Part shown: positions 1-64,000 of the stretch, one piece after another
How positions within the stretch are numbered: position 1 is the stretch's first letter
Layout of the letters: each line of letters starts with the position of its first letter
Source: an uncultured Anaerolineales bacterium
GTDB lineage: Bacteria > Chloroflexota > Anaerolineae > UBA2200
Length of the DNA stretch: 64,000 nt
Direction: 5' to 3'
Assembly (NCBI GenBank): GCA_964478075.1
Contig: CAYZGO010000007.1
Span: 22,975-86,974, forward strand
Translations under genes and position numbers: made by a program
Notes under the pieces: generated by a model
Database searches by the model: none
The model's input: the letters and a program-made list of their open reading frames with translations, nothing else
Told to the model about the DNA's origin: nothing

Positions 1-576
1 GAGAGCGATGGAGGCCGCAATGGGAGTCATCCCTAACAGCAACAAGGCCAGCCATAGATTGATGCTGAACAGCCAGACGGAGAGAATGGCTACCAGCATC
101 ACCTGACTGAGCAGGTCCATAGTCAGGGTCACGATCTGGGCAAAGTCCTGCGTGTCGGACGTTACCCGGCTGACGACCTTGCCGGAGGGGTGCTGGTCGA
201 AGAAGGAGAGGTCGTGCTGGATAGTGGCGTTGAATACATCTTCACGCAACTTCAATACCACGTTCCCCACCACCTCGGCAGAGAACAACTGCCGAACATA
301 GTTGAACGTCCAGGCTGCCACTCCCAGCAGAAGCACACCGCCCGCCAGGAGCCAGAGGCCCTCTGCAGATGGCTCCTGCGCCAGGATGTCAATTGCGTTA
401 GAGATGAGGATCGGACCAGCGGTCCCCGCCACCGATCTCAGCGAGATCATGATGCCAACCAGGATCATCTGCCGGGTGTAGGGACGGAAATAGCCGATGA
501 TGCGGCCGAGTAGCTCTCTGTCGCTATAACTGCGGTCATAGGCCTCGGTGTCGAGGCCATCCAGGACAAAGGGCAT
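1..576 (-). CDS. ABC exporter transmembrane/ATPase subunit, N-terminal part. The start codon is at complement(574..576) and the 3' end runs off the window.
   Basis: The minus-strand translation starts MPFVLDGLDTEAYDR... and has six-TM ABC exporter topology (LVGIMISL..., FDQHPSGKVVSRVTSDTQ). It lies in tandem with the next ABC exporter gene. Confidence 0.7.
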   Translation of the reverse strand, partial: MPFVLDGLDTEAYDRSYSDRELLGRIIGYFRPYTRQMILVGIMISLRSVAGTAGPILISNAIDILAQEPSAEGLWLLAGGVLLLGVAAWTFNYVRQLFSAEVVGNVVLKLREDVFNATIQHDLSFFDQHPSGKVVSRVTSDTQDFAQIVTLTMDLLSQVMLVAILSVWLFSINLWLALLLLGMTPIAASIAL

Positions 577-783
577 TGCTCTCCTTCTGTACTATTCCTC
601 TACTGGTTCGCTACAGCAAGAATGGTCGGTGCCATCCTGAGTCCTTCGCGTTTTGTCATTCTTCGTTGCGCTCAGAATCTTGTTGTTCCACCGGGACAAG
701 AGATTCTTCGGCCATCGCCTCTGGAGAGACTTCCAGCCTTCGGCCTCAGAATGACATGCTATCAAAATCACTGTAGCAGACCT

Positions 784-2538
784 CTATTCGTAGCGCGCGA
801 AGATGCGCCGGTACGCTTCGCAGCGCTCCATCAACTCTTCGTGCGTTCCTTGATCGACCAATTCACCCCGGCGCAGGACCAGGATGCGGTCGGCCCAACG
901 GATCTGGCTCAGGCGGTGGGTGATCAGGAACGTGGTCCGCTGGCTGCTGATGCGCCGCATTGCTCGCTGGATCTGATCCTCGGTGGCGCTGTCAATGGCA
1001 CTGGTACTGTCGTCCAGGATCAGAATGCGAGGATTGGTGAGAAAGGCGCGGGCGATGGCGATTCGCTGCCGTTCCCCGCCGGATAGGGTCACGCCCCGCT
1101 CGCCTACCTCAGCGTTGTAGCCGTCCGCAAAACCGGTGATGAATTTGTGCGCCTGTGCTTCACGGGCCGCCCGTTCGATCTCTTCATGGCTAGCATCGGC
1201 GCAGCCAAAGGCGATGTTCTCCGCCACTGGGCGGGAGAAGAGAAACACATCCTGCTCGATGGTTGAGATTTGCGAACGGAGCGACTCTAGATTCCAGTCG
1301 CGCACATCGATGCCATCCACCAGCACCCGCCCGCTGTCGGCGTCGAATATGCGGTTGATGAGCTGTGTGAGGGTCGTTTTGCCAGATCCCGTTTGTCCAA
1401 CAATGGCAATCGTCTCTCCTCGCCGCGCGGAGAAGCTGATGTCCTTTAATACCAGTTTGCCATCATAGCTGAAGCTGACGCTTTCAAAGGCCACTTCTCC
1501 ACGGATCGGCTGGGCAACGCCCAACTTGTTCTCGTCCAGCTCAGTTTCCGTGCTGATCAGTTCCAAGATGCGTTCAGCGGACGCAATTCCCAACTGCACC
1601 TGGTTGAAGGTGAAGATGGAGATAAAGGTCGGAAAGCGGAGCGCGCCCATCAATCCCATAAAGGTGACCACTTGCCCCAGACTGATGCCGCCCCCGCGCC
1701 AGAGCCACAGTGAGTGCAGCAAGGCACCAGCCCAGGCCGCACTGAAGGCCAGCATCGGCAGGTAGCGAGCCTGGATCTTCCCCTGTTGCACAAAGTAGTC
1801 GCGGTACACTCGCGCGTCACGGGCAAATTTGTTCCATTCTTGCCGCTCCTGGACGTTCGCTTTGACGACTTCAATCCCAGCGATGGCTTCGGCCAGCCCG
1901 GCATTCATCACCCCGAATTGGTCCCGCAGGGCGATGCTGACCGGCTTGAGTCTGCGGTTGTAATCGGCCACCGTGAGGGCAAGCAGGATGACAAAGATGC
2001 ATGGGACAGGCAGCAGCTCGGACTTGAGCCGGCCGATCAGGATGATCGGGACGACAGCGGACATGAGGGAATCCATAATCAGCATCACGCCCGGGCTGAA
2101 CATCAAGTTGAGCATGTGCACATCGTTGGTGGCACGTGCCATGATATCCCCGATCCGCTGCCGTCCGTGAAACGTCTGGCTCTTGCCCAGCAGGCTGATG
2201 TACAGCTCCTCGCGAGCGTCCCGCTCAATGTGCTGGGCCAAGAACTCCATGGTATAGTTGCGTACCAGGCCTGTCAACCCTTGGCCAGCAGCACATGCCA
2301 CGGCGCTCAGCGCCAGGCCCACCAACGCGGCTGTGCGCCAGCCAGGTGTGATAATGAGGTCGAATGCCCGCCCGACAAAGATCTGGATGTAGCTGTAGAA
2401 CCCGTTGTTCAGGACAGTAGCGAGAATTGCGGCCAGAGGGAAAAGTGGGTAGCGCACCAGGTGGGACATGATCCAGCGTACTGGCCCAGAGTGGTTGTAA
2501 TGGTATTCATCTGCAATGGTGAACTCGCGTTTCTCCAC
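784..2538 (-). CDS. ABC transporter ATP-binding/permease protein (type I exporter half-transporter). It is probably the heterodimer partner of the downstream gene.
   Basis: 584 aa. N-terminal TM domain, Walker A GQTGSGKTT, ABC signature LSGGERQRIAIARA, Walker B ILILDD. Confidence 0.9.
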   Translation of the reverse strand: MEKREFTIADEYHYNHSGPVRWIMSHLVRYPLFPLAAILATVLNNGFYSYIQIFVGRAFDLIITPGWRTAALVGLALSAVACAAGQGLTGLVRNYTMEFLAQHIERDAREELYISLLGKSQTFHGRQRIGDIMARATNDVHMLNLMFSPGVMLIMDSLMSAVVPIILIGRLKSELLPVPCIFVILLALTVADYNRRLKPVSIALRDQFGVMNAGLAEAIAGIEVVKANVQERQEWNKFARDARVYRDYFVQQGKIQARYLPMLAFSAAWAGALLHSLWLWRGGGISLGQVVTFMGLMGALRFPTFISIFTFNQVQLGIASAERILELISTETELDENKLGVAQPIRGEVAFESVSFSYDGKLVLKDISFSARRGETIAIVGQTGSGKTTLTQLINRIFDADSGRVLVDGIDVRDWNLESLRSQISTIEQDVFLFSRPVAENIAFGCADASHEEIERAAREAQAHKFITGFADGYNAEVGERGVTLSGGERQRIAIARAFLTNPRILILDDSTSAIDSATEDQIQRAMRRISSQRTTFLITHRLSQIRWADRILVLRRGELVDQGTHEELMERCEAYRRIFARYE

Positions 2539-2981
2539 AGGTTACTCCAGCCAGGGGACAACAGCGGTTTCTATGGAAGAGCAGGGGTATCGTAGCGCTA
2601 TTGTACTGCGAGATCGCTCGCACGCAAAGTGAAGCGGGAGCGCGATAGCTCAGATGCTGGGTCGCTTGGAGGCGGAAAGCCCGGTGCAGTGAACCCAGGG
2701 TCTTCTGGGGGATAGAAATGGGCATCCACCCCTGGTCGTACGCTTCGCGCTTGCTGGTCGCCATCTTCTGCAGTACAATACAAATGCCCACTGGGGGTGC
2801 TCAGCTGCTGCCGCAAGCGTACGTCCAGTCGGCTCCCTGCATGCCCATTCATGAAATGCTGCGTGAGAGCGAAGCTTACCTATGATTGACCAGGCAAACC
2901 AGAGCCGACGTCAGCGATGGCAATTGCAGAGCCCCGGTTGGCTTTTAGCTCCGTCGCATAGCCCACGTAAAGGAGCGCATC

Positions 2982-3785
2982 ATGGACGCCATCACTGTCG
3001 CCATCGAAGCCGCACACAAAGCAGGCGAGCTGATCCTGCAACACTTCCGCCAGCCGCAGGAAATCCGCATGAAAGGACCTGCGGATATCGTTACTCAAGT
3101 GGATCACGATGCTGAAGACGTCATCGTCCGCACTATCCGGCAGGCCTTCCCCGACCACCAATTCCTGGCCGAAGAAGGGCACTCGGCAAGCTGTGACGCG
3201 GACTTTCTGTGGGTCATTGACCCGCTGGACGGAACCCGCAACTACACCGCAGGCATCCCTTTCTTCTGCACGTCCATTGCCCTCACCGTGAAGAGGCGGA
3301 CGGTTCTGGGCGTGATCTACGACCCACTGCGTGAGGAGACCTTTTCTGCAGAAGCAGGGGAAGGCACGTATCTAAACGGTGCAAAGGTCGACTACGTCAA
3401 GAAGACGAGCATGGAGCAGGCAATTGCCTACGTCGGTTTCCTGCCTGCCCGACACGCCGATGACGCCGGTCTGGCGCTCCCCATGTTCACGCGCCTGCGC
3501 CCTGCAGTCTTAGCTATGCGCAAAATGGGCTCGGCTGCACTGAGCCTGGCCTACGTCGCCTGTGGACGATTTGACATTGCTTACCATGACCGGCTGGATG
3601 CCTGGGACATGCTGGCCGGCGCACTGCTCGTGGAGGAGATTGGTGGCGTCGCCACTGACTTCGGAGGCAGGCCCATATCCGTGACCTCGCGGGACATCAT
3701 TGCTGCAAATGCCCCGGCTTTTCATGCTGCCACTTTACGTATTGCCCGACAAGTGCTCGCAGAGGTTGATTCGCCGACTTTGTAG
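2982..3785 (+). CDS. Inositol monophosphatase family protein (IMPase/SuhB-like)
   Basis: 267 aa. Carries the WVIDPLDGTRNY metal-binding motif and the FLAEEG region typical of the IMPase/FBPase fold. Confidence 0.8.
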   Translation: MDAITVAIEAAHKAGELILQHFRQPQEIRMKGPADIVTQVDHDAEDVIVRTIRQAFPDHQFLAEEGHSASCDADFLWVIDPLDGTRNYTAGIPFFCTSIALTVKRRTVLGVIYDPLREETFSAEAGEGTYLNGAKVDYVKKTSMEQAIAYVGFLPARHADDAGLALPMFTRLRPAVLAMRKMGSAALSLAYVACGRFDIAYHDRLDAWDMLAGALLVEEIGGVATDFGGRPISVTSRDIIAANAPAFHAATLRIARQVLAEVDSPTL

Positions 3786-4094
3786 ATACTCTCTTCTCTT
3801 CCTCTGCACGAATCGCGCGTTAATCGACATAACTACTGCATGGCCTGTGCTGGAACCGATTGCAGCTTCTCAAGTGGTGAGCAGAACCGGGCGACTTGTA
3901 GATAACACACCGAAAGGAATGGGCGGGCATCTAGCGATACATCGAGGCGCGCATAAAACGCAACTTTGCCACGTGTGCGGGCGCGAAGGAGGATCTGCGG
4001 GTAGTCCTGGCGGCCTGCCCCGCGCCATCGGCCTGTTGCGCGAAGCCCCAAGCAGTGAAATGGGGCATCCGTACATGCATCACACGGTGTAACC

Positions 4095-6011
4095 ATGACT
4101 CAGGGAAAGCAACAGCTGATCGTCAAGGCGGACTGGGTCTACGCGGTCATCCTAACCGTGCTGGCCGCCATTCCCCGTCTCTGCTGCCTGAACCTGGCCG
4201 AGTTCAAGCTGGACGAGGCCACCCACTACCAGATGGCCTATTATCTTACGCGCGGTGACTGGCGCTGGGTCGGCTCCACAGCATCAATGGGTTTCCCCAA
4301 GCCGCCGCTTTTCGTCTACACACTGGCCCTGCCCATGCAGTTAAGCCACGACCCGCGTGTCGTCACTGGCTTTCTGGGCGTACTGGCAGCGTTAGCGACG
4401 GGCGGCTTCTACTTGATTCTGCGTCGCTTCCTAGGCAAGGGTGCTGCCTTCGGTGCCGCCTTACTCTTTGCCCTGAACCCACAAGCCATACTACACGCCC
4501 GCAAGCTCTTCACGGCAGACCTGATTCCCCCCCTGTGCACGCTATTCCTGGGTGCGGCGGTGGCATTCCTGGAGAGTTCCCCAAAGCGGATTCGGCGGTT
4601 TGCGATGCTGACAGCGTTCACCTTTGGCCTGCTGCTGCTGAACACATTCTCCCCCGTCCTGCTGTTCCCCGCTGTAGGCCTGCTCTTTTGGCAACGACGC
4701 CAGGATCTCAAAGTGCTTGATTGTATGGGAGCGATGGTTGCTTTCAGCTTACCCTTCGTGCCCTACCTCATCCAGGTAGCACCACTTATTCGCAACGCCA
4801 TTGCCAGCACCGGTGGTTCACCCACAAGCCGCCCACCCTTGCTAACATGGATCTGGAGCCTGCTGTATGGAGGCCCGTGGCCCTCGAATGCGTTCAGCAT
4901 AGCCGGTATTACGGCGATAACCATTGGCCTACTTTCACTAGGAGGAATAGCGTGGCTCCTGAATGCAGCACGCAAGCGGGAGACCAGAGCCTGGGCGGCC
5001 TTTTTCCTGGCCTGGTTAGGTCTGGCGCCACTAGTGGCCCTCGTCGTCCCGATTGGAGTCAGACTGCACTACCTGGTTATCCTCTACCCACTGCTGTTCG
5101 TGCTGCCTGGTGCGGGCGTGGAACTGGCGTTCCGCCGGGCAAGATGGCTGGGCTGGAGTGCACTGGCTCTTCTGATCGTGGCCACCGGCTGGCAAGCACA
5201 GATTTGGGTCAACAGCCTGACAGACGTGAGCCGGGGCGTCGAAGGCTATGGCACCCCATTGGGCTACTGGTGGCGTGCGACCGAGCAAGCCCGGGACTTT
5301 GCCGCAGAGCACGAGGCAGCCGAGGTGCTGCTGCTGATGCCAGGAGACCAGCCCTGGGACGAAAAAGCGCACGTCTTAGATGCATTGCTGAGCGATACGC
5401 CGCACCGTGTGATCAACGGACATACCACTGTCCTGTACCCGCCACATACGGCCGTGCTCCTCATTGCCTCCGAAGTGGAAGACGCGATGGCGTTTATCGT
5501 CCCCTGTACTCAGAATCTGGGCAGCCCCCTGAAGGCATCCCCCTTTGGAGGGGCCTACCACTACCGTCTGTGGCCCTCGGATACGTCCGCAGCATCCGCG
5601 TGTACGGCGGGGCTGCAACCGGCATCCGCGCGGTGGGCCTCGGGCGCCCGGCTCCTGGGATACAGCGTGAAAGGGCGCCCCCAACCGGGGGAAACGCTTC
5701 ACGTCATTCTCTACTGGGAAACGACGCAAGGCCCCCTCGGTGAAGACATCCACTGGTTCAATCACCTGCTGGATCAAGAGGAGCGCAAGTGGGGGCAGTT
5801 TGACACTGTAGGCTGGCCCGCTGTGCGCTGGCGGCCCGGAGACCGGGTGATGACCTACTTTGACATCACTATTAGCCCTGAGGCGGAGCCTGGTCCCTAC
5901 CTGCTGCGCGTGGGACAGTACACCTATCCATACCTTGAAAATATCCCGGTCGTAGATGCGGCCGGGAATCCAGTAGATTATGCTGCGGAACTCCCCCTCC
6001 CGACGCCGTAA
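4095..6011 (+). CDS. GT-C fold membrane glycosyltransferase (GT39/ArnT/PMT-like) with a C-terminal soluble domain
   Basis: 638 aa. Multi-TM N-terminal half with the loop-1 acidic motif KLDEATHYQMAYY typical of polyprenyl-phosphate-sugar-dependent GT-C enzymes. Confidence 0.65.
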   Translation: MTQGKQQLIVKADWVYAVILTVLAAIPRLCCLNLAEFKLDEATHYQMAYYLTRGDWRWVGSTASMGFPKPPLFVYTLALPMQLSHDPRVVTGFLGVLAALATGGFYLILRRFLGKGAAFGAALLFALNPQAILHARKLFTADLIPPLCTLFLGAAVAFLESSPKRIRRFAMLTAFTFGLLLLNTFSPVLLFPAVGLLFWQRRQDLKVLDCMGAMVAFSLPFVPYLIQVAPLIRNAIASTGGSPTSRPPLLTWIWSLLYGGPWPSNAFSIAGITAITIGLLSLGGIAWLLNAARKRETRAWAAFFLAWLGLAPLVALVVPIGVRLHYLVILYPLLFVLPGAGVELAFRRARWLGWSALALLIVATGWQAQIWVNSLTDVSRGVEGYGTPLGYWWRATEQARDFAAEHEAAEVLLLMPGDQPWDEKAHVLDALLSDTPHRVINGHTTVLYPPHTAVLLIASEVEDAMAFIVPCTQNLGSPLKASPFGGAYHYRLWPSDTSAASACTAGLQPASARWASGARLLGYSVKGRPQPGETLHVILYWETTQGPLGEDIHWFNHLLDQEERKWGQFDTVGWPAVRWRPGDRVMTYFDITISPEAEPGPYLLRVGQYTYPYLENIPVVDAAGNPVDYAAELPLPTP

Positions 6012-6317
6012 GCAATGAGTGCGCTGTTCAGGGCTTTTCCAGAGGCTGGTTATATTCATCGTGTTCAGCGGCAGTTGCACTGCCGCGGCTCCTGGCGATG
6101 CTACGCCGCTGGTGCAAAGGCCGTGTAGACAACCCCGCAGTGCAACTGCGGGGGAACGTGGGGAAGTCGGCTGACTTTGGAAAGCCCTAGTCTGCTGTTA
6201 CGGACGCTTGGAGTTGTATGGACATTTTGATACAATTCTGGTTCAGACGGCGTATAGCCAAGTCCGACCTCGGACAGGATCACACTGCTGGTGAGGGATT
6301 GAGAAAGGAGTTGGAAG

Positions 6318-6833
6318 ATGAGTGAGGAGACAAAAGAAGGCATGGCTGGGGAAGCAAAGGGTCAGGATGCTCAGACCCAAAAGTCGAGTCAGGAGGAATG
6401 GGCGAACATTGGGCAGCGCATCGAGGCTCAAATAAAACGGGACTTTGCCATGTGGGCGGGCGCAGAAGGGAGCGATAGCTGGGAGGTCATCGGCCGCAAA
6501 TCGGAGGCGAAAATCCGGAGCAAGATGGCCGGCGGCTTGGGCGCTGCCCCTGACGCGAGTTGGGAAGAAATTGGGCGCACAATGGAACAGAAGGTCAGAG
6601 CCGAAATAGCCGGTGGCGTCGGTGCGGAGGAAGGAGCAGAATGGGATGAGATTGGGCGGCGCGTCGAATTCCAGGTCAAGACAGGGCTCGGCAAGTGGGC
6701 TGGTGCCTCTCCCGAAGACGATTGGGCAACCGTCGGTGACAAGATCGGAGCCAAGATCCAGAGAATCCTGGACGATGTCCTGAAGACGGAGAAGAAACCC
6801 GAGGGGACGCAGGGGGCTCCCGAAAGCCCTTGA
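6318..6833 (+). CDS. Small acidic repeat protein of unknown function, with five repeats of about 27 aa each starting W-x-x-I/V-G
   Basis: Strong RBS AAAGGAG 8 nt upstream of the ATG. The protein contains WANIGQRIEAQIKRD, WEVIGRKSEAKIRSK, WEEIGRTMEQKVRAE, WDEIGRRVEFQVKTG and WATVGDKIGAKIQRI. Confidence 0.6.
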   Translation: MSEETKEGMAGEAKGQDAQTQKSSQEEWANIGQRIEAQIKRDFAMWAGAEGSDSWEVIGRKSEAKIRSKMAGGLGAAPDASWEEIGRTMEQKVRAEIAGGVGAEEGAEWDEIGRRVEFQVKTGLGKWAGASPEDDWATVGDKIGAKIQRILDDVLKTEKKPEGTQGAPESP

Positions 6834-6859
6834 GCCCAGGGTGACGAGAGCTAGTGGTC

Positions 6860-7340
6860 TGTCAGTGTTGAAGCAATTGCTTCGTAGTACATTGTTACCT
6901 TAGTTCCGGTAACCTGTCATTCTGAGCTGCGCCATGGCGCATTCGCACCACTCGTTGTGCAAGAAACGGTGATGTGTCATTGCCTTTGGTCCTGGGCTAC
7001 CTTTGTCCCTGGGTCTTTGTCCCTGGGGCCAAAGACCCAGGGGAAGACCCAGGGGAAGACCCAGGGCGAGCGCAGCGAAGCAATCTCCCTCTCACCGACA
7101 GGTGCAGATTGCTTCGTCGCTACGCTCCTCGCAATGACACCACCCGCCCTTGTTTCTTAGTGGCGACCGGAGGGAGCGAAGAATCTCTATTACGTGATAC
7201 AAACGATTTCCATTGAGTAATCGGAGATTCCCTTCGGCCCGGCTCCCTTCGACTTTGCTCAGGGCAGGCAGGGCGGGCTTCGCCTTCGCTGAGCTCCGGC
7301 TCAGAATGACATAACCGTCGAAACTTCGGTAACGCTGTAG
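6860..7340. repeat. Copy A of a structured intergenic repeat element with nested inverted repeats around a GAAGCAATCT...AGATTGCTTC hairpin core
   Basis: The outer inverted repeat is GTCATTCTGAGC (about 6915) paired with GCTCAGAATGAC (about 7300). The inner inverted repeat is GTGTCATTGC paired with GCAATGACAC. The core hairpin is CGAAGCAATCT-N19-AGATTGCTTCG. A tandem GGGGAAGACCCAG tract and a GAAGCAATTGCTTC palindrome (about 6871) are also present. The sequence recurs at 11296-11970 and, degenerate, at 20640-20950. Confidence 0.75.
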
Positions 7341-7453
7341 TGGTGGCGACTCTAGTCGCTCTTCCCGCCTGTTGGGTCACTGAAGTCGCTGCTACGAACC
7401 CTCAATTCAAGTGTGACGGAGCACTAGGTGTTTATCGCTTAGAACGCCAGGCC

Positions 7454-8338
7454 TCAGGTCGTCGCGCCGAGCAGGAACGGCGCGACGACCTGGTTCACCT
7501 GCTCAGCCTGACGCTCGAGCAGAGCGTGCTTCACTCCCTGAATACATGCGTAGCGCGCATTGGGCATGATCCGAATGGCTTCCCTGACTCTCGCTTCGCC
7601 CACCGTGGGGTCATGCTCACCAAAGATGATCAATGTCTCAGTTAGCACGCTGCTCAACAGTTGCTTGATGTTGATCTGCAGCAGGCTGTGGATGACACCA
7701 AAGAAGACCCGTTCATCGTAGCCCTCAGAACTCCTCTCGAGCTCTCCAGCGATCATCCTGGTGTAGTTTCCATATCCTCCTAGCAGCCTGGTGACGTGCG
7801 TATAGAGCGCATTGTTATTGACAAACTTGGCTAGCTTGCGCGTCAATCTGCTGACGTTTATGACCGCATACAGCCCGCTCGCGGCTGTTCCTCGCCTTGT
7901 ACTGTAGGCTGCGAGGGGAGGCGCCACCGGGATGATCTTCCCCACACGATGCGGATAGTCAGCGGCGTACTTGAGAGCGACTAGAGCCCCTACGCACTTG
8001 CCCATGATGTCCACCTTTTCATAACCCATGGAGTCCTGTAACGCGTCTATAATGCTCAGGAACTGATCCACGTGAGTAATGGCCTGCCCAGTCACCTTGT
8101 TGTAAAAGCCTGGAATATCGAGCGTGATCACTTTGTAGCTGGCACTGGCCGGCAGAAAGTTGAGCAGCGACTTGGCATAGCGATGCGGTGTGTGGACGAG
8201 AAGCAGCGGCGAACCCTTGCCTGCGCTCTTAAAGTGCAACTCCTGACCAGCGATGGACAGCATGTGCTCTTCGACGGAGACTTGCCTGGACACAATATCA
8301 TTGCAAGGCCTACATATATCCGTATCTACGAGAGTCAC
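7454..8338 (-). CDS. Alpha/beta hydrolase fold protein whose nucleophile elbow carries Cys (G-K-C-V-G)
   Basis: 294 aa. HTPHRYAKS... then IMGKCVGALVALKYAADYP in the position of GxSxG. C-terminal conserved H (GVKHALL). Confidence 0.6.
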   Translation of the reverse strand: MTLVDTDICRPCNDIVSRQVSVEEHMLSIAGQELHFKSAGKGSPLLLVHTPHRYAKSLLNFLPASASYKVITLDIPGFYNKVTGQAITHVDQFLSIIDALQDSMGYEKVDIMGKCVGALVALKYAADYPHRVGKIIPVAPPLAAYSTRRGTAASGLYAVINVSRLTRKLAKFVNNNALYTHVTRLLGGYGNYTRMIAGELERSSEGYDERVFFGVIHSLLQINIKQLLSSVLTETLIIFGEHDPTVGEARVREAIRIMPNARYACIQGVKHALLERQAEQVNQVVAPFLLGATT

Positions 8339-8471
8339 CTCTTTAGTCCCTATCCGGGAGATAGCGGGCCATCCTCTGCGGAAAACCTCTTACTGAATGA
8401 AACACCACGTCCACACTTTCGTTGCTCCACAGCCGTAGCCCCATGAGTCTTTCAGAGCGGGCATATGTAAA

Positions 8472-8500
8472 CTTGCTAGTAGTGTTGGCCTCCAGTATAA
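8472..8500 (+). promoter_or_regulatory. Sigma70-like promoter TTGCTA-N17-TATAAT upstream of the thiolase gene
   Basis: TTGCTA at 8472-8477, 17-nt spacer, TATAAT at 8495-8500, about 100 nt upstream of the start at 8599. Confidence 0.5.
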
Positions 8501-8598
8501 TGCCTTGCAGGTGTTTCTCAAAACGCCATGACCCAGACACACGTCATGGTCCAATCACATGGTGGGCTGATTGCCCCCACCACCCACGGAGTTAGTCC

Positions 8599-9765
8599 AT
8601 GCGCGAAGCAGTCATTGTCGAGGCAGTTCGCACACCAACAGGCAAGCGCAACGGCCTGCTGCGAGAGTACCACCCGGTCGAACTTGGAGCGATTGTCTTA
8701 CGCGAACTCTTGGTGCGCACCGGGTTGCAAGCTCACCAGATTGACCAGGTTATCATGGGCTGCGTCGGTCAGGTAGGCGAGCAAGGCGCTAACGTAGCAC
8801 GCAACATACTGCTACAAGCCGGATTCCCTGCAAAAGTGCCGGGGACGACGGTAGACTTTCAATGCGGGTCAAGCCAACAGGCCGTGCACCTGGCCGCTTC
8901 CATTATCCAGACCGGAGTGGCCAACATCATCATCGCTGGAGGCGTGGAGAACATGAGCAGGGTGCCCATGGGCAGCCACTTCATGAACGGGCCAGGCACG
9001 CCTTTCACACCAGAAATCATGGAGCGCTACGACATTATCTCACAGGGCCTCTCCGCAGAAGTCATCGCCGAACGCTGGAAGGTCAGCCGAAGGGAACTGG
9101 ACGAAATCGGTTTCCGCAGCCACACGCTGGCCGCACGCGCAACCAAAGCCGGTTGGTTCAAGCGCGAGATCATACCGCTGCAAGCCACGCTGGAAGACGG
9201 CAGCCAGGTAACAGTGGACCGTGACGAAGGCATTCGCTATAACCCATCCCTGGAGAAGATGGCTAACCTGAAGCCAGCTTTCAAAGAAGACGGGGTCGTG
9301 ACTGCGGGGAACTCTAGCCAGATTTTGGATGGAGCGGCAGCTCTGCTGGTGATGGGTCGAGACACAGCTCAATCCCTGGGCCTGTCTCCTCGAATGCGCA
9401 TTGTGGCGCAGTACGTTGTGGGAGTGGATCCGCACAGCATGCTGACCGGCCCTATACCGGCCACGCGGCAGGTTCTGAAGAGAGCAGGCCTGACACTGGA
9501 ACAGATGGACCTTGTCGAAGTCAACGAGGCCTTTGCCTCCGTGGTGGCTGCGTGGCAGCGCGAGCTGCAGCCAGATATGGCACGGGTCAACGTGCAGGGA
9601 AGCGCCATTGCTCTCGGCCATCCGCTTGGCGCGACGGGAGCCAGGATCATGGTCACACTGATACACGCCCTCGAACGCACTGGCGGACGGTATGGCCTGC
9701 AGACCATGTGCTGCGGCGGCGGTCTGGGCACCGCAACCGTTCTGGAGCGAGAGGGCAGCGCCTGA
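8599..9765 (+). CDS. Acetyl-CoA C-acetyltransferase (thiolase)
   Basis: 388 aa. Thiolase N-terminal region with the active-site Cys region (FQCGSSQQA), C-terminal NVQGSAIALGHPLGATGAR and catalytic CCGGGLG. Confidence 0.85.
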   Translation: MREAVIVEAVRTPTGKRNGLLREYHPVELGAIVLRELLVRTGLQAHQIDQVIMGCVGQVGEQGANVARNILLQAGFPAKVPGTTVDFQCGSSQQAVHLAASIIQTGVANIIIAGGVENMSRVPMGSHFMNGPGTPFTPEIMERYDIISQGLSAEVIAERWKVSRRELDEIGFRSHTLAARATKAGWFKREIIPLQATLEDGSQVTVDRDEGIRYNPSLEKMANLKPAFKEDGVVTAGNSSQILDGAAALLVMGRDTAQSLGLSPRMRIVAQYVVGVDPHSMLTGPIPATRQVLKRAGLTLEQMDLVEVNEAFASVVAAWQRELQPDMARVNVQGSAIALGHPLGATGARIMVTLIHALERTGGRYGLQTMCCGGGLGTATVLEREGSA

Positions 9766-9776
9766 AGGTTGGGATG

Positions 9777-11091
9777 TCAGGAGGCCATCATAGCCGGCAG
9801 GGTCGAGCCGGCGTGGGGCATGACAGCCAGCAAAGCTGCCTGCCCCATTTCACTTTGTGCAGCAGCCGGCGCTTCTTGAGCTGAGGCATAAGGCTCAAAA
9901 CCCATGGCCCGCACTAGCCCGGCATCCAGCGAAGAGACGAGAAAGATGCGCACACGCCGTCTTCGTATCTTGGCGATAGCTGCAGCCTTGTGACCGCCAA
10001 GCACAAATCGCTCCTGCAAGCGCCGGAGCAATTCATCGGGCGAATCCGCGCACGTCATCCACTCAGCGAAGCGGGAATGGCCAATGCCCTCTCCACACTC
10101 TGCCACGAGGATGATGATTCCGCCATCCCGAACAGCGTGAGCCGCATTCTCCAACGACTTATGTGCCTGGTACAGGTTAAGGTCCTTAGGCCATCCACCT
10201 GCACTGGCCAGCACAATGCCGGCCTGTTCAGCAAGCGGTACACGGTACAATTCATCAACTTTGCGGCAGCCCTGACGGTGTGCCAGAGTCACATCGCCAG
10301 CCGCAGGTTCCACGATGCGCTGATGGCCATCCAGCACCACGTCGAGAAGAAACGACGGGCCAACGAGTGCTGCGGCTTCCTCAATGTCTTCACGCACAGG
10401 GTTGCCTTCTATGCGTCCAGCAGCCGCGCTGTCCCGCACCATCCAGGAGTGATTGGCGCTGATCGTCTCCAGGCTGCAAACGCAGGGCAGCAGCGCCTTG
10501 GCGCCGCCTGTGTAGCCCGCAAAGTAATGGTATTCGATATTGCCTACGTACACGCGCCAGTCCGCCTCGACAACAGGACGGAACACCTGTACCGGTGTGC
10601 CTCGCCTGGTGTGTCCCACCTCGACAGACTGCTCACGGTTTACGTCCCCACAGCGTATTCGCCTGAAGAGCGCTTTGCCGACCAAGCGGGCCTGTTCTCC
10701 GGCAGTGTGCGGGCGGTGGCTGCCGAGGGCAAAGACGACACGGATGTCCTTTTCACACACGCCCGCTTGTGCAAGCTCGGACAGGAGAAGCGGGAGCAGG
10801 CGAGCGGTAGGGCAGGGTAATATCGCTGACCACGATGGCAACTCGTTGACCACGACGCACCAGCCGGCTCAAGCGAGCCATGCCATAGGGCACCTCGAGC
10901 GCACGGCGGATCAACGCCTCCTCGGAGGCTCGCGCTGAAGACGGCTGCCGTTCAGTGAGCAGCATCACGTCACGTTTCGGCAGCGACACTGTAAGCGTCG
11001 AGTTGCCATAGGCCAAGTTTATGCGGTTCAAGTACACCTCCAGAGTTGTCCTGACCAGGAGTAGTGCCGGCAAGCACATGCCTTGGCACAC
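9777..11091 (-). pseudogene. LarA-like (lactate racemase / DUF2088 family) gene split by a single frameshift near 10825. It is either a pseudogene or a sequencing error.
   Basis: The N-terminal 112 aa (10753..11091) ends ...RGQRVAIVVSDITLPYR. The C-terminal 358 aa (9777..10853) continues ILPCPTARLL...FALGSHRPHTAGEQ and contains the NIEYHYFAGYTGGAKALLPGV motif of the LarA family. The two frames overlap over 10753-10853. Confidence 0.6.
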
Positions 11092-11295
11092 CCATTATAC
11101 GGCGCTATGACTTAGGAACAAGCTGCCCCCCACATCGTGCGCTTTGGCGTTTGCTGCTGCATCTGCTATGCTTGGAAACGGGAGAACGGTAATGGGCAAT
11201 GAGGAGTACACCCCAAGGGTGCAAATCACGACCACGCTGTCCTCCGACACCACACCCGAGGCGGAGCGAGTGCTGATCAACCTGGCCCGACGCAT

Positions 11296-11970
11296 GCCGC
11301 CCTGGCGCATTCGCATCACTCGTTATGCAAGAGCCGGTGATCTGTCACTGCTTTTGGTTCTGGGCCACCTTTGTCCCTGGGGCCACCTTTGTCCCCGGGG
11401 CCAAAGACCCAGGGGAAGACCCAGGGCGAGCGCAGCAACCAAGGGGGGTCCCCGAAGCGAAGCGGAGTGGGGCGAAGCAATCCCCTCTCACCGACAGGTG
11501 CAGATTGGTTCGTCGCTGCGCTCCTACTAAGAAGGTCCAGTGTCGTTGCCTTTGGTCCTGGGGCCAAAGACCCAGGGGAAGACCCAGGGCGAGCGCAGCA
11601 ACCAACGGGAGTCCCCGAAGGGAAGCGGAGTGGGGCGAAGCAATCTCCCTCTCAGCCATAGGTGGAGATTGCTTCCTCGCTGCGCTCGTCGCAATGACAG
11701 ATCGGATGTTCTTACACAATGAGTGGCGCGGATGCGTCATGGAAAACCTCGCAGTGACATCACCCGCCTTTGTTTCTTGGTAGCGACACTTGCATCTGCG
11801 CTGCAAGTTCAGATGAGCGAAGGATCTCAGTCGTAGGGAAGCGAGATTCCCTTCCGCGTAGCGTCTCCCCCGTCAGGGAGTCTTCGCCTCCCTGCGGGGC
11901 GAACGGCGCCGCTCGCGGCGGACGGCGGACGGGCTCAGTGCGGGCTTCACTGCGTTCAGAATGAGAGCCT
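11296..11970. repeat. Copy B of the same structured repeat element, with a duplicated hairpin core and a 3' extension
   Basis: GGCGCATTCGCATCACTCGTTATGCAAGAGCCGGTGATCTGTCACTGC aligns to copy A at 6935-6990. There are two GCGAAGCAATC...AGATTG(G/C)TTC units (about 11470-11510 and 11640-11680), and the tail ACATCACCCGCCTTTGTTTCTTGGTAGCGAC ... GAGATTCCCTTC ... TTCAGAATGAGAGC matches A at 7135-7305. The six-frame ORFs in this region are artefacts of the repeats. Confidence 0.7.
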
Positions 11971-12013
11971 TGTGACTTTTTCAACACAGCCGCCATCTCT
12001 GATTTGACGAAGA

Positions 12014-12042
12014 TGGCATCCAGGCGTATATTATCGAGTAGC
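12014..12042 (+). promoter_or_regulatory. Putative promoter (TTGACG-N17-TATATT) for padR, overlapping an ATCG...CGAT inverted repeat
   Basis: TTGACGAAGATGGCATCCAGGCGTATATTATCGAGTAGCGATAACGAT lies immediately upstream of padR. The ATCGAGTAGCGATAACGAT dyad is a possible operator. Confidence 0.35.
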
Positions 12043-12083
12043 GATAACGATGTCCGATAATAAAATCAGCGAGGAAGGTGTTA

Positions 12084-12448
12084 CTATGTTGCAAGAATTC
12101 TTCCGCGGCTTTATCAAGATTCGCATCCTGCACCACGCCGAAGAAGCGCCGGTATACGGCCTGCAGATGGCCGCGGAACTGGAGCGCCACGGCTACAAGA
12201 ACCTCAGCCCCGGCACGCTCTATCCCGCCCTGCACAGCCTGGAAAGCGCAGGATACCTGACTTCGCAGCGCAGGCTGGCCGCGGGACGGTGGCGCAAGTA
12301 CTATACACTCACGCCCAAGGGGCAAGAAAGGCTGCAACAAATGCGCGTCAAACTGCGCGAACTGGCTGATGAAGTGCTACAGAGTACTGCGCAAAAAGCC
12401 AAACCAAGATCGCCTTTTTTGCGCAATAATCCGGTGCGAGGCGTTTAG
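12084..12448 (+). CDS. PadR family transcriptional regulator
   Basis: Winged-helix PadR signature IRILHHAEEAPVYGLQMAAELERHGY...SPGTLYPALHSLESAGYL...RKYYTLTPKG. RBS AGGAAGG before the ATG at 12084. The longer ORF from 12050 is probably an N-terminal overcall. Confidence 0.8.
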
Positions 12449-12495
12449 CAATCCGTGCACGACGCGGTAGAGCACAAGGAGAACAGGAGGTAACC

Positions 12496-13752
12496 ATGCC
12501 CACGACAACGAACAAGCAAGACGCAGTACCCTGGTGGCGCAAACTAGACCGCAACATCTGGGCGACCAGCCTGACGAGCTTTTTCATGGACATCTCCAGC
12601 GAGATGGTCATCAATCTCGTGCCACTGTTCCTGTCGAACGTACTGGGCGTCAAGACGAACATCATTGGACTCATCGAGGGCGTAGCTGAAGCGACTGCCA
12701 GCCTGCTCAAGGTCTTTTCCGGGTGGCTCTCCGACAAGCTGCGCCAGCGCAAGTGGCTGGCTGTCGCCGGGTACGGCATCTCGACTCTGGCCAAACCCTT
12801 CTTCTACGTGGCCAATTCCTGGCTGGCTGTCGCTGGGGTGCGCTGGGCCGACCGCTTCGGCAAGGGCATTCGCACTGCACCACGCGACGCACTGGTCGCC
12901 GACTCGGTCAGCGAGGAACAGCGCGGCCTGGCCTTTGGCTTCCATCGCGCCGCTGACACTGGCGGTGCGCTGCTGGGCATCCTCATCGCGCTCTTTGTGG
13001 TTTGGTCCAGCCAGACGACGAGTCTGGGCCTGGCCGAAACGAGTTTCCGCACTGTGGTGCTGGTCAGCCTCATTCCGGCCGTGTTGGCAGTGCTCTCGCT
13101 GGCGCTTGGCGCACGAGACGTACCTGTCACCAAGCAGCGTGCCGCACCAAAGTTCGCCTTCCGCAGCCTGGGCAAGCCCTTCATGATCTTTATGCTCATC
13201 GTGGGCCTGTTCGACCTGGGCAACTCCTCAGATGCCTTCCTGATCTTGCGTGCACAGGAGCGCGGCCTGAACGTATTGGGCGTCCTCGGCATGTTGGCCA
13301 CATTCAACCTGGTCTACGCTTTGGTGTCTACGCCCGCAGGGTCACTCTCAGACCGGATCGGGAGACGCAGGCTGCTCGTCGGCGGCTGGCTCATCTACGC
13401 ACTGATCTACTTCGGTTTTGCGCTGGCAGGGCGGGGCTGGCAGGTATGGGCGCTGTATGCCATGTACGGCGTCTACTATGGCCTGACCTATGGCACGGCC
13501 AAAGCCATGGTAGCGGACATTGTGCCACAGGCCCTGCGCGGCACGGCATACGGCACCTATAATGCCATGTTGGGGCTGCTTGATTTCCCGGCCTCACTCA
13601 TCGCGGGGCTGCTGTGGGATGGCCTACCGGCCCTGGGCTGGACGGGGTTCGGCGCGCCAGCGCCGTTCTTCTTCGGTGCAACAATGGCCCTGCTCGCCAC
13701 CATCGCCATGTGGCTGTGGAAGCCGCAGGCAGACGCGAAGGCAACAGCGTGA
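12496..13752 (+). CDS. MFS transporter
   Basis: 418 aa with 12 predicted TM helices and the MFS loop motif GWLSDKLRQRKW. RBS GGAGG present. Confidence 0.8.
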   Translation: MPTTTNKQDAVPWWRKLDRNIWATSLTSFFMDISSEMVINLVPLFLSNVLGVKTNIIGLIEGVAEATASLLKVFSGWLSDKLRQRKWLAVAGYGISTLAKPFFYVANSWLAVAGVRWADRFGKGIRTAPRDALVADSVSEEQRGLAFGFHRAADTGGALLGILIALFVVWSSQTTSLGLAETSFRTVVLVSLIPAVLAVLSLALGARDVPVTKQRAAPKFAFRSLGKPFMIFMLIVGLFDLGNSSDAFLILRAQERGLNVLGVLGMLATFNLVYALVSTPAGSLSDRIGRRRLLVGGWLIYALIYFGFALAGRGWQVWALYAMYGVYYGLTYGTAKAMVADIVPQALRGTAYGTYNAMLGLLDFPASLIAGLLWDGLPALGWTGFGAPAPFFFGATMALLATIAMWLWKPQADAKATA

Positions 13753-13833
13753 TCTAAAGTCCACGGGGACGACAAACCTGCTTTCTGCCAGAAATCGGGT
13801 CTGTAATCTGGGGCAGAGGATACTCTCTCCCCC

Positions 13834-15195
13834 TTGTGCTTGTGCCATCATCTTTATCGAACGTCACGAACAGGTGACGGCTGCGCTCATTGCAACTCTG
13901 TGAAAGGCAGCAATAGAACTGTGCTTCCATCCAAGGCGCTGGGATACATCCGAAATACGTATGAAGAGTACCCTTTGCGGTTCTGGATACTCCTCCTGGG
14001 AACCTTCATAGACCGGCTTGGCGCGGCGCTTGTGTTCCCCTTCCTTACACTGTACATCACGGACAAGTTCGGGGTAGGCATGACCGAGGTTGGATTGGGC
14101 ATTGGCGTCTTTTCGCTGACCAACATGCTAGGCGCTATGCTTGGCGGCGCACTGACGGACCGCGTGGGACGGAAGGTGACCTTGGTCTTTGGACTGGTGG
14201 TCAGCGCCCTGACCAGCTTGCTCCTGGGGATGGCGGACTCGGTCGGAGCCTTGTTTGCCAGCCTATGTATCGTGGGATTGTTCGCCAACGTCGGAGGTCC
14301 CGCGCAGCAAGCGATGGTCGCCGATTTGCTGCCGGACGAGAAACGGGCCCAGGGCTTCAGTCTTCTGCGCGTCGTGGCAAACCTGTCTTTCGCCATCGGT
14401 GCCGCGATTGGAGGGCTGCTGGCTGTCCGGTCCTATCTGTTGCTGTTCATTGCTGATGCTGTGACGAGCTTGATCACTGCCGCCATCGCGTATGCTTTCC
14501 TTGTCGAGACAAAGCCTGCGTCACGTGGCGACGCACGGCACGAGACCATTCTCCAGACACTGCGCGGCTATAGAGTCGTGGCCAGAGACGCCAAGTTCGT
14601 GGCGTTTGGACTCGTCACCATCCTGCCGATAATCGTGTCCCTGCAGATGAACACTACCCTGGGCGTCTACCTGCGGAATACTCGTGGTGTGTCCGCGCAG
14701 AGATTCGGATACATCTTAAGCCTCAACGCAACCATGGTTGTGCTGCTGCAGTTCTACATCACTCGCCGCCTCCAAGGCTGGCCGCCATTCATTGTGATGG
14801 CGGTCGGCTGTCTCCTGTACGGATTGGGGTTCAGTCTGTACGGATTCGTGACAGCCTATGGCCTCTTCTTGCTGGCGATGGCGATCATCACGATTGGGGA
14901 GATGCTGACCTTTCCAACAGCTCAGGCTCTGGTTGCTCGGATGGCACCAGAGGACATGCGCGGGCGGTACATGGCGTCCTTTGGGTTCACCTGGACTATT
15001 GCTGCAGCCGTTGGACCTCTCCTCGCGGGGCTGATCATGGACAGGGCTGATCCGCGTTGGGTCTGGTATTGTGCCGGCCTGGTGGACTTGGTGGCAACCC
15101 TGGGATTCAGCCTGCTGCATCGCTGGATCGGTGTTTCGGTCACCGATGGAGGAACTAGGACGGCTGGCGCCGTGGATGATGCGCGCGCCCTGTAG
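13834..15195 (+). CDS. MFS transporter. The start codon is uncertain and may be downstream.
   Basis: 453 aa with 12-14 TM helices and the MFS motifs LTDRVGRK and GRYMASFG. Confidence 0.75.
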   Translation: MCLCHHLYRTSRTGDGCAHCNSVKGSNRTVLPSKALGYIRNTYEEYPLRFWILLLGTFIDRLGAALVFPFLTLYITDKFGVGMTEVGLGIGVFSLTNMLGAMLGGALTDRVGRKVTLVFGLVVSALTSLLLGMADSVGALFASLCIVGLFANVGGPAQQAMVADLLPDEKRAQGFSLLRVVANLSFAIGAAIGGLLAVRSYLLLFIADAVTSLITAAIAYAFLVETKPASRGDARHETILQTLRGYRVVARDAKFVAFGLVTILPIIVSLQMNTTLGVYLRNTRGVSAQRFGYILSLNATMVVLLQFYITRRLQGWPPFIVMAVGCLLYGLGFSLYGFVTAYGLFLLAMAIITIGEMLTFPTAQALVARMAPEDMRGRYMASFGFTWTIAAAVGPLLAGLIMDRADPRWVWYCAGLVDLVATLGFSLLHRWIGVSVTDGGTRTAGAVDDARAL

Positions 15196-15381
15196 CTCCG
15201 AACGTAACCTGAGCCCTGCAGCCGGGGGCTTCACGGTCTAGTCCCGTAGATAGGCTCACTGACAGGCGATTGCTTGCAGGAGTTCCCGCTTCCCCGGGCG
15301 GCCTTGTGGCGGAGAAGCGGAAGCCTGACCCGATGCTCCCAGCGTATTGTCCCCGAGTTGTGTAGAGTTCTGCGAGCGGTC

Positions 15382-15409
15382 GTAGAGACGTAGCATGCTA
15401 CGTCTCTAC
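15382..15409. terminator. Perfect 28-bp palindrome between the convergent MFS and recQ genes. It is a candidate bidirectional terminator but has no U-tract.
   Basis: GTAGAGACGTAGCATGCTACGTCTCTAC. Confidence 0.4.
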
Positions 15410-15459
15410 AGCTTTGGAATGGACCCAGTCGATACTGTGACGCTCTTGCCAAAGTGTAC

Positions 15460-18400
15460 CTACTGTGCCGTCTTCTTTCGTACTAACGCCAGCAGGTCCG
15501 CCCCATATTTCTCCAGCGTGCGCTTACCTATGCCCTTGATAGCGAGCAACTCGCGTTCGGTACGAGGGCACAGTGCGGCAATGCGTTGCAGCACCGAATC
15601 GTGCGCAATCACGAAGGCTGGCATACTTGCCGCACGGGCCGTCTCTCGCCGCCAGGTACGCAGTCGTTGGAACACCTCGTCATCATCGGCAACGGGTGGA
15701 GCGTCCTCTGATGCGTCTACGCTCTTCTTTTTCCGGCGCGAGGTCGTCTTTCGCTGCGCTGGTGGTCTGGCCGCAGGCTTGGGAGCCAGTGCGTGCAACA
15801 CAGCAGGCTTGCGCAGCGCCTGGTGACCAGCGGAGGTGAGTTCAAGCATCACGCCGCCATGCTCCAGTCGGCGTGTGCGCAGCAGCCTGGCCGTGAGCAG
15901 ACGCTCCAGCATGCGCTTGATCGCCGCGTCGGAGCGAAAGGCCAGCGCCCCGAAAGCAGGCTGTTGGTGCGAAGACTCTGGCGCTTCCGGATGCCCGCGC
16001 AAGATACGTATCAGATTGCCCCGCCCCCAGCCATGGGACGCTGCCAGGCAATGCAGGATAGTCTGGAACTGCTCCCATTCGTCTGGCAGGCCGTGATCCA
16101 GGGGCAGCGGGGCCAGATCCAGACAATTGTCGCAGGCAGTGCATTGTGTGATAGTCCGTCCGCCGAGGTAGGCGCTGATGTGTCCGTGGCGACAGCGCTG
16201 CGTCTTGGCGTAGGCCACGATTTCGGCTACGCGCTGGCCTTGCACCTTCTCGTACTGTTCCAGCAAAACGCTGAGCCGCTCGTGAGCGTCTTCGGGAGGT
16301 GGCAGCACTTCCAGCAGAGGATCGCGCCCCGAAGATCGGCACTCTAACCAGCCAGCATCGGCCCAGGCCAGCAGGCGGCGCTCCAGAATCCTTACATCCA
16401 GATGTGCCTGGCGTCCCACCTCGAACAGATCCAGCCCCAGTGGCTGGCCGGGCCGCAGACGGGCGGCGTGGCAGAACGCTGCCAACTCTGGCTCATCATT
16501 CGGTAGGGCGCTTGTCAGGCGCACGGTTGTCCTTCGCGGCGCATCTTGCCAGCGCCGCAAGAGGCCTACTTGCTGCAGCAAACTGATTGCTACCCGCACC
16601 GGTGTCTCTTCGGCCTGCACGTCGCGCCGCAGGTCGTCAATGGCCACGCGACCAGGCGATGCCCCGTGCAAGTGCCGTTTCACAGAAGCGTAGACCTGAC
16701 GAAGAAAGTCCTCTGGCAGCGCATCTTGCCGTGCGTGCCTGGTAAGAGTGGCCCGATCTGATGAGGCGTACATCAGCACACAGCGGGCAGGCAGTCCATC
16801 GCGCCCGGCACGTCCCGCCTCTTGGTAGTACGACTCTAACGAAGGCGGTGGCACAAAATGCACAATGAAGCGGATATCGGGTTTGTCAATACCCAGGCCA
16901 AAGGCAACGGTGGCCACGATAACACGCACGCGGCCGCTCATAAATTCGTCCTGTACAGCAGCCCGGTTAGGGACGCCAGCGTGGTAGTGGGTTGCGGAGA
17001 TTCCCTGACTGCGCAGCAAAGCTGCCAGTTCCTCGCATCGCACGCGGGTACCAGCATAGACAATCCCTCCGCCAGGCTCACTGCGGCAGAAGGCCAGCAG
17101 GTAGCGCAATTTGTGGTCACTGTTACGCGCGATAAAGACCTCCAGACGCAGGTTGGGCCGCAGCACATCGCCCGCGATGACACGCATATCTCCCATGCGG
17201 CGGATGATGTCACGACGCACTCTGGGCGCGGCAGTGGCTGTCATGGCCAGAAGGGGAGGATTGCCCAACGCCTGGCGAGCTTCAGCGATGTACAGATAAT
17301 CAGGCCGAAAATCGTGGCCCCACATGCTGACGCAGTGCACTTCATCAATCACCAGGCGATTCACGCCAGCACAGCGCAAAGCGTGCAAGAACAATGGCTG
17401 GCGCAGCCGCTCCGGAGCAGCGTAGACCAGCCGGTAGCCGCCAGCTCTGATCCTGCGCAAGCGGCGACATAGTTCGTCACCTCTCAGGGTAGAGTTGATC
17501 GTCGTCGCCAGCCGGCTTGCCTGAGACGGCAGTTTGTCCACTTGATCTTTCATCAAGGCGATAAGTGGAGAGATGACGAGTGTTGTCCCTGATTCGGCCA
17601 ACAGTGCTGGCAGTTGGTAGCACAGCGATTTGCCGCCGCCGGTAGGTAGCACCGCTAACACGTCCTCCCCGCGCATAGCACAGGCCATGATCTCAGCCTG
17701 GCCAGGCAAAAAGTCCTCATGGCCAAAAAAGCGCCTGGCAGCAGCCAGCAGTTGGGCCCTCTCTTGCGACGAGACCGAAACGGTCTCGAAGGAGTCGAGC
17801 GGTTTGGCGGGGGCCTTTGCTCGCTGCGCCACTTGGATTGGCTCTGGCTCTACCTGCCCTGGTAAGTGACGTCCAAACTCAGTCGCTATCGCTTCCTGAA
17901 GGTCGGCCAACTCTGCAGCGTAACGCGTTGCCAGTTCCGTCTCGATGTCGGCAGCGCGGTTTGTCTCTCCGCTGGCCTCAAAATAGGCGTGCAGCCGCCG
18001 TAGGTGGGTCACTGCCAAGGGCTTCTCCGCAGCCGCCGCTTCCTGCAAGCGCACGGCATAGGCGCTGGCGGCTACCCAGTTGCCCTGAACCTGGTGGATG
18101 GCCATCGTACCCAGAAGGTAAGCGCGGCTGTCCGGGCGTATCTCGTTCAGGCGGCGGTATGCGGCGCGGGCGGCTGCGTGATCACCCGCTGCCAATTGAA
18201 CTTCGCCAAGCAGACTCCAGGGCGCAGCTTTGTCTCCTGCTTCTGTAACCAGTGTCCGTGCGATCTCCAGTGCAGCCTGTACGTCATGCCGCGCCAGATG
18301 GATGCGTGCGACGAATGCTTGAGATGACATGGAGGTTCTCAACTGATGCCGTTTGCGCATCGTGTCCAACGCAGCGTCTGGCAAGCCCTCGTTAAGGAAC

Positions 18401-18591
18401 ATCCGTGCCTGCACGTCCAGTAACGAGACCAGACTTGGATTGGCCGGAAGCAGCTCGTCCAGAGAGGCGGCAAGGGCCGCATGGTGCTTCCAGCGCAGAA
18501 GAAAGTACACCAGATGGCTGCGTAGGCGGCCTGGCAACTGCAGCGTTTGTCCTGGAGTCAGGCCGAGTTCGAGCAGAACATCAGCGGGCAT
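15460..18591 (-). CDS. recQ: RecQ-family DNA helicase with an N-terminal helical/TPR-like extension of about 270 aa
   Basis: 1043 aa. Helicase motifs LPTGGGKSLCYQLPALL, DEVHCVSMWGHDFRPDY and the RecQ Zn-binding Cys cluster (CRHGH...CTACDNC). C-terminal HRDC domain (DEVFQRLRTWRRETA...IKGIGKRTLEKYG). Residues 1-270 are helical repeats with no helicase motifs. Confidence 0.85.
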   Translation of the reverse strand: MPADVLLELGLTPGQTLQLPGRLRSHLVYFLLRWKHHAALAASLDELLPANPSLVSLLDVQARMFLNEGLPDAALDTMRKRHQLRTSMSSQAFVARIHLARHDVQAALEIARTLVTEAGDKAAPWSLLGEVQLAAGDHAAARAAYRRLNEIRPDSRAYLLGTMAIHQVQGNWVAASAYAVRLQEAAAAEKPLAVTHLRRLHAYFEASGETNRAADIETELATRYAAELADLQEAIATEFGRHLPGQVEPEPIQVAQRAKAPAKPLDSFETVSVSSQERAQLLAAARRFFGHEDFLPGQAEIMACAMRGEDVLAVLPTGGGKSLCYQLPALLAESGTTLVISPLIALMKDQVDKLPSQASRLATTINSTLRGDELCRRLRRIRAGGYRLVYAAPERLRQPLFLHALRCAGVNRLVIDEVHCVSMWGHDFRPDYLYIAEARQALGNPPLLAMTATAAPRVRRDIIRRMGDMRVIAGDVLRPNLRLEVFIARNSDHKLRYLLAFCRSEPGGGIVYAGTRVRCEELAALLRSQGISATHYHAGVPNRAAVQDEFMSGRVRVIVATVAFGLGIDKPDIRFIVHFVPPPSLESYYQEAGRAGRDGLPARCVLMYASSDRATLTRHARQDALPEDFLRQVYASVKRHLHGASPGRVAIDDLRRDVQAEETPVRVAISLLQQVGLLRRWQDAPRRTTVRLTSALPNDEPELAAFCHAARLRPGQPLGLDLFEVGRQAHLDVRILERRLLAWADAGWLECRSSGRDPLLEVLPPPEDAHERLSVLLEQYEKVQGQRVAEIVAYAKTQRCRHGHISAYLGGRTITQCTACDNCLDLAPLPLDHGLPDEWEQFQTILHCLAASHGWGRGNLIRILRGHPEAPESSHQQPAFGALAFRSDAAIKRMLERLLTARLLRTRRLEHGGVMLELTSAGHQALRKPAVLHALAPKPAARPPAQRKTTSRRKKKSVDASEDAPPVADDDEVFQRLRTWRRETARAASMPAFVIAHDSVLQRIAALCPRTERELLAIKGIGKRTLEKYGADLLALVRKKTAQ

Positions 18592-18615
18592 CGCGGTTCC
18601 TCCTTGGGTAGTACT

Positions 18616-19341
18616 TCACAGATTGTCATAATCCACAGCCACCTCATAGTCTGGCACGACGTGTACACCGACTATCAGCGGCCAATATCGGCCCCGGTAT
18701 CTACGGCCCAGGCCCAGCGCCAGGTATATGTCCGTGGCTTGCAAACGGGCGGCCAATTCAGAGCCGTCGAGCACCAGTTCGCTTCCAGATGCGGCTAACC
18801 AAGCGCGTCCCAGAGCACGCCACTTGATGTCAGTCACGGGGACACCTCGTGCGGAGTTGGCACGCTTGAGTCGCAGGTCGCCCAATCTGAAGCCTATGCG
18901 TGCTTCGTACTTGCCGGAGTAAGGGTCTATTGAAAACAGCGCGTGCACTTCATCGGGGCGGACCAGGCAAAGTGAGCGACTGTGGTGGATAAGCACGTCC
19001 TCTGGGGCACGATCGAGGTGGGTGGCAAAGAAACGGGCGCGCCGCTCGCCTTCCAGGCGGCGCAACAGGCGGGGGCGTTGGTAGATGAAATCGGTGAGCC
19101 AGTCCTCTGTATGCGGCGGGTCAGGGCGGGGCTTCTTGAGGTCCAACGCCACCACGTCGCTGCACTCCACGACGCGCCCCGTCTGGTCGGTCATGTCGCC
19201 CAAGAGCACTGTGTCGTGCTCCTTGACTGGACGCACCCAGCGCAGGCCCGTGGTCGCATCTGGCTGTCGAGTGAATCCGGCCGTGCAAATGCCACTTTGC
19301 ATGCGGGTCATGGCTAGAATCAGGACTTCCTCTGTAGGCAT
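18616..19341 (-). CDS. Hypothetical protein (about 242 aa from the RBS-supported start; the ORF extends to 19428), cotranscribed with recQ
   Basis: RBS GGGAGA before the ATG (MPTEEVLILAMTRMQSGICTAGF...). A 24-nt gap separates it from recQ. No motif I can name. Confidence 0.5.
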   Translation of the reverse strand: MPTEEVLILAMTRMQSGICTAGFTRQPDATTGLRWVRPVKEHDTVLLGDMTDQTGRVVECSDVVALDLKKPRPDPPHTEDWLTDFIYQRPRLLRRLEGERRARFFATHLDRAPEDVLIHHSRSLCLVRPDEVHALFSIDPYSGKYEARIGFRLGDLRLKRANSARGVPVTDIKWRALGRAWLAASGSELVLDGSELAARLQATDIYLALGLGRRYRGRYWPLIVGVHVVPDYEVAVDYDNL

Positions 19342-19447
19342 GGCGCTCTCCCATAAGCACCCAACCTCCCGCAGGTTCAGTTTGCGGTAGAGAATCAGGC
19401 AACTTTGTTGGCCAGCCTCTCGACCCAAACCAACGTGCGGGAGGGTT

Positions 19448-19888
19448 TCACAAGTGTACTACAACTAATTCCGCTATGTGAGCGGCCCAGAACTCGGCCA
19501 CAAGACGGCGGTGGCACTGTTCAGGCGTGGCTTCGTAGCACAGCAGGCAGGGGGCACGGTAACGGGCCAGGATATCGCGCCCCACAGCTTCAGCTTGACG
19601 TTCGGCCAGCAACTCCGTGAAACGGGCTACATAACCCGGCCAATCATGATCCTCACTGTAGGTATCCAGAATCTCAGGTGTGGGTGCCAGTTCCGGGTGA
19701 TGCTCGTAAGCGATAGCAAAACCTTGGCGCAGCAGGAAGGCCAGGTCATCGCGCTTGGTATAGCCGGCCAGGTGAGAGGTGTTGCGCAAGCGGACGTCAA
19801 TGACGGCGTCCACTCCCGCTTTCTGCAGCAGACTGATGAACTCCGCCAGAGGACGGCGTTCGTAGCCAATGGTGTATAATGTAGGCAT
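19448..19888 (-). CDS. DUF488 (YeaO-like) family protein
   Basis: MPTLYTIGYERRPLAEFISLLQKAGVDAVIDVRLRNTSH...GFAIAYEHHPELAP fits the DUF488 N-terminal signature. 146 aa. Confidence 0.7.
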   Translation of the reverse strand: MPTLYTIGYERRPLAEFISLLQKAGVDAVIDVRLRNTSHLAGYTKRDDLAFLLRQGFAIAYEHHPELAPTPEILDTYSEDHDWPGYVARFTELLAERQAEAVGRDILARYRAPCLLCYEATPEQCHRRLVAEFWAAHIAELVVVHL

Positions 19889-19898
19889 GGGCGTCTCC

Positions 19899-20495
19899 CT
19901 AGAGGGGAAGAGTGAGCTGCTGCGCTTCCGGTTTCGCTTCAGTCACTGTCCCATTGGGACGGATGTGAAACACACGGGCTCCGCGTTCCAGCAGAGTCGG
20001 TGTGATGAGCTTGGTGCGGTGACATTTGCGATAGTCACCCTCGCTGCACATCATGGCTACGCGCTCTGACTCGGCCAGTTTGAGGAGCCGTTCGATGCCA
20101 GTCTGATAGGCCGGAGTTTGCGCCAGGCGTTCATAGTTGGGATGCTCCTGACCTGCATCGTAGAGCGCAGGATCAGCAGGCCGCCCGCCGAGGGAATCAC
20201 CCGTGAAGACGTAGCGTATGCCAGCAGCCTCAAGGTCACGACGCAGGCTCTCGCGGTTGAACTGTGGTGCCCACTGACTATACGGCTGGCTGCGCACGTC
20301 CACGACGACGGTGATCCTCTGTCGGCGCAGCAGATCTAGGAAGGCTTCGATTGTGTGATCGCTGTGGCCGATGGAACATATCTGCACGCGGCCTATCGCT
20401 GACTCTTCTGTGATCACGTCCGTGCTCATCGCATTTCCAGCCTCTGGCGCACTCAGTCGTGAACGCATTCTAGCCTGAAAGCGTGCAACCTGCAA
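19899..20495 (-). CDS. DUF488 family protein (second paralog; N-terminal start uncertain)
   Basis: VQICSIGHSDHTIEAFLDLLRRQRITVVVDVRSQPYS...GIRYVFTGDSLGG matches the DUF488 core. A 10-nt gap separates it from the downstream paralog. Confidence 0.65.
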   Translation of the reverse strand: MQVARFQARMRSRLSAPEAGNAMSTDVITEESAIGRVQICSIGHSDHTIEAFLDLLRRQRITVVVDVRSQPYSQWAPQFNRESLRRDLEAAGIRYVFTGDSLGGRPADPALYDAGQEHPNYERLAQTPAYQTGIERLLKLAESERVAMMCSEGDYRKCHRTKLITPTLLERGARVFHIRPNGTVTEAKPEAQQLTLPL

Positions 20496-20639
20496 GTTAC
20501 CGACGTGGTAGCTTCCCTCTCTGGTGTTGGTGCCCTTTCTTCACCGCTGAGCACGCAGCCTCTTACGCTTGAAGCGAAAGAGACGCAGAGTGCGCAGAGG
20601 CTTTGTCCCAAAGGACTCAAGTCCGAAGGATTTCTCGAG

Positions 20640-20950
20640 TTCTCTCAGAGCGTGTCTGAAATTAGCCAGAGTGCCGACTACGGGATACCGCCAAGCATGA
20701 AAATGTCATTGCGAGGAGCGCTTTTTGCGACGAAGCAATCTCGTAGACGGGGGAGATTGCTCACCTGCACTTGCAGCGCAGGTGCAAGCGTCGCTCCGCT
20801 CGCCCTCTTTCTGGCGAGGCTGCGAAGCGTCCCCCGTCAAGCGGTCGCCCGCAGGGCATGCAGAGCACGAACGGCCGGCATCTCTTCGACGGGGCGGCGG
20901 TCTCTGCGGTGAAAGTGAACCGGCTTTCAATTCAACGCAATTGGGGAGAC
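20640..20950. repeat. Degenerate copy C of the structured repeat element, in reverse orientation
   Basis: TGTCATTGCGAGGAGCG...CGACGAAGCAATCTCGTAGACGGGGGAGATTGCT (about 20706-20765) is the reverse complement of the copy A/B core (GCGAAGCAATCT...AGATTGCTTCGTCGCT-CGCTCCTCGCAATGACA). Confidence 0.55.
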
Positions 20951-20966
20951 TGCCGCTGACCTGGAG

Positions 20967-20995
20967 TTGCTAATAGTGTGAATCTGTGTTATAAT
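20967..20995 (+). promoter_or_regulatory. Sigma70-like promoter TTGCTA-N17-TATAAT upstream of the DUF4013 gene
   Basis: TTGCTA at 20967-20972, 17-nt spacer, TATAAT at 20990-20995. GAGGAGGG RBS before the ATG at 21129. Confidence 0.5.
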
Positions 20996-21128
20996 AGCAC
21001 TGAGAAACGCAAAAAGAATCGTTGGTCTTGGACCCACGGAAAGGGGGGATGCAGGGACTCTAGCATTTGATATAGAAGTACTCATCTTTGGCCAGATACG
21101 CGAATTAATTCCTGAGGAGGGATACACA

Positions 21129-21785
21129 ATGGACTTTGGGAAAGCATTTACTTACCTTTTTGATGACGAGGAGTGGGTCACCAAGCTGCTTATTGGGGGC
21201 ATTGTGGCCTTTATCCCTATTGTCAACCTGGCCGTCATTGGCTACGCGGTTAAGGTGCTGAAGAACGTTGCAGATGGTGTGGAACGCCCCCTACCCGCGT
21301 GGAGTGATTTCGGGGATTTCTTTGTGAAGGGGCTCATAGGCTTCCTAGGAGCCCTGCTCTGGGCCCTCCCCATAATTGTCGTGAGCGGCCTGAGCATGAT
21401 GCTCAGCTTTGCACTATACGACACGAGCGCTGAATACGGCGGTCTGCTTGATGTCTGCCTTTGGGGGCTGAACTGTCTGTCGGGGCTTTATGGCTTGTTC
21501 CTGGCCATAGTGCTGCCTGCGGCCTTTGCCAACTATGCTATCAGCAACGAGTTTGGGGCCCTGTTCCGCTTCGGCCAGATAGTCAAGTACATCACATCCA
21601 ACCTGGGTAACTATGTCATCGCTATTCTGCTTGGCTGGGTTGCTCAATTCATTGCTGGTTTCGGTGTGATCTTGTGCCTCATTGGAGTGATCTTTACACA
21701 ATTCTGGGCCAGCCTCGTCAACGCCCACCTCTTGGGTCAAGTATGCCGTCTTAGTGAGATACCAAGCCCGGAGCCAGCAGCCTGA
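21129..21785 (+). CDS. DUF4013 family membrane protein
   Basis: MDFGKAFTYLFDDEEWVTKLLIGGIVAFIPIVNL... with 4-5 TM helices matches the DUF4013 N-terminal signature. Confidence 0.65.
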   Translation: MDFGKAFTYLFDDEEWVTKLLIGGIVAFIPIVNLAVIGYAVKVLKNVADGVERPLPAWSDFGDFFVKGLIGFLGALLWALPIIVVSGLSMMLSFALYDTSAEYGGLLDVCLWGLNCLSGLYGLFLAIVLPAAFANYAISNEFGALFRFGQIVKYITSNLGNYVIAILLGWVAQFIAGFGVILCLIGVIFTQFWASLVNAHLLGQVCRLSEIPSPEPAA

Positions 21786-21877
21786 ACGGTTCTGTGTGAC
21801 TTGACAGGAGACACGGCTCAGGCGAGGACGTCCGCGTCCTCGCCTGTGCCATTTCTAGTGGAGGAGCAAAAGCGACT

Positions 21878-22396
21878 ATGGTTGGCGGGCTACGCACAGT
21901 GGCGGAACTGATGTGCATCGCGGCGCGGACCGCGCCCAAGTCGGCGGGCCAGGACTTTGTAGTGACCAGGATCATTGAGGGAGAGGCCTGCCAAGAGCTT
22001 GGGGAGGCGATGATTCGCTTTGGGGAGCGAACAGGTAAGCGCAACTTTGATCGGGATGGGAACAATGTGAAGAATTCTCCCGTCGTCGTGCTCATTGGCA
22101 TCAAGGATGCCAGATCTCTGGGCCTCAATTGCAGCGCCTGTGGTTCGGAGACGTGCATCAAGCCCAACACTTTTGAGGGAGAATTCCTGGGCCCACAGTG
22201 CGCTTTCCGGCTGCTGGACATGGGCATTGCCCTGGGGTCGGCGGTCAAGACGGCGGGGCTGCTGAATGTGGATAATCGCATCATGTACCGCGCCGGTGTA
22301 GTGGCACGTGAGATGGGCCTCATTGACGCCGATTACGTGATGGGCATTCCCCTGTCCGTGACTGGCAAGAATATCTATTTTGACCGCAAAGCGTAA
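21878..22396 (+). CDS. Ferredoxin-domain-like uncharacterized protein (DUF2148-like)
   Basis: 172 aa with a Cys cluster CSACGSETC...C and the AARTAPKSAGQDF motif. The assignment is from memory of the family and is unverified. Confidence 0.45.
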   Translation: MVGGLRTVAELMCIAARTAPKSAGQDFVVTRIIEGEACQELGEAMIRFGERTGKRNFDRDGNNVKNSPVVVLIGIKDARSLGLNCSACGSETCIKPNTFEGEFLGPQCAFRLLDMGIALGSAVKTAGLLNVDNRIMYRAGVVAREMGLIDADYVMGIPLSVTGKNIYFDRKA

Positions 22397-22409
22397 ACGT
22401 CCAACGAAG

Positions 22410-22438
22410 ATTGACGAAACGTGGCAAATAGGCTATAC
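22410..22438 (+). promoter_or_regulatory. Putative promoter TTGACG-N17-TATACT for the tRNA pair
   Basis: TTGACGAAACGTGGCAAATAGGCTATACT about 10 nt upstream of tRNA-Pro. Confidence 0.45.
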
Positions 22439-22446
22439 TATCTTTA

Positions 22447-22521
22447 GCGGGGTGTGGCGCAGCCTGGTAGCGCGCAGCGTTTGGGACGCTGAAGTCGGAG
22501 GTTCAAGTCCTCTCACCCCGA
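22447..22521 (+). tRNA. tRNA-Pro (anticodon TGG)
   Basis: Cloverleaf folded by hand: acceptor CGGGGTG/CACCCCG, D-arm GCGC-AGCCTGGTA-GCGC, anticodon stem CAGCG/CGCTG with loop TTTGGGA, T-arm GGAGG-TTCAAGT-CCTCT. No encoded CCA. Confidence 0.8.
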
Positions 22522-22562
22522 CAGCAATAGCGGTCGAGCATTTGTGACCGCAGCCTGTGTTT

Positions 22563-22635
22563 GCGGGTGTAGCTCAGTTGGCAGAGCTCCTGCCTTCCAA
22601 GCAGGTTGTCACGGGTTCGAGTCCCGTCGCCCGCT
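22563..22635 (+). tRNA. tRNA-Gly (anticodon TCC)
   Basis: Acceptor GCGGGTG/CGCCCGC, D-arm GCTC-AGTTGGCA-GAGC, anticodon stem CCTGC/GCAGG with loop CTTCCAA, T-arm ACGGG-TTCGAGT-CCCGT. Confidence 0.8.
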
Positions 22636-22703
22636 CCTACTATGTGGAATACGCCTCCAGGCAAGATGCCAGAGCAGGTTGTGGTGGTGAACCCCCAACG
22701 TGC

Positions 22704-24860
22704 TCATGCCCCCTTTGCTCGGCCTCGCCGCAGAAGTTCGTCCGGCACATTCGCCAGGAAGCAGGAGGGCTGGCCCTGAGAGTAGCTCAGATAGAGCAGG
22801 TCTCGAGCACGGGTCATGGCCACGTACAAGCGTCTCCGTTCTCGATCCAGGTAGTCTTCCAGCTCCTCGTTCTGCAATGTAGGGTTATCCCTGGGCACAT
22901 ATAGGCCATCTGTTACACCAAGTACAAACACTACTGTGAATGTCAGCCCTTTTGCGCTGTCAAAGGTGCCATATTTAACAGCGCTCCCCCAATATGAGCT
23001 TGTCGCCTTCTGCAGATCGGACAACTCCACGTGGGGCGACAAGTAGAGTTTGATGAGGTCTGCATAGGGTCGCTGCCAGCGGTAGATGAGGGCAAAATCA
23101 GAATCTGCATACCCTCGCTCTTTCTTCAGGCGAGCGATTTCGCTCATAACCCAACATACTTCGGCGTATGGGGTAGCAAAGCCGTGCAGCCTTGGCACAT
23201 CACCACGCCGCTCGGAGAACTCTGGTTCGGGAGCTTCTCCGTCTGCATCGTCCATGTTGTCGAGACGCACACCCGCCACCATAGCATGCGCCGCGCGCAG
23301 GATTTCCCGCGTATTGCGAAAGCTCTGGGACAGCAGGGCGCCCCGCCCAATGATGTCAATACCCAGCGACTTTAGCGCATAGCCACCGGGATAGATACGC
23401 TGCAGCCCATCCCCGACGAGAAAAAGGTCGTTTGGCCCCGGGGGAACAATCCGACGGATCAGGTGCATGGCGGCCTGGGTCAAGTCTTGGATTTCATCCA
23501 CCACAGCAGCTACGTATGGTACTGGCAGCAGTTCAGGCCGGAACAACCGCAAGGTTTCCAGCACGAAATCGCCATAATCCCACAACCCCCGGCGTTTCAG
23601 ATCTGTCTGATACGCCTTGTACACCGCGTAGACAGCACGACGGTGCGCGTCCCGTAGGGGAGTGCCGCGGCCGCTGCGATCCAGAGCCAAGTACTCGTCT
23701 ATGGTCCGTACGTCTCGTCCCTTAATAGCGTAGCTGATCTCCGAGTAGAAGAACGACCATGGACGAGCCCAAAGGCTCAATCCGGGATAGTGTGGGACGA
23801 TCTGGAAGATCGCATGCTGCACAGCCTGCTGGACAGCCTCCTTGTCCACCACAGGATTCTTGCCTTGACTCACCAGGAAGCGATAGCACCACTGAGCCAC
23901 ACCACTACAATCCACAGCCTCGAGTTCAGGAGCCCCTTCGCCAGCCAGACCTTGCAGCTGATGCCAGGCGACGCCCGCCAGGCGATCGTCGTACGTCAGG
24001 AAAAGGACTTTGCCCCCCGTTTTCAGCGCCTGACGGGCCAGGTTGCGAGCACGGTGAATGGCTACCACGGTCTTGCCGGAACCCACGACCCCTTTCACAC
24101 GGGCTGGGCCGCTGTACGAGCGGGTGGCCAAGGCACGTTGGCGAGGGGTGAGAAAGAGCATCCACTCCTCCATGTTTCCGGCCAAGGCCCGCTGAAACTC
24201 GTCGCCATTGATGAACCGATGTAGATGATAGCCCCCTTGGTGGTGCTCCAGTCTCTGCTGCAGCTGTTTGTCCGGCACGGTCGGCTTTTCCACAACACTC
24301 AGCGCGATTTCCAGTAACTGACCGTACGCTTCGCCAGACAAGAGGCGTTTTACCCATGTTAGCTGCTTGGGATTATCCAGTAGACGCACATTGGGCAGCA
24401 CATACTCTGGTACACCGATGTCCAGCAACTGTTCATCACTATAGTCCGCGAAAAGCGTCCTCGGTTCCCCTTGCACGCCGCGAAGCCGACCGACCAGTCC
24501 GCGCTTCCCTTCCACGGGCTTGGCGCTCACGTGGAGCAGGTCCACCACTTTGACCATGCCGTCCTGAAGTCTGAAGCTCGTTCGCGCTGCGCGCCGGTAC
24601 GCCTCAACCTGCCGATCCACCAGGCACAGCACCATGTCGTAGGGCTCGATGTGCTTCCAGATCAGGCAGTAGGACTCATCCACACGACATGAATAGACTG
24701 CGCGCTCTGCTTGAGGCACCTTCTCGCAATGCAACCCATCAGCCCAGGGATTGTCGAGCATCTGTTCAACGGTGCGCACCAGACTCGTGGAGACAGCAGG
24801 CGGCAATTTGCCCAGGTCTCGCAAGGAATCACGGGTCATGGTCGGTTTCCAGGATTCCAT
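22704..24860 (-). CDS. SF1 (UvrD/PcrA-like) helicase with an N-terminal RelE/ParE-toxin-like domain
   Basis: 718 aa. The N-terminal region (about residues 15-90), LRDLGKLPP...AVYSCRVDESYCLIWKHIEPYDMVLCLVDRQVEAY, has the RelE/ParE pattern (yRvg-dYRiiY...v.vl.v.hR..vY). The helicase core has Walker A GVVGSGKT, DEIQD, VGDGLQRIY, LSQSFRNT, FDSAKGLTFTVVFVLG and LYVAMTRARDLLYL. Confidence 0.8.
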   Translation of the reverse strand: MESWKPTMTRDSLRDLGKLPPAVSTSLVRTVEQMLDNPWADGLHCEKVPQAERAVYSCRVDESYCLIWKHIEPYDMVLCLVDRQVEAYRRAARTSFRLQDGMVKVVDLLHVSAKPVEGKRGLVGRLRGVQGEPRTLFADYSDEQLLDIGVPEYVLPNVRLLDNPKQLTWVKRLLSGEAYGQLLEIALSVVEKPTVPDKQLQQRLEHHQGGYHLHRFINGDEFQRALAGNMEEWMLFLTPRQRALATRSYSGPARVKGVVGSGKTVVAIHRARNLARQALKTGGKVLFLTYDDRLAGVAWHQLQGLAGEGAPELEAVDCSGVAQWCYRFLVSQGKNPVVDKEAVQQAVQHAIFQIVPHYPGLSLWARPWSFFYSEISYAIKGRDVRTIDEYLALDRSGRGTPLRDAHRRAVYAVYKAYQTDLKRRGLWDYGDFVLETLRLFRPELLPVPYVAAVVDEIQDLTQAAMHLIRRIVPPGPNDLFLVGDGLQRIYPGGYALKSLGIDIIGRGALLSQSFRNTREILRAAHAMVAGVRLDNMDDADGEAPEPEFSERRGDVPRLHGFATPYAEVCWVMSEIARLKKERGYADSDFALIYRWQRPYADLIKLYLSPHVELSDLQKATSSYWGSAVKYGTFDSAKGLTFTVVFVLGVTDGLYVPRDNPTLQNEELEDYLDRERRRLYVAMTRARDLLYLSYSQGQPSCFLANVPDELLRRGRAKGA

Positions 24861-25234
24861 ACCGGCGATAGCCTCCTAGTGTAGCAGAAAACGTCCGCCG
24901 CGACTTGAGACACCCGTTCCATTTGACAATCCCGCAGCCAGTCGATGGCCCGACATCTCATGGGATCTGCGGGCTGCACATGATGCTATTATACTGTCCA
25001 GGACTCATCTGGGCAAATCCTCGCGTTCTGGTGATTACCTATATTCCGGTTTTGGGTCCGTCGAGCTTCAATGGGCATCTCTTTGCGGAGCCTTGTTCGC
25101 CTCAGTCAGAGGCCGAAGCCGCCGTTTCGCACTGAAAGGCGATGGCTTACCTAGATTGAGACTGGCGCCAGACTGTAAGAGTCGCTGGATCTGCAGCTCC
25201 GAAAAGATGTGGGTAATCACCGCACAACGGTCTC

Positions 25235-25262
25235 TTGACATTTGTGGTGAACTGGCTATAAT
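25235..25262 (+). promoter_or_regulatory. Consensus sigma70 promoter (TTGACA-N16-TATAAT) heading the glycan supercluster
   Basis: TTGACA at 25235-25240 and TATAAT at 25257-25262, about 80 nt upstream of the NusG-paralog ORF. Confidence 0.6.
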
Positions 25263-25340
25263 CGATCATACACGCGTTATCTATGCGGTTGCTGGGGACA
25301 CTTGGCCCAGTGCTAGCCACGCAGCTCTCACGGTGTACGG

Positions 25341-25970
25341 ATGATCCAGGCCATTTCAATCAGGAAAGCGGTGCTGCATGCTTGGGCGTGTCTCACTCAG
25401 CTCTTGGTCACGTCACACGTAGACTGGAGTGCGAAGGGACCAGGACGTCAGGAGAGGCGAGACGTGGAAGTCTGGTACGCACTGCATACCAAACCACGCA
25501 AAGAGTACCAGGTGCGTGATCTCCTGGAGAGCCGGGGAATGGAGACGTATCTGCCGGTGCTCAAGGTGACCTGTAAAGGACATCTGCGAAAGAGACGCGA
25601 AAAACCTTTCTTCGCTCGCTATCTCTTTGCGCGCATGGACCTCACCAGCGTGCCGCTCTCCTCCCTAAACTGGGCTCCCGGTGTGACCCGCGTGGTCAGT
25701 TTCGGTGGCCAGCCAGCCGTGGTGCAGGATGAGATACTGCAGTGGCTGAAAGACCGGCTGGCGCGGATAGACTCGAGAGATTACCACCAGGGGCTGCCCC
25801 TTCGGCGCGGTGACCGGCTGCGGGTGAAGACCGGGCCGCTGAAGGACATGGAGGTCATCTTCGAGCGGCCACTGTCTTCAGAAGATCGAGCGCAGGTGCT
25901 CATCGAAATGTTGGGTCGCCTCACCGCCTGCCAGATTGATCTACATTGCCTCGAACGGATGGAAAGATAG
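25341..25970 (+). CDS. NusG-paralog transcription antiterminator-like protein (UpxY/LoaP/TaA-type; NGN plus KOW domains). The start may be the GTG near 25453.
   Basis: NGN domain VEVWYALHTKPRKEYQVRDLLESRGMETYLPV...KPFFARYLFARMDL. KOW motif LRRGDRLRVKTGPLKDMEVIFER. It sits at the head of a co-directional polysaccharide cluster rather than in a secE-nusG-rplK context. Confidence 0.75.
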   Translation: MIQAISIRKAVLHAWACLTQLLVTSHVDWSAKGPGRQERRDVEVWYALHTKPRKEYQVRDLLESRGMETYLPVLKVTCKGHLRKRREKPFFARYLFARMDLTSVPLSSLNWAPGVTRVVSFGGQPAVVQDEILQWLKDRLARIDSRDYHQGLPLRRGDRLRVKTGPLKDMEVIFERPLSSEDRAQVLIEMLGRLTACQIDLHCLERMER

Positions 25971-26302
25971 CAGGCCGGGCTGCCACGCCCGGCTGTCCGG
26001 CGGCGTGCCCACTCCGCTTCACGCCGTGGATGCTGCGCGAGCAGCCGCCTCTGCTGACCTTTCGTAGAAGCTCGTGGGCAGTTGAAGGACGCTAACAGCC
26101 GCCCTCTCGCAGATGGGCGGACATACGGCGGGTTGCTTCGATTGGGTCTTTGTTGGGGGCAAACGTGACCCAATGGCGGAGCGTGCCTGACTATCGTTCT
26201 GGTGCCACCTGAGAGAAGGTACCGGAACGGCGGAGCCTGCCTGGGCAACGTGAAGCGTGAAACGTGATGAGGGGCGGGTAGCGAGTGGCGAGGCGGGAGG
26301 AA

Positions 26303-27067
26303 ATGACACAGCCGGTGGGCCGAATGCGGGCCCCCGGCGGCACGTGGGGCAACCTGCGGCTGTACATGGAACGGCAGGCCGCGAGCCCGGCGCGCTACCT
26401 CCTCGAGCAACTCCTGTTCGCCCTTGTGGGCTGGATCCCCACGGTGCTGGGCATCGGACTCAGGGCGCTTGTGTATCGGCTGATCCTCCACATGGACGGA
26501 CTGGCAGCTATCGAGAACGGCGTGCGGCTGCGCTTTTGCAGCCACATCCGTCTGGGCCGCGGCGTGTACATAGACAATGGCGTCTATCTACATGCCTGCC
26601 TGGGCGGCATCGAAATCGGTGAAGGCACCTTTGTGATGCATCACGCCGAGCTCCACGTGTACAATTTCCGCAGCATCCCCCATTCGCACATTCGAATAGG
26701 TCGCAACTGCTTGATCAGCGAGTACAACGTCCTGCGCGGGCAGGGCGGCATCACGATTGGCGACAATGTCTACACCGCCCCTCTGGTGCAGATGCTGGCC
26801 GTTGACCACGTTTATGACGACCCGACGCGGCCCATCATCGAACAGGGGATCACGGCGAACGGGATTGTGATTGAGGACAATGCCTGGATCGGGGCCGGGG
26901 CCATCATCCTCGACGGGGTGCGGGTAGGGAAAGGGGCCGTGGTAGGAGCGGGGGCGGTCGTGACTGAGGATGTGCCACCACACACGGTGGTGGCAGGAGT
27001 TCCAGCCGAGGTGGTGGAACAGATTGAGGGCGCCCCTACATCGGCACGAGGGACGGTGTACTTCTGA
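26303..27067 (+). CDS. Hexapeptide-repeat (left-handed beta-helix) acetyltransferase
   Basis: Repeated [LIV]GxxxxI hexapeptides ([43 protein letters not shown]). RBS GGGAGGAA before the ATG at 26303. Confidence 0.75.
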
Positions 27068-27140
27068 AGGCGAAGGATAGGCGGAGAACTATCGAGAACT
27101 GCTCAGGGAATTGCGCAACCCACGGGAGCTGTGAGCCAAC

Positions 27141-28349
27141 GTGAGCACGCTGTCAGTGGTGATCCCAGCCTACAATGAAGAAGACGGCATTGCCGCCATC
27201 ATAGAGCGCGTGCTGGCGGTGCGGGCGCGGCTGGCTGCGGTCGGTATGGACCTGGAACTGATCGTCGTGGACGATGGCTCCAGCGACCGCACAGTGGAGA
27301 TCGTGCGTCGCTACGACGGTGTCACCCTGGTGTGCCACGAGCGCAACGCTGGCTACGGCGCTGCCCTCAAGACCGGCTTCGCCTCGGCGCACGGCGAGTG
27401 GCTGGGCTTTCTCGATGCCGACGGCACTTATCCGCCGGAACATTTCCCTCAACTGTGCCAGACGGCATTGGAGCAGAGCGGCGATCTTGTGATCGGCTCG
27501 CGTCGCTCAGGTGCCCAGAGCGAGATGCCCCTGCTGCGGCGGATAGGCAATCTCTTGTGGTCTAATCTGGTCAGCCTGGTGGGCAACCATCGGGTCAGTG
27601 ACCCGGCCAGCGGGATGCGGGTCATCCGGCGGACCGCATTGCCCCTGCTCTATCCCCTGCCCGATGGGTTGAACTTTACGCCGGTGATGAGCACGCGGGC
27701 CATTCACGAAGGGCTGAAGATGGTCGAGGTGCCCATCCCCTATCACGAGCGGATGGGTCGTTCCAAGCTGAACGTGGTGAGTGACGGCACCCGCTTCCTG
27801 CAATCCATCGTCTGGACAGCCCTCACCTACAACCCAGTGCGAATCTTCGGCGGCCTGGGGGTGCTCGCGGTCGTGGCCGCGCTGCTGGTGGGGGCCACCA
27901 TGCTTCTCTTTGGAGTGCGCGGCGGCGCACAGCCCTGGCCGGCTTTCCGATTGTACGTGATCTTGGTGCTGGTGGTCGGTGGGGTCAACCTCTTCTCGGT
28001 GGGCACGCTGTTCAACTACCTGGTTTCCCTGTTCCACAAGAGGCCGGTCCGCCAGGGACTGCTGGGCAAACCGCTGTTCAAGACGCCTGTGGAGCGAAAC
28101 TTTATCTGGATGGGGCTGGCAGCGGGTGCCCTTGGCGGGTTGTTCGCCCTGGCAGCCATACGGGAGGGGCTTACGCTGCCCCCTTCGCCTGCCTACCCCT
28201 TCTACCTGTTGACCAGCGGCATGTTGCTCCTGACCGGCTTGCAGCTCATCCTCTCGTGGATCCTGGTGCTGGTTCTGGCTGAGCTGAGCGAGCGCGAAGT
28301 GCAGGTGCAGGACGACATGGAAGGTACGGTGAGGCAAGGCGAGGGATGA
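27141..28349 (+). CDS. GT2 polyprenyl-phosphate sugar synthase-like glycosyltransferase (GtrB/ArnC/DPM1-like) with C-terminal TM helices
   Basis: GTG start. VVIPAYNEEDGI...VVDDGSSDRT...DADGTYPPE (DXD), then four C-terminal TM segments. Confidence 0.75.
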   Translation: MSTLSVVIPAYNEEDGIAAIIERVLAVRARLAAVGMDLELIVVDDGSSDRTVEIVRRYDGVTLVCHERNAGYGAALKTGFASAHGEWLGFLDADGTYPPEHFPQLCQTALEQSGDLVIGSRRSGAQSEMPLLRRIGNLLWSNLVSLVGNHRVSDPASGMRVIRRTALPLLYPLPDGLNFTPVMSTRAIHEGLKMVEVPIPYHERMGRSKLNVVSDGTRFLQSIVWTALTYNPVRIFGGLGVLAVVAALLVGATMLLFGVRGGAQPWPAFRLYVILVLVVGGVNLFSVGTLFNYLVSLFHKRPVRQGLLGKPLFKTPVERNFIWMGLAAGALGGLFALAAIREGLTLPPSPAYPFYLLTSGMLLLTGLQLILSWILVLVLAELSEREVQVQDDMEGTVRQGEG

Positions 28350-29971
28350 CCACGCGGACAAATCTGGAGCCCCAGCCCGGGTTCTCCGAGGTAGATGAGA
28401 TGCCTGGGGAGCCAGCAGCGGAAGCACGGCCAGCGGGGGCGGTGGATGTGCTGCTGGTCAATCCCCCGGCACCCGATGGCGGCATCTGGATCCGCAGTCA
28501 GCACCGCGTCGGCCGGCGCAGCCGGGAAGGAATGATCTGGCCACAGGTGTCGCTGGCGCAGATGGCGGCGCTGTTAGCTCCCGACTACTCCGTCGAGATC
28601 GTGGACGCCATCGCCGAGCGGACGAGCTGGCCGCAGTTCGAGGCGCTTCTGCGACAGAAGCACCCTCGCTATTACGTGACCCAGGTGACGGCGCCAACGC
28701 TGCAGAACGACATGTACGGCACCTTCCTGGCTCGCTCCCTGGGCGCTCGTACCATCGCCTTTGGCACGCACGTCACCCCCATGACGCGGGAGACAATGGG
28801 GCCTTATCCCAGCCTGGACTTTGTGCTGCGCGGTGAGCCAGAGTTGACACTGCTGGAGCTGCTGGGCACTCTCGAGGGGCAAGGCCTGGGGCGCTGGAGC
28901 AAACTGTTTGAGGGCGCGGATGCGGACTGGTCAGAGATTCCGCAGGACGGTCCAGGATCAGGAAGCCCGCGTCTGGAGCCCATCAAGGGGCTCGCCTGGA
29001 GGCGGGATGGCGAGATCGTCATCAACCAAGACCGGCCCTTGATCAAGAATCTGGACCATCTACCCCTGCCCCGCCATGACCTGCTGCCGCTGGATCGCTA
29101 TCGCGTCCCCATGATCAAGGGGCCGTACAGCTTTGTCGTCACGAGCCGCGGCTGTCCCGCTGGGTGCCGTTTCTGCATCAAGCACGTCAGCTACGGCCGC
29201 ACGGTGCGGGTCCGGTCGCCAGAGAACGTGATCGCCGAGCTGAGATTGCTGCGCGACCTGGGGCTGCGCAACGTCCACATGTATGCCGACCTGTTCACCG
29301 TGAATCGGGATCAGGTTATGGGCATTTGCGAGCTGATGCTGGAGGAGGAACTCGATTTCCGCTGGATGTGCAACAGCCGGGTGGACTTTGTGGACGAGGA
29401 GATGCTGCGCCTGATGGCGCGAGCCGGCTGCTGGATGATCGCGTGGGGCATCGAGTCGGCCAACGAAGGGATTCTGCGACGGGTGCGCAAGGGCTACCGG
29501 CCCGGGCGGGCAGCGCAGGCGCTAAGCTGGGCCAGGGCGGCGGGCATCAAGAATTGGGGCTATTTTATCATCGGTCTGCCGGGCGAGACTGACGAGACGG
29601 CGCAGCAGACCATCGAGCTGGCCAAGAGGCTGCCTCTCGACGTGGCCCTGTTCCACATCGCTGCGCCCTATCCAGGCACGCCCTTTTACCAGGAGGCGGT
29701 GGAGAAGGGCTGGTTCCGGGAGGGGACGCGCTGGGAAGATGTGGATATGGACCGCTCCACCGTGCTGGATTACCCAGAGATGCCGGGGGAGCGCATCGAG
29801 TACTGGGCACGGCGGGCGTTTCGGGAGTGGGCCTTCCGGCCGGGGCCGCTCTGGACGTACCTGACCAGCATGGCCAGTCCCGCGACGTTCCGCGCAGCAG
29901 TAAGGATCGGACTGGAGAGCCTGGGGTGGATAAGGGAGACGGAGGAACGGAGGCGGACAGACAGCAAGTGA
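28346..29971 (+). CDS. B12-binding-domain radical SAM protein (class B)
   Basis: The N-terminal cobalamin-binding domain starts at VDVLLVNPPAP. The radical SAM core has CxxxCxxC (SRGCPAGCRFC). 541 aa. ATGA overlap with the upstream gene. Confidence 0.8.
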   Translation: MTTRTNLEPQPGFSEVDEMPGEPAAEARPAGAVDVLLVNPPAPDGGIWIRSQHRVGRRSREGMIWPQVSLAQMAALLAPDYSVEIVDAIAERTSWPQFEALLRQKHPRYYVTQVTAPTLQNDMYGTFLARSLGARTIAFGTHVTPMTRETMGPYPSLDFVLRGEPELTLLELLGTLEGQGLGRWSKLFEGADADWSEIPQDGPGSGSPRLEPIKGLAWRRDGEIVINQDRPLIKNLDHLPLPRHDLLPLDRYRVPMIKGPYSFVVTSRGCPAGCRFCIKHVSYGRTVRVRSPENVIAELRLLRDLGLRNVHMYADLFTVNRDQVMGICELMLEEELDFRWMCNSRVDFVDEEMLRLMARAGCWMIAWGIESANEGILRRVRKGYRPGRAAQALSWARAAGIKNWGYFIIGLPGETDETAQQTIELAKRLPLDVALFHIAAPYPGTPFYQEAVEKGWFREGTRWEDVDMDRSTVLDYPEMPGERIEYWARRAFREWAFRPGPLWTYLTSMASPATFRAAVRIGLESLGWIRETEERRRTDSK

Positions 29972-30684
29972 CTGAGCCGCAACCATCACCGTGGCCGGAG
30001 TATCGCTTCCGTTTCCCCCGCTACAATCGTTGGCTGGCGAACCGCCTGCGGCCGTTCATGGGACAGCGGGTTCTGGAGGTGCAGTGCGGCCTGGGGCACA
30101 TGACGGGGCTGCTGCTGGATCGGGAGTTCCTGGTGGCCGTGGATTCTGTCGCTGAGCACGTGGCCGCTGTGCAGGCCAGGTACGGAGAGCGAGAGGATTT
30201 CGGCGCCGCAGTGCAGGACATGTGCAGCCCGGACGCGCTCAGCTTACGACAATATGGCATTGACACGATCCTGTGTGCCAATCTCCTGGAACATCTGGAC
30301 GACGACCGGGCTCTGGATACAATGGTGGCTATCCTGCCACCTGGAGGAAGGCTGATCACTTTGGTTGCTGCTTTTGAGAGCCTGTTCAATGCGCTGGACC
30401 GGGGTGCAGGGCATCTACGGCGCTATGACAAGGGAGCGTTCGTCGCCCAGCTTGCCAGGCACGAGCTGAGCGTGAACGAGGCTTTCTACGTCAACAGCCT
30501 GGGTCTGCTGGGGTGGTGGGTACGGGGCAGCCTGCTGAGACGGGAGATGCCCTCCGTGAGCCAGTTGCGTCTCTTCGACCGCCTGGTGCCGCTCTGGGGG
30601 GCGGTGGAGAGGCGGATTCCTCCGCCGTTTGGGTTATCCCTGGTCTGTGTGGCAGACAAGCGGCGCGCAGGCATTGGAGGGTAG
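29968..30684 (+). CDS. Class I SAM-dependent methyltransferase
   Basis: GTG start overlapping the upstream TGA. Motif I VLEVQCGLGHMTGLL, motif post-II ILPPGGRLI. Confidence 0.7.
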   Translation: MTEPQPSPWPEYRFRFPRYNRWLANRLRPFMGQRVLEVQCGLGHMTGLLLDREFLVAVDSVAEHVAAVQARYGEREDFGAAVQDMCSPDALSLRQYGIDTILCANLLEHLDDDRALDTMVAILPPGGRLITLVAAFESLFNALDRGAGHLRRYDKGAFVAQLARHELSVNEAFYVNSLGLLGWWVRGSLLRREMPSVSQLRLFDRLVPLWGAVERRIPPPFGLSLVCVADKRRAGIGG

Positions 30685-30687
30685 CGG

Positions 30688-31584
30688 ATGCGCATTCTGG
30701 TGACTGGAGCAACCGGATTCATCGGCAATCACCTGCTGCCAGCCCTGATCCGGGCTGGGCACGAGGTCGTGTGTCTGGTACGGCGCACCAGTGACCTCTC
30801 CGGACTGCAGGGCGTGGACGTCGAGCGGGTGCAAGGGGACATCACCGACAAGGACGCGCTGCTGGCCGCCCTGGACGGTGCAAACGCGGTGGTGCACCTG
30901 GCCGGGGTCAACGTGCCCGAGCTGGAGGCCTGCCGTCAGGTCAATGTAGAGGGCGTGCGGATGCTTATCAAGGCCTGCCGTGAGCGGGGCGTGCGGCGCG
31001 TGGTGGCCAACAGCACTGTCTCGGCCACGCGTGAGCACCTGGGAGCCTACGGGCTGACCAAGAGGCAAGGGGAGGACCTGTGGCAGGCCTCGGGGCTGGA
31101 TGTGACCATCTTGCGCTTGTCCCTGGTTTACGGCCCGGGGGCCAAAGGGATCTTCGCCAAGCTTCTCGGTTACGTGAAGACGCTTCCCGTGGTGCCGCTC
31201 ATCGGGCCTGGGACCTTTGAGGTGCAGCCAGTGTACGTGGGCGACGTGGTGGATGCCATCCTGAGGTGCCTCGAAAGCGGCAAGACAATCGGCAGGACCT
31301 ACGTCCTGGCCGGCCGGGAGGCCACCACGATGAACCAACTCATTGACGCGATGCTGGCCGAGCTGGGGAAACGGAAGCCGAAGCTGCACGTGCCAGTGCC
31401 TGTGGCTACGCTGATGGCCCGGGCGATGGCGCTGGTGCTGCCCAATCCCCCTGTGACGGTGGACAATATCCTGGGCATGAATCAGCCGACAGACTATGAC
31501 ATCTCGGCGGCGGAGCGGGATTTTGGGTTTGAGCCCATGCCGCTGCGAGAAGGGTTGCGAAGGACGGTGGGGGGTGGGCGATAA
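30688..31584 (+). CDS. NAD-dependent epimerase/dehydratase family protein (SDR)
   Basis: MRILVTGATGFIGNHL Rossmann motif and the YGLTK catalytic YxxxK. Confidence 0.8.
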   Translation: MRILVTGATGFIGNHLLPALIRAGHEVVCLVRRTSDLSGLQGVDVERVQGDITDKDALLAALDGANAVVHLAGVNVPELEACRQVNVEGVRMLIKACRERGVRRVVANSTVSATREHLGAYGLTKRQGEDLWQASGLDVTILRLSLVYGPGAKGIFAKLLGYVKTLPVVPLIGPGTFEVQPVYVGDVVDAILRCLESGKTIGRTYVLAGREATTMNQLIDAMLAELGKRKPKLHVPVPVATLMARAMALVLPNPPVTVDNILGMNQPTDYDISAAERDFGFEPMPLREGLRRTVGGGR

Positions 31585-31604
31585 TTGATAATCGATTATC
31601 GATT

Positions 31605-32693
31605 ATGACTTACCAGTCATCACTCATGAATCCACACCACTCACCCTTCAAACACCAACACATTGCCATCATCGGCCTCGGGCGGATGGGCATCGCTCAC
31701 GCAGCACTCCTGAACACCATCGCCAGGGCAAAGCTAGTGGGCTTTTGCGACCTGAGCCGGCGGTTGGGGCGGCAGGCGCGCGGGATGGGCTTTCGTGACG
31801 TGCCTTTCTACACCGATGTGGAGCGCTTGCTGGATGAGACTCAGCCGGATGGCGTTTTCATCTGCACGCCACCCCATACGCACCTGCCCATCGCCCGGCA
31901 GTGCGTGCCGCGGGTGGAGGGGGTCTTTGTGGAGAAGCCGCTGGCGCAGTCACTGGCGGCGGCCCAGGAGATGGTGGCGCTGGTGGAAGGACGGGGGCTG
32001 GTCCATGCCGTTGGCTATCACTATGCCTACGTTCCCATCTTCCAGCGGGCCGGGGAGCTGTTAGGCCAGGGGGTCATTGGCGGGCCAACGGAGGTACGTG
32101 CCTCCATGTTCCTCACCCAGGTGATGGGGCCCAAACGAGCGAGCTGGTGGTACGACCCGGCCAAAGCCGGGGGCGGGGTGGTGATCAGCATCACCTCACA
32201 CCTGCTGGCTTTGCTGCAGGAGTACTTTGGCGCGGTGGCCTGGGCGGAGGCACAAACCCGGCGGCTGCACTCCAAACTGGTCGAGGACGAAGCGACCATC
32301 CGGCTGGGCTTTGCCAGTGACCTGCAAGCAGTGGTGGAAACCTCGTGGAGCGTGCCCGGCTACGAGCGTTCGGCGATAGAGATTGGCATAGAGGGAGAGA
32401 ACGGCACGTTGACGGTGACCGATGGGGAGATTCGCCTCTCGCTGCAGCAGGCTACGAGCGGCTTCCCTGCAGGGGAAAGCCATGTCCCCGTCTCCGACGT
32501 ACCCGACCCGGCCGAGTTTGAGCTGGGTGGGCCGGGTTTCTGGGCCGAGGATGCGGACTTGATAGCGTGCCTGGGCGATGCAGCGGAGCGGGCCCCGCGC
32601 GTGACTTGGCACCAGGCATTGGCGACACAGGCCGTGCTGGACGCGGTGTACGGGTCGGCTGAGAGAGTCGAGAAGGTGGGGCTGGATGGCTGA
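31605..32693 (+). CDS. Gfo/Idh/MocA family oxidoreductase (sugar-nucleotide dehydrogenase-like, WbpB-like)
   Basis: N-terminal Rossmann HIAIIGLGRMG and the EKP motif FVEKPLA. 362 aa. Confidence 0.75.
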   Translation: MTYQSSLMNPHHSPFKHQHIAIIGLGRMGIAHAALLNTIARAKLVGFCDLSRRLGRQARGMGFRDVPFYTDVERLLDETQPDGVFICTPPHTHLPIARQCVPRVEGVFVEKPLAQSLAAAQEMVALVEGRGLVHAVGYHYAYVPIFQRAGELLGQGVIGGPTEVRASMFLTQVMGPKRASWWYDPAKAGGGVVISITSHLLALLQEYFGAVAWAEAQTRRLHSKLVEDEATIRLGFASDLQAVVETSWSVPGYERSAIEIGIEGENGTLTVTDGEIRLSLQQATSGFPAGESHVPVSDVPDPAEFELGGPGFWAEDADLIACLGDAAERAPRVTWHQALATQAVLDAVYGSAERVEKVGLDG

Positions 32694-33471
32694 GTTGGCC
32701 GGATGGATACTCAACGCCGACGGCGCTTCGACCGATGAACTGCGCCGCGGGCTAAGGACCGGGGCGGATGCAGTGATGGGGACATACCGCCCGGAGCTGT
32801 TAGGCGCACTGCGCCAGCTGCGCCGCGAGTTCGACTTTGAGGTCTACCCCGTGGTGCCCAACGCACCAGCCTACGTGCGAGACCTGGCCGACCTGGGGAT
32901 GATGGGAGCGGCTCTGAAGCGGCTCCGGCGGCTGCCGCCGGCCGGCTGGCTGCGACTGGCGGCTTATGGGCTGCGGAATGTGCGCGGCCTGCTGGCGCAG
33001 GACTTTGCGGGGATGCTGGGGGTGATGGTGCTGATGGAGTTGCCGATCTTCTCACCCTTCCAGCCACGGGTGATCTTCCTGCATGCCCAGATGACCGACC
33101 TGATGCTGGCCTGCGGCAACGCGGCCGGCTTCCGGGCCTTCGCCGATCTGGTGCGGGACTACGGGGCGGAACCAGGGCTGGAGACGCGCAACTTTGGACA
33201 CCTGGTGGCGAAGTTGGGCGAGTGGATGGTAGATGTGCCAGTAATCGCTGCGCCGTTCAACCTGAGGGGGTACGGGATGCGCCCGTCGCAGGCGGCATGC
33301 GAGGCGCTGCTGGATCAGGAGAGGACGACAGTGGCGGCGAAGGACGTGCTGGCGAGTGGGGCTGTCACGGGGAGTGAAGCGGCGGAGTACGTGAGAATGC
33401 ATTCCCTGAGTTCGATGGTGCTGGAGCCCGATAACGCGGCTGGTCTCGCCGCCGTCTGGCGGGGGGAGTAA
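32686..33471 (+). CDS. Hypothetical protein (261 aa), translationally coupled inside the glycan operon
   Basis: 8-nt overlap with the upstream stop. No motif I can name. High GC and uniform codon bias. Confidence 0.5.
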   Translation: MAELAGWILNADGASTDELRRGLRTGADAVMGTYRPELLGALRQLRREFDFEVYPVVPNAPAYVRDLADLGMMGAALKRLRRLPPAGWLRLAAYGLRNVRGLLAQDFAGMLGVMVLMELPIFSPFQPRVIFLHAQMTDLMLACGNAAGFRAFADLVRDYGAEPGLETRNFGHLVAKLGEWMVDVPVIAAPFNLRGYGMRPSQAACEALLDQERTTVAAKDVLASGAVTGSEAAEYVRMHSLSSMVLEPDNAAGLAAVWRGE

Positions 33472-33475
33472 CCGT

Positions 33476-34963
33476 ATGCGGTCATATCTGCACGTGAGGT
33501 TGTTACTCACTGGCGGCCTGGTGGGGGCCTTGGCTTGGGCTGTCGTAGTATCGTTCCTGTGCACCGGCCCTGCGGTGGCCCAGAGCGGCGGGTGGAGTGA
33601 GCCCATCAACATCTCCAACACGCCGGGCAACTCCCGTTACCCGGAGATTGCGGCCGATGCGTGGGGCAACGTGCACGTAGTGTGGAGTGAGGATGAGGAC
33701 GGCCAGGGGTGGGGAGAATCCATCTACTACACGATGTGGAATGGCGAGGCATGGACCGAGTCGGTGGACATCTTCTACACCCCGCCAGCGGCTCACATCC
33801 CAGCCGTTGCAGCGGATAGCCTGGGATACGTGCACGTCGTGTGGAACGCGAACAACACGACGAGGTACAGCCGGGCCCGCATCGGCGATGGGCCCTGGTC
33901 GGCGGCTGCCTGGTCAAGGCCCCAAATCCTCAGTACACAGTCCGCTTTTACTACCTATTGGACCGACATCGCTGTTGACGACCAGGGGAACCTACACGTA
34001 GTTTGGACCGAACGGAGCGCGGAGGATGAACTCGAAGATTTGTACTACAGTCGCTCAGTGGATGGTGGACAGTCTTGGTCGCTGCCAATCAACCTTTCCA
34101 GTACTCCTGAGCAACAATCATCTTTTGAACAGATAATCACTGATGCTGAGGGCAATCCACATGTAGTTTGGCTGGAGCTGTCCAGGAGTCGTGCTGGCTG
34201 GGACGAGGGTGACGTTGGGGTTTTCCATAGCTGGTCTAGCGACGGTGGAGAGTCTTGGTTTGCCCCGGAGGAGATGTCGCAGCCAGGGCCGGAGGGGTTT
34301 AGTGGTGCCTATCCGGCAATCATTGCTGACGACCAATACGTTTACACTATCTGGAACGAGCGACGTAATGATCCTAGAAGAGATACCATTTTTGCTAGGC
34401 GATGGGAGGATGGTTGGTGGTCCGACATTGCGGTGGTGACGGACGACTCCGGCATGATAGGGACTAGTGGTATATGGACACGGGTTCGGGGCGTAGCGGA
34501 CGGGGCAGGCAACCTACATCTCGTGTGGGAGACGTGGGATGGCGAGGCTATCACCGTACAGTATGTGTGGTCCGAGGATGGAGGGCAGACCTGGTCGGTG
34601 CCGGTGGCGATCTCGAACCCGTCACCGCCGAGTGAACTCTGGCGAACCGACATTGCAGTCAGCGAGGAGAATCGGTTACATGTGGTGTGGTTTGGGGGCG
34701 GTGACATCTACTACGCCACCTATCAAACTACGGCACGGGCAGAGACGCCGCTTCCCTATGTGGCGAGTACCTCAGCTCCACCTACTGCCACGACCCCAGC
34801 AACGATGCCGTCTCCTACCGCCGTAATAGGCTCAACACCCAATCCAGCCATGGTGCAAGGAGGTGTGCTTCAGAGTTCCTGGTTCCCTTTGCTTGCTGGC
34901 ATTGTTCCGGTGATAGCGCTTGTGTTGCTGGTGATCGCTGTGCGGGGCAGGGCCCGACAGTGA
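33476..34963 (+). CDS. BNR/Asp-box repeat beta-propeller protein (sialidase-like fold) with a signal peptide and a C-terminal TM anchor
   Basis: N-terminal signal/TM. Seven blades marked by h-V-V-W motifs (NVHVVWSE, YVHVVWNA, NLHVVWTE, NPHVVWLE, YVYTIWNE, NLHLVWET, RLHVVWFG). Asp-box SxDxGxTW-like motifs SVDGGQSWS, SSDGGESWF, SEDGGQTWS. A Pro/Thr-rich linker, then WFPLLAGIVPVIALVLLVIAVRGRARQ. Confidence 0.7.
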   Translation: MRSYLHVRLLLTGGLVGALAWAVVVSFLCTGPAVAQSGGWSEPINISNTPGNSRYPEIAADAWGNVHVVWSEDEDGQGWGESIYYTMWNGEAWTESVDIFYTPPAAHIPAVAADSLGYVHVVWNANNTTRYSRARIGDGPWSAAAWSRPQILSTQSAFTTYWTDIAVDDQGNLHVVWTERSAEDELEDLYYSRSVDGGQSWSLPINLSSTPEQQSSFEQIITDAEGNPHVVWLELSRSRAGWDEGDVGVFHSWSSDGGESWFAPEEMSQPGPEGFSGAYPAIIADDQYVYTIWNERRNDPRRDTIFARRWEDGWWSDIAVVTDDSGMIGTSGIWTRVRGVADGAGNLHLVWETWDGEAITVQYVWSEDGGQTWSVPVAISNPSPPSELWRTDIAVSEENRLHVVWFGGGDIYYATYQTTARAETPLPYVASTSAPPTATTPATMPSPTAVIGSTPNPAMVQGGVLQSSWFPLLAGIVPVIALVLLVIAVRGRARQ

Positions 34964-35005
34964 TTCGTAGCGCAATAATGTAGAGACTATTACTGGGAGA
35001 GCAAG

Positions 35006-35647
35006 ATGCCTTCGATTTGGTATTACCATCCTCTTTTGTACGAATTTGGCGCAATCCTCCTCCAGGGGAATCGTTACAACAGAATGCTGTCCCGTGTTGC
35101 AGAGATGATAGGAAAGAACAAGTCAGTGCTTGATCTTGGGGCTGGGACGTGCAGACTTGCTTCAATGCTGGATAGCACGTGCACATATGAGGGCTGGGAC
35201 CTGAACCAAAGGTTCGTGAGTTACTATCAGCGTAAAGGGATAAACGTGAAGTTGATGGACGTGTTTCAGTATAGCTCATACCCGCCTGTTGATTGTATCG
35301 TGTTGTTGAATGTATTCCACCATGTAGCACCGAGGCAGTCAGTCCTGTTGAGACAATGCCTAGAGCACGCGGGAGAGAAGGTTATCGTCTGCGAGCTATT
35401 TCGTAATGTGGAATCTCGCCCAATATATTGGCGGCTGGTCAGGCTTCGCGAGATCCTGGGCTTGGAGAAGCTGATAGGAGATTGGGATGGTGTAAACAGG
35501 GAGTTCGATCGCTATCCGCTAATGAGCAAGGATGAACTCAGAGCTTTCTTGGATAAGCATGGACGGTGCAAAATCACCGAGCTAGATAACATGTCAATGC
35601 TGCTTGTAGTGTACCAAGTTGGCAGAGAAGGAGGGCAGTCGAAATGA
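35006..35647 (+). CDS. Class I SAM-dependent methyltransferase
   Basis: Motif I VLDLGAGTCRLASML. The region has lower GC. 213 aa. Confidence 0.65.
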   Translation: MPSIWYYHPLLYEFGAILLQGNRYNRMLSRVAEMIGKNKSVLDLGAGTCRLASMLDSTCTYEGWDLNQRFVSYYQRKGINVKLMDVFQYSSYPPVDCIVLLNVFHHVAPRQSVLLRQCLEHAGEKVIVCELFRNVESRPIYWRLVRLREILGLEKLIGDWDGVNREFDRYPLMSKDELRAFLDKHGRCKITELDNMSMLLVVYQVGREGGQSK

Positions 35648-37290
35648 GCAAGCGGAACGCCGTTCTTCTCGTATGGCGATACAAGATTCTCCTGGTGGTC
35701 CTTCTGGTTGGTGTTGTTCACATCCTTTCGCTAACAACACAAATCGGAGGTCATGATCAGTCACAATACGTTATGCTGGCGCAGTCCATTGCTGGTGGTC
35801 AGGGGTTTCGACAGCTAAATCTGCCCGGCAACCCACCAGAAAAACTCCGTGTTCCCGGATTCCCCTTGCTCCTTGCTCCGATTGCTTACCTCTGGCCTGG
35901 CTTTCCTGAGAATCTCCTTGGGTTCAGGTTGGTTTCCATTCTGTTCAGCTTGCTTTCTCTGGTAGCTGCATATTACTACTTTGTAAAACGCAAGGGCATC
36001 CAGCCACATATTGCCAGCCTCATGGTTCTACTTCTGGGGTTGAATCCCCTCATGGTCGTGTTTTCCTCGCAGGCAACTTTTTCCGAGATTCCTTACCTCT
36101 TCTTTTCGGTATTAGCTCTCTCGCTGCTGGAGGGGATTGGCGCCAAAAAAGGTGCCCGATATCTTGTAATAGCAGCCTTCGCGATATTGGCGAGCTATTT
36201 CATTCGAGTGGTGGGAATAGCCTTGTTGGCTGCCGGCGTGAGCAACTTTCTTTTAAGAAAAAGGTGGAAAGAGGCTGCAATCATCTTCCTGGTATTGGTC
36301 TTGTTTGTGCTGCCCTGGGCATACCGTAATTCCTCAGCAGGCACTTCGGCATTAACTACGGAACATGTTTGGTATATCCTGCAAAAGGATTATCAGAGAC
36401 CGCATCTTGGGACCATCGGCTTGCAAGACATGGCCCATCGCTTGCTCAACAACATCTGGGGGCATACAACAGAAACTATCTCATGGCTCTTTATCCCTTG
36501 GGCGGTAAATGGTTGGTGGCCAGCTTTTCTGGCCCGTCTTCATTTACAACAACTGGCGTGGACGTCGGCAGCTCTTGGTCTTGCCGTGTCTGGCCCGTGC
36601 ATCCTGGGGTACATTCTGACTTTGAAAGAGAAGTTGACCGTCACTCATCTCTATGTCTTCTTCCTCATAGGCATTATCCTGTTGGCCCCCTGGTACGTGG
36701 AGCGAAACCTGTGGCCGCTGCTGCCTTTCCTGCTCTACTACTTTGCCGTGGGCCTGCGTTGGTTTGTTGAGAGGGCATCGCTTTTGCGGCGCAAGTCGCT
36801 TTCTCTGGCTGCGGCGGCCACTGTGGTCGCTTTGTGTATTATCCTGTTCGGTTTTGCGGCGAGCGACAGACATCTGTTGGCAGCGGGGGCGGCGTATCGA
36901 GCTGGAGAGATTGATGAGTCGGAGAGGGTCTTTGGCGAGATGTGCGAATGGATTCGCAACAATACTTCCCCCGACGATTTGCTCCTTTACCGCTTTCCGG
37001 TCAAAACTTATCTCTACACCAGGCGTAAAGTGATGGGCATTCCCATGATCATAGACCACGACGCGTTCCTCTCTGAGCTGAATCATGCTGGTGTGGACTA
37101 CGTCGTGCTGGAACCTGATCGGCAACAAGGGTATGAGTATGGGTGGTTCGATCAGGTCTACTTGCAGCCAGCCGTGACTGCCTATCCTCAATCTTTTGTC
37201 CCTGTGCACCAGATCGGCACCGATCCCGACCATCCTGCGCTCGTGATATATCGTTTTGAGAGCCTGCCAGCGCTGGGCGAGGAGCAATAA
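35644..37290 (+). CDS. GT-C fold membrane glycosyltransferase (GT39/ArnT-like)
   Basis: 548 aa with about 11 TM helices in the N-terminal 400 aa and a C-terminal soluble domain. ATGA coupling with the upstream gene. Confidence 0.6.
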   Translation: MSKRNAVLLVWRYKILLVVLLVGVVHILSLTTQIGGHDQSQYVMLAQSIAGGQGFRQLNLPGNPPEKLRVPGFPLLLAPIAYLWPGFPENLLGFRLVSILFSLLSLVAAYYYFVKRKGIQPHIASLMVLLLGLNPLMVVFSSQATFSEIPYLFFSVLALSLLEGIGAKKGARYLVIAAFAILASYFIRVVGIALLAAGVSNFLLRKRWKEAAIIFLVLVLFVLPWAYRNSSAGTSALTTEHVWYILQKDYQRPHLGTIGLQDMAHRLLNNIWGHTTETISWLFIPWAVNGWWPAFLARLHLQQLAWTSAALGLAVSGPCILGYILTLKEKLTVTHLYVFFLIGIILLAPWYVERNLWPLLPFLLYYFAVGLRWFVERASLLRRKSLSLAAAATVVALCIILFGFAASDRHLLAAGAAYRAGEIDESERVFGEMCEWIRNNTSPDDLLLYRFPVKTYLYTRRKVMGIPMIIDHDAFLSELNHAGVDYVVLEPDRQQGYEYGWFDQVYLQPAVTAYPQSFVPVHQIGTDPDHPALVIYRFESLPALGEEQ

Positions 37291-37291
37291 C

Positions 37292-38905
37292 GTGGAAGCG
37301 ACAAGCGGCGAAACCGAGGCCACCGATGCCGGTTTGCAGGATGGGGGAGAGAGGAAAGCTCCCGCAGCCCTCTCGGTCAAAATCCTGCGCAACGCCATCG
37401 CCAACTATGGTGGCGTGTTTGTGACCAGGCTGGTGGGCTTCTTGCTGACCCCTTTCATCGTCCACCGGCTGGGCGATACGGCATATGGTATCTGGGCATT
37501 GACGGGGGGCATCGTCGCCTACCTCGGCTTGCTGGACTTGGGTATGTCTGCTTCAGTGGCAAAGTACGTCGCGGAGTATAGGGCCAAGAACCAGCCGCAG
37601 AGCGTGAATGAGATTGTTAGCACCGTCTTCATGCTCTATTGCTTGCTTAGCCTGCTTGTCCTGTTCGCTATACTGGTTCTCTCGCTGTATTTCCCTGCAA
37701 TCTTCAACGTTGAGGGAGGGTATGGCCAAATAGGCCGGGTTGCGCTCTTCCTGGTTGGGATTGACTTTGTGATTATGCTGCCCACCAGCATACTCAACGC
37801 CATCCTGGTGGGCTATCAGCGGTTCGACCTCAACTACCTTGCTGGCATTCTCGCGTTGCTTGTGAAGAGTGTGCTGATTGTTGTTCTGTTGAACCTGGGC
37901 CTTGGCCTTGTTGGGCTGGCGACTACGAGCATTGTGTCAACGTTGCTTCTCACAGCGGCGCGGTTCTGGGCTACGAAGAGGACTGCTCCAAAACTACGCA
38001 TTCATCCCAAGCTCTTCAGACGTGACATTGTGCCATCAGTGGGGAAGTTCAGTCTTGTGGTTTTTGGTCTGCAAGTCACGGGATTGGTAATCTATCACAC
38101 AGACAACATCGTCATTGGGCTGTTTCTCCCTGTGGCGGCCATTACCCCTTTTGCTATTGCTTATAAGCTGGGTATTCTTGTTCGAGACGCTATTGCCCAA
38201 CCTCTAGGTTCGGTCCTTATGCCCGCTTTCTCTGAGCTGGATGGGATGGGCAGGGCCGAGGACAGGGAGAGAATCAGGCGGCTGCTTATTCAAGGGACAA
38301 AGGCCACCTCCGTTTTGGTATTGCCGATTACTGCCTTTCTGATCGTCATGGGAGAACATATCATCCGTTTGTGGGTGGGAAAGGAGTACGTAGGCACAAG
38401 CACACCCGTGCTGTATGCTCTGACTGTCTTCTTCCTCAGTAACGCCCTTTTCAGAACCGGGGCGAATCTGCTTTTTGGCCTCGGCAGACTGAGGCGGTAT
38501 TTGTACGTGTGCACCGGCATGGCTTTAGGCAATCTCCTGCTCAGCACGCTTTTGGTTCAGTTTCTTGGCATAACGGGTGTGGCGATAGGAAGCGCCATTC
38601 CTATGGCTATAGGTTGTGGACTGTTTCTTTTTCCACACGCATGCGAGGTCGTAGGATTGCCCATAAAGAGGTTCTTCGGGGAATCGTTTGTGCCTGCTGC
38701 AATCCCAATCATCCCCACCGTTGTCATCACACTTCTGCTATCCAGATACTGGCCCCCTGTCAACTTGGCTGTTCTGGCCCTTCAGTTCATGATATGTGTC
38801 TCCTCCTATGGACTGATTTATCTGATGTGCATAAGCAAAGAGGAGAGGACCAGCTATGCCGCACGAATGAGGGGATTGAGGCGCATAACGCACGAGAGAA
38901 CGTAG
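37292..38905 (+). CDS. Wzx-like oligosaccharide flippase (MOP/polysaccharide biosynthesis protein family)
   Basis: About 12-14 TM helices and an N-terminal region like flippase helix 1: LRNAIANYGGVFVTRLVGFLLTPFIVHRLGDTAYGIW. GTG start just after the upstream stop. Confidence 0.7.
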   Translation: MEATSGETEATDAGLQDGGERKAPAALSVKILRNAIANYGGVFVTRLVGFLLTPFIVHRLGDTAYGIWALTGGIVAYLGLLDLGMSASVAKYVAEYRAKNQPQSVNEIVSTVFMLYCLLSLLVLFAILVLSLYFPAIFNVEGGYGQIGRVALFLVGIDFVIMLPTSILNAILVGYQRFDLNYLAGILALLVKSVLIVVLLNLGLGLVGLATTSIVSTLLLTAARFWATKRTAPKLRIHPKLFRRDIVPSVGKFSLVVFGLQVTGLVIYHTDNIVIGLFLPVAAITPFAIAYKLGILVRDAIAQPLGSVLMPAFSELDGMGRAEDRERIRRLLIQGTKATSVLVLPITAFLIVMGEHIIRLWVGKEYVGTSTPVLYALTVFFLSNALFRTGANLLFGLGRLRRYLYVCTGMALGNLLLSTLLVQFLGITGVAIGSAIPMAIGCGLFLFPHACEVVGLPIKRFFGESFVPAAIPIIPTVVITLLLSRYWPPVNLAVLALQFMICVSSYGLIYLMCISKEERTSYAARMRGLRRITHERT

Positions 38906-38942
38906 CGCATCATGGAATGCGAGGAGGCGAAGCGAGGAGTAA

Positions 38943-39848
38943 ATGGTTGAGCCAATACGGGAATTGAGGGCCATCTGTCAAAGCAAGGATGAGGAGGAGA
39001 CAGGGTATCTCAAGGTTGTAGCTAGAAGGGCGTCAATACAGGTTACTAGACTACTGCTGCATACGCCTATCACTGGCAACCAAGCGACTTTGCTCTACAT
39101 TGTGACCGGGCTGGTTGCCGGCATATTCTTTGTTCCGGGTAATACGTGGTGCACGATAATTGGGGTCTTTCTCCTCCAATTGTGGTTCGTTATGGACTGC
39201 GTTGATGGAGAAGTGGCGCGCTATCGAAAGACAGCGAGCTTGACTGGCATATACCTTGATGAGTTGTCTCATCACATCGTGCACCCTTATGTCTTCGCTT
39301 GTGTGAGTTTTGGTGTATACAATAGTCTTCATGATGTGAGAGCATTCATGTTTGGTTTCTTGGTCGTCTTGTCCATGAGTTTGTATGCTGCGGTGCAAGA
39401 TTGTCGTGCCAAGGCGATTCTTGACAACTTTCGCAGGGGCTACCTTTTTACCGGAGAGGAGATTTCCAGCGAAAGGACAGGGGACTCGAGCACCTTGCTC
39501 CGCGAGGACTGGCCAGGAAAGGGCAGCTGGGATGCGTCAATTGCAAGGCGCATTGCGAAGAAACTAGGCCTGCTTGTGCTATACAGGCTTGACTTTTTGT
39601 ATCGAGCTCCGGCTTTCAGCAACATCATCACTGCGGCAGCGCTGACGGATTGGTTTGTGCCAGATGTTAGTGCCGGTCCCATCACAATTAACAATGTGTA
39701 TGCGGTGCTCATAGCTTATGCTCTGGTTCTACCCATCGTTGTTGCGGGGACTGCCTATTTGGCTGTTCGAGATAGAACCACCGAATGGGAGTATGGTGTG
39801 TTGTCGTATTGGTTGAGGGAATCGTCGAGAAAGAATAAACATGCCTGA
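38943..39848 (+). CDS. CDP-alcohol phosphatidyltransferase family protein
   Basis: Signature D-x2-DG-x2-AR...G-x3-D-x3-D: DCVDGEVARYRKTASLTGIYLDELSHHIVH. Multi-TM. RBS GAGGAG present. Confidence 0.8.
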   Translation: MVEPIRELRAICQSKDEEETGYLKVVARRASIQVTRLLLHTPITGNQATLLYIVTGLVAGIFFVPGNTWCTIIGVFLLQLWFVMDCVDGEVARYRKTASLTGIYLDELSHHIVHPYVFACVSFGVYNSLHDVRAFMFGFLVVLSMSLYAAVQDCRAKAILDNFRRGYLFTGEEISSERTGDSSTLLREDWPGKGSWDASIARRIAKKLGLLVLYRLDFLYRAPAFSNIITAAALTDWFVPDVSAGPITINNVYAVLIAYALVLPIVVAGTAYLAVRDRTTEWEYGVLSYWLRESSRKNKHA

Positions 39849-40091
39849 AAATAGCCCATACTTGACTGCCCCTGCAGCTATCAACAGGCTTGGAGTGCCG
39901 CCTTGACGGTTGACTGATCGCCAGAGTGTCATGCTTGCGTCTTGAGGAATTGTGTGAGACGCATACTTGAAATCGGTGGCAGTTGAAGAAATGCGCGTGA
40001 GCGGGGGCGCTGGCTTCCACCGGGCGGCCCATTTTTGCGGCAATAGGGAGGCCACGGAGACCTTGCAGGCATATCGGGAGGCAGCGCGCGC

Positions 40092-41375
40092 GTGAATGCC
40101 CTTTTGATTGGGTACGGGGACTTTGAATACGCCGGCATGAAACACGTCTACCACTTTGCCAACGGGCTGGCAGCGCTGGGGCTGCGGGTGATGGTGCTTG
40201 TCCCCGGCGACCCGGGTACAGCGGCGTTGATGGCCGACCCGCCCCGCTTCGAGTTGGTGCCTGTCGGATTTGTCGGCCCTTTCCTGGCGGCGGCCACGCG
40301 CCGGGCGGCCACGCGCTTTGCCCCGGACATCATTCACGCCTGGACGCCACGAAACATCCCGGCCCGCGTGGCCTGGGAACTCAAACGGCGCACCGGGGCC
40401 AGACTGGTGGTGGATTACGAGGACGACGAGGATATGCATTACGAGGCGCACGTCCGGGCGATGGGGAAACGTCTTTCTTCAGCGCTGCGTCGGTTACTCT
40501 GGCCACTGCTGAAGGCACGTCTGATGCTCAAGCCGCTGCTGTGGCCGATGAACTGGAAGGGCGGCGAGCCCTATGGCCCTAAACACCCGCTGACGTACCG
40601 GTTGGTGAACCGGGCCGCCGACGCCTTCACGGCCATCTGCACGCCGCTGAAACAGCGGCTGGAGCGGGAGTGGCCGGGCAAGCCGACCTATTTGCTCTAC
40701 CCCGGCGCCGACCTGCAACGCTTCAGCCCCCAGGCTCATGGCCAACAGGTGCGGCGACGATATGGGCTCAGTGGCCGGAAAGTGCTCCTTTACTCTGGCA
40801 CCGCGAACACGACTATCCTGGATTCTTTACTCGAGGTTCTGCAACAGGTCAGAGCAAGGCATCCAGAAGCCGCGCTGATGCATGTGGGCAACGACGATTT
40901 CCGGGAGGAGGTTGATGCTCTTGTGGACAGTCGAGGGCTCCAGGGGCACATAGTGCTGACCGGCTCGGTGCCCCATCGACAAATACACCTTTACCTTGCT
41001 GCCAGCGATGTCCTCCTGCAGCACAATTACGACCTTTCCAACGAGTACCGGCTGCCCGCCAAACTGCCGGAATACCTGGCCATGGGCCGGCCGGTGGTCA
41101 CCTTCAGCGCGGGAATTGGCCGCCTTCTGCAAGATGGCATAGATGTGCTCAAGGTCAGCACAGACAGGCCGGAGGAAATGGCGGAGAAGGTGCTGCGCAT
41201 ACTGGATGATGAGCAACTGGCCCGCAGGCTGGGGGCCAATGCCCGCCGCAAGGCCGAGGAACTCTTTGACTGGCAGAAGAATGCGCGCACCCTGGCAAGG
41301 ATATATGAAGAAGTTCTGGCCCGGCCCGTTGAAGGGGTGCCCACGCGAGAGCGGCACGAGCGGGGGCTTCGTTGA
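40092..41375 (+). CDS. GT4 (group 1) glycosyltransferase
   Basis: C-terminal GT-B motif with E-x7-E (EYLAMGRPVV) and LLYSGTANT. 427 aa. Confidence 0.75.
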   Translation: MNALLIGYGDFEYAGMKHVYHFANGLAALGLRVMVLVPGDPGTAALMADPPRFELVPVGFVGPFLAAATRRAATRFAPDIIHAWTPRNIPARVAWELKRRTGARLVVDYEDDEDMHYEAHVRAMGKRLSSALRRLLWPLLKARLMLKPLLWPMNWKGGEPYGPKHPLTYRLVNRAADAFTAICTPLKQRLEREWPGKPTYLLYPGADLQRFSPQAHGQQVRRRYGLSGRKVLLYSGTANTTILDSLLEVLQQVRARHPEAALMHVGNDDFREEVDALVDSRGLQGHIVLTGSVPHRQIHLYLAASDVLLQHNYDLSNEYRLPAKLPEYLAMGRPVVTFSAGIGRLLQDGIDVLKVSTDRPEEMAEKVLRILDDEQLARRLGANARRKAEELFDWQKNARTLARIYEEVLARPVEGVPTRERHERGLR

Positions 41376-42127
41376 CCGAACCATCACCGGCTGCCTGGGA
41401 TACGTATTGGCAGGAACTCCAGAAATCGGGCTACGTCAACTACACGCCCGAACTGCTGCGTGCCCTCGAAGCCGTCACCGACCTGCGAGGACAAAGGGTG
41501 CTGGAAATCGGCGGGGGAACGGGGGGCAACAGCAGCCTGCTGGCCCGGAAAGGGGCCGAGGTCTATGTCTTGGACTTTTCTCCCACGGCGCTGAGCATCG
41601 CCTCTCAGACGGCAGAACACGCGGGGGTCCGGTTTCGCTTGATGGAGGCGGATGCGCGGCATATGCCCTTTTCCGACCGATTCTTCAACCTGATCTTCCA
41701 CCAGGGCTTTCTGGAACACTTCCGCAATCCGCTTCCTCTGCTGCAGGAGCAATGGCGCGTGCTGCGAGAGGGGGGACACCTGCTGGTTGATGTGCCCCAG
41801 AAGTTGAATCTGTTCACTGTGAAGAAGCATGTCTTAATGGCGATGCGCAGGTGGGAGTACGGGTGGGAGAGTGAGTTCAGTTACGGCCGCCTGTGCGGGC
41901 TGCTAACGGACGCGGGGTTCGATGTCGTCGAGGCCTACGGACGCGGGTACTATCCCCGTCCCTTCCACAGGCTGCGCCACCTGCACAAGATCGAGGATCG
42001 GCTGGGGCGGAACGGCCTTTTGCCCAGGCGGTTTTGGGAGTGGTACGAGTCCCAATGGCGCCGGTTCGAGGCCGGGCGGGCGCCCCTGTACCTGCTGCAG
42101 TGCATCGGGGTCGTGGCACGGAAATGA
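41372..42127 (+). CDS. Class I SAM-dependent methyltransferase
   Basis: Motif I VLEIGGGTGGNSSLLARKGAEV and motif post-II LREGGHLLV. A TTG or other alternative start overlaps the upstream stop. Confidence 0.7.
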   Translation: MTEPSPAAWDTYWQELQKSGYVNYTPELLRALEAVTDLRGQRVLEIGGGTGGNSSLLARKGAEVYVLDFSPTALSIASQTAEHAGVRFRLMEADARHMPFSDRFFNLIFHQGFLEHFRNPLPLLQEQWRVLREGGHLLVDVPQKLNLFTVKKHVLMAMRRWEYGWESEFSYGRLCGLLTDAGFDVVEAYGRGYYPRPFHRLRHLHKIEDRLGRNGLLPRRFWEWYESQWRRFEAGRAPLYLLQCIGVVARK

Positions 42128-42153
42128 GATTGACTTGATGGAGGAGAAGCGCG

Positions 42154-43359
42154 GTGCGCATCCTGGCGACCAGTTCGTGGTTCCCTTATCCACCCGACAA
42201 CGGGATCAAGCTGCGCATGTACAATCTGTTGAAGCGCTGGGCGCACAACCACGAGATCGCGCTGCTGGCCTTTGCTTCATCCGAGGTAACGGCCAGTCAG
42301 TTGGAAGCGCTTGAGCCATACTGTACCTGGGTGCAGGCTGTTCCCCGCCGATCCTTCCGGCCGCACAGCCTCCGGGCCTGCCTGGGCTTGCTGTCGCCCT
42401 ACCCGCGTTCCTGGGTGGATACCTACAGCCCGGAGATGCGGCGACTGCTGAACACCGTGGTCCAGAACCAGGGATTCGACCTGCTCCTGGCGTTCGAGTT
42501 CGGCACAGCCCCCTACGCCGCGAGGATGGGCAGCGCAACGCCGAAAGTGCTGGACGACCTGGAAATGGGTGTGCTGCGCGACCAATATCGTCACGCCCCC
42601 AACTGGCTCAGACGACTGCGATACGGCCTCACTTGGCTCAAAACAAGGCGTTTCGTCCGGCGCACCCTCGCTCGCTTCGACGGCTGCACCACGGTGTCTG
42701 AGGTGGAACGTAGCATTGTTTTGGAGGTTGCACCAGGTTTCTCGCCCATCGAGGTGGTTCCCAACGGCGTGGATGTGTCGTGGTACCAAGGTGAGTTTGG
42801 CCCCCCGGAGCGAGACACTCTCGTATTCTGCGGCTCATTGACGTGGAGCGCCAACCTGGACGCCATGCGGTTCTTCCTGGAACAGGTATATCCTCTCGTA
42901 AAGCACCGAGTCCCCGAGGTCCGGGTGCGCATCACCGGCCCCTCGGACAGGGCACAGCGAGATAGCCTGCCTGCCGACGAGAGCGTCGAGTTCACAGGCT
43001 GTCTGGATGACGTCCGTGCGGCAGTCGCCCGGAGCTGGGTGAGCATCGCACCGATGCGCGTCGGAGGTGGCACCCGGCTGAAGATTCTCGAGGCTATGGC
43101 CTTGGGGACGCCTGTTGTAGCAACGTACAAAGGCGCCGAGGGACTGAACGTGACCGCTGGTGCGAATATCCTGCTGGCCGATGCTCCGGCGATGCTTGCC
43201 GACCACATTGTCACTCTGTTGCGCGACGTCGAGTTGCGGGAACGGCTGGCGGTGGCAGGACAGCGATTGGTGACTGCACAATACGATTGGGACGTCATCG
43301 CGGCCAGGGCGGAAGCCTTCTTAACGCAGGTTGCAAGGTTAAAAGCACGGCATGATTAG
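42154..43359 (+). CDS. GT4 (group 1) glycosyltransferase
   Basis: KILEAMALGTPVVAT and FCGSLTWSAN motifs of retaining GT-B enzymes. Confidence 0.75.
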   Translation: MRILATSSWFPYPPDNGIKLRMYNLLKRWAHNHEIALLAFASSEVTASQLEALEPYCTWVQAVPRRSFRPHSLRACLGLLSPYPRSWVDTYSPEMRRLLNTVVQNQGFDLLLAFEFGTAPYAARMGSATPKVLDDLEMGVLRDQYRHAPNWLRRLRYGLTWLKTRRFVRRTLARFDGCTTVSEVERSIVLEVAPGFSPIEVVPNGVDVSWYQGEFGPPERDTLVFCGSLTWSANLDAMRFFLEQVYPLVKHRVPEVRVRITGPSDRAQRDSLPADESVEFTGCLDDVRAAVARSWVSIAPMRVGGGTRLKILEAMALGTPVVATYKGAEGLNVTAGANILLADAPAMLADHIVTLLRDVELRERLAVAGQRLVTAQYDWDVIAARAEAFLTQVARLKARHD

Positions 43360-44692
43360 CACCATCCGGCGCAGGCTGCAACATTATGACCGCTACCTGA
43401 CCACCGCTGCAGTGGTGGTGGGCTTGTTGCTGGCCGAGGTGGTAGTGGTACGGCGCATATTGGCCTTCGGGCCTGGCTTCGTCGCAGCGGCAGCGCTTTC
43501 CCTGGTGGGAGCCATAGCCATCTTGTGGAGATTAGAGTTGGGCTTTGCCCTGCTCGGCGGCCTTTCTATGTATGCTAACCCTGCGATCTTCGATGTGCGG
43601 GGGCGGGAGATTGACGTGATCCACCTGGTGGGCGCACTTGTCGTCGTGGTCTGGCTCCTGCGCCGCCTGGTGGTGCAGCGGGACCTGCGCCCGCCCCGCT
43701 CCAGGCTCAATACCCCCCTGCTGACGCTGGTGCTCGTATGGCTTATCACCTGGATCGCCGGCTACACCTTCTGGGACATGCGCGTGCCCACGGCGCAGCG
43801 CCAGCCGCTTTTCTTCGTGACCGAATTTGGCCAGTTGCTCATGTTTATCGGCGTCTTCTGGGCCGTGGCGGATACGGTGAAGGACGAGCGGTGGGCCAAG
43901 CCCATCTGTGCCACGATCACTATCGTCAACGCCTCGACGGCTCTCACGGGCGGCCTGGGCTGGAACCAAACACCGGTCGCACTGGCACTCACCTGCTCGC
44001 TGCTGGCTTTTGGCGAAGCGGACTTCCGCGTGAAGGCAGGATTATGGCTGGTACTTGGCATTTTCCTGTGGGGTCTGATCCGGGTGAATCGCATCCCGGT
44101 CTACCTGGCTAGCATGGCGGTGGTGCTCGTGGTTGCCTTGTTCAAATCCAGGCAGCTCTTCGCACTGTTGCTTATCATCTTCGTCATCCTGGGCGTGGCG
44201 TTCATCAGGCCGCTTTGGGAGGTCGAGACCAGCGTGTTCAGCCGCCTGGAACTGGTCAAGGCGGCTTTGTCCATCTTCCGGGATCATCCTATCCTGGGTA
44301 TCGGGCCGACGCACTATCGCTCCTACGCCATTCTCTACCATCGTGGTCTGGGCTGGCATACGGTAGAGCGTGGGCTATTGTTGCCTCACGACGTGTGGCT
44401 CTACTTCCTGGCGAACGTGGGAATAGTAGGCCTGATTGGAATACTCTGGGTCGTAGGTTCGATGTTGTGGGGTCCTTTTTCCACCTATCGCCGGACAGAG
44501 GACGCCTTCTCCAAAGTCCTGGCAGTGGGTGCCCTGGCCTGCGTGAGTGGTGTGTTGGTTCAGAGTATAGGAGGGCATATGGGCTTCTTGCCGGACTACA
44601 GTCTGTCGTCATTTTACATGGCGCCGGTGTGGATTCTGATGGGGCTGATGGTTGCGAGGAGGCAAGGGACGGTCGAGGAGCAGAATGATTGA
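43352..44692 (+). CDS. O-antigen ligase / Wzy-like polymerase family membrane protein
   Basis: 446 aa with 10-12 TM helices and a periplasmic loop motif (LGIGPTHYRSY). It overlaps the upstream stop. Confidence 0.6.
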   Translation: MISTIRRRLQHYDRYLTTAAVVVGLLLAEVVVVRRILAFGPGFVAAAALSLVGAIAILWRLELGFALLGGLSMYANPAIFDVRGREIDVIHLVGALVVVVWLLRRLVVQRDLRPPRSRLNTPLLTLVLVWLITWIAGYTFWDMRVPTAQRQPLFFVTEFGQLLMFIGVFWAVADTVKDERWAKPICATITIVNASTALTGGLGWNQTPVALALTCSLLAFGEADFRVKAGLWLVLGIFLWGLIRVNRIPVYLASMAVVLVVALFKSRQLFALLLIIFVILGVAFIRPLWEVETSVFSRLELVKAALSIFRDHPILGIGPTHYRSYAILYHRGLGWHTVERGLLLPHDVWLYFLANVGIVGLIGILWVVGSMLWGPFSTYRRTEDAFSKVLAVGALACVSGVLVQSIGGHMGFLPDYSLSSFYMAPVWILMGLMVARRQGTVEEQND

Positions 44693-45623
44693 CCTCTCCA
44701 TTGTCATCGTGAATTGGAACACGCGCGATCTGCTGGCGCAGTGCTTGCAGTCGGTGTACGAGACGGTGCGAGAACTGGAGTTCGAGGTATTCGTGGTGGA
44801 CAATGCTTCGAGCGATGGCAGTACGACGATGGTGAAGAAGGAGTTTCCGCAGGTCAAGCTAATCGAGAACAATGAGAATGTGGGATTTGCCAGAGCGAAC
44901 AACCAGGCAATTGCCCAGAGCCAGGGACGGTACGTCTTGCTCCTGAACAGCGATACGTTGGTGTTGCCAGGCGCAATTGACAGAGTCGTGGCGTTTATGG
45001 ATCAGCATTGGGAGGTAGGCGCAGCCGGTTGTGCGGTGTTGAATCCCGATGGCACGTTGCAACTTTCCCACAAAACCGCCTTTAGCATAGGCAACGAACT
45101 TGTGTATGCAACGTTCCTGGGTCGCTTTGTTGCACAACGGATGCCGTTTCCCAAAGACGTGCTTCAGCACGGGCAGAAGCCTTTCGTCTCTGAATACCTT
45201 GCTGTGGACGCGGTATCTGGTGCCTTCCTGCTGGTCCGCCGTGAGGTGATGGACGAAGTAGGGTTGTTGGACGAACGCTTTTTCATCTACTCCGAAGACG
45301 ATGATTGGTGTTTTCGCATCAGACAGGCGGGGTGGCAAATCTGCTACCTACTGAATGTTCGGATCATCCACTATGGTGGGCAAAGCACGCGTCAAGAAAG
45401 TGCCGAGATGTTCCTCCAACTCTACAAGAATCGGTTTCTGTTCTACCGGAAAAACTATGGGCAGCTCAAAGCGTCTTTCCTGAAATGGGTATTCATTGCT
45501 GAGGCGTGGGTAAAACTGGCTGCGTGGGCCGGAGTATATCTCTCAAGATTGGGCAGGCGTGCAGTAGCCAGGGAGAGGATTTGGGCCCTCTGGAGACTTG
45601 CAACCAAAGGCGTGTGGCTTTGA
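44685..45623 (+). CDS. GT2 glycosyltransferase (rhamnosyl/glycosyl transferase WbbL-like)
   Basis: MIDLSIVIVNWNTRDLLAQCLQS...VVDNASSDGS...DAVSGAFLLVRREV. Confidence 0.75.
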   Translation: MIDLSIVIVNWNTRDLLAQCLQSVYETVRELEFEVFVVDNASSDGSTTMVKKEFPQVKLIENNENVGFARANNQAIAQSQGRYVLLLNSDTLVLPGAIDRVVAFMDQHWEVGAAGCAVLNPDGTLQLSHKTAFSIGNELVYATFLGRFVAQRMPFPKDVLQHGQKPFVSEYLAVDAVSGAFLLVRREVMDEVGLLDERFFIYSEDDDWCFRIRQAGWQICYLLNVRIIHYGGQSTRQESAEMFLQLYKNRFLFYRKNYGQLKASFLKWVFIAEAWVKLAAWAGVYLSRLGRRAVARERIWALWRLATKGVWL

Positions 45624-45687
45624 CATCCCCAAGAGGAAGTGCCCGATATGGAACTTGTGCGCTGCGAATTATGCGGCAGTGATAAGC

Positions 45688-46701
45688 ATGACACGGAATG
45701 AGTGCAAGAAACTGGATCTAGCGGTTGTTATCGTTAACTGGAACACGGGCCAACTCCTACAGCAGTGTGTAGCCTCAATCTATGCCTACGCCCCCCATTG
45801 CAGTTTTGGCGTTTGGGTGGTTGACAATGGCTCCCACGATGGTAGTGCGGAGATGGTGAGGGCAAACTTCCCCAACGTGCATCTCGTCGTTAAGGAAGCC
45901 AATCTAGGGTTTACAAAAGCCTTCAATGATGTTCTTCGTCATACACGTGCCGAGTATGTTGTGTCGTTGCATCCCGATACCGAGGTAATGGCGGGTGCCT
46001 TGCAGGCCATGATCGACTATATGGAGAGTCATCCAGAAGTGGCGACAATAGGCGCCAAGCTGGTATATCCTGATGGAGAATGGAACAAATCGTGGTTCGA
46101 CTTCCCAACGTTAGCGACAGAGCTTTCTAAAGCTCTACTGCTGCACAGGTTGTTTCCTGCAAGCCAGACCCTAAACAGAACTGCTATGACGCCAGGAATT
46201 GCTTCTCAGCGTTGGGCTCACCATGTACTACAATCTGTCGGCTGGGTGTCTTCCGCGTGCCTACTCCTGCGCAGAGAGATCATTCAAACCATTGGTCTAC
46301 TCGATGAGCATTATCTCGTGTGGTGGGCGGATGTTGACTGGTGTTATCAAGTGCACAAAGCTGGCTGGTGCGTACACTACTTGCCTCAAGCCAAAGTCGT
46401 GCACTACGAGAGACGAAGTTTCCGAAGCGGCGCGCAGCATTTTGACCCCCATCTGGCCTATAAAGAGAAGGACTATCTACCAACAGAAATGACATGCCGG
46501 AATATCATTTATTTCTTTCGAAAGAACTATGGACGCCGGGAAGCGGTCTTGTTGCGGGCGATACTGGCCGTCGGATACTTTACTAGAGTGGTTGCCTGTT
46601 GCGCGGCGTTGGCGCTGTTGCCTCCGAGGAGAGTTGAAGCTAGAGAGAGACTCCTGAACTATTGGCAAGGGCTGAGAGTAGCGTTAGCTTATGGTGGATG
46701 A
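45688..46701 (+). CDS. GT2 glycosyltransferase, a tandem paralog of the previous gene
   Basis: LAVVIVNWNTGQLLQQCVASI...VVDNGSHDGS has the same architecture as the upstream GT2. Lower GC. Confidence 0.75.
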   Translation: MTRNECKKLDLAVVIVNWNTGQLLQQCVASIYAYAPHCSFGVWVVDNGSHDGSAEMVRANFPNVHLVVKEANLGFTKAFNDVLRHTRAEYVVSLHPDTEVMAGALQAMIDYMESHPEVATIGAKLVYPDGEWNKSWFDFPTLATELSKALLLHRLFPASQTLNRTAMTPGIASQRWAHHVLQSVGWVSSACLLLRREIIQTIGLLDEHYLVWWADVDWCYQVHKAGWCVHYLPQAKVVHYERRSFRSGAQHFDPHLAYKEKDYLPTEMTCRNIIYFFRKNYGRREAVLLRAILAVGYFTRVVACCAALALLPPRRVEARERLLNYWQGLRVALAYGG

Positions 46702-46827
46702 TGCGGGATTTCTCGTATTCCCCCCAGGCTGACCCAAAAATCGTGCCTACTACGTATTGTGTTCCTTGGCCGCTCAGCATGAGGTGACTTGGTCAGCTTC
46801 GCCCTACGAACGAAGGTGGTGTAATTC

Positions 46828-47640
46828 ATGAACCAGACTGTGCGGACGTTTCTCAAAGAGCGACTGCCTGCTGGCGTAATAGACCAGGTCAGATTGGCCA
46901 GAAACGCTTTGCGCTTACTTTGCTGGCAACTACGACCACCTGATAGCGGTGGCCCCGTCCTGCTGAGCCAGCCGGATCGTCAGTTTGATGTCCTTTTGTG
47001 GAGTTCTTGTGATCAGTTTGAGGTGATTGTACGACCCTTCGTCGAAGAATGCCGTTGGCCTTTGCCTGAGGTATACAATGGTTTCTTTGAAGCTATTGAC
47101 GCTGAATTCTACTATTGTGCGGTTCGAGCCTGGCGTCCCGAAACGATTATTGAGATCGGTTCAGGTTGGGCCACGCGATTTGCTGTACGTGCCCTGGCTA
47201 GAAACGGAGGGGGGCAGATTATCAGTATTGATCCTGAACCACGTCGTGTCTTACCAGCCCAAGTAACTCATATCCAATCAAGGGTGGAGGAAGTCGAGCT
47301 TGGTGCATTTGACCAACTTCAGGCAGGTGACATTCTCTTTATAGATTCCAGTCATAGCAGGCAAGAGGCCGAGTATCATGCAACGCACATTCTTGAGCGT
47401 CTCAAGCCAGGTGTCTTTGTTCATTATCATGACATTATGTATCCTTATCAACGTTGGTCTGATGAGGAAGAGGTGATACTGGATTTTTACCACCATCACC
47501 AGGCATCGTTTGAGGTCCTGACTGGTCTTGCTTTTGTTCGTCACATGTGTCCAGACCTCTGTCTATCGCTTGTGCCATCTTTCCGACGTATGGTGAATCG
47601 TGTGCCAGGCTCGCTTTGGGCGCGTAGGAAGACAGATTAG
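46828..47640 (+). CDS. CmcI/TylF-like class I methyltransferase-fold protein (sugar O-methyltransferase candidate)
   Basis: TIIEIGSGWATRFAVRA...ILFIDSSHSRQE resembles the CmcI-family motif (tIiEiG...GGS; lfiDsdH). Confidence 0.5.
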   Translation: MNQTVRTFLKERLPAGVIDQVRLARNALRLLCWQLRPPDSGGPVLLSQPDRQFDVLLWSSCDQFEVIVRPFVEECRWPLPEVYNGFFEAIDAEFYYCAVRAWRPETIIEIGSGWATRFAVRALARNGGGQIISIDPEPRRVLPAQVTHIQSRVEEVELGAFDQLQAGDILFIDSSHSRQEAEYHATHILERLKPGVFVHYHDIMYPYQRWSDEEEVILDFYHHHQASFEVLTGLAFVRHMCPDLCLSLVPSFRRMVNRVPGSLWARRKTD

Positions 47641-48839
47641 TGCGCATTCTCTTCCTTACCCAGGTCCTTCCTTATTCCCTGGACGCTGGTCCCAAAATCC
47701 GCGCCTACTACGTTCTGCGCTACCTGGCGCAACAGGACGAGGTGACGCTGCTCTCACTCGTGCGGGGAAGCGACAAGCCGGAGCACATCGACCACCTGCG
47801 GCAGTTCTGCCGCGAGGTGCATACCATCCTTATCCACCGGTCCAGAGCCAGAGACGCCGTTTACCTGCTCGGCAGCCTGGTCACAAACCAGCCATTCCTC
47901 ATCCTACGCGATGGCGTCCCGGAGATGTGGGAGCGCGTGCACGAACTGCTAGCAGGAGGCCAATTCGATGTTGTGCACGCCGACCAATTGTGGATGGCTC
48001 AGTATGCCCTACGGGCTAAATGCCGAATCCCAAAGTTGGTGCTGGACGAGCACAACGCCGTCTACACCATCCCCCAGCGCCTGGCCGAGCAAGAACGGAA
48101 CCCGTTCAAACGCCTGCTGCTGGAGCTCGAATGGCGCAAACTGGCTCGTTATGAGGGAGAAGTGTGCCGGCGATTCGACCACGTGATAACGGTGACAGAG
48201 GAAGACAGACAAGCCTTCTCTCGACTCGGGGTTTCCAGTTCTCAGCTCACCACCATCCCCATTTGCATCGACCCTCAGGAAATCGCAGTCGTAAGACGCA
48301 ATGCCGGGGCTCAAGACATCATCCATATCGGCACCATGTTCTGGCCGCCTAACATAGATGGCGTCCTGTGGTTCGCAAAGGAGGTCTTCCCTCTGGTCAG
48401 GCGGCAAATACCTGGGGCCAGATTCTACGTTGTGGGCAAGAATCCGCCCAAGGAAGTTCGCCAATTGTCACACTCATCTTCCATCATCGTCACCGGCTAC
48501 GTGGAAGACCCCACTCCCCACTTTGCCGACAGCGCCGTCTTCATCGTCCCCCTGCGGGCTGGCGGTGGCATGCGGGTGAAGATCCTGAACGCCTGGGCCA
48601 GGGGGGTTCCCATCGTCTCCACCACCATTGGCTGTGAGGGGATAGAGGTCCGGGATGGCCAAGACATCGTGATAGCCGACACGCCCCCAGATTTCGCCCA
48701 GGCGGTGGTCAGGGTGATACGGGATAAGGCATTGGCCCAGCGCCTGGCACAGGCCGGCCGGCAGTGGGTGGAGCAGAGGTACGATTGGCGGACGGTGTAC
48801 CGGAAGCTGGACGAAGTGTATGCAAATCTGGCGAAGTAG
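47640..48839 (+). CDS. GT4 (group 1) glycosyltransferase
   Basis: MRILFLTQVLPYSLDAGPKIRAYYVLRYL... then GT-B C-terminal motifs FIVPLRAGGGMRVKILNAWARGVPIVST. Confidence 0.75.
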   Translation: MRILFLTQVLPYSLDAGPKIRAYYVLRYLAQQDEVTLLSLVRGSDKPEHIDHLRQFCREVHTILIHRSRARDAVYLLGSLVTNQPFLILRDGVPEMWERVHELLAGGQFDVVHADQLWMAQYALRAKCRIPKLVLDEHNAVYTIPQRLAEQERNPFKRLLLELEWRKLARYEGEVCRRFDHVITVTEEDRQAFSRLGVSSSQLTTIPICIDPQEIAVVRRNAGAQDIIHIGTMFWPPNIDGVLWFAKEVFPLVRRQIPGARFYVVGKNPPKEVRQLSHSSSIIVTGYVEDPTPHFADSAVFIVPLRAGGGMRVKILNAWARGVPIVSTTIGCEGIEVRDGQDIVIADTPPDFAQAVVRVIRDKALAQRLAQAGRQWVEQRYDWRTVYRKLDEVYANLAK

Positions 48840-48861
48840 GGTATAGCACACACAAATCGGC

Positions 48862-49815
48862 ATGGCAAAGACTGTGAACTGCAATCTCTGTGGCACGAAC
48901 GATGCTCGGGTCCTCTTTCGACCATCGCGGTCTCCAGGACCTGTTGTCAGGTGCCGGGACTGTGGCCTGGTCTATGTCAGCCCCCGCAAGAATACCAGGG
49001 CGATAATCTTTGAGGGGCCTGAGATTGGGAACTATGCCCCCAGAATGCTTATCAGCTCAGATCTTGGTGATCTGACAGGGTGTTGGGAAAGATCTGCGAT
49101 TGAGGAAGACGAGGCAGAACTGTCAGCTAAGGTAGTCAACGCTCATCGGGCTCTAGACCGCATTGAGCAACTGATGTCTCACAAGGGAACCATGCTCGAT
49201 CTCGGGTGCTTCTGTGGCACGTTTCTCCATGTGGCGGCGGAACGGGGTTGGCGCAGCTACGGGATAGAGCCCCTTGTCGGCCCGGCGATCTACGCGCGTG
49301 GAGAGTTCGGGCTCAACGTCATCACGGACACGCTGCGGGATGACAGCTTCCCGCCAGAGTTCTTCGATGTGGTAACCGCATTTCAGGTCTTTGAGCACCT
49401 TCCTGATCCACTGGGAGAGTTGACAAAGATTCGGCGCATTCTCAAGCCCGGGGGGCTGGTCGTGGTTGAGGTGCCGAACATTGACACCGTTTGGGTGAGA
49501 TTACTGGGCAAGTACCACAGACACTTTGTCCCGGATCACATATACTTCTTTTCGCCACAAACCCTGGAGGCGCTTCTGGCGAAGGCGGGATTCACAGTAA
49601 TGCAGATTCAAGCCTGGCCACGGACACTCAGTCTTCGGAAAGTTGCTCGCTGGACCGGGCGAGTTGGGGGTGTGCCATTCGGCAAAGTCGTTGCGACGGC
49701 CGTGCGTTGCCTTCACCTCCAAAACAGCATGATTACTGTGGATCTTGGAGACGTCATATGCGCCTTTGCTCGCAAGAGTGTAGTTCCTGAAGGAATGTCC
49801 TCGCTTGCCGGGTAA
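48862..49815 (+). CDS. Class I SAM-dependent methyltransferase with an N-terminal Cys4 zinc ribbon
   Basis: CNLCGT...CRDCGLVY zinc ribbon, motif I MLDLGCFCGTFLH and LKPGGLVVVEVPN. Confidence 0.7.
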   Translation: MAKTVNCNLCGTNDARVLFRPSRSPGPVVRCRDCGLVYVSPRKNTRAIIFEGPEIGNYAPRMLISSDLGDLTGCWERSAIEEDEAELSAKVVNAHRALDRIEQLMSHKGTMLDLGCFCGTFLHVAAERGWRSYGIEPLVGPAIYARGEFGLNVITDTLRDDSFPPEFFDVVTAFQVFEHLPDPLGELTKIRRILKPGGLVVVEVPNIDTVWVRLLGKYHRHFVPDHIYFFSPQTLEALLAKAGFTVMQIQAWPRTLSLRKVARWTGRVGGVPFGKVVATAVRCLHLQNSMITVDLGDVICAFARKSVVPEGMSSLAG

Positions 49816-49828
49816 CGGCCGGCGCTAA

Positions 49829-49912
49829 GTGGAGGAGAAGTACGATTGGCACACTGTGTACAGGCGGCTCGGCGTTGTCTACGATACGCTGATGAGGGCG
49901 AGTAGCATGTGA
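49829..49912 (+). pseudogene. Remnant of a GT4 glycosyltransferase 3' end
   Basis: EEKYDWHTVYRRLGVVYDTLMRASSM aligns to the C-termini of the GT4 genes (…VEQRYDWRTVYRKLDEVYANLAK at 48839 and …HHDWRDVTQRLEEVYQEV at 60577). Confidence 0.55.
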
Positions 49913-49954
49913 CTCTGTGCCTGATTCCGGCAGGTCTGACAGAAGGCCATATAT

Positions 49955-50266
49955 ATGCACAGCATCAAAGGTATACGAGGATCAATTCGCTGCCACTCTG
50001 CTTGGCTGTTCCCCACTGGTCTTGTGATTGGGGTACTGGTCCTGTATGGACTCTTTCCCACGACCAATTCCTACTACACCCGTGATCCAATTGACATAGC
50101 TATGCGTCTGAATCAGCACAACTGGACAGCGCTGTTCGACCCGCACCACGTATTGTATGGCCCCCTTGTCATCGCGGCCAACCGATTCGCTTTGGCTCTC
50201 GGGCTGGACAACCTGCTGCGTGTGAATCGGGCTATAAACGAGCCTGTGTCAATAGTCGAGGCATGA
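49955..50266 (+). pseudogene. N-terminal fragment paralogous to the following membrane protein (TM helix plus a Y-x-TRDPID motif)
   Basis: LVIGVLVLYGLFPTTNSYYTRDPIDIAMRL compared with the downstream LIFAAIFLLYIAFLTHGAYITRDPIDYAYAA. It is only 103 aa and ends at the start of the full-length paralog. Confidence 0.5.
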
Positions 50267-51969
50267 TGCGAGAGAAGTTGATTCAGAGCACGGCTTGGAT
50301 TCGGGGTGGGATTGAACGGCGGTTGTTGATGCCAACCCTGATCTTTGCTGCTATCTTCTTACTCTATATCGCCTTCCTCACCCATGGGGCTTACATCACC
50401 CGGGACCCCATCGATTATGCCTATGCTGCCGAAAGCTCCTTGCACTCAGCCCACTCGCCATTCCACTTGCTTTACCAGCCGGTAGGCCGCCTGTTCTATC
50501 TTTTGTGGGGTGTTCTTGGCTATCAAGGCGGGGCAATGTTGCCGATGCAGGTTCTGAATGCTTTGCTGGGGGCATTGGGGGTCGCGCTGTTCTATGTTGT
50601 GCTAAACAAGATCGTTGAAGATCGTTTTGTCGCGCTGGCGACGTCCCTTATGCTAGCCTTCAGTTACAGTTATTGGCGCTACTCCGTGGAAGCGATGCCC
50701 TATGTTCCCATGGTGCTGATTCTGGTGATTTCTCTTGCTCTAATGCTCAGGATATCTCGAATCAACTCCAAGCGAGAGGCTTGCCTCCTGGGGATGGCAA
50801 ACGGCGTGGCAGCTCTTTTCAATGTGGGTTGCGTTTTGCTGTTGCCCGCCGTTGCCGTTGCCATCTGGGCCAGGCGCAAAGGAGTCCGAGATCTCTGCCA
50901 ACGTCTTGCCCTGTATTCCCTGGGTTTGCTTCTGGTAGGCGTGGTTCCATACGTGATCTTTGGGGTCGCAATGCTAGGTATCCGCTCTCCACAAGACGTA
51001 TTGACACAATATGGTCGTGGCACGAGATATTGGCTTGGCGGAGTTAGCCCCCTGTTATCTCTTGTCGGATTAGCAAGCTTGTTTGTAGGTGAGAGCTTTG
51101 CGTTGAGGTTCTTCTCATCGAACCCGACCGCTCGTGCCGGGATTGTTTCCAGCCTTCCTTCTCTTCCCCTGGCCCCTCCAGAGGTCAGCAGGATTTCGAA
51201 CTTGCAGATTATCGCTATTCTTGGGTTCTTGGTGGTAGTGGCACTGGGTCTCCTGGCTTGTGTCGTACATGTAATCAGATTCAGCAAGAGGATTTGGCAC
51301 AATCAACGCCTCCTTCTGATGATATGTGTTTCATGGCTGGCACCGTTTGCGGTCTTTACGGTTTGGGTATCTCCCATGAAGTCACATCACTGGATTGCCA
51401 ACCTGATCCCAATTTGGACAGTGTTTGCCCTGGTCCTCAAAGACATCAAGGATAACGTGTCACATAGGTGGGCCGCTCGTGTGCACTTGCAGTGCCTTAC
51501 GGTGATGTTTGTCTTCTCGCTGTTCCTTGTTAATTTCTTTGGGTCGATCTTGCCTGATCATGATCCCAAAGCCAACTGGAACATGGAACTAGCTTTGCTC
51601 CTGAGCAACTACGTGGGTGAACAGGATTTGATCATGCCTCTCGAAGCCGGTGATTACAAGCATGCTCCTCCGTACATCCGGTACTATGTGCGCTGCGAGG
51701 TGATCCCCGTGCGAGCCTATCTCTTCGACGAAGGGTTGGGGCCCTATATCCGTGGACAAATCGAAGGCAGGCTGTCGGGGGGCGCGCATGTCTATGTTCT
51801 CTTTGACGCTTTTGATTCCGATCAGGGCTATCGCCAAGTATCCAGAGCAACGGGGCTGAGTCACGAGGAGATCCGACGAAGGATTGACGATCTCTTTACT
51901 GGTTATGTTCGCAGGATGGCATTGCAGCAGGATGGAGAGCCATTGCTGTACGAACTCATCCCACAGTGA
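50263..51969 (+). CDS. Polytopic membrane protein, probably a GT-C-like glycosyltransferase/polymerase
   Basis: 568 aa with at least 11 TM helices, a first-loop motif ITRDPIDYAYAAE and a C-terminal soluble domain. Low GC. Confidence 0.5.
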   Translation: MMREKLIQSTAWIRGGIERRLLMPTLIFAAIFLLYIAFLTHGAYITRDPIDYAYAAESSLHSAHSPFHLLYQPVGRLFYLLWGVLGYQGGAMLPMQVLNALLGALGVALFYVVLNKIVEDRFVALATSLMLAFSYSYWRYSVEAMPYVPMVLILVISLALMLRISRINSKREACLLGMANGVAALFNVGCVLLLPAVAVAIWARRKGVRDLCQRLALYSLGLLLVGVVPYVIFGVAMLGIRSPQDVLTQYGRGTRYWLGGVSPLLSLVGLASLFVGESFALRFFSSNPTARAGIVSSLPSLPLAPPEVSRISNLQIIAILGFLVVVALGLLACVVHVIRFSKRIWHNQRLLLMICVSWLAPFAVFTVWVSPMKSHHWIANLIPIWTVFALVLKDIKDNVSHRWAARVHLQCLTVMFVFSLFLVNFFGSILPDHDPKANWNMELALLLSNYVGEQDLIMPLEAGDYKHAPPYIRYYVRCEVIPVRAYLFDEGLGPYIRGQIEGRLSGGAHVYVLFDAFDSDQGYRQVSRATGLSHEEIRRRIDDLFTGYVRRMALQQDGEPLLYELIPQ

Positions 51970-52078
51970 AGGGGGCAGTGTGATCAACGTCGCAGTAGTC
52001 GGCTGTGGCCATTGGATCCTTAAGCGGCTCGGTCACCCTTCGGTCATTTGTGCGCTCAGGGAACAACGGAGGCAGTGA

Positions 52079-53356
52079 GTGAAGCGTACCATAGACGATT
52101 TAGCGATTTTGGGCGGCACGCCCGCTTTCCAAGAGGAGCTGCATGTCGGCCGTCCCAACATCGGCGACCGCGAACGCCTGCTGGAGCGGATCAATGACAT
52201 CCTTGATCGGCGTTGGTTGACCAACAATGGCGTCTACGTCCAAGAGTTTGAGCGCAAGATCGCTGACATGCTCGGCGTCAAGCATTGCATTGCCATGTGC
52301 AACGGCACTGTGGCTTTGGAGATTGCCATTCGCGCTGCCGGACTTGCTGGCGAGGTTATCGTTCCTTCGTTCACCTTTGTCGCTACGGCTCACGCCCTGC
52401 AGTGGCAAGAGATCACCCCTGTCTTTTGCGACATAGACGCCAAGACGTACAATCTGGATCCCTGCCAGGTGGAGCACATGATTACGCCGCGCACCACGGG
52501 CATCATCGGCGTGCACGTGTTCGGCCGGCCTTGCGACGTCGATGCATTGGCGCACGTTGCCCGGCGCCACAACCTGAAGCTGTTGTTCGACGCCGCCCAT
52601 GCCTTCGCTTGCTCGCACAAAGGACAGATGATCGGCGGATTTGGTGATGCTGAAGTGTTCAGCTTTCATGCGACCAAGTTCTTCAACACGTTTGAAGGCG
52701 GAGCTGTCGTAACGAACGACGATGACTTGGCGACGAAGGTGCGGTTGATGAAGAACTTTGGGTTCTGCGGCTATGACAATGTCATCCACATCGGCACTAA
52801 TGGGAAGATGAGCGAAGTGTCGGCCGCTATGGGACTGACCTCACTCGAGAGCTTGGACGAGTTTGTAGCTGCCAATCATCGCAACTATAAGCAGTATCAA
52901 CGTCAACTCGCTGGCATTCCGGGTGTTCATATGGCACCCTACGATGAGAGTGAGCGGTGCAATTATCAGTACATCGTTGTGGAGATTGATGACACAGTCA
53001 CCAAGGTGAGCCGGGATGAGTTACTCGAAGTCCTGCACGCCGAGAACGTCCTGGCCCGCCGGTATTTCTATCCTGGCTGCCATCAGATGGAGCCGTATCG
53101 CTCTTGTTTCCCCCACGCTGGCCTACTGCTGCCCAATACGGAGCGCCTTGTTACACGAGTGATGAGTTTGCCTACGGGTACAGCAGTTGGGCAGGACGAG
53201 GTTAGTCAGATTTGCCAGATTCTGACGCTCGTTCTGGAGAACGGTCCGGCGGTGCATCAACGGATGAACATGTTAGCGCAGGCTGAGCCCTTGAGGCAGC
53301 CCATCTCGTTTGGAGCTTGCGACAATCCGGCACTTGGGCCGGAAACAGGTATCTGA
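52079..53356 (+). CDS. DegT/DnrJ/EryC1/StrS family PLP-dependent sugar aminotransferase
   Basis: PLP-lysine region SFHATKFFNTFEGGAVV and the N-terminal motif of the family. GTG start with RBS GGAGG. Confidence 0.85.
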   Translation: MKRTIDDLAILGGTPAFQEELHVGRPNIGDRERLLERINDILDRRWLTNNGVYVQEFERKIADMLGVKHCIAMCNGTVALEIAIRAAGLAGEVIVPSFTFVATAHALQWQEITPVFCDIDAKTYNLDPCQVEHMITPRTTGIIGVHVFGRPCDVDALAHVARRHNLKLLFDAAHAFACSHKGQMIGGFGDAEVFSFHATKFFNTFEGGAVVTNDDDLATKVRLMKNFGFCGYDNVIHIGTNGKMSEVSAAMGLTSLESLDEFVAANHRNYKQYQRQLAGIPGVHMAPYDESERCNYQYIVVEIDDTVTKVSRDELLEVLHAENVLARRYFYPGCHQMEPYRSCFPHAGLLLPNTERLVTRVMSLPTGTAVGQDEVSQICQILTLVLENGPAVHQRMNMLAQAEPLRQPISFGACDNPALGPETGI

Positions 53357-53374
53357 GGCCGCGGAGGCGAGTCC

Positions 53375-54031
53375 GTGACTGCCACACGAAAACTGGTCAT
53401 CTGGGGCGCTTCAGGCCATGCTTTGGTTGTTGCAGACATCGTTCGTTTGCGGGCAGAGTACGAGCTTGTTGGGTTCTTGGATGATGTGAATCCTGATCGC
53501 ACCAGCGCCGCATTCTGCGGAAGCCGGATCCTTGGGGGCCAAGAACAGCTGGTTCATCTTCGGGAACAGGGAGTTGATTACATAATCTTCGGATTCGGCG
53601 ACTGTAGTGCAAGGTTAGAGTTATCCAAACTGGTGCGAGAGTTGGGGTTCTCACTGGCGACAGCCATTCATCCCAAGGCAACTGTGGCAGCTGATGTATC
53701 AGTCGGGGCAGGGACTGTGATCATGGCAGGGAGTGTTGTCAATCCTGGGGCACAGATCGGAGAGAATGTTATCATCAACACTTGTGCAAGCGTTGATCAT
53801 GAGTGTGTTATAGAGGACGGGGTTCACATTGGTCCAGGTGTTCGGTTGGGGGGGCACGTCAGGGTGGGACGAGCAGCTTGGATAGGGATTGGGGTGACGA
53901 TTAAGGATGCCGTGCACATAGGTCCAGGTTCAGTGATAGGTGCTGGTGCAGTTGTGTTGAGTGATATCCCTGGTGGCGTTGTGGCCCATGGAACGCCAGC
54001 CAGAGTAGTGCGAGAAATCTCGTGCGAATGA
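53375..54031 (+). CDS. NeuD/PglD/WbpD-family sugar N-acetyltransferase (hexapeptide)
   Basis: The N-terminal domain KLVIWGASGHALVVADIVRL...YELVGFLDD is typical of PglD/NeuD. A C-terminal left-handed beta-helix follows. Confidence 0.75.
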   Translation: MTATRKLVIWGASGHALVVADIVRLRAEYELVGFLDDVNPDRTSAAFCGSRILGGQEQLVHLREQGVDYIIFGFGDCSARLELSKLVRELGFSLATAIHPKATVAADVSVGAGTVIMAGSVVNPGAQIGENVIINTCASVDHECVIEDGVHIGPGVRLGGHVRVGRAAWIGIGVTIKDAVHIGPGSVIGAGAVVLSDIPGGVVAHGTPARVVREISCE

Positions 54032-54055
54032 CAACCGTTGATTGGGGGAGCATCA

Positions 54056-55063
54056 ATGACCACAGCCTCTGATTCAGTGGTAGACTATTCAATTGTTATC
54101 CCTGTCTACTTCAATGAGGGGACCTTGACAGAAACCATGTCGTCTATCAAGGACGATGTCCTTGCCCGCAATCCCAATCTTCGTTGCGAGGTCATTTTCG
54201 TTGACGATGGCTCGGGTGATGGCTCGTTGGAGGAGCTGCTCCGACTTTACGAGGAGGATCCGGGGATCGTAAAGGTTATCAAGCTAACGCGAAACTTTGG
54301 GCAGGTTAATGCCCTACTGGCTGGCTTCTCTCACGCCAAGGGAGAGTGTGCTATAGCAATGTCAGCAGACGGCCAAGATCCTGCAGTTCTGATCAATGAC
54401 ATGCTCAGGGCGTATTTTGAGGAACAATGCGAGATTGTGGTCTGCGCCCGGCAGGGGCGTGACGAGTCATGGTATAGAGTTCTGACTTCAAGACTGTTCT
54501 ATGCACTGGTTAGGAAGCTGAGCTTCCCTAATATGCCTGCGGGAGGGTTTGATTTTGTCCTGCTTGGGCGACGGGCCCTGGACGTTCTGCTGAGCAGTCG
54601 AGAGGCGTATCCCTTTCTTCAGGGGCAGATCTTGTGGACTGGGTTCAAAACGAAATTCCTTAAGTATCACAGACTGGAGCGAAAAGCTGGTCAGTCGCGC
54701 TGGACTTTTGGCAAGAAGATCACTTATTTGATTGATGGTGTAATGAGCTACTCATTTCTTCCCATACGCTTGATGTCAGCAATGGGAATCCTGTTTGCGC
54801 TATTAGGACTTCTCTACGCTGTAATCATATTCGTCCTCAAAGTAGCTGGGGGCATACCAATAGAGGGCTGGGCACCGCTGATGATTGTAGTGCTCATAAT
54901 GGGGGGCATTCAGATGCTCATGTTGGGTGTCATTGGCGAATATCAGTGGCGGACGCTGGGCGAAGCGCGCCGCAGACCGCGCTACATCATTGATGAAGTG
55001 TTCGGCGAGGACGCACAGGAGCCGGCGGAACGTGATGAAGGTTCAACAAGCGACAGCGTGTAG
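54056..55063 (+). CDS. GT2 polyprenyl-phosphate sugar synthase-like glycosyltransferase (GtrB/ArnC-like) with C-terminal TM helices
   Basis: YSIVIPVYFNEGTL...FVDDGSGDGS...MSADGQDP, then two TM helices. The in-frame ATG at 54056 with a GGGGGAG RBS is preferred over the TTG at 54038. Confidence 0.75.
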   Translation: MTTASDSVVDYSIVIPVYFNEGTLTETMSSIKDDVLARNPNLRCEVIFVDDGSGDGSLEELLRLYEEDPGIVKVIKLTRNFGQVNALLAGFSHAKGECAIAMSADGQDPAVLINDMLRAYFEEQCEIVVCARQGRDESWYRVLTSRLFYALVRKLSFPNMPAGGFDFVLLGRRALDVLLSSREAYPFLQGQILWTGFKTKFLKYHRLERKAGQSRWTFGKKITYLIDGVMSYSFLPIRLMSAMGILFALLGLLYAVIIFVLKVAGGIPIEGWAPLMIVVLIMGGIQMLMLGVIGEYQWRTLGEARRRPRYIIDEVFGEDAQEPAERDEGSTSDSV

Positions 55064-55188
55064 TGCTATAGCGACAACCGTCCGCAGTGGCGCCCGCGCG
55101 TGTTGCTGTGTACAAACCGCCGCGAAGGCCAGGCGCATGACCGATAGGCGATGCTCTATGCCCCTTGGCTGCAAAGGGTGAGGTGTGA

Positions 55189-57549
55189 GTGAAACGCAAC
55201 ACAGGCAGGCTCCTCGACTTGATCATCAAACACCAGCTTGTGCTGCTTGCCGCCGCTGTCCCCGTGCTGGTCTTGCCGCGTTCCTACCTCTGGAAGTGGC
55301 AGCAGGGCCTTACAACCTATGCGCCCCTGGGGGACGAGGCGGCAGCGGGCCTGAGTCCCCTGACCTGGGCTGCGTTGGGGCTCGTCGCCCTGCCCTGGCT
55401 GCTGCGCCTGGTCCGCCAGCGCCGGTTCAGTCAGCGCACCCCCCTCGACTGGCCCATCGCGCTGACCCTGCTCAGTGCAGCCATCGGGATCTGGCCTTCG
55501 GTGGACCGCCTCTTCAGCGTGGAGCGCTTCCTGGGGCTGGTGGCAGGTGTGGCGCTGTGCTATGGCCTGGTCAACAGCATCAACACCGAAAGGCGACTGC
55601 AGGGGATGGTGGCGCTGTTCCTGGCCGGCGGGGTGGCGCTGGCCCTGCTGGGCTTCGCCCTGACCGACTGGACGGCGGTGAACTCACCGCTGGCGGCTGT
55701 CCTGGCACCGGTCTATGCGATGCTGGCCGGGCTGCCCAAACTGGGGGCCAAGCGACTCAACGACAGCCTCGTGGCCAGCACGCTGATCATCTTTGTGCCG
55801 CTGGCGCTGTGCCTGCTCCTGGCGCCCGTCCGGCGGCGCATCAAGCCGTTCCTGGCGCTGGTGGCTCTGCTGGCCGCTGGCTACACCGTTTTGGCTTGGT
55901 CCCGCGGCGAGCTGCTGGCGCTGGGACTGACGCTGCTGCTCCTGCCCGCCTTAGTCAGGCGCCGCTGGCGCATCCTGCTGCTGGCCATCGCTGGGGCAGC
56001 CGTTGTCGCTCTCGTCATCCTGTTGGCTGTGCAACCCGCTAACCTTTCGGTTAGCAGCCTGCTAGCCCAACTGCGTCCCAGTCGTTGGCAGGTCTGGACG
56101 CGGGCCCTGCTCATGATGCGCGACTATCCCTTGACCGGCATCGGGTTGGACACCTTCCGCATCATCGCCCAGAACGAGTATCCTTACTTCAACTATGCCT
56201 TTAACCAGAGCGAGCATGCCCACAACGTCTTCCTGCAGGCGGGCGTGGATCAGGGAATCCTGGGCCTTATCGCCCTCCTTTGGCTGGTCGTCGCCTTCTT
56301 TCGCATGGTTGCTCGGATCTCAAGTCCCAGGCTCGAGACGCTGGGCCAGTCGGACGATCAGTCATCAGTTATCAGCTATCAGTTATTAGTCATTGGCCTC
56401 TCCGCCGGCTTTACCGCCTTTCTCATCAGCGGCCTGTTCGATCTGCTGGGCGGTCCCCGCGCAGGCCTGGTCCTGTGGGCGCTGTTGGGGTTAGCGGCTG
56501 CAGCGTGCAAACTGTGCCCTGCGCCTGCCGTGAGCCCGTCGAAGGCCATCACGGCTCACGCTTCACGTTTCACGTTTCACGTCTCACGCCTGACGTCTCA
56601 CGCTTCACTCCTAGCGGCAGTCATCGTCCTGGTGCTCGTCGTCGCATTCCTGACCTATCCCATCGTCGCCAGTGCCTACTACGACAATCTCGGGTGCGTG
56701 GAGCGGGGGCGGGGCTGGCTGTGGCGGGAAGCGAGTGAAGAGCAGCGGCGCGCTTGTGCGCAGTCGGCGCTGGCCCACTTCCAGCAGGCGCTGGCGCTGT
56801 GGCCGGGCAACGCCGCTGCCCAACGCCACCTGGGAACCCTGTGCTACCACGCCCAACACCCGGAGGAAGCGGTCGTCCGGCTGCTGGGGATGCCTGGCGC
56901 TGAATACCATCCGGGCTTCCTGGCCTTCTACGATGAGGTGGCAAAGGCCGTGGGTGCCGAAGCTGCTTTGCCTCACCTGGAGCAGGCTGTGGCTCTGGCC
57001 CCCTACGATTTTCTGGCCCATTTGTTCCTGGCCGAGGCTTATCGGGCTGATGGGCGGGTGGCGGAGGCGGTGGATCAGTACGCGGCGGCCGGCATCGAAC
57101 TCGACAGGGTGCTCTGGGATGCGGGGCGAAGGTGCAGGGGCGATGCTTCAACCGAGGAGGCCATGGTGCACTACGAGATCGCCGCGCGCCTCTTTCCTGC
57201 GTCGCCCCTGCCTGGCTACGGCCGGGGAGACTGCCTGCGGGGGCGCGGCTCATACGACGAAGCGGTGGCCGCCTATCAGCAGGCCATCGCTCTGGACAAT
57301 GACAACTCCCTCCGCAAGCACCAGACCCTGCGCTGGATATGCAGCTACCAGCAGGAGTGGGATCGCGCCATCGCCGCCTACGAGCGGGCGGTCCGGCTGG
57401 ACCCCAATAATGCGTCCTACCAGGTGAGGCTGGGCGATCTGTACCGGGATGCCGGCCGGCCTGGTGACGCCAGGGCTGCCTACCAAGCTGCTCTGACCTT
57501 GCGTCCAGATGACGAGTACATCAAGCAGCAGCTTGCTCAGTTGCCGTGA
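55189..57549 (+). CDS. O-antigen ligase/Wzy-like membrane domain fused to a C-terminal TPR-repeat domain
   Basis: 786 aa. N-terminal 12 TM helices with a ligase-like loop (GIGLDTFRIIAQNEY...HAHNVFLQAGVDQG), and a C-terminal region of about 320 aa of TPR repeats (AYQQAIALDNDN, AYERAVRLDPNN, AYQAALTLRPDD). Confidence 0.7.
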   Translation: MKRNTGRLLDLIIKHQLVLLAAAVPVLVLPRSYLWKWQQGLTTYAPLGDEAAAGLSPLTWAALGLVALPWLLRLVRQRRFSQRTPLDWPIALTLLSAAIGIWPSVDRLFSVERFLGLVAGVALCYGLVNSINTERRLQGMVALFLAGGVALALLGFALTDWTAVNSPLAAVLAPVYAMLAGLPKLGAKRLNDSLVASTLIIFVPLALCLLLAPVRRRIKPFLALVALLAAGYTVLAWSRGELLALGLTLLLLPALVRRRWRILLLAIAGAAVVALVILLAVQPANLSVSSLLAQLRPSRWQVWTRALLMMRDYPLTGIGLDTFRIIAQNEYPYFNYAFNQSEHAHNVFLQAGVDQGILGLIALLWLVVAFFRMVARISSPRLETLGQSDDQSSVISYQLLVIGLSAGFTAFLISGLFDLLGGPRAGLVLWALLGLAAAACKLCPAPAVSPSKAITAHASRFTFHVSRLTSHASLLAAVIVLVLVVAFLTYPIVASAYYDNLGCVERGRGWLWREASEEQRRACAQSALAHFQQALALWPGNAAAQRHLGTLCYHAQHPEEAVVRLLGMPGAEYHPGFLAFYDEVAKAVGAEAALPHLEQAVALAPYDFLAHLFLAEAYRADGRVAEAVDQYAAAGIELDRVLWDAGRRCRGDASTEEAMVHYEIAARLFPASPLPGYGRGDCLRGRGSYDEAVAAYQQAIALDNDNSLRKHQTLRWICSYQQEWDRAIAAYERAVRLDPNNASYQVRLGDLYRDAGRPGDARAAYQAALTLRPDDEYIKQQLAQLP

Positions 57550-57649
57550 GAGCCGGAGCTGTTCCCCTCTCCCGAGCTTGGGAGAGGGGCCAGGGGTGAG
57601 GGCCACAGCGGCAAACTCCCCCCAGGTATGCAGCAACCCAAAAACCATC

Positions 57650-58021
57650 ATGCGTGTGCTATTCATCGTCCCTTACGTCCCGAACCTGATACGGGTGCGG
57701 CCCTACAACCTGATCCGGCACCTGGCGGCCCGCGGGCACGAGGTCACGGTTCTGACCTTGTGGTCCAGCGAAGAGGAGCGCGCCGACGGCGAGGCGTTGA
57801 AGCAGCACTGCCACAGCGTCGTCGCCCTGCCGCTGCCCCGCTGGCGCTCCCTGTGGAACTGCCGGCCGGCTTTGCGGACACACGTGGGGCTTCGGGCGAT
57901 CTATTGCCACGCACCAGAGCTTGCCGCCCTGCTCGGGCTCTTTCGCCCACGTACTTCTCCGTGCGCTTCGAGCCCCTTGACTCAGAGAGAGCAAAGGACT
58001 GAGTACCATGGTGATTGCTAA
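57650..58021 (+). pseudogene. Truncated 5' duplicate of the GT4 gene at 59291
   Basis: The first 214 nt (57650-57863) are about 93% identical to 59291-59504 (MRVLFIVPYVPNLIRVRPYNLIRHLAARGHEVTVLTLWSSEEERAD...). The sequence then diverges and runs into the next gene. Confidence 0.65.
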
Positions 58022-59294
58022 GCTTATCTCCTCTATCGCATGTCTAGCAGCCCGCAGACAAGTAATAGTTCTGTTTTGCGCAGCAGCTGTGATCAGGTTG
58101 GCCTATGTAGCTACGCTCCCAAGCAGTCTGCGCTTTGATGAGGCCTACTACCAGGATATGGCAGATCACTTGTTGGCCGGAGACGGTTTTACCTTTTCAT
58201 TCAGTGCGTGGCACACAGGTCTCCCCTGTCGACCCACCTCAGTTCAGGAACCACTGTTTCCAATGCTCCTAGCCGGGGTGTACCATGTATTTGGAATCCA
58301 CAATTATCTTGCGGCTCGCGTCGTTCAATGCATCATCAGCTCGTTTACAGTGATATGTGTCTATGCCATCAGTCTCTTGGCCTTTGATCGACCCAAAGCG
58401 CTACTAGCAGGCTCGTTCGCGGCAATTTACCCGCCTTTGGTATTCTTCAACGGCTACCTTATGACTGAGACGCTCTATATCGCGTTTCTGGCGGGCATGA
58501 TCCTATTTGCGGCTCTGACTGCCAACTCTCAATCAAGGTTGTCTGCTTGCGCCACGGGAGTGCTGTTCGGCCTGGCTTGCTTGACGCGGGGTCTTATCCA
58601 AGCCTTCTTGCCCGGGTTGTTGGTCTGGCTGTGGCTTGCGCTACGTTGCCAGTGGCGTGTTCGGATAGGTACATGCTTACTTGTCATGATAGGGGGCGTC
58701 TTGGCCATCGCCCCTTGGACAATCAGGAATTATGCGGTGCACAAGGCCTTCATTCCCGTCACAACCAAGGGGGGCTGGGTATTGTATTTCTATACCTATC
58801 CCGCTCCTAATCTGAATTTCAATGATAGATGGGACGAGATCCGTATCCCTAGTATGCCCTCTTCTTACACAGAGATACAGCGCAACCAGGAATTCACTCG
58901 CTTGGCAATGAAAAACATCAGAAACAATCCGAGACTGATGGTGCGCTTTGCTGTGGCCAAGCTGGCTGACTTCTGGAATCCGCTCCTGAAGGGTTGGCAT
59001 CCCGTCTTGTCCCTTCTAAACATATGTACGTTCGGCATCGCCACGGCCTTTGCCGCCTCTCGTCTGATACCTGCCTTGCGCCTGCGTCAAGTAGCGCCGA
59101 TTCCACTGCTTCTGTGGTTGATAATTGGGTACTATGCAGCGATGGCCACGCTGTTTACGGGAGGTGGAAAGGCACGTCTCCCTGTTGAGCCCTTCTTGAT
59201 CGTACTTGCAAGTGATGGGGTAGTCGCTTTGCTGCGGAAGAGTGGTTGGCGTTGCAACAGCTTGTCTCGGCATGCCGGGGTGGGCTCGCAATGA
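58008..59294 (+). CDS. GT-C fold membrane glycosyltransferase (GT39/ArnT-like)
   Basis: 428 aa and multi-TM. The first loop LRFDEAYYQDMADHL carries the DE motif of the family. Low GC. Confidence 0.65.
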   Translation: MVIAKLISSIACLAARRQVIVLFCAAAVIRLAYVATLPSSLRFDEAYYQDMADHLLAGDGFTFSFSAWHTGLPCRPTSVQEPLFPMLLAGVYHVFGIHNYLAARVVQCIISSFTVICVYAISLLAFDRPKALLAGSFAAIYPPLVFFNGYLMTETLYIAFLAGMILFAALTANSQSRLSACATGVLFGLACLTRGLIQAFLPGLLVWLWLALRCQWRVRIGTCLLVMIGGVLAIAPWTIRNYAVHKAFIPVTTKGGWVLYFYTYPAPNLNFNDRWDEIRIPSMPSSYTEIQRNQEFTRLAMKNIRNNPRLMVRFAVAKLADFWNPLLKGWHPVLSLLNICTFGIATAFAASRLIPALRLRQVAPIPLLLWLIIGYYAAMATLFTGGGKARLPVEPFLIVLASDGVVALLRKSGWRCNSLSRHAGVGSQ

Positions 59295-60577
59295 GGATAC
59301 TATTCGTCGTCCCTTACGTCCCTAACCTGATACGGGTGCGGCCCTACAACCTGATCCGGCACCTGGCGGCGCGCGGCCACGAGGTCACGGTTCTGACCTT
59401 GTGGTCCAGCGAAGAGGAGCGCGCGGATGCCGAGGCGTTGAAGCAGCACTGCCACAGCGTCGTCGCCTTGCCGCTGCCCCGCTGGCGCTCCCTGTGGAAC
59501 TGCCTGCGAGCACTGCCGACGCCTGTACCACTGCAGGCGGTCTACTGTTGGCAGCCAGCCCTGGCCGAGGAGATCGCTCGTCGTGTATCGCCCGTGCGGC
59601 CGACGCACAGGCAAACCGCAGATTGCATTTCCCCGTCAGGCACGCGTGATAAGCGATACGACGTCGTCCACGTGGAGCACCTGCGCGGCGCCCGCTACGG
59701 CCTTGCAGCCCGCAATGCGCAATCGGCCATCCCCGTCGTCTGGGACTCTGTGGACTGCATCAGCCTCCTGTTCGAGCAAACTCTGCAGAGAGGCCCCAGC
59801 CTGGGCAGCCGCTTGAAAGCCTGGCTGGATTTGGAGAGGACGAGGAGATATGAGGGCTGGCTCGTGAGGCAGTTTGACCGGGTGCTGGTCACCTCACAGG
59901 CAGACCGTCGCGCCCTGCAAGACCTGGCTTTGTGTTCCCTGCAGCCTGCAGCCTTGAGCCTTGAATCTGGGACCATCACCGTCCTCGCCAACGGCGTTGA
60001 CCTCGACCACTTCAAGCCGCTGGACGTCCCCCGGGACCCTGCCACTCTCATTCTGACCGGCAAGATGAGCTATCACGCCAACGTGGCTGCGGCCCTCTAC
60101 CTTGTGCGCGAGATCATGCCTCTGATATGGGCCAGACAGCCGGATGTCAAGCTCCACATCGTCGGCAAGGATCCAGCTAAGGAGATACGGGCAGTGGGCA
60201 GCGATCCACGGGTAACGGTAACGGGCTATGTCCCCGATATGCGGCCCTATCTGGCCCAGGCCACCGTCGCCGTCTGCCCGGTCCTTTACAGCGCGGGCAT
60301 CCAGAACAAGGTGCTGGAGGCGATGGCCATGGGCACACCGGTGGTTGCTACGCCGCAATCCTGTGCCGCCCTGGAGGTTGTCCATGGCGAGAACGTCCTC
60401 ATCGCGGGAGAGCCGGAGGCGTTTGCCCAGCGTGTGCTGGAGCTGCTGGATGATGAGGGGGTAAGGGAGACAATGGGGAGGAATGGCAGGAGGTACGTGG
60501 AGGAGCACCACGACTGGCGAGACGTGACACAGAGGCTAGAGGAGGTTTATCAAGAAGTGATCGGGAGGAGGCAGTGA
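59291..60577 (+). CDS. GT4 (group 1) glycosyltransferase
   Basis: GT-B C-terminal motifs ILTGKMSYHANVAA and VLEAMAMGTPVVAT. ATGA overlap with the upstream gene. Confidence 0.8.
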   Translation: MRILFVVPYVPNLIRVRPYNLIRHLAARGHEVTVLTLWSSEEERADAEALKQHCHSVVALPLPRWRSLWNCLRALPTPVPLQAVYCWQPALAEEIARRVSPVRPTHRQTADCISPSGTRDKRYDVVHVEHLRGARYGLAARNAQSAIPVVWDSVDCISLLFEQTLQRGPSLGSRLKAWLDLERTRRYEGWLVRQFDRVLVTSQADRRALQDLALCSLQPAALSLESGTITVLANGVDLDHFKPLDVPRDPATLILTGKMSYHANVAAALYLVREIMPLIWARQPDVKLHIVGKDPAKEIRAVGSDPRVTVTGYVPDMRPYLAQATVAVCPVLYSAGIQNKVLEAMAMGTPVVATPQSCAALEVVHGENVLIAGEPEAFAQRVLELLDDEGVRETMGRNGRRYVEEHHDWRDVTQRLEEVYQEVIGRRQ

Positions 60578-62046
60578 ACGCCGTAGCTGAATCATCCCCA
60601 CCGAAGACCAGGCCGAGCATATCCCGCAGAGCCCCAAGCCGCCTCCTTGTCGGCACCCTGCTCCTCGGCGACTCTGCAGCGATTGGAGCTGCCTTTGCTG
60701 TGGCTTACGCCGTGCGCTTCAAGACCAGTTTGCCGGTCTTCCAAGCGGTTGTGCCGTCCCTGCAGTTCTATTTCAGTTTGATTCTCATCTTGATCCCTTT
60801 CTGGCTTCTCATCTTCGCCGTATCCGGCCTGTACGACGAGCGCAACCTGTTGGGCGGAACTGGTGAATACGCCAGAGCCTTCAATGCCTGCACTGCGGCA
60901 ATGATGCTCATCATCACGGCCGGTTTCCTGGAGCCGACGTTTGTCATCGCCAGGGGCTGGCTGCTCCTCTCCTGGGGTCTCACATTTCTCTTCGTGGTCA
61001 CGACTCGTTTCTTCCTGCGGCGCGCATTCTACCGCCTGCGGAAGCGAGGTTACTTCCTCTATCGCACCCTGATCATCGGAGCCAATGAGGAGGGGAAGGC
61101 CCTGGCGGAGCAACTGCAGCACTGGCCCGCTTCTGGCCTGCAGTTGGTCGGCTTCGTGGATGACGCCCTGCGGCCAGGGACCGAGGTGCTGAACGGGCTG
61201 CGGGTGCTGGGGCCTACGGAGGAGCTGCAGGCGCTGGTTCAAGAGCACGGGGTGCGCGAGTTGGTCGTCGCTACCACGGCCCTGCCTCGCCGCACGCTGC
61301 TGGGCATATTCCAGCAGTATGGTACCTCGCCCCTCGTCAACATCCGCCTCTCCTCCGGCCTGTTTGAGATCATTACCACCGGCGTGCAGGTCAAGGAGAT
61401 AGCCAACGTTCCCCTTGTGAGCGTCAACCGGCTGCGCCTGACGGGGATCGAGGTGGCGCTGAAAACGATGTTGAACTATGCTATTGTCCTGCCAGGTCTG
61501 ATCGCCATCTCTCCCCTCCTATTGCTCCTCGCCGTGGCGGTCAAGTTGGATTCGCGCGGTCCGGTCCTCCACCGGCGTCGGGTGATGGGGATGGGTGGAC
61601 GGGAGTTTGACGCCTTCAAGTTCCGTACCATGCACATGGACGCCCATGCGATTCTGGAGGCCTACCCGGAGTTGAAGGCAGAGTTGCAGAGCAACTACAA
61701 GCTGAAGGACGATCCCCGGGTGACCCGGGTGGGGCGCTTTCTGCGTCGCTGGAGTCTGGACGAGCTGCCTCAGCTTTTCAACGTGCTCAAGCGGGACATG
61801 AACCTGGTAGGGCCGCGGATGATCTCGCCGCCGGAGGTCAAGGAATACGGCAAGTGGGGGATGAACCTGCTGACGCTGCGGCCGGGGCTCACCGGACTGT
61901 GGCAGGTATCGGGCCGCTCCGACGTGACTTATGAGGAGCGGGTGCGGCTTGACATGCAGTACATTCGCAATTATAGTATCTGGCTGGATCTGCACATTCT
62001 GATTCAGACGATCCCTGCGGTGCTGCACGGTAGGGGGGCACGCTAA
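60574..62046 (+). CDS. Polyprenyl-phosphate hexose-1-phosphate transferase (WbaP/CpsE-like initiating sugar transferase)
   Basis: 490 aa. N-terminal TM helices, a Rossmann-like linker (LIIGANEEG) and the C-terminal bacterial sugar transferase domain (KFRTMHMDA...RVTRVGRFLRRWSLDELPQLFNVLKRDMNLVGPR). Confidence 0.85.
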   Translation: MNAVAESSPPKTRPSISRRAPSRLLVGTLLLGDSAAIGAAFAVAYAVRFKTSLPVFQAVVPSLQFYFSLILILIPFWLLIFAVSGLYDERNLLGGTGEYARAFNACTAAMMLIITAGFLEPTFVIARGWLLLSWGLTFLFVVTTRFFLRRAFYRLRKRGYFLYRTLIIGANEEGKALAEQLQHWPASGLQLVGFVDDALRPGTEVLNGLRVLGPTEELQALVQEHGVRELVVATTALPRRTLLGIFQQYGTSPLVNIRLSSGLFEIITTGVQVKEIANVPLVSVNRLRLTGIEVALKTMLNYAIVLPGLIAISPLLLLLAVAVKLDSRGPVLHRRRVMGMGGREFDAFKFRTMHMDAHAILEAYPELKAELQSNYKLKDDPRVTRVGRFLRRWSLDELPQLFNVLKRDMNLVGPRMISPPEVKEYGKWGMNLLTLRPGLTGLWQVSGRSDVTYEERVRLDMQYIRNYSIWLDLHILIQTIPAVLHGRGAR

Positions 62047-62106
62047 TATCTCGCTGATTGGCCGCGTCGCTCTGTCGCCCATTCGTACAAGAAGGAGAAC
62101 GACTCA

Positions 62107-64000
62107 TGGAATTACGCCAATACTTCGCCGTGGTCTGGAAGTGGCTGTGGCTGATCCTGTTGGGGACAGCGGTGGCGACCAGCCTGAGCTACTACACCAG
62201 CCGCAGTATGCCCCGCATCTACCAGGCCTCTACCACGGTGATGGTGGGGCAGAGCCTGGGCAACACCAACCCCAGCACCGCTGACCTGTGGACCAGCGAG
62301 CAACTGGCGGAGACCTACGCGGAGATGGTGAAGCGGCAGCCCATCCTGCAGGCCACGGCGGATGCCCTGGGCCTCGGTATACCCTACCAATGGCTAAAAG
62401 GACAGGTGACCGTCAACCTGGTCTCAGGCACTCAACTGATGGAGATTCACGTACGGGATACCGACCCGACGCGCGCTGCCGTCATCGCTGACGAGATCGC
62501 GCACCAGCTTGTGCTGCAAAGTCCCACCGGGCCAGAGAAGGCGCAGGAGCAGTACCGGCAGTTTGCCCAGGCGCAGATTGAGGATCTCCAGAGCAGAATC
62601 CAGGAGACGCAGGCACAGATGATCGAGCTCCAGGACGCCATGGACGCCGAGACCAGCGCCACGGGGCTGGCCAACAAGCAGGCACAGATGGCGACCCTGC
62701 AGAACCAACTCAACACCTATCAAGCCAATCTGGCGCCGCTGCTCAACTTCTTCCGGGGCAGCGCCACCAACTACGTTGACGTCATTGAACCGGCCATAGT
62801 GCCCACCAGCCCCATCGGCCCCAGGACAATGCAGAACGTCCTCCTGGCAGCCACCGTAGGGCTGATCCTGGCTGTGGGCGCGGCCTTCCTCCTGGAGTAC
62901 TTGGACGACACCATCAAGACGCCGGACGACATCCAGCAGGCTCTGGGCCTCTTTACCATGGGGGCCATCACCCGCATCAGCGGCGACAGGATCGAGGACA
63001 AACTCGTCACGACTGCCCACCCCAGGTCGCCCATCGCCGAGGCTTACCGCGCCCTGCGCACCAACCTGCAGTTCTTCGCAGTGGACAAGCCATTGAAGAC
63101 TCTGTTGGTCACGAGTGCCAATCCCATTGAAGGCAAGAGCCTCACTGCCGCTAACCTGGGGGTGGTCATGGCCCAGGCGGGCATGTCAGTCATCCTCGTG
63201 GACTCTGATCTGCGGCGACCTGTCCTGCACAGGGTCTTCCAACTCACCAAAGAAGAGGGGCTGACCAACGCTCTTCTGCAAGGCATCTCTGTCTCCGATG
63301 GCTACCTTCAGGCAACCGAGGTAGAGAATCTGCGTGTGATGACCAGTGGCCCCGTGCCCCCCAACCCTTCGGAGCTCTTGGCGTCAGAGCGCATGAGCGG
63401 ACTGATCGAGCACCTCAAAAAACAGGCGGACGTGCTGCTTTTCGACAGCCCGCCCTGTCTGGCTGTGACCGACGCCGCCGTGCTGTCCAGCCAGGTAGAC
63501 GGAGTGCTGCTGGTGGTTGACGCCGGGGTCTGTCGGCGGGAGTTGGCCGTACGGGCGGTGGATGGGCTGAGCAAGATCGGGGGCAACATCCTGGGTGCGG
63601 TATTGAACAAGCTCTCCCCTCGTGGGGCAGGCTCCTATTACTATTACTACTACTACTCGGAGGAAGGTGACGAGACGAAGCGCCGCAAGAGCAAGGGCTT
63701 CCGCAGTCGCCTGGCGTCGTCGCCGCTGCTGCGGTCAGTGATCAGCTTGTTCCGTCGAGGCAAGAAGCCGTCTGCGGCCGGCATAGCTTCTTCAAGTCGC
63801 GCTGCCCCGCGTGCACCCAGGCCAGAAGCAGGCAAGAGCAGACAAGAGGTTGCCCTCGCCGGCCAGCCGGCCGGTGTAGAGTCTACTTACGCCCAGGGCA
63901 TGGCCCACTACTTCAGCCGCGAGTGGAAGCAGGCACGTGAGTGTCTCCTGCAGGCAAAGGAAATGAACCCGACGCTCCCGGGCATTGACGATCTCCTGGC
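62107..64000 (+). CDS. Wzc-like polysaccharide co-polymerase / BY-tyrosine kinase, 3'-partial (runs off the window)
   Basis: Wzz-like N-terminal TM plus periplasmic coiled-coil. Walker A SANPIEGKSLTAANLG, Walker A' VLLFDSPP, and a C-terminal tyrosine cluster GSYYYYYYYSEEG followed by a further extension of about 110 aa. RBS AAGGAG present. Confidence 0.85.

Follow-up and report, generated by a model that had tools for sequence, protein, structure and literature searches.

The window analyzed here, a 64,000-nucleotide stretch of DNA from an uncultured member of the Anaerolineae, contains a glycan gene cluster in which a short open reading frame (the stub) and a GT-C membrane glycosyltransferase gene lie between a Wzy/TPR fusion gene and an intact GT4 glycosyltransferase gene (Table 1). 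The whole cluster is a GC3 mosaic, as is usual for recombining glycan loci. The intact GT4 gene is translationally coupled to the GT-C gene upstream and to the Bac_transf gene downstream. Its product matches PF13579, PF13439, and PF13692 (55.5, 52.2, and 116 bits, respectively) and has 5940 homologs at E ≤ 1e-20, of which the closest shares 70% identity. JGI names many of these homologs "PslH" or TIGR03087, and no NCBIfam model scored higher than TIGR03087 against either the intact GT4 or the stub; however, the intact protein scored 250.1 bits, under the curated cutoff of 316.65, and by the NCBI rule is thus not a member of the TIGR03087 (stp1) group of PEP-CTERM/XrtA GT4s. No homolog of the Wzy/TPR protein above 60 bits was found in the 80 genome loci screened (L006 to L085).

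Table 1. Features of the locus, numbered from the first nucleotide of the window
Feature	Position	Strand	Details
Wzy_C (O-antigen polymerase/ligase-like) and TPR fusion	55189..57549	+	PF04932 and TPR families; host-like GC3 of 0.79
Perfect hairpin, 10-bp GC-rich stem, 6-nt loop	57564..57589	+	CCCCTCTCCC-GAGCTT-GGGAGAGGGG
Native intergenic leader before stub	57590..57649	+	22% identity to 59231-59290
Stub ORF, GT4 pseudogene, 123 codons	57650..58021	+	PF13439 and PF13579 only, profile positions 4-88
Upstream GT4 head copy, codons 1-71	57650..57863	+	94.4% identity to 59291-59504
Stub tail, codons 72-97 of a distant same-family GT4	57864..57940	+	In frame and in register with head
Non-homologous spacer	57941..58007	+	SD-like AAGGA at 57994-57998 for GT-C; no similarity elsewhere
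GT-C-fold membrane glycosyltransferase, PMT_2 / GT39-GT83-like	58008..59294	+	PF13231, 42.1 bits (cutoff, 26.1)
Intact GT4, resembling TIGR03087/stp1 and "PslH"	59291..60577	+	N- and C-terminal GT4 Pfam domains
First 16 nt of intact GT4	59291..59306	+	69% identity to stub start; 5/16 mismatches; derived states
Core of downstream head copy	59307..59504	+	96.5% identity to 57666-57863; 7/198 mismatches
Polyprenyl glycosylphosphotransferase (Bac_transf), TIGR03025	60574..62046	+	Conserved right-hand neighbor in related loci

A hairpin, unique in the window and with a ΔG of -22.3 kcal/mol, lies 14 nt past the stop codon of the Wzy/TPR gene. The original prediction had described a perfect 10-bp stem at 57565-57590, sitting at the upstream junction of an insertion. 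The stem is indeed perfect, but the position was off by one nucleotide, and the hairpin stands 60 nt upstream of the repeat described below rather than at the junction. It lacks a T-run (downstream sequence, CCAGGGGTGAGG) and was absent from a scan for T-run terminators. The window has five further perfect hairpins of 9 bp or longer, four of them located at annotated gene ends or close to them, and this one is probably a 3'-end or terminator-like stem-loop of the Wzy/TPR gene. No second copy of the leader that follows was found; a sigma-70 promoter scan of the leader gave no site on the + strand, and an Rfam scan of 57000 to 60000 gave nothing meaningful.

In the part of the window around the stub and the GT-C gene, a single long direct repeat (57650-57863 and 59291-59504) places the 5' end of GT4 on both sides of the GT-C gene, as had been predicted, and does so in frame. 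The two copies align without gaps, with 12 mismatches in 214 positions (94.4% identity; about 93% had been claimed), and the segments 57659-57863 and 59300-59504 are 96.1% identical. Identity falls to 55% over the 60 nt past the repeat end and to 22% over the same distance upstream. The mismatches are clustered, five lying in the first 16 nt and seven in the other 198 nt (Fisher P = 7e-4). Judged against the outgroups L090 and L158, three of the five early mismatches are derived in the downstream copy by both, and one more by L158 only. The stub begins MRVLFIV, the same seven residues found in these two closest relatives, a start that reads as ancestral-type for the clade, and the initial 16 nt of the intact GT4 gene were probably imported together with the GT-C gene. 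Within the 198-nt core, six of the seven differences are synonymous; counted by codon, synonymous and non-synonymous differences in the repeat stand at 7:3, with too few sites to separate models. The mostly synonymous differences of the core would equally fit two functional head alleles that differed slightly even before the event. We also considered exceptional cross-species nucleotide conservation of the head and rejected it: identity between the window gene and L090 is 88% within the head and 78% over the remainder of the gene, with segments outside the head reaching 0.92 to 0.93. The N-terminal 70 residues of the GT4 family are highly conserved, and the nucleotide conservation of the head was judged ordinary because protein-level constraint and GC3 bias account for it.

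The stub matches N-terminal GT4 families (PF13439, 31.9 bits against a cutoff of 28.5; profile positions 9 to 88 of 170), covering part of the Rossmann domain, and a Pfam search found no C-terminal Glycos_transf_1 or Glyco_trans_1_4 domain in it. Because the C-terminal catalytic domain is absent, the stub is a pseudogene, in agreement with the truncated GT4 originally described. Its TAA stop lies 11 nt beyond the GT-C start codon, an overlap of 14 nt with the GT-C start (ATG at 58008). The stub would have no enzymatic role and would serve at most as a translated leader before the GT-C gene.

After 57863 the stub continues as a distant GT4 (tail sequence, RPALRTHVGLRAIYCHAPELAALL...), which excludes a simple duplication. 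In fixed register, 11 of 21 residues in this tail match the resident GT4 (52% amino acid identity; P about 4e-8), and the best matches of the tail are the equivalent positions of GT4 family orthologs. At the nucleotide level the tail is 55 to 56% identical to the resident GT4, L090, and L158, compared to 66 to 77% among those three; a four-way comparison placed the tail as an outgroup to all three and the head nearest the window GT4. The pairing of a head 96% identical to the resident GT4 with a tail 56% identical is a mosaic outlier among 91 homologs (z = 6.5), in which tails as diverged as this one go with heads at most 69% identical. Since the tail keeps the register of the family alignment, homologous exchange is favored over random joining. 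The stub's truncation or joining point lies somewhere within the spacer (57941 to 58007). By hand count over 26 codons, tail GC3 is about 0.73, not significantly different at that sample size from the 0.585 of the GT-C gene. No full-length GT4 with this tail was found: apart from the stub, a protein search with the stub sequence gave only short GT4 proteins of the N-terminal part, and a look-up of P0219 yielded nothing. The short proteins were tried as further scars; on the long contig checked (L171) several genes are frameshift-split, and these short matches look like broken or partial genes. The upstream paralogous GT4 of relatives and other genes of the window were tried as sources of the tail and gave no match.

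The GT-C protein is 428 amino acids long, with about 10 hydrophobic segments. When its AlphaFold model (pLDDT 90.7) was compared with PDB folds, the 30 best matches were all GT-C enzymes (STT3, PglB, AglB, ArnT, and PMT), and a PDB sequence search gave no match. An Asp in the first extracytoplasmic loop (D44, in FDEAYY) is invariant among 23 relatives. Judging from full-length alignment with relatives, the invariant D44, and the confidently predicted fold, the gene looks intact. The protein resembles ArnT, PMT, and STT3/PglB/AglB in its Pfam PMT_2 match, first-loop Asp, and exclusively GT-C fold matches but differs from them in lacking, at 428 amino acids, a large soluble domain. The GT-C gene is compositionally foreign. 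Its GC content is 0.528 and its GC3 is 0.585, compared to a GC3 of 0.77 to 0.85 in four neighboring features, bearing out the lower GC that had been predicted, and the low GC is restricted to 58000-59290. Moreover, the GC3 offset between the GT-C gene and its GT4 partner is -0.186, compared to +0.017 ± 0.039 in 30 related loci (z = -5.2).

A GT-C gene adjoining this GT4, followed by Bac_transf, is an order that recurs in related loci, both from Anaerolineae and from other phyla. Because the GT-C slot is already common there, arrival of the window gene amounts to displacement or filling of an existing slot, not to a new kind of gene. The window GT-C is 23 to 29% identical to the 30 syntenic GT-Cs, which share 38 to 62% with one another at comparable GT4 identity and track their GT4 partners; the window GT4 is 39 to 54% identical to the GT4s of those loci. 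By sequence comparison, then, the window GT-C is non-orthologous to the usual occupant of the slot. The closest relatives of the window GT-C (46%) are found in other contexts, all different in the four that were checked. Comparison with syntenic loci thus divides the original claim that a foreign GT-C gene was brought into the operon: foreignness stands, on the GC3 offset and the low identity, while novelty does not, a GT-C gene beside this GT4 being recurrent in relatives. The TGA stop of the GT-C gene overlaps the ATG of the intact GT4 as ATGA, a native junction type in the orthologous loci L040, L107, L143, and L147. Many related loci also carry a GT4 upstream of the GT-C gene; that GT4 is a distant paralog (23 to 32% identity).

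Independent assemblies reproduce the arrangement. Over each junction that they cover, seven contigs of independent origin match the window at 100% identity, among them L005 (45189-59040), L001 (57834-59353), L003 (58519-62209), L002 (from 59109 onward), and L004 (from 59206 onward). L005 was placed via gene coordinates, its identity being supported by exact protein matches and by 57550-58007, which matches at 100%. The stub ORF is also present on a 118,886-bp NCBI contig and two JGI contigs. A chimera or collapse of two strains sharing the 214-bp segment might be suspected, since the sequence is metagenome derived and other assemblies break in or near the region (L001 is bounded by the repeat, L005 stops at 59040, and L002 begins at 59109). 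However, each junction lies inside at least one independent, 100% identical contig (L005, L001, or L003) from different samples, and the stub-to-GT-C junction is in unique sequence. The ends of L001 are as expected of a k = 31 graph at such repeats, judging from 30-nt offsets. The spacing of diagnostic mismatches between the repeat copies never exceeds 48 nt, which lets assemblers resolve both. Given the 100% matching independent contigs, the arrangement is not an assembly artifact. Such an artifact is extremely improbable, and the collapse or duplication raised as a caveat to the original prediction was not seen at any junction.

We found no donor locus (a window-type GT-C gene beside a GT4 with the stub's tail), including in the contexts of the four GT-C relatives, and no close relative with the pre-insertion arrangement, the nearest GT4 loci lying on contigs too short upstream; that of the closest GT4 (P0002, 70%) has only 134 bp upstream. 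Among the matches listed, a genome scan for a pre-insertion or donor locus gave none closer than 54%, and a metagenome scan gave none closer than 56% at full length and one partial match at 72%; the matches listed in the two scans did not include the identical JGI contigs. A 12-nt match upstream of the L090 GT4, tried as an older remnant of a GT-C 3' end, was dismissed as chance. Pfam lists for 33476-45623 and about 45189-70000 of the window contained no integrase or transposase genes, and no mobile-element genes were found within about 24 kb upstream and 10 kb downstream. Searches for flanking inverted repeats and for a close plasmid or phage relative were likewise negative. The flanking repeat is a 198- to 214-bp gene segment rather than a short target-site duplication. 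The term "cassette," which the original prediction had used, is not supported for the locus in its mobile-element sense, since the searches revealed neither an integrase or transposase nor terminal inverted repeats.

We propose, with confidence somewhat better than even, that the locus is a recombination scar at the conserved/variable border of a Wzx/Wzy-type surface-polysaccharide cluster, formed when a circular donor integrated via the GT4 head. A block of about 1.44 kb of foreign ancestry (57864-59306) would sit inside the former 5' end of the resident GT4 and would consist, from left to right, of codons 72 to 97 of a distant GT4, a spacer with ribosome-binding site and the complete low-GC3 GT-C gene, and about 16 nt of a GT4 start, which puts short pieces of a putative donor GT4 at both of its ends. 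The resident head (about 198 bp) would stand on both sides of this block as an in-frame direct repeat; the upstream copy would have kept its original leader and start codon before entering the foreign block and ending as a dead 123-codon stub, and the downstream copy would run on into the GT4 gene that is intact and presumably functional. Relatives commonly show the order [GT-C][GT4], and the block would be a circular permutation of such a donor order, [GT-C][GT4 5' end]. Because the block reads as circularly permuted, integration of a circular donor would be the most economical mechanism: a circularized donor fragment may have integrated in the GT4 head by one homologous exchange or by chromosome-copied gap repair, and the same product would result from a replicative template switch at the same pair of switch points. 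The new GT-C enzyme, a different lipid-linked-sugar transferase or polymerase-like protein, would presumably have changed the surface polysaccharide.

In Campbell-type ("ends-in") integration, circular DNA enters by a single homologous exchange and the region of homology is duplicated, leaving the insert flanked by repeats of it. The window shares with such events the direct repeats that flank the insert, limits of homology where donor and recipient contexts diverge, and an insert that would be circularly permuted relative to its presumed donor. It differs in that there is no plasmid or vector backbone, the donor circle is presumed, and the two copies of the repeat mostly resemble the recipient, a state that calls for gap repair or mismatch correction. 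A reciprocal single crossover would require a donor head closely similar to the resident one despite a very divergent donor tail; the model therefore depends on gap repair, mismatch correction, or template switching. Of the homologous-recombination insertion or duplication first suggested, the recombination origin is the best reading of the in-register mosaic, and the simple duplication falls away.

The stub could instead be the remnant of a displaced resident GT4 allele, head and divergent tail together, that once stood directly after the Wzy/TPR gene. An incoming [GT-C][GT4][Bac_transf...] segment from a relative would have used downstream homology as an anchor and joined illegitimately within the old GT4 (homology-facilitated illegitimate recombination), the old head being homogenized later by gene conversion. 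The stub's native-looking leader and clade-typical start are consistent with this account, as are a tail and head that are both GC-rich like host genes; furthermore, displaced-gene remnants are well documented in O-antigen clusters (PMC3715488), and the same recombination model has been put forward to explain how modules are displaced (PMC5361080). Nevertheless, the head identity of at most 69% that accompanies equally diverged tails is too low for efficient RecA-mediated conversion to 96%, the account does not predict a diverged first 16 nt beside a 96.5% core, and it takes two steps instead of one. We regard displacement of a resident allele as possible but unlikely.

Lower still is the probability of a programmed or selected switch, in which RecA-mediated deletion between the repeats would remove the GT-C gene and restore GT4 behind the native leader, producing glycan heterogeneity. 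The geometry permits it, the repeats being direct, in frame, ATG-starting, and 96% identical over 198 bp; however, there is no record of the GT4 deletion product (clustering at 90% identity leaves the GT4 as the single member of its cluster among about 15 billion proteins), every recovered contig has the same arrangement, and the stub bears no sign of selection. It is also very improbable that the locus descends from an old tandem, [GT4'][GT-C][GT4], with the first GT4 decayed by deletion, the heads kept alike by gene conversion, and a fast-evolving GT-C gene inherited vertically. The frequency of a GT4 upstream of the GT-C gene in related loci and the conserved family N terminus would fit a tandem, but that upstream GT4 is a distant paralog, whereas the stub tail matches the downstream-type family, and the window GT-C is an outlier in both identity and GC3, the GT-Cs of the 30 other loci co-diverging with their GT4s at matched GC3.

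The recombination scar that we favor is of the ordinary kind seen where surface-sugar clusters swap parts. The wzy remnants in Salmonella groups B1 and D1 are gene remnants at O-antigen cluster recombination junctions (PMC3715488). The window has in common with O-antigen and capsule loci a non-functional piece of a glycan gene left after recombination changed the gene set, in a cluster mosaic in divergence and GC where genes of the same role share a slot (PMC3715488). In contrast to those remnants, the one described here is a mosaic 5' stub forming an in-frame direct repeat with an intact gene, and its host is an uncultured member of the Anaerolineae, not an enterobacterium. In the orphan arrays of T6SS effector-immunity, Rhs, and CDI systems, variable modules are displaced behind a conserved anchor; there, too, a conserved segment anchors a foreign module and pieces of the prior occupant remain (PMC5361080). 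However, those orphans accumulate downstream as 3' fragments, whereas the leftover in the window is an upstream 5' stub from one visible event.

For annotation, 57650-58021 is a pseudogene, not a small glycosyltransferase, and the window GT-C should not inherit a function from the syntenic GT-Cs of related genomes. A more speculative extension, to which we give little credence, is that the highly conserved 70-codon start of the GT4 family is a recurrent recombination anchor between a conserved right arm (GT4, Bac_transf, and Wzz) and an exchangeable left arm, with the repeats acting as a reversible excision toggle; the left arm may be the freely exchangeable part of Anaerolineae polysaccharide loci. 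If so, the GT-C gene would be excised precisely as a circle, leaving GT4 intact again, re-integration would reverse the change, and glycan types would be inherited yet switchable. Gene remnants in mosaic glycan loci are already well known, and that general view is unchanged. The locus adds a cleanly resolved case, from a little-studied uncultured phylum, of surface-polysaccharide loci changing their enzyme set, in which the scar preserves both exchange points and so allows a specific mechanistic suggestion, namely, that a circularly permuted donor may have entered via the conserved 5' end of GT4.

The region is close to the end of a cluster for polysaccharide biosynthesis that spans at least 30 kb and has every gene on the + strand. 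Besides GT2 and GT4 transferases and methyltransferases, it codes for a Polysacc_synt flippase, two Wzy_C proteins, and the sugar-modification enzymes DegT and PglD, with Bac_transf, Wzz, and heptose-nucleotide genes in its downstream part. The second Wzy_C protein and a second, larger GT-C-like protein (TMEM260_N/PMT_2, 567 to 568 aa) are found at 43352 to 44692 and 50263 to 51969.

Features of the studied region and spans of independently assembled contigs
Feature	Position	Strand	Remark
Wzy_C+TPR gene	55189-57549	+	
ATCAGTT x4.9 and TCACGTY x7.6 arrays	56357-56390 and 56549-56612		inside Wzy_C+TPR gene
Hairpin	57564-57589		
Leader, 60 nt	between hairpin and GT4 stub		
GT4 stub, 123 codons	57650-58021	+	
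GT-C gene	58008-59294	+	above PF13231 threshold
Intact GT4	59291-60577	+	both GT4 domains
Bac_transf	60574-62046	+	
Contig L005 (NCBI)	ending 59040		upstream genes, then stub, into GT-C
Contig L001 (Logan)	57834-59353		
Contig L003 (JGI)	58519-62209		

The near-identical direct repeats of the GT4 5′ end in the original prediction were confirmed. The two copies of this head (codons 1 to 71; 57650 to 57863 in the stub and 59291 to 59504 in the intact gene) align without gaps, with 12 mismatches in 214 bases (94.4% identity); identity is 55% over the 60 nt after the copies and 22% over the 60 nt before them. Over its first 16 nt, the downstream copy has 5 differences from the stub (69% identity), versus 7 in the other 198 nt (P = 7 × 10−4). 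By comparison with both outgroups (L090 and L158, the loci with the closest GT4 relatives), three of these five are derived states of the downstream copy, as is a fourth by L158 alone; the stub itself starts with a clade-typical MRVLFIV.

An assembly collapse or duplication artefact had been envisaged as the alternative. The arrangement is not an assembly artefact: identical sequence is present in the NCBI MAG GCA_034430235.1 and in several JGI and Logan assemblies, and all independent contigs compared by BLAST agreed with the window at 100% identity. For L005, whose placement relies on gene coordinates, identity is supported by proteins that match exactly and by the stretch 57550 to 58007, which matches at 100%. 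The stub ORF is also on record in one 118,886-bp NCBI contig and two JGI contigs, and diagnostic differences between the head copies are at most 48 nt apart. Contigs of four independent assemblies end or start at 58519, 59040, 59109, and 59206, in the 3′ half of GT-C and outside the repeats; a coverage dip or strain variation could account for this scatter.

The hairpin placed at the upstream junction does have a perfect 10-bp stem, occurring once in the window, but its coordinates were off by one and it lies away from the junction, 14 nt past the Wzy/TPR stop and 60 nt ahead of the repeat. Of the five other perfect hairpins of this type that the window contains, four are at or near annotated gene ends; this one has no T-run, and a terminator scan did not report it. 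We read it as a probable 3′-end stem-loop of the preceding Wzy/TPR gene, outside the junction. The heptanucleotide arrays of that gene fall in the linker between its Wzy_C and TPR parts and encode a 7-residue periodic peptide (HASRFTF/HVSRLTS); slippage at these 7-nt coding units could shift the frame. Elsewhere in the window, an intergenic element with units of 84 to 100 nt (86 to 98% identity), which includes the short tandem repeat AAGACCCAGGGG, occurs singly near 7 kb (6930 to 7139) and as two tandem units near 11.4 kb (11298 to 11699).

The GT-C gene now occupying the region is apparently intact, with a confident model of the GT-C fold and the invariant Asp in loop 1. Of 165 related loci listed, genomic and metagenomic, about 23 carry a GT-C immediately 5′ of the orthologous GT4 and about 9 immediately 3′ of it; related pairs often share the 4-nt ATGA overlap, with Bac_transf next. 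Because GT-C recurs beside GT4 in this way, its presence in this slot is part of the usual architecture of the family. Among the matches listed, homologs come almost all from Anaerolineae (Chloroflexota) MAGs. The occupant of the slot, however, is an outlier. Thirty syntenic GT-Cs share 38 to 62% identity (mean, 49%), tracking their GT4 partners, whereas the window GT-C shares 23 to 29% with each of them and the window GT4 39 to 54% with their GT4s. The best identity within its own subfamily is 46%, and members are found in unrelated contexts. The GC3 difference between GT-C and GT4 is −0.186 in the window, compared to +0.017 ± 0.039 in the 30 related loci (z = −5.2), and low GC is restricted to 58000 to 59290, as anticipated. 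Two independent lines of sequence evidence thus support a foreign origin of GT-C. The predicted foreign, lower-GC character of the gene holds, but a GT-C in this slot is usual in relatives, and the most fitting description of the event is a non-orthologous displacement within a GT-C slot that already existed. The term cassette, in its mobile-element sense, does not apply, since no integrase, transposase, inverted repeat, or plasmid or phage relationship was found in the region examined.

A conserved module of four genes (distant GT4 paralog, GT-C, GT4, Bac_transf) is found repeatedly in Anaerolineae (L006, L011, L014, L024, L033, L040, L059, and other loci); Acidobacteriota and Caldilineales loci (L016, L022, L039, L054, L057) have the order GT4, GT4, GT-C, Bac_transf instead.

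The stub is truncated, as predicted: its Pfam hits are confined to the first half of the GT4 N-terminal domains, and with the catalytic domain and the greater part of the N-domain missing, it is a pseudogene. It is not a plain copy of the 5′ end, because its tail is a diverged mosaic. Codons 72 to 97 (57864 to 57940; RPALRTHVGLRAIYCHAPELAALL) remain in frame and in register with the next conserved segment of the family. Eleven of 21 tail residues equal the resident (intact) GT4 (P of about 4 × 10−8), and the best matches fall at equivalent ortholog positions. At the DNA level, the tail is 55 to 56% identical to the resident GT4, L090, and L158, which are 66 to 77% identical among themselves. 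Among 91 homologs, equally diverged tails pair with heads at most 69% identical, but the stub head is 96% identical (z = 6.5). This mismatch indicates that head and tail have different histories and excludes simple duplication followed by decay. The stub ORF ends 11 nt past the start codon of GT-C, and 9 nt ahead of that codon is an AAGGA belonging to GT-C itself. The stub may still be translated as a leader.

The intact GT4 resembles TIGR03087, below its cutoff. In its close homologs P0213 to P0217 and P0221, a hypervariable linker after residue ∼95 reads SAIRNPQSAIRNP, corresponding by back-translation to (TCCGCAA)n 7-nt repeats, of which the window GT4 retains only a degenerate trace at 59710 to 59740. 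A number of these homologs are annotated as truncated proteins of 100 to 200 aa, which could result from frameshifting at the repeats, whether real phase variation or assembly error. In L171 (ENA contig_7935, 252 kb), GT4 and Bac_transf are broken into several short ORFs, a pattern typical of long-read frameshift errors that swells the count of "truncated GT4" database proteins.

We conclude that the region is probably a scar of recombination and that its GT-C is foreign. The foreign block (57864 to 59306) would comprise donor GT4 codons 72 to 97, a spacer with AAGGA, GT-C, and donor GT4 codons 1 to 6, lying between two in-frame direct copies of the resident head (198 bp). Such a block would be the common donor order, GT-C followed by the GT4 5′ end, in circularly permuted form, and a circularised fragment integrating through the homologous head would give precisely the observed arrangement. 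Since resident-type sequence prevails in both copies of the repeat, the chromosome would have to serve as the source for gap repair or mismatch correction. We propose this specific circular-intermediate route tentatively, its chances being a little under even; template switching during replication, at the same two positions, would lead to an identical product. The main rival holds that the stub is a remnant of the displaced resident allele, joined by homology-facilitated illegitimate recombination (PMC5361080), with its head gene-converted later. This would require conversion between sequences expected to be at most 69% identical, and the divergence of the opening 16 nt in the downstream copy does not follow from it; in the foreign-block reading, these 16 nt would be donor sequence. 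The head repeats could mediate precise deletion of GT-C; no deletion product is on record, the 90% cluster of GT4 having a single member.

The whole polysaccharide cluster (27141 to 62046) is a GC3 mosaic, with low-GC3 blocks (0.45 to 0.67) at 35006 to 39848, 44652 to 47640, and 48862 to 55063 alternating with host-like blocks (0.73 to 0.85), a pattern that suggests several more exchange events. O-antigen clusters classically show gene remnants and same-slot replacement (PMC3715488), and the region resembles them in both respects. The scar is real and well resolved but ordinary. Across the related loci, co-divergence suggests that GT-C and GT4 form a functional pair.
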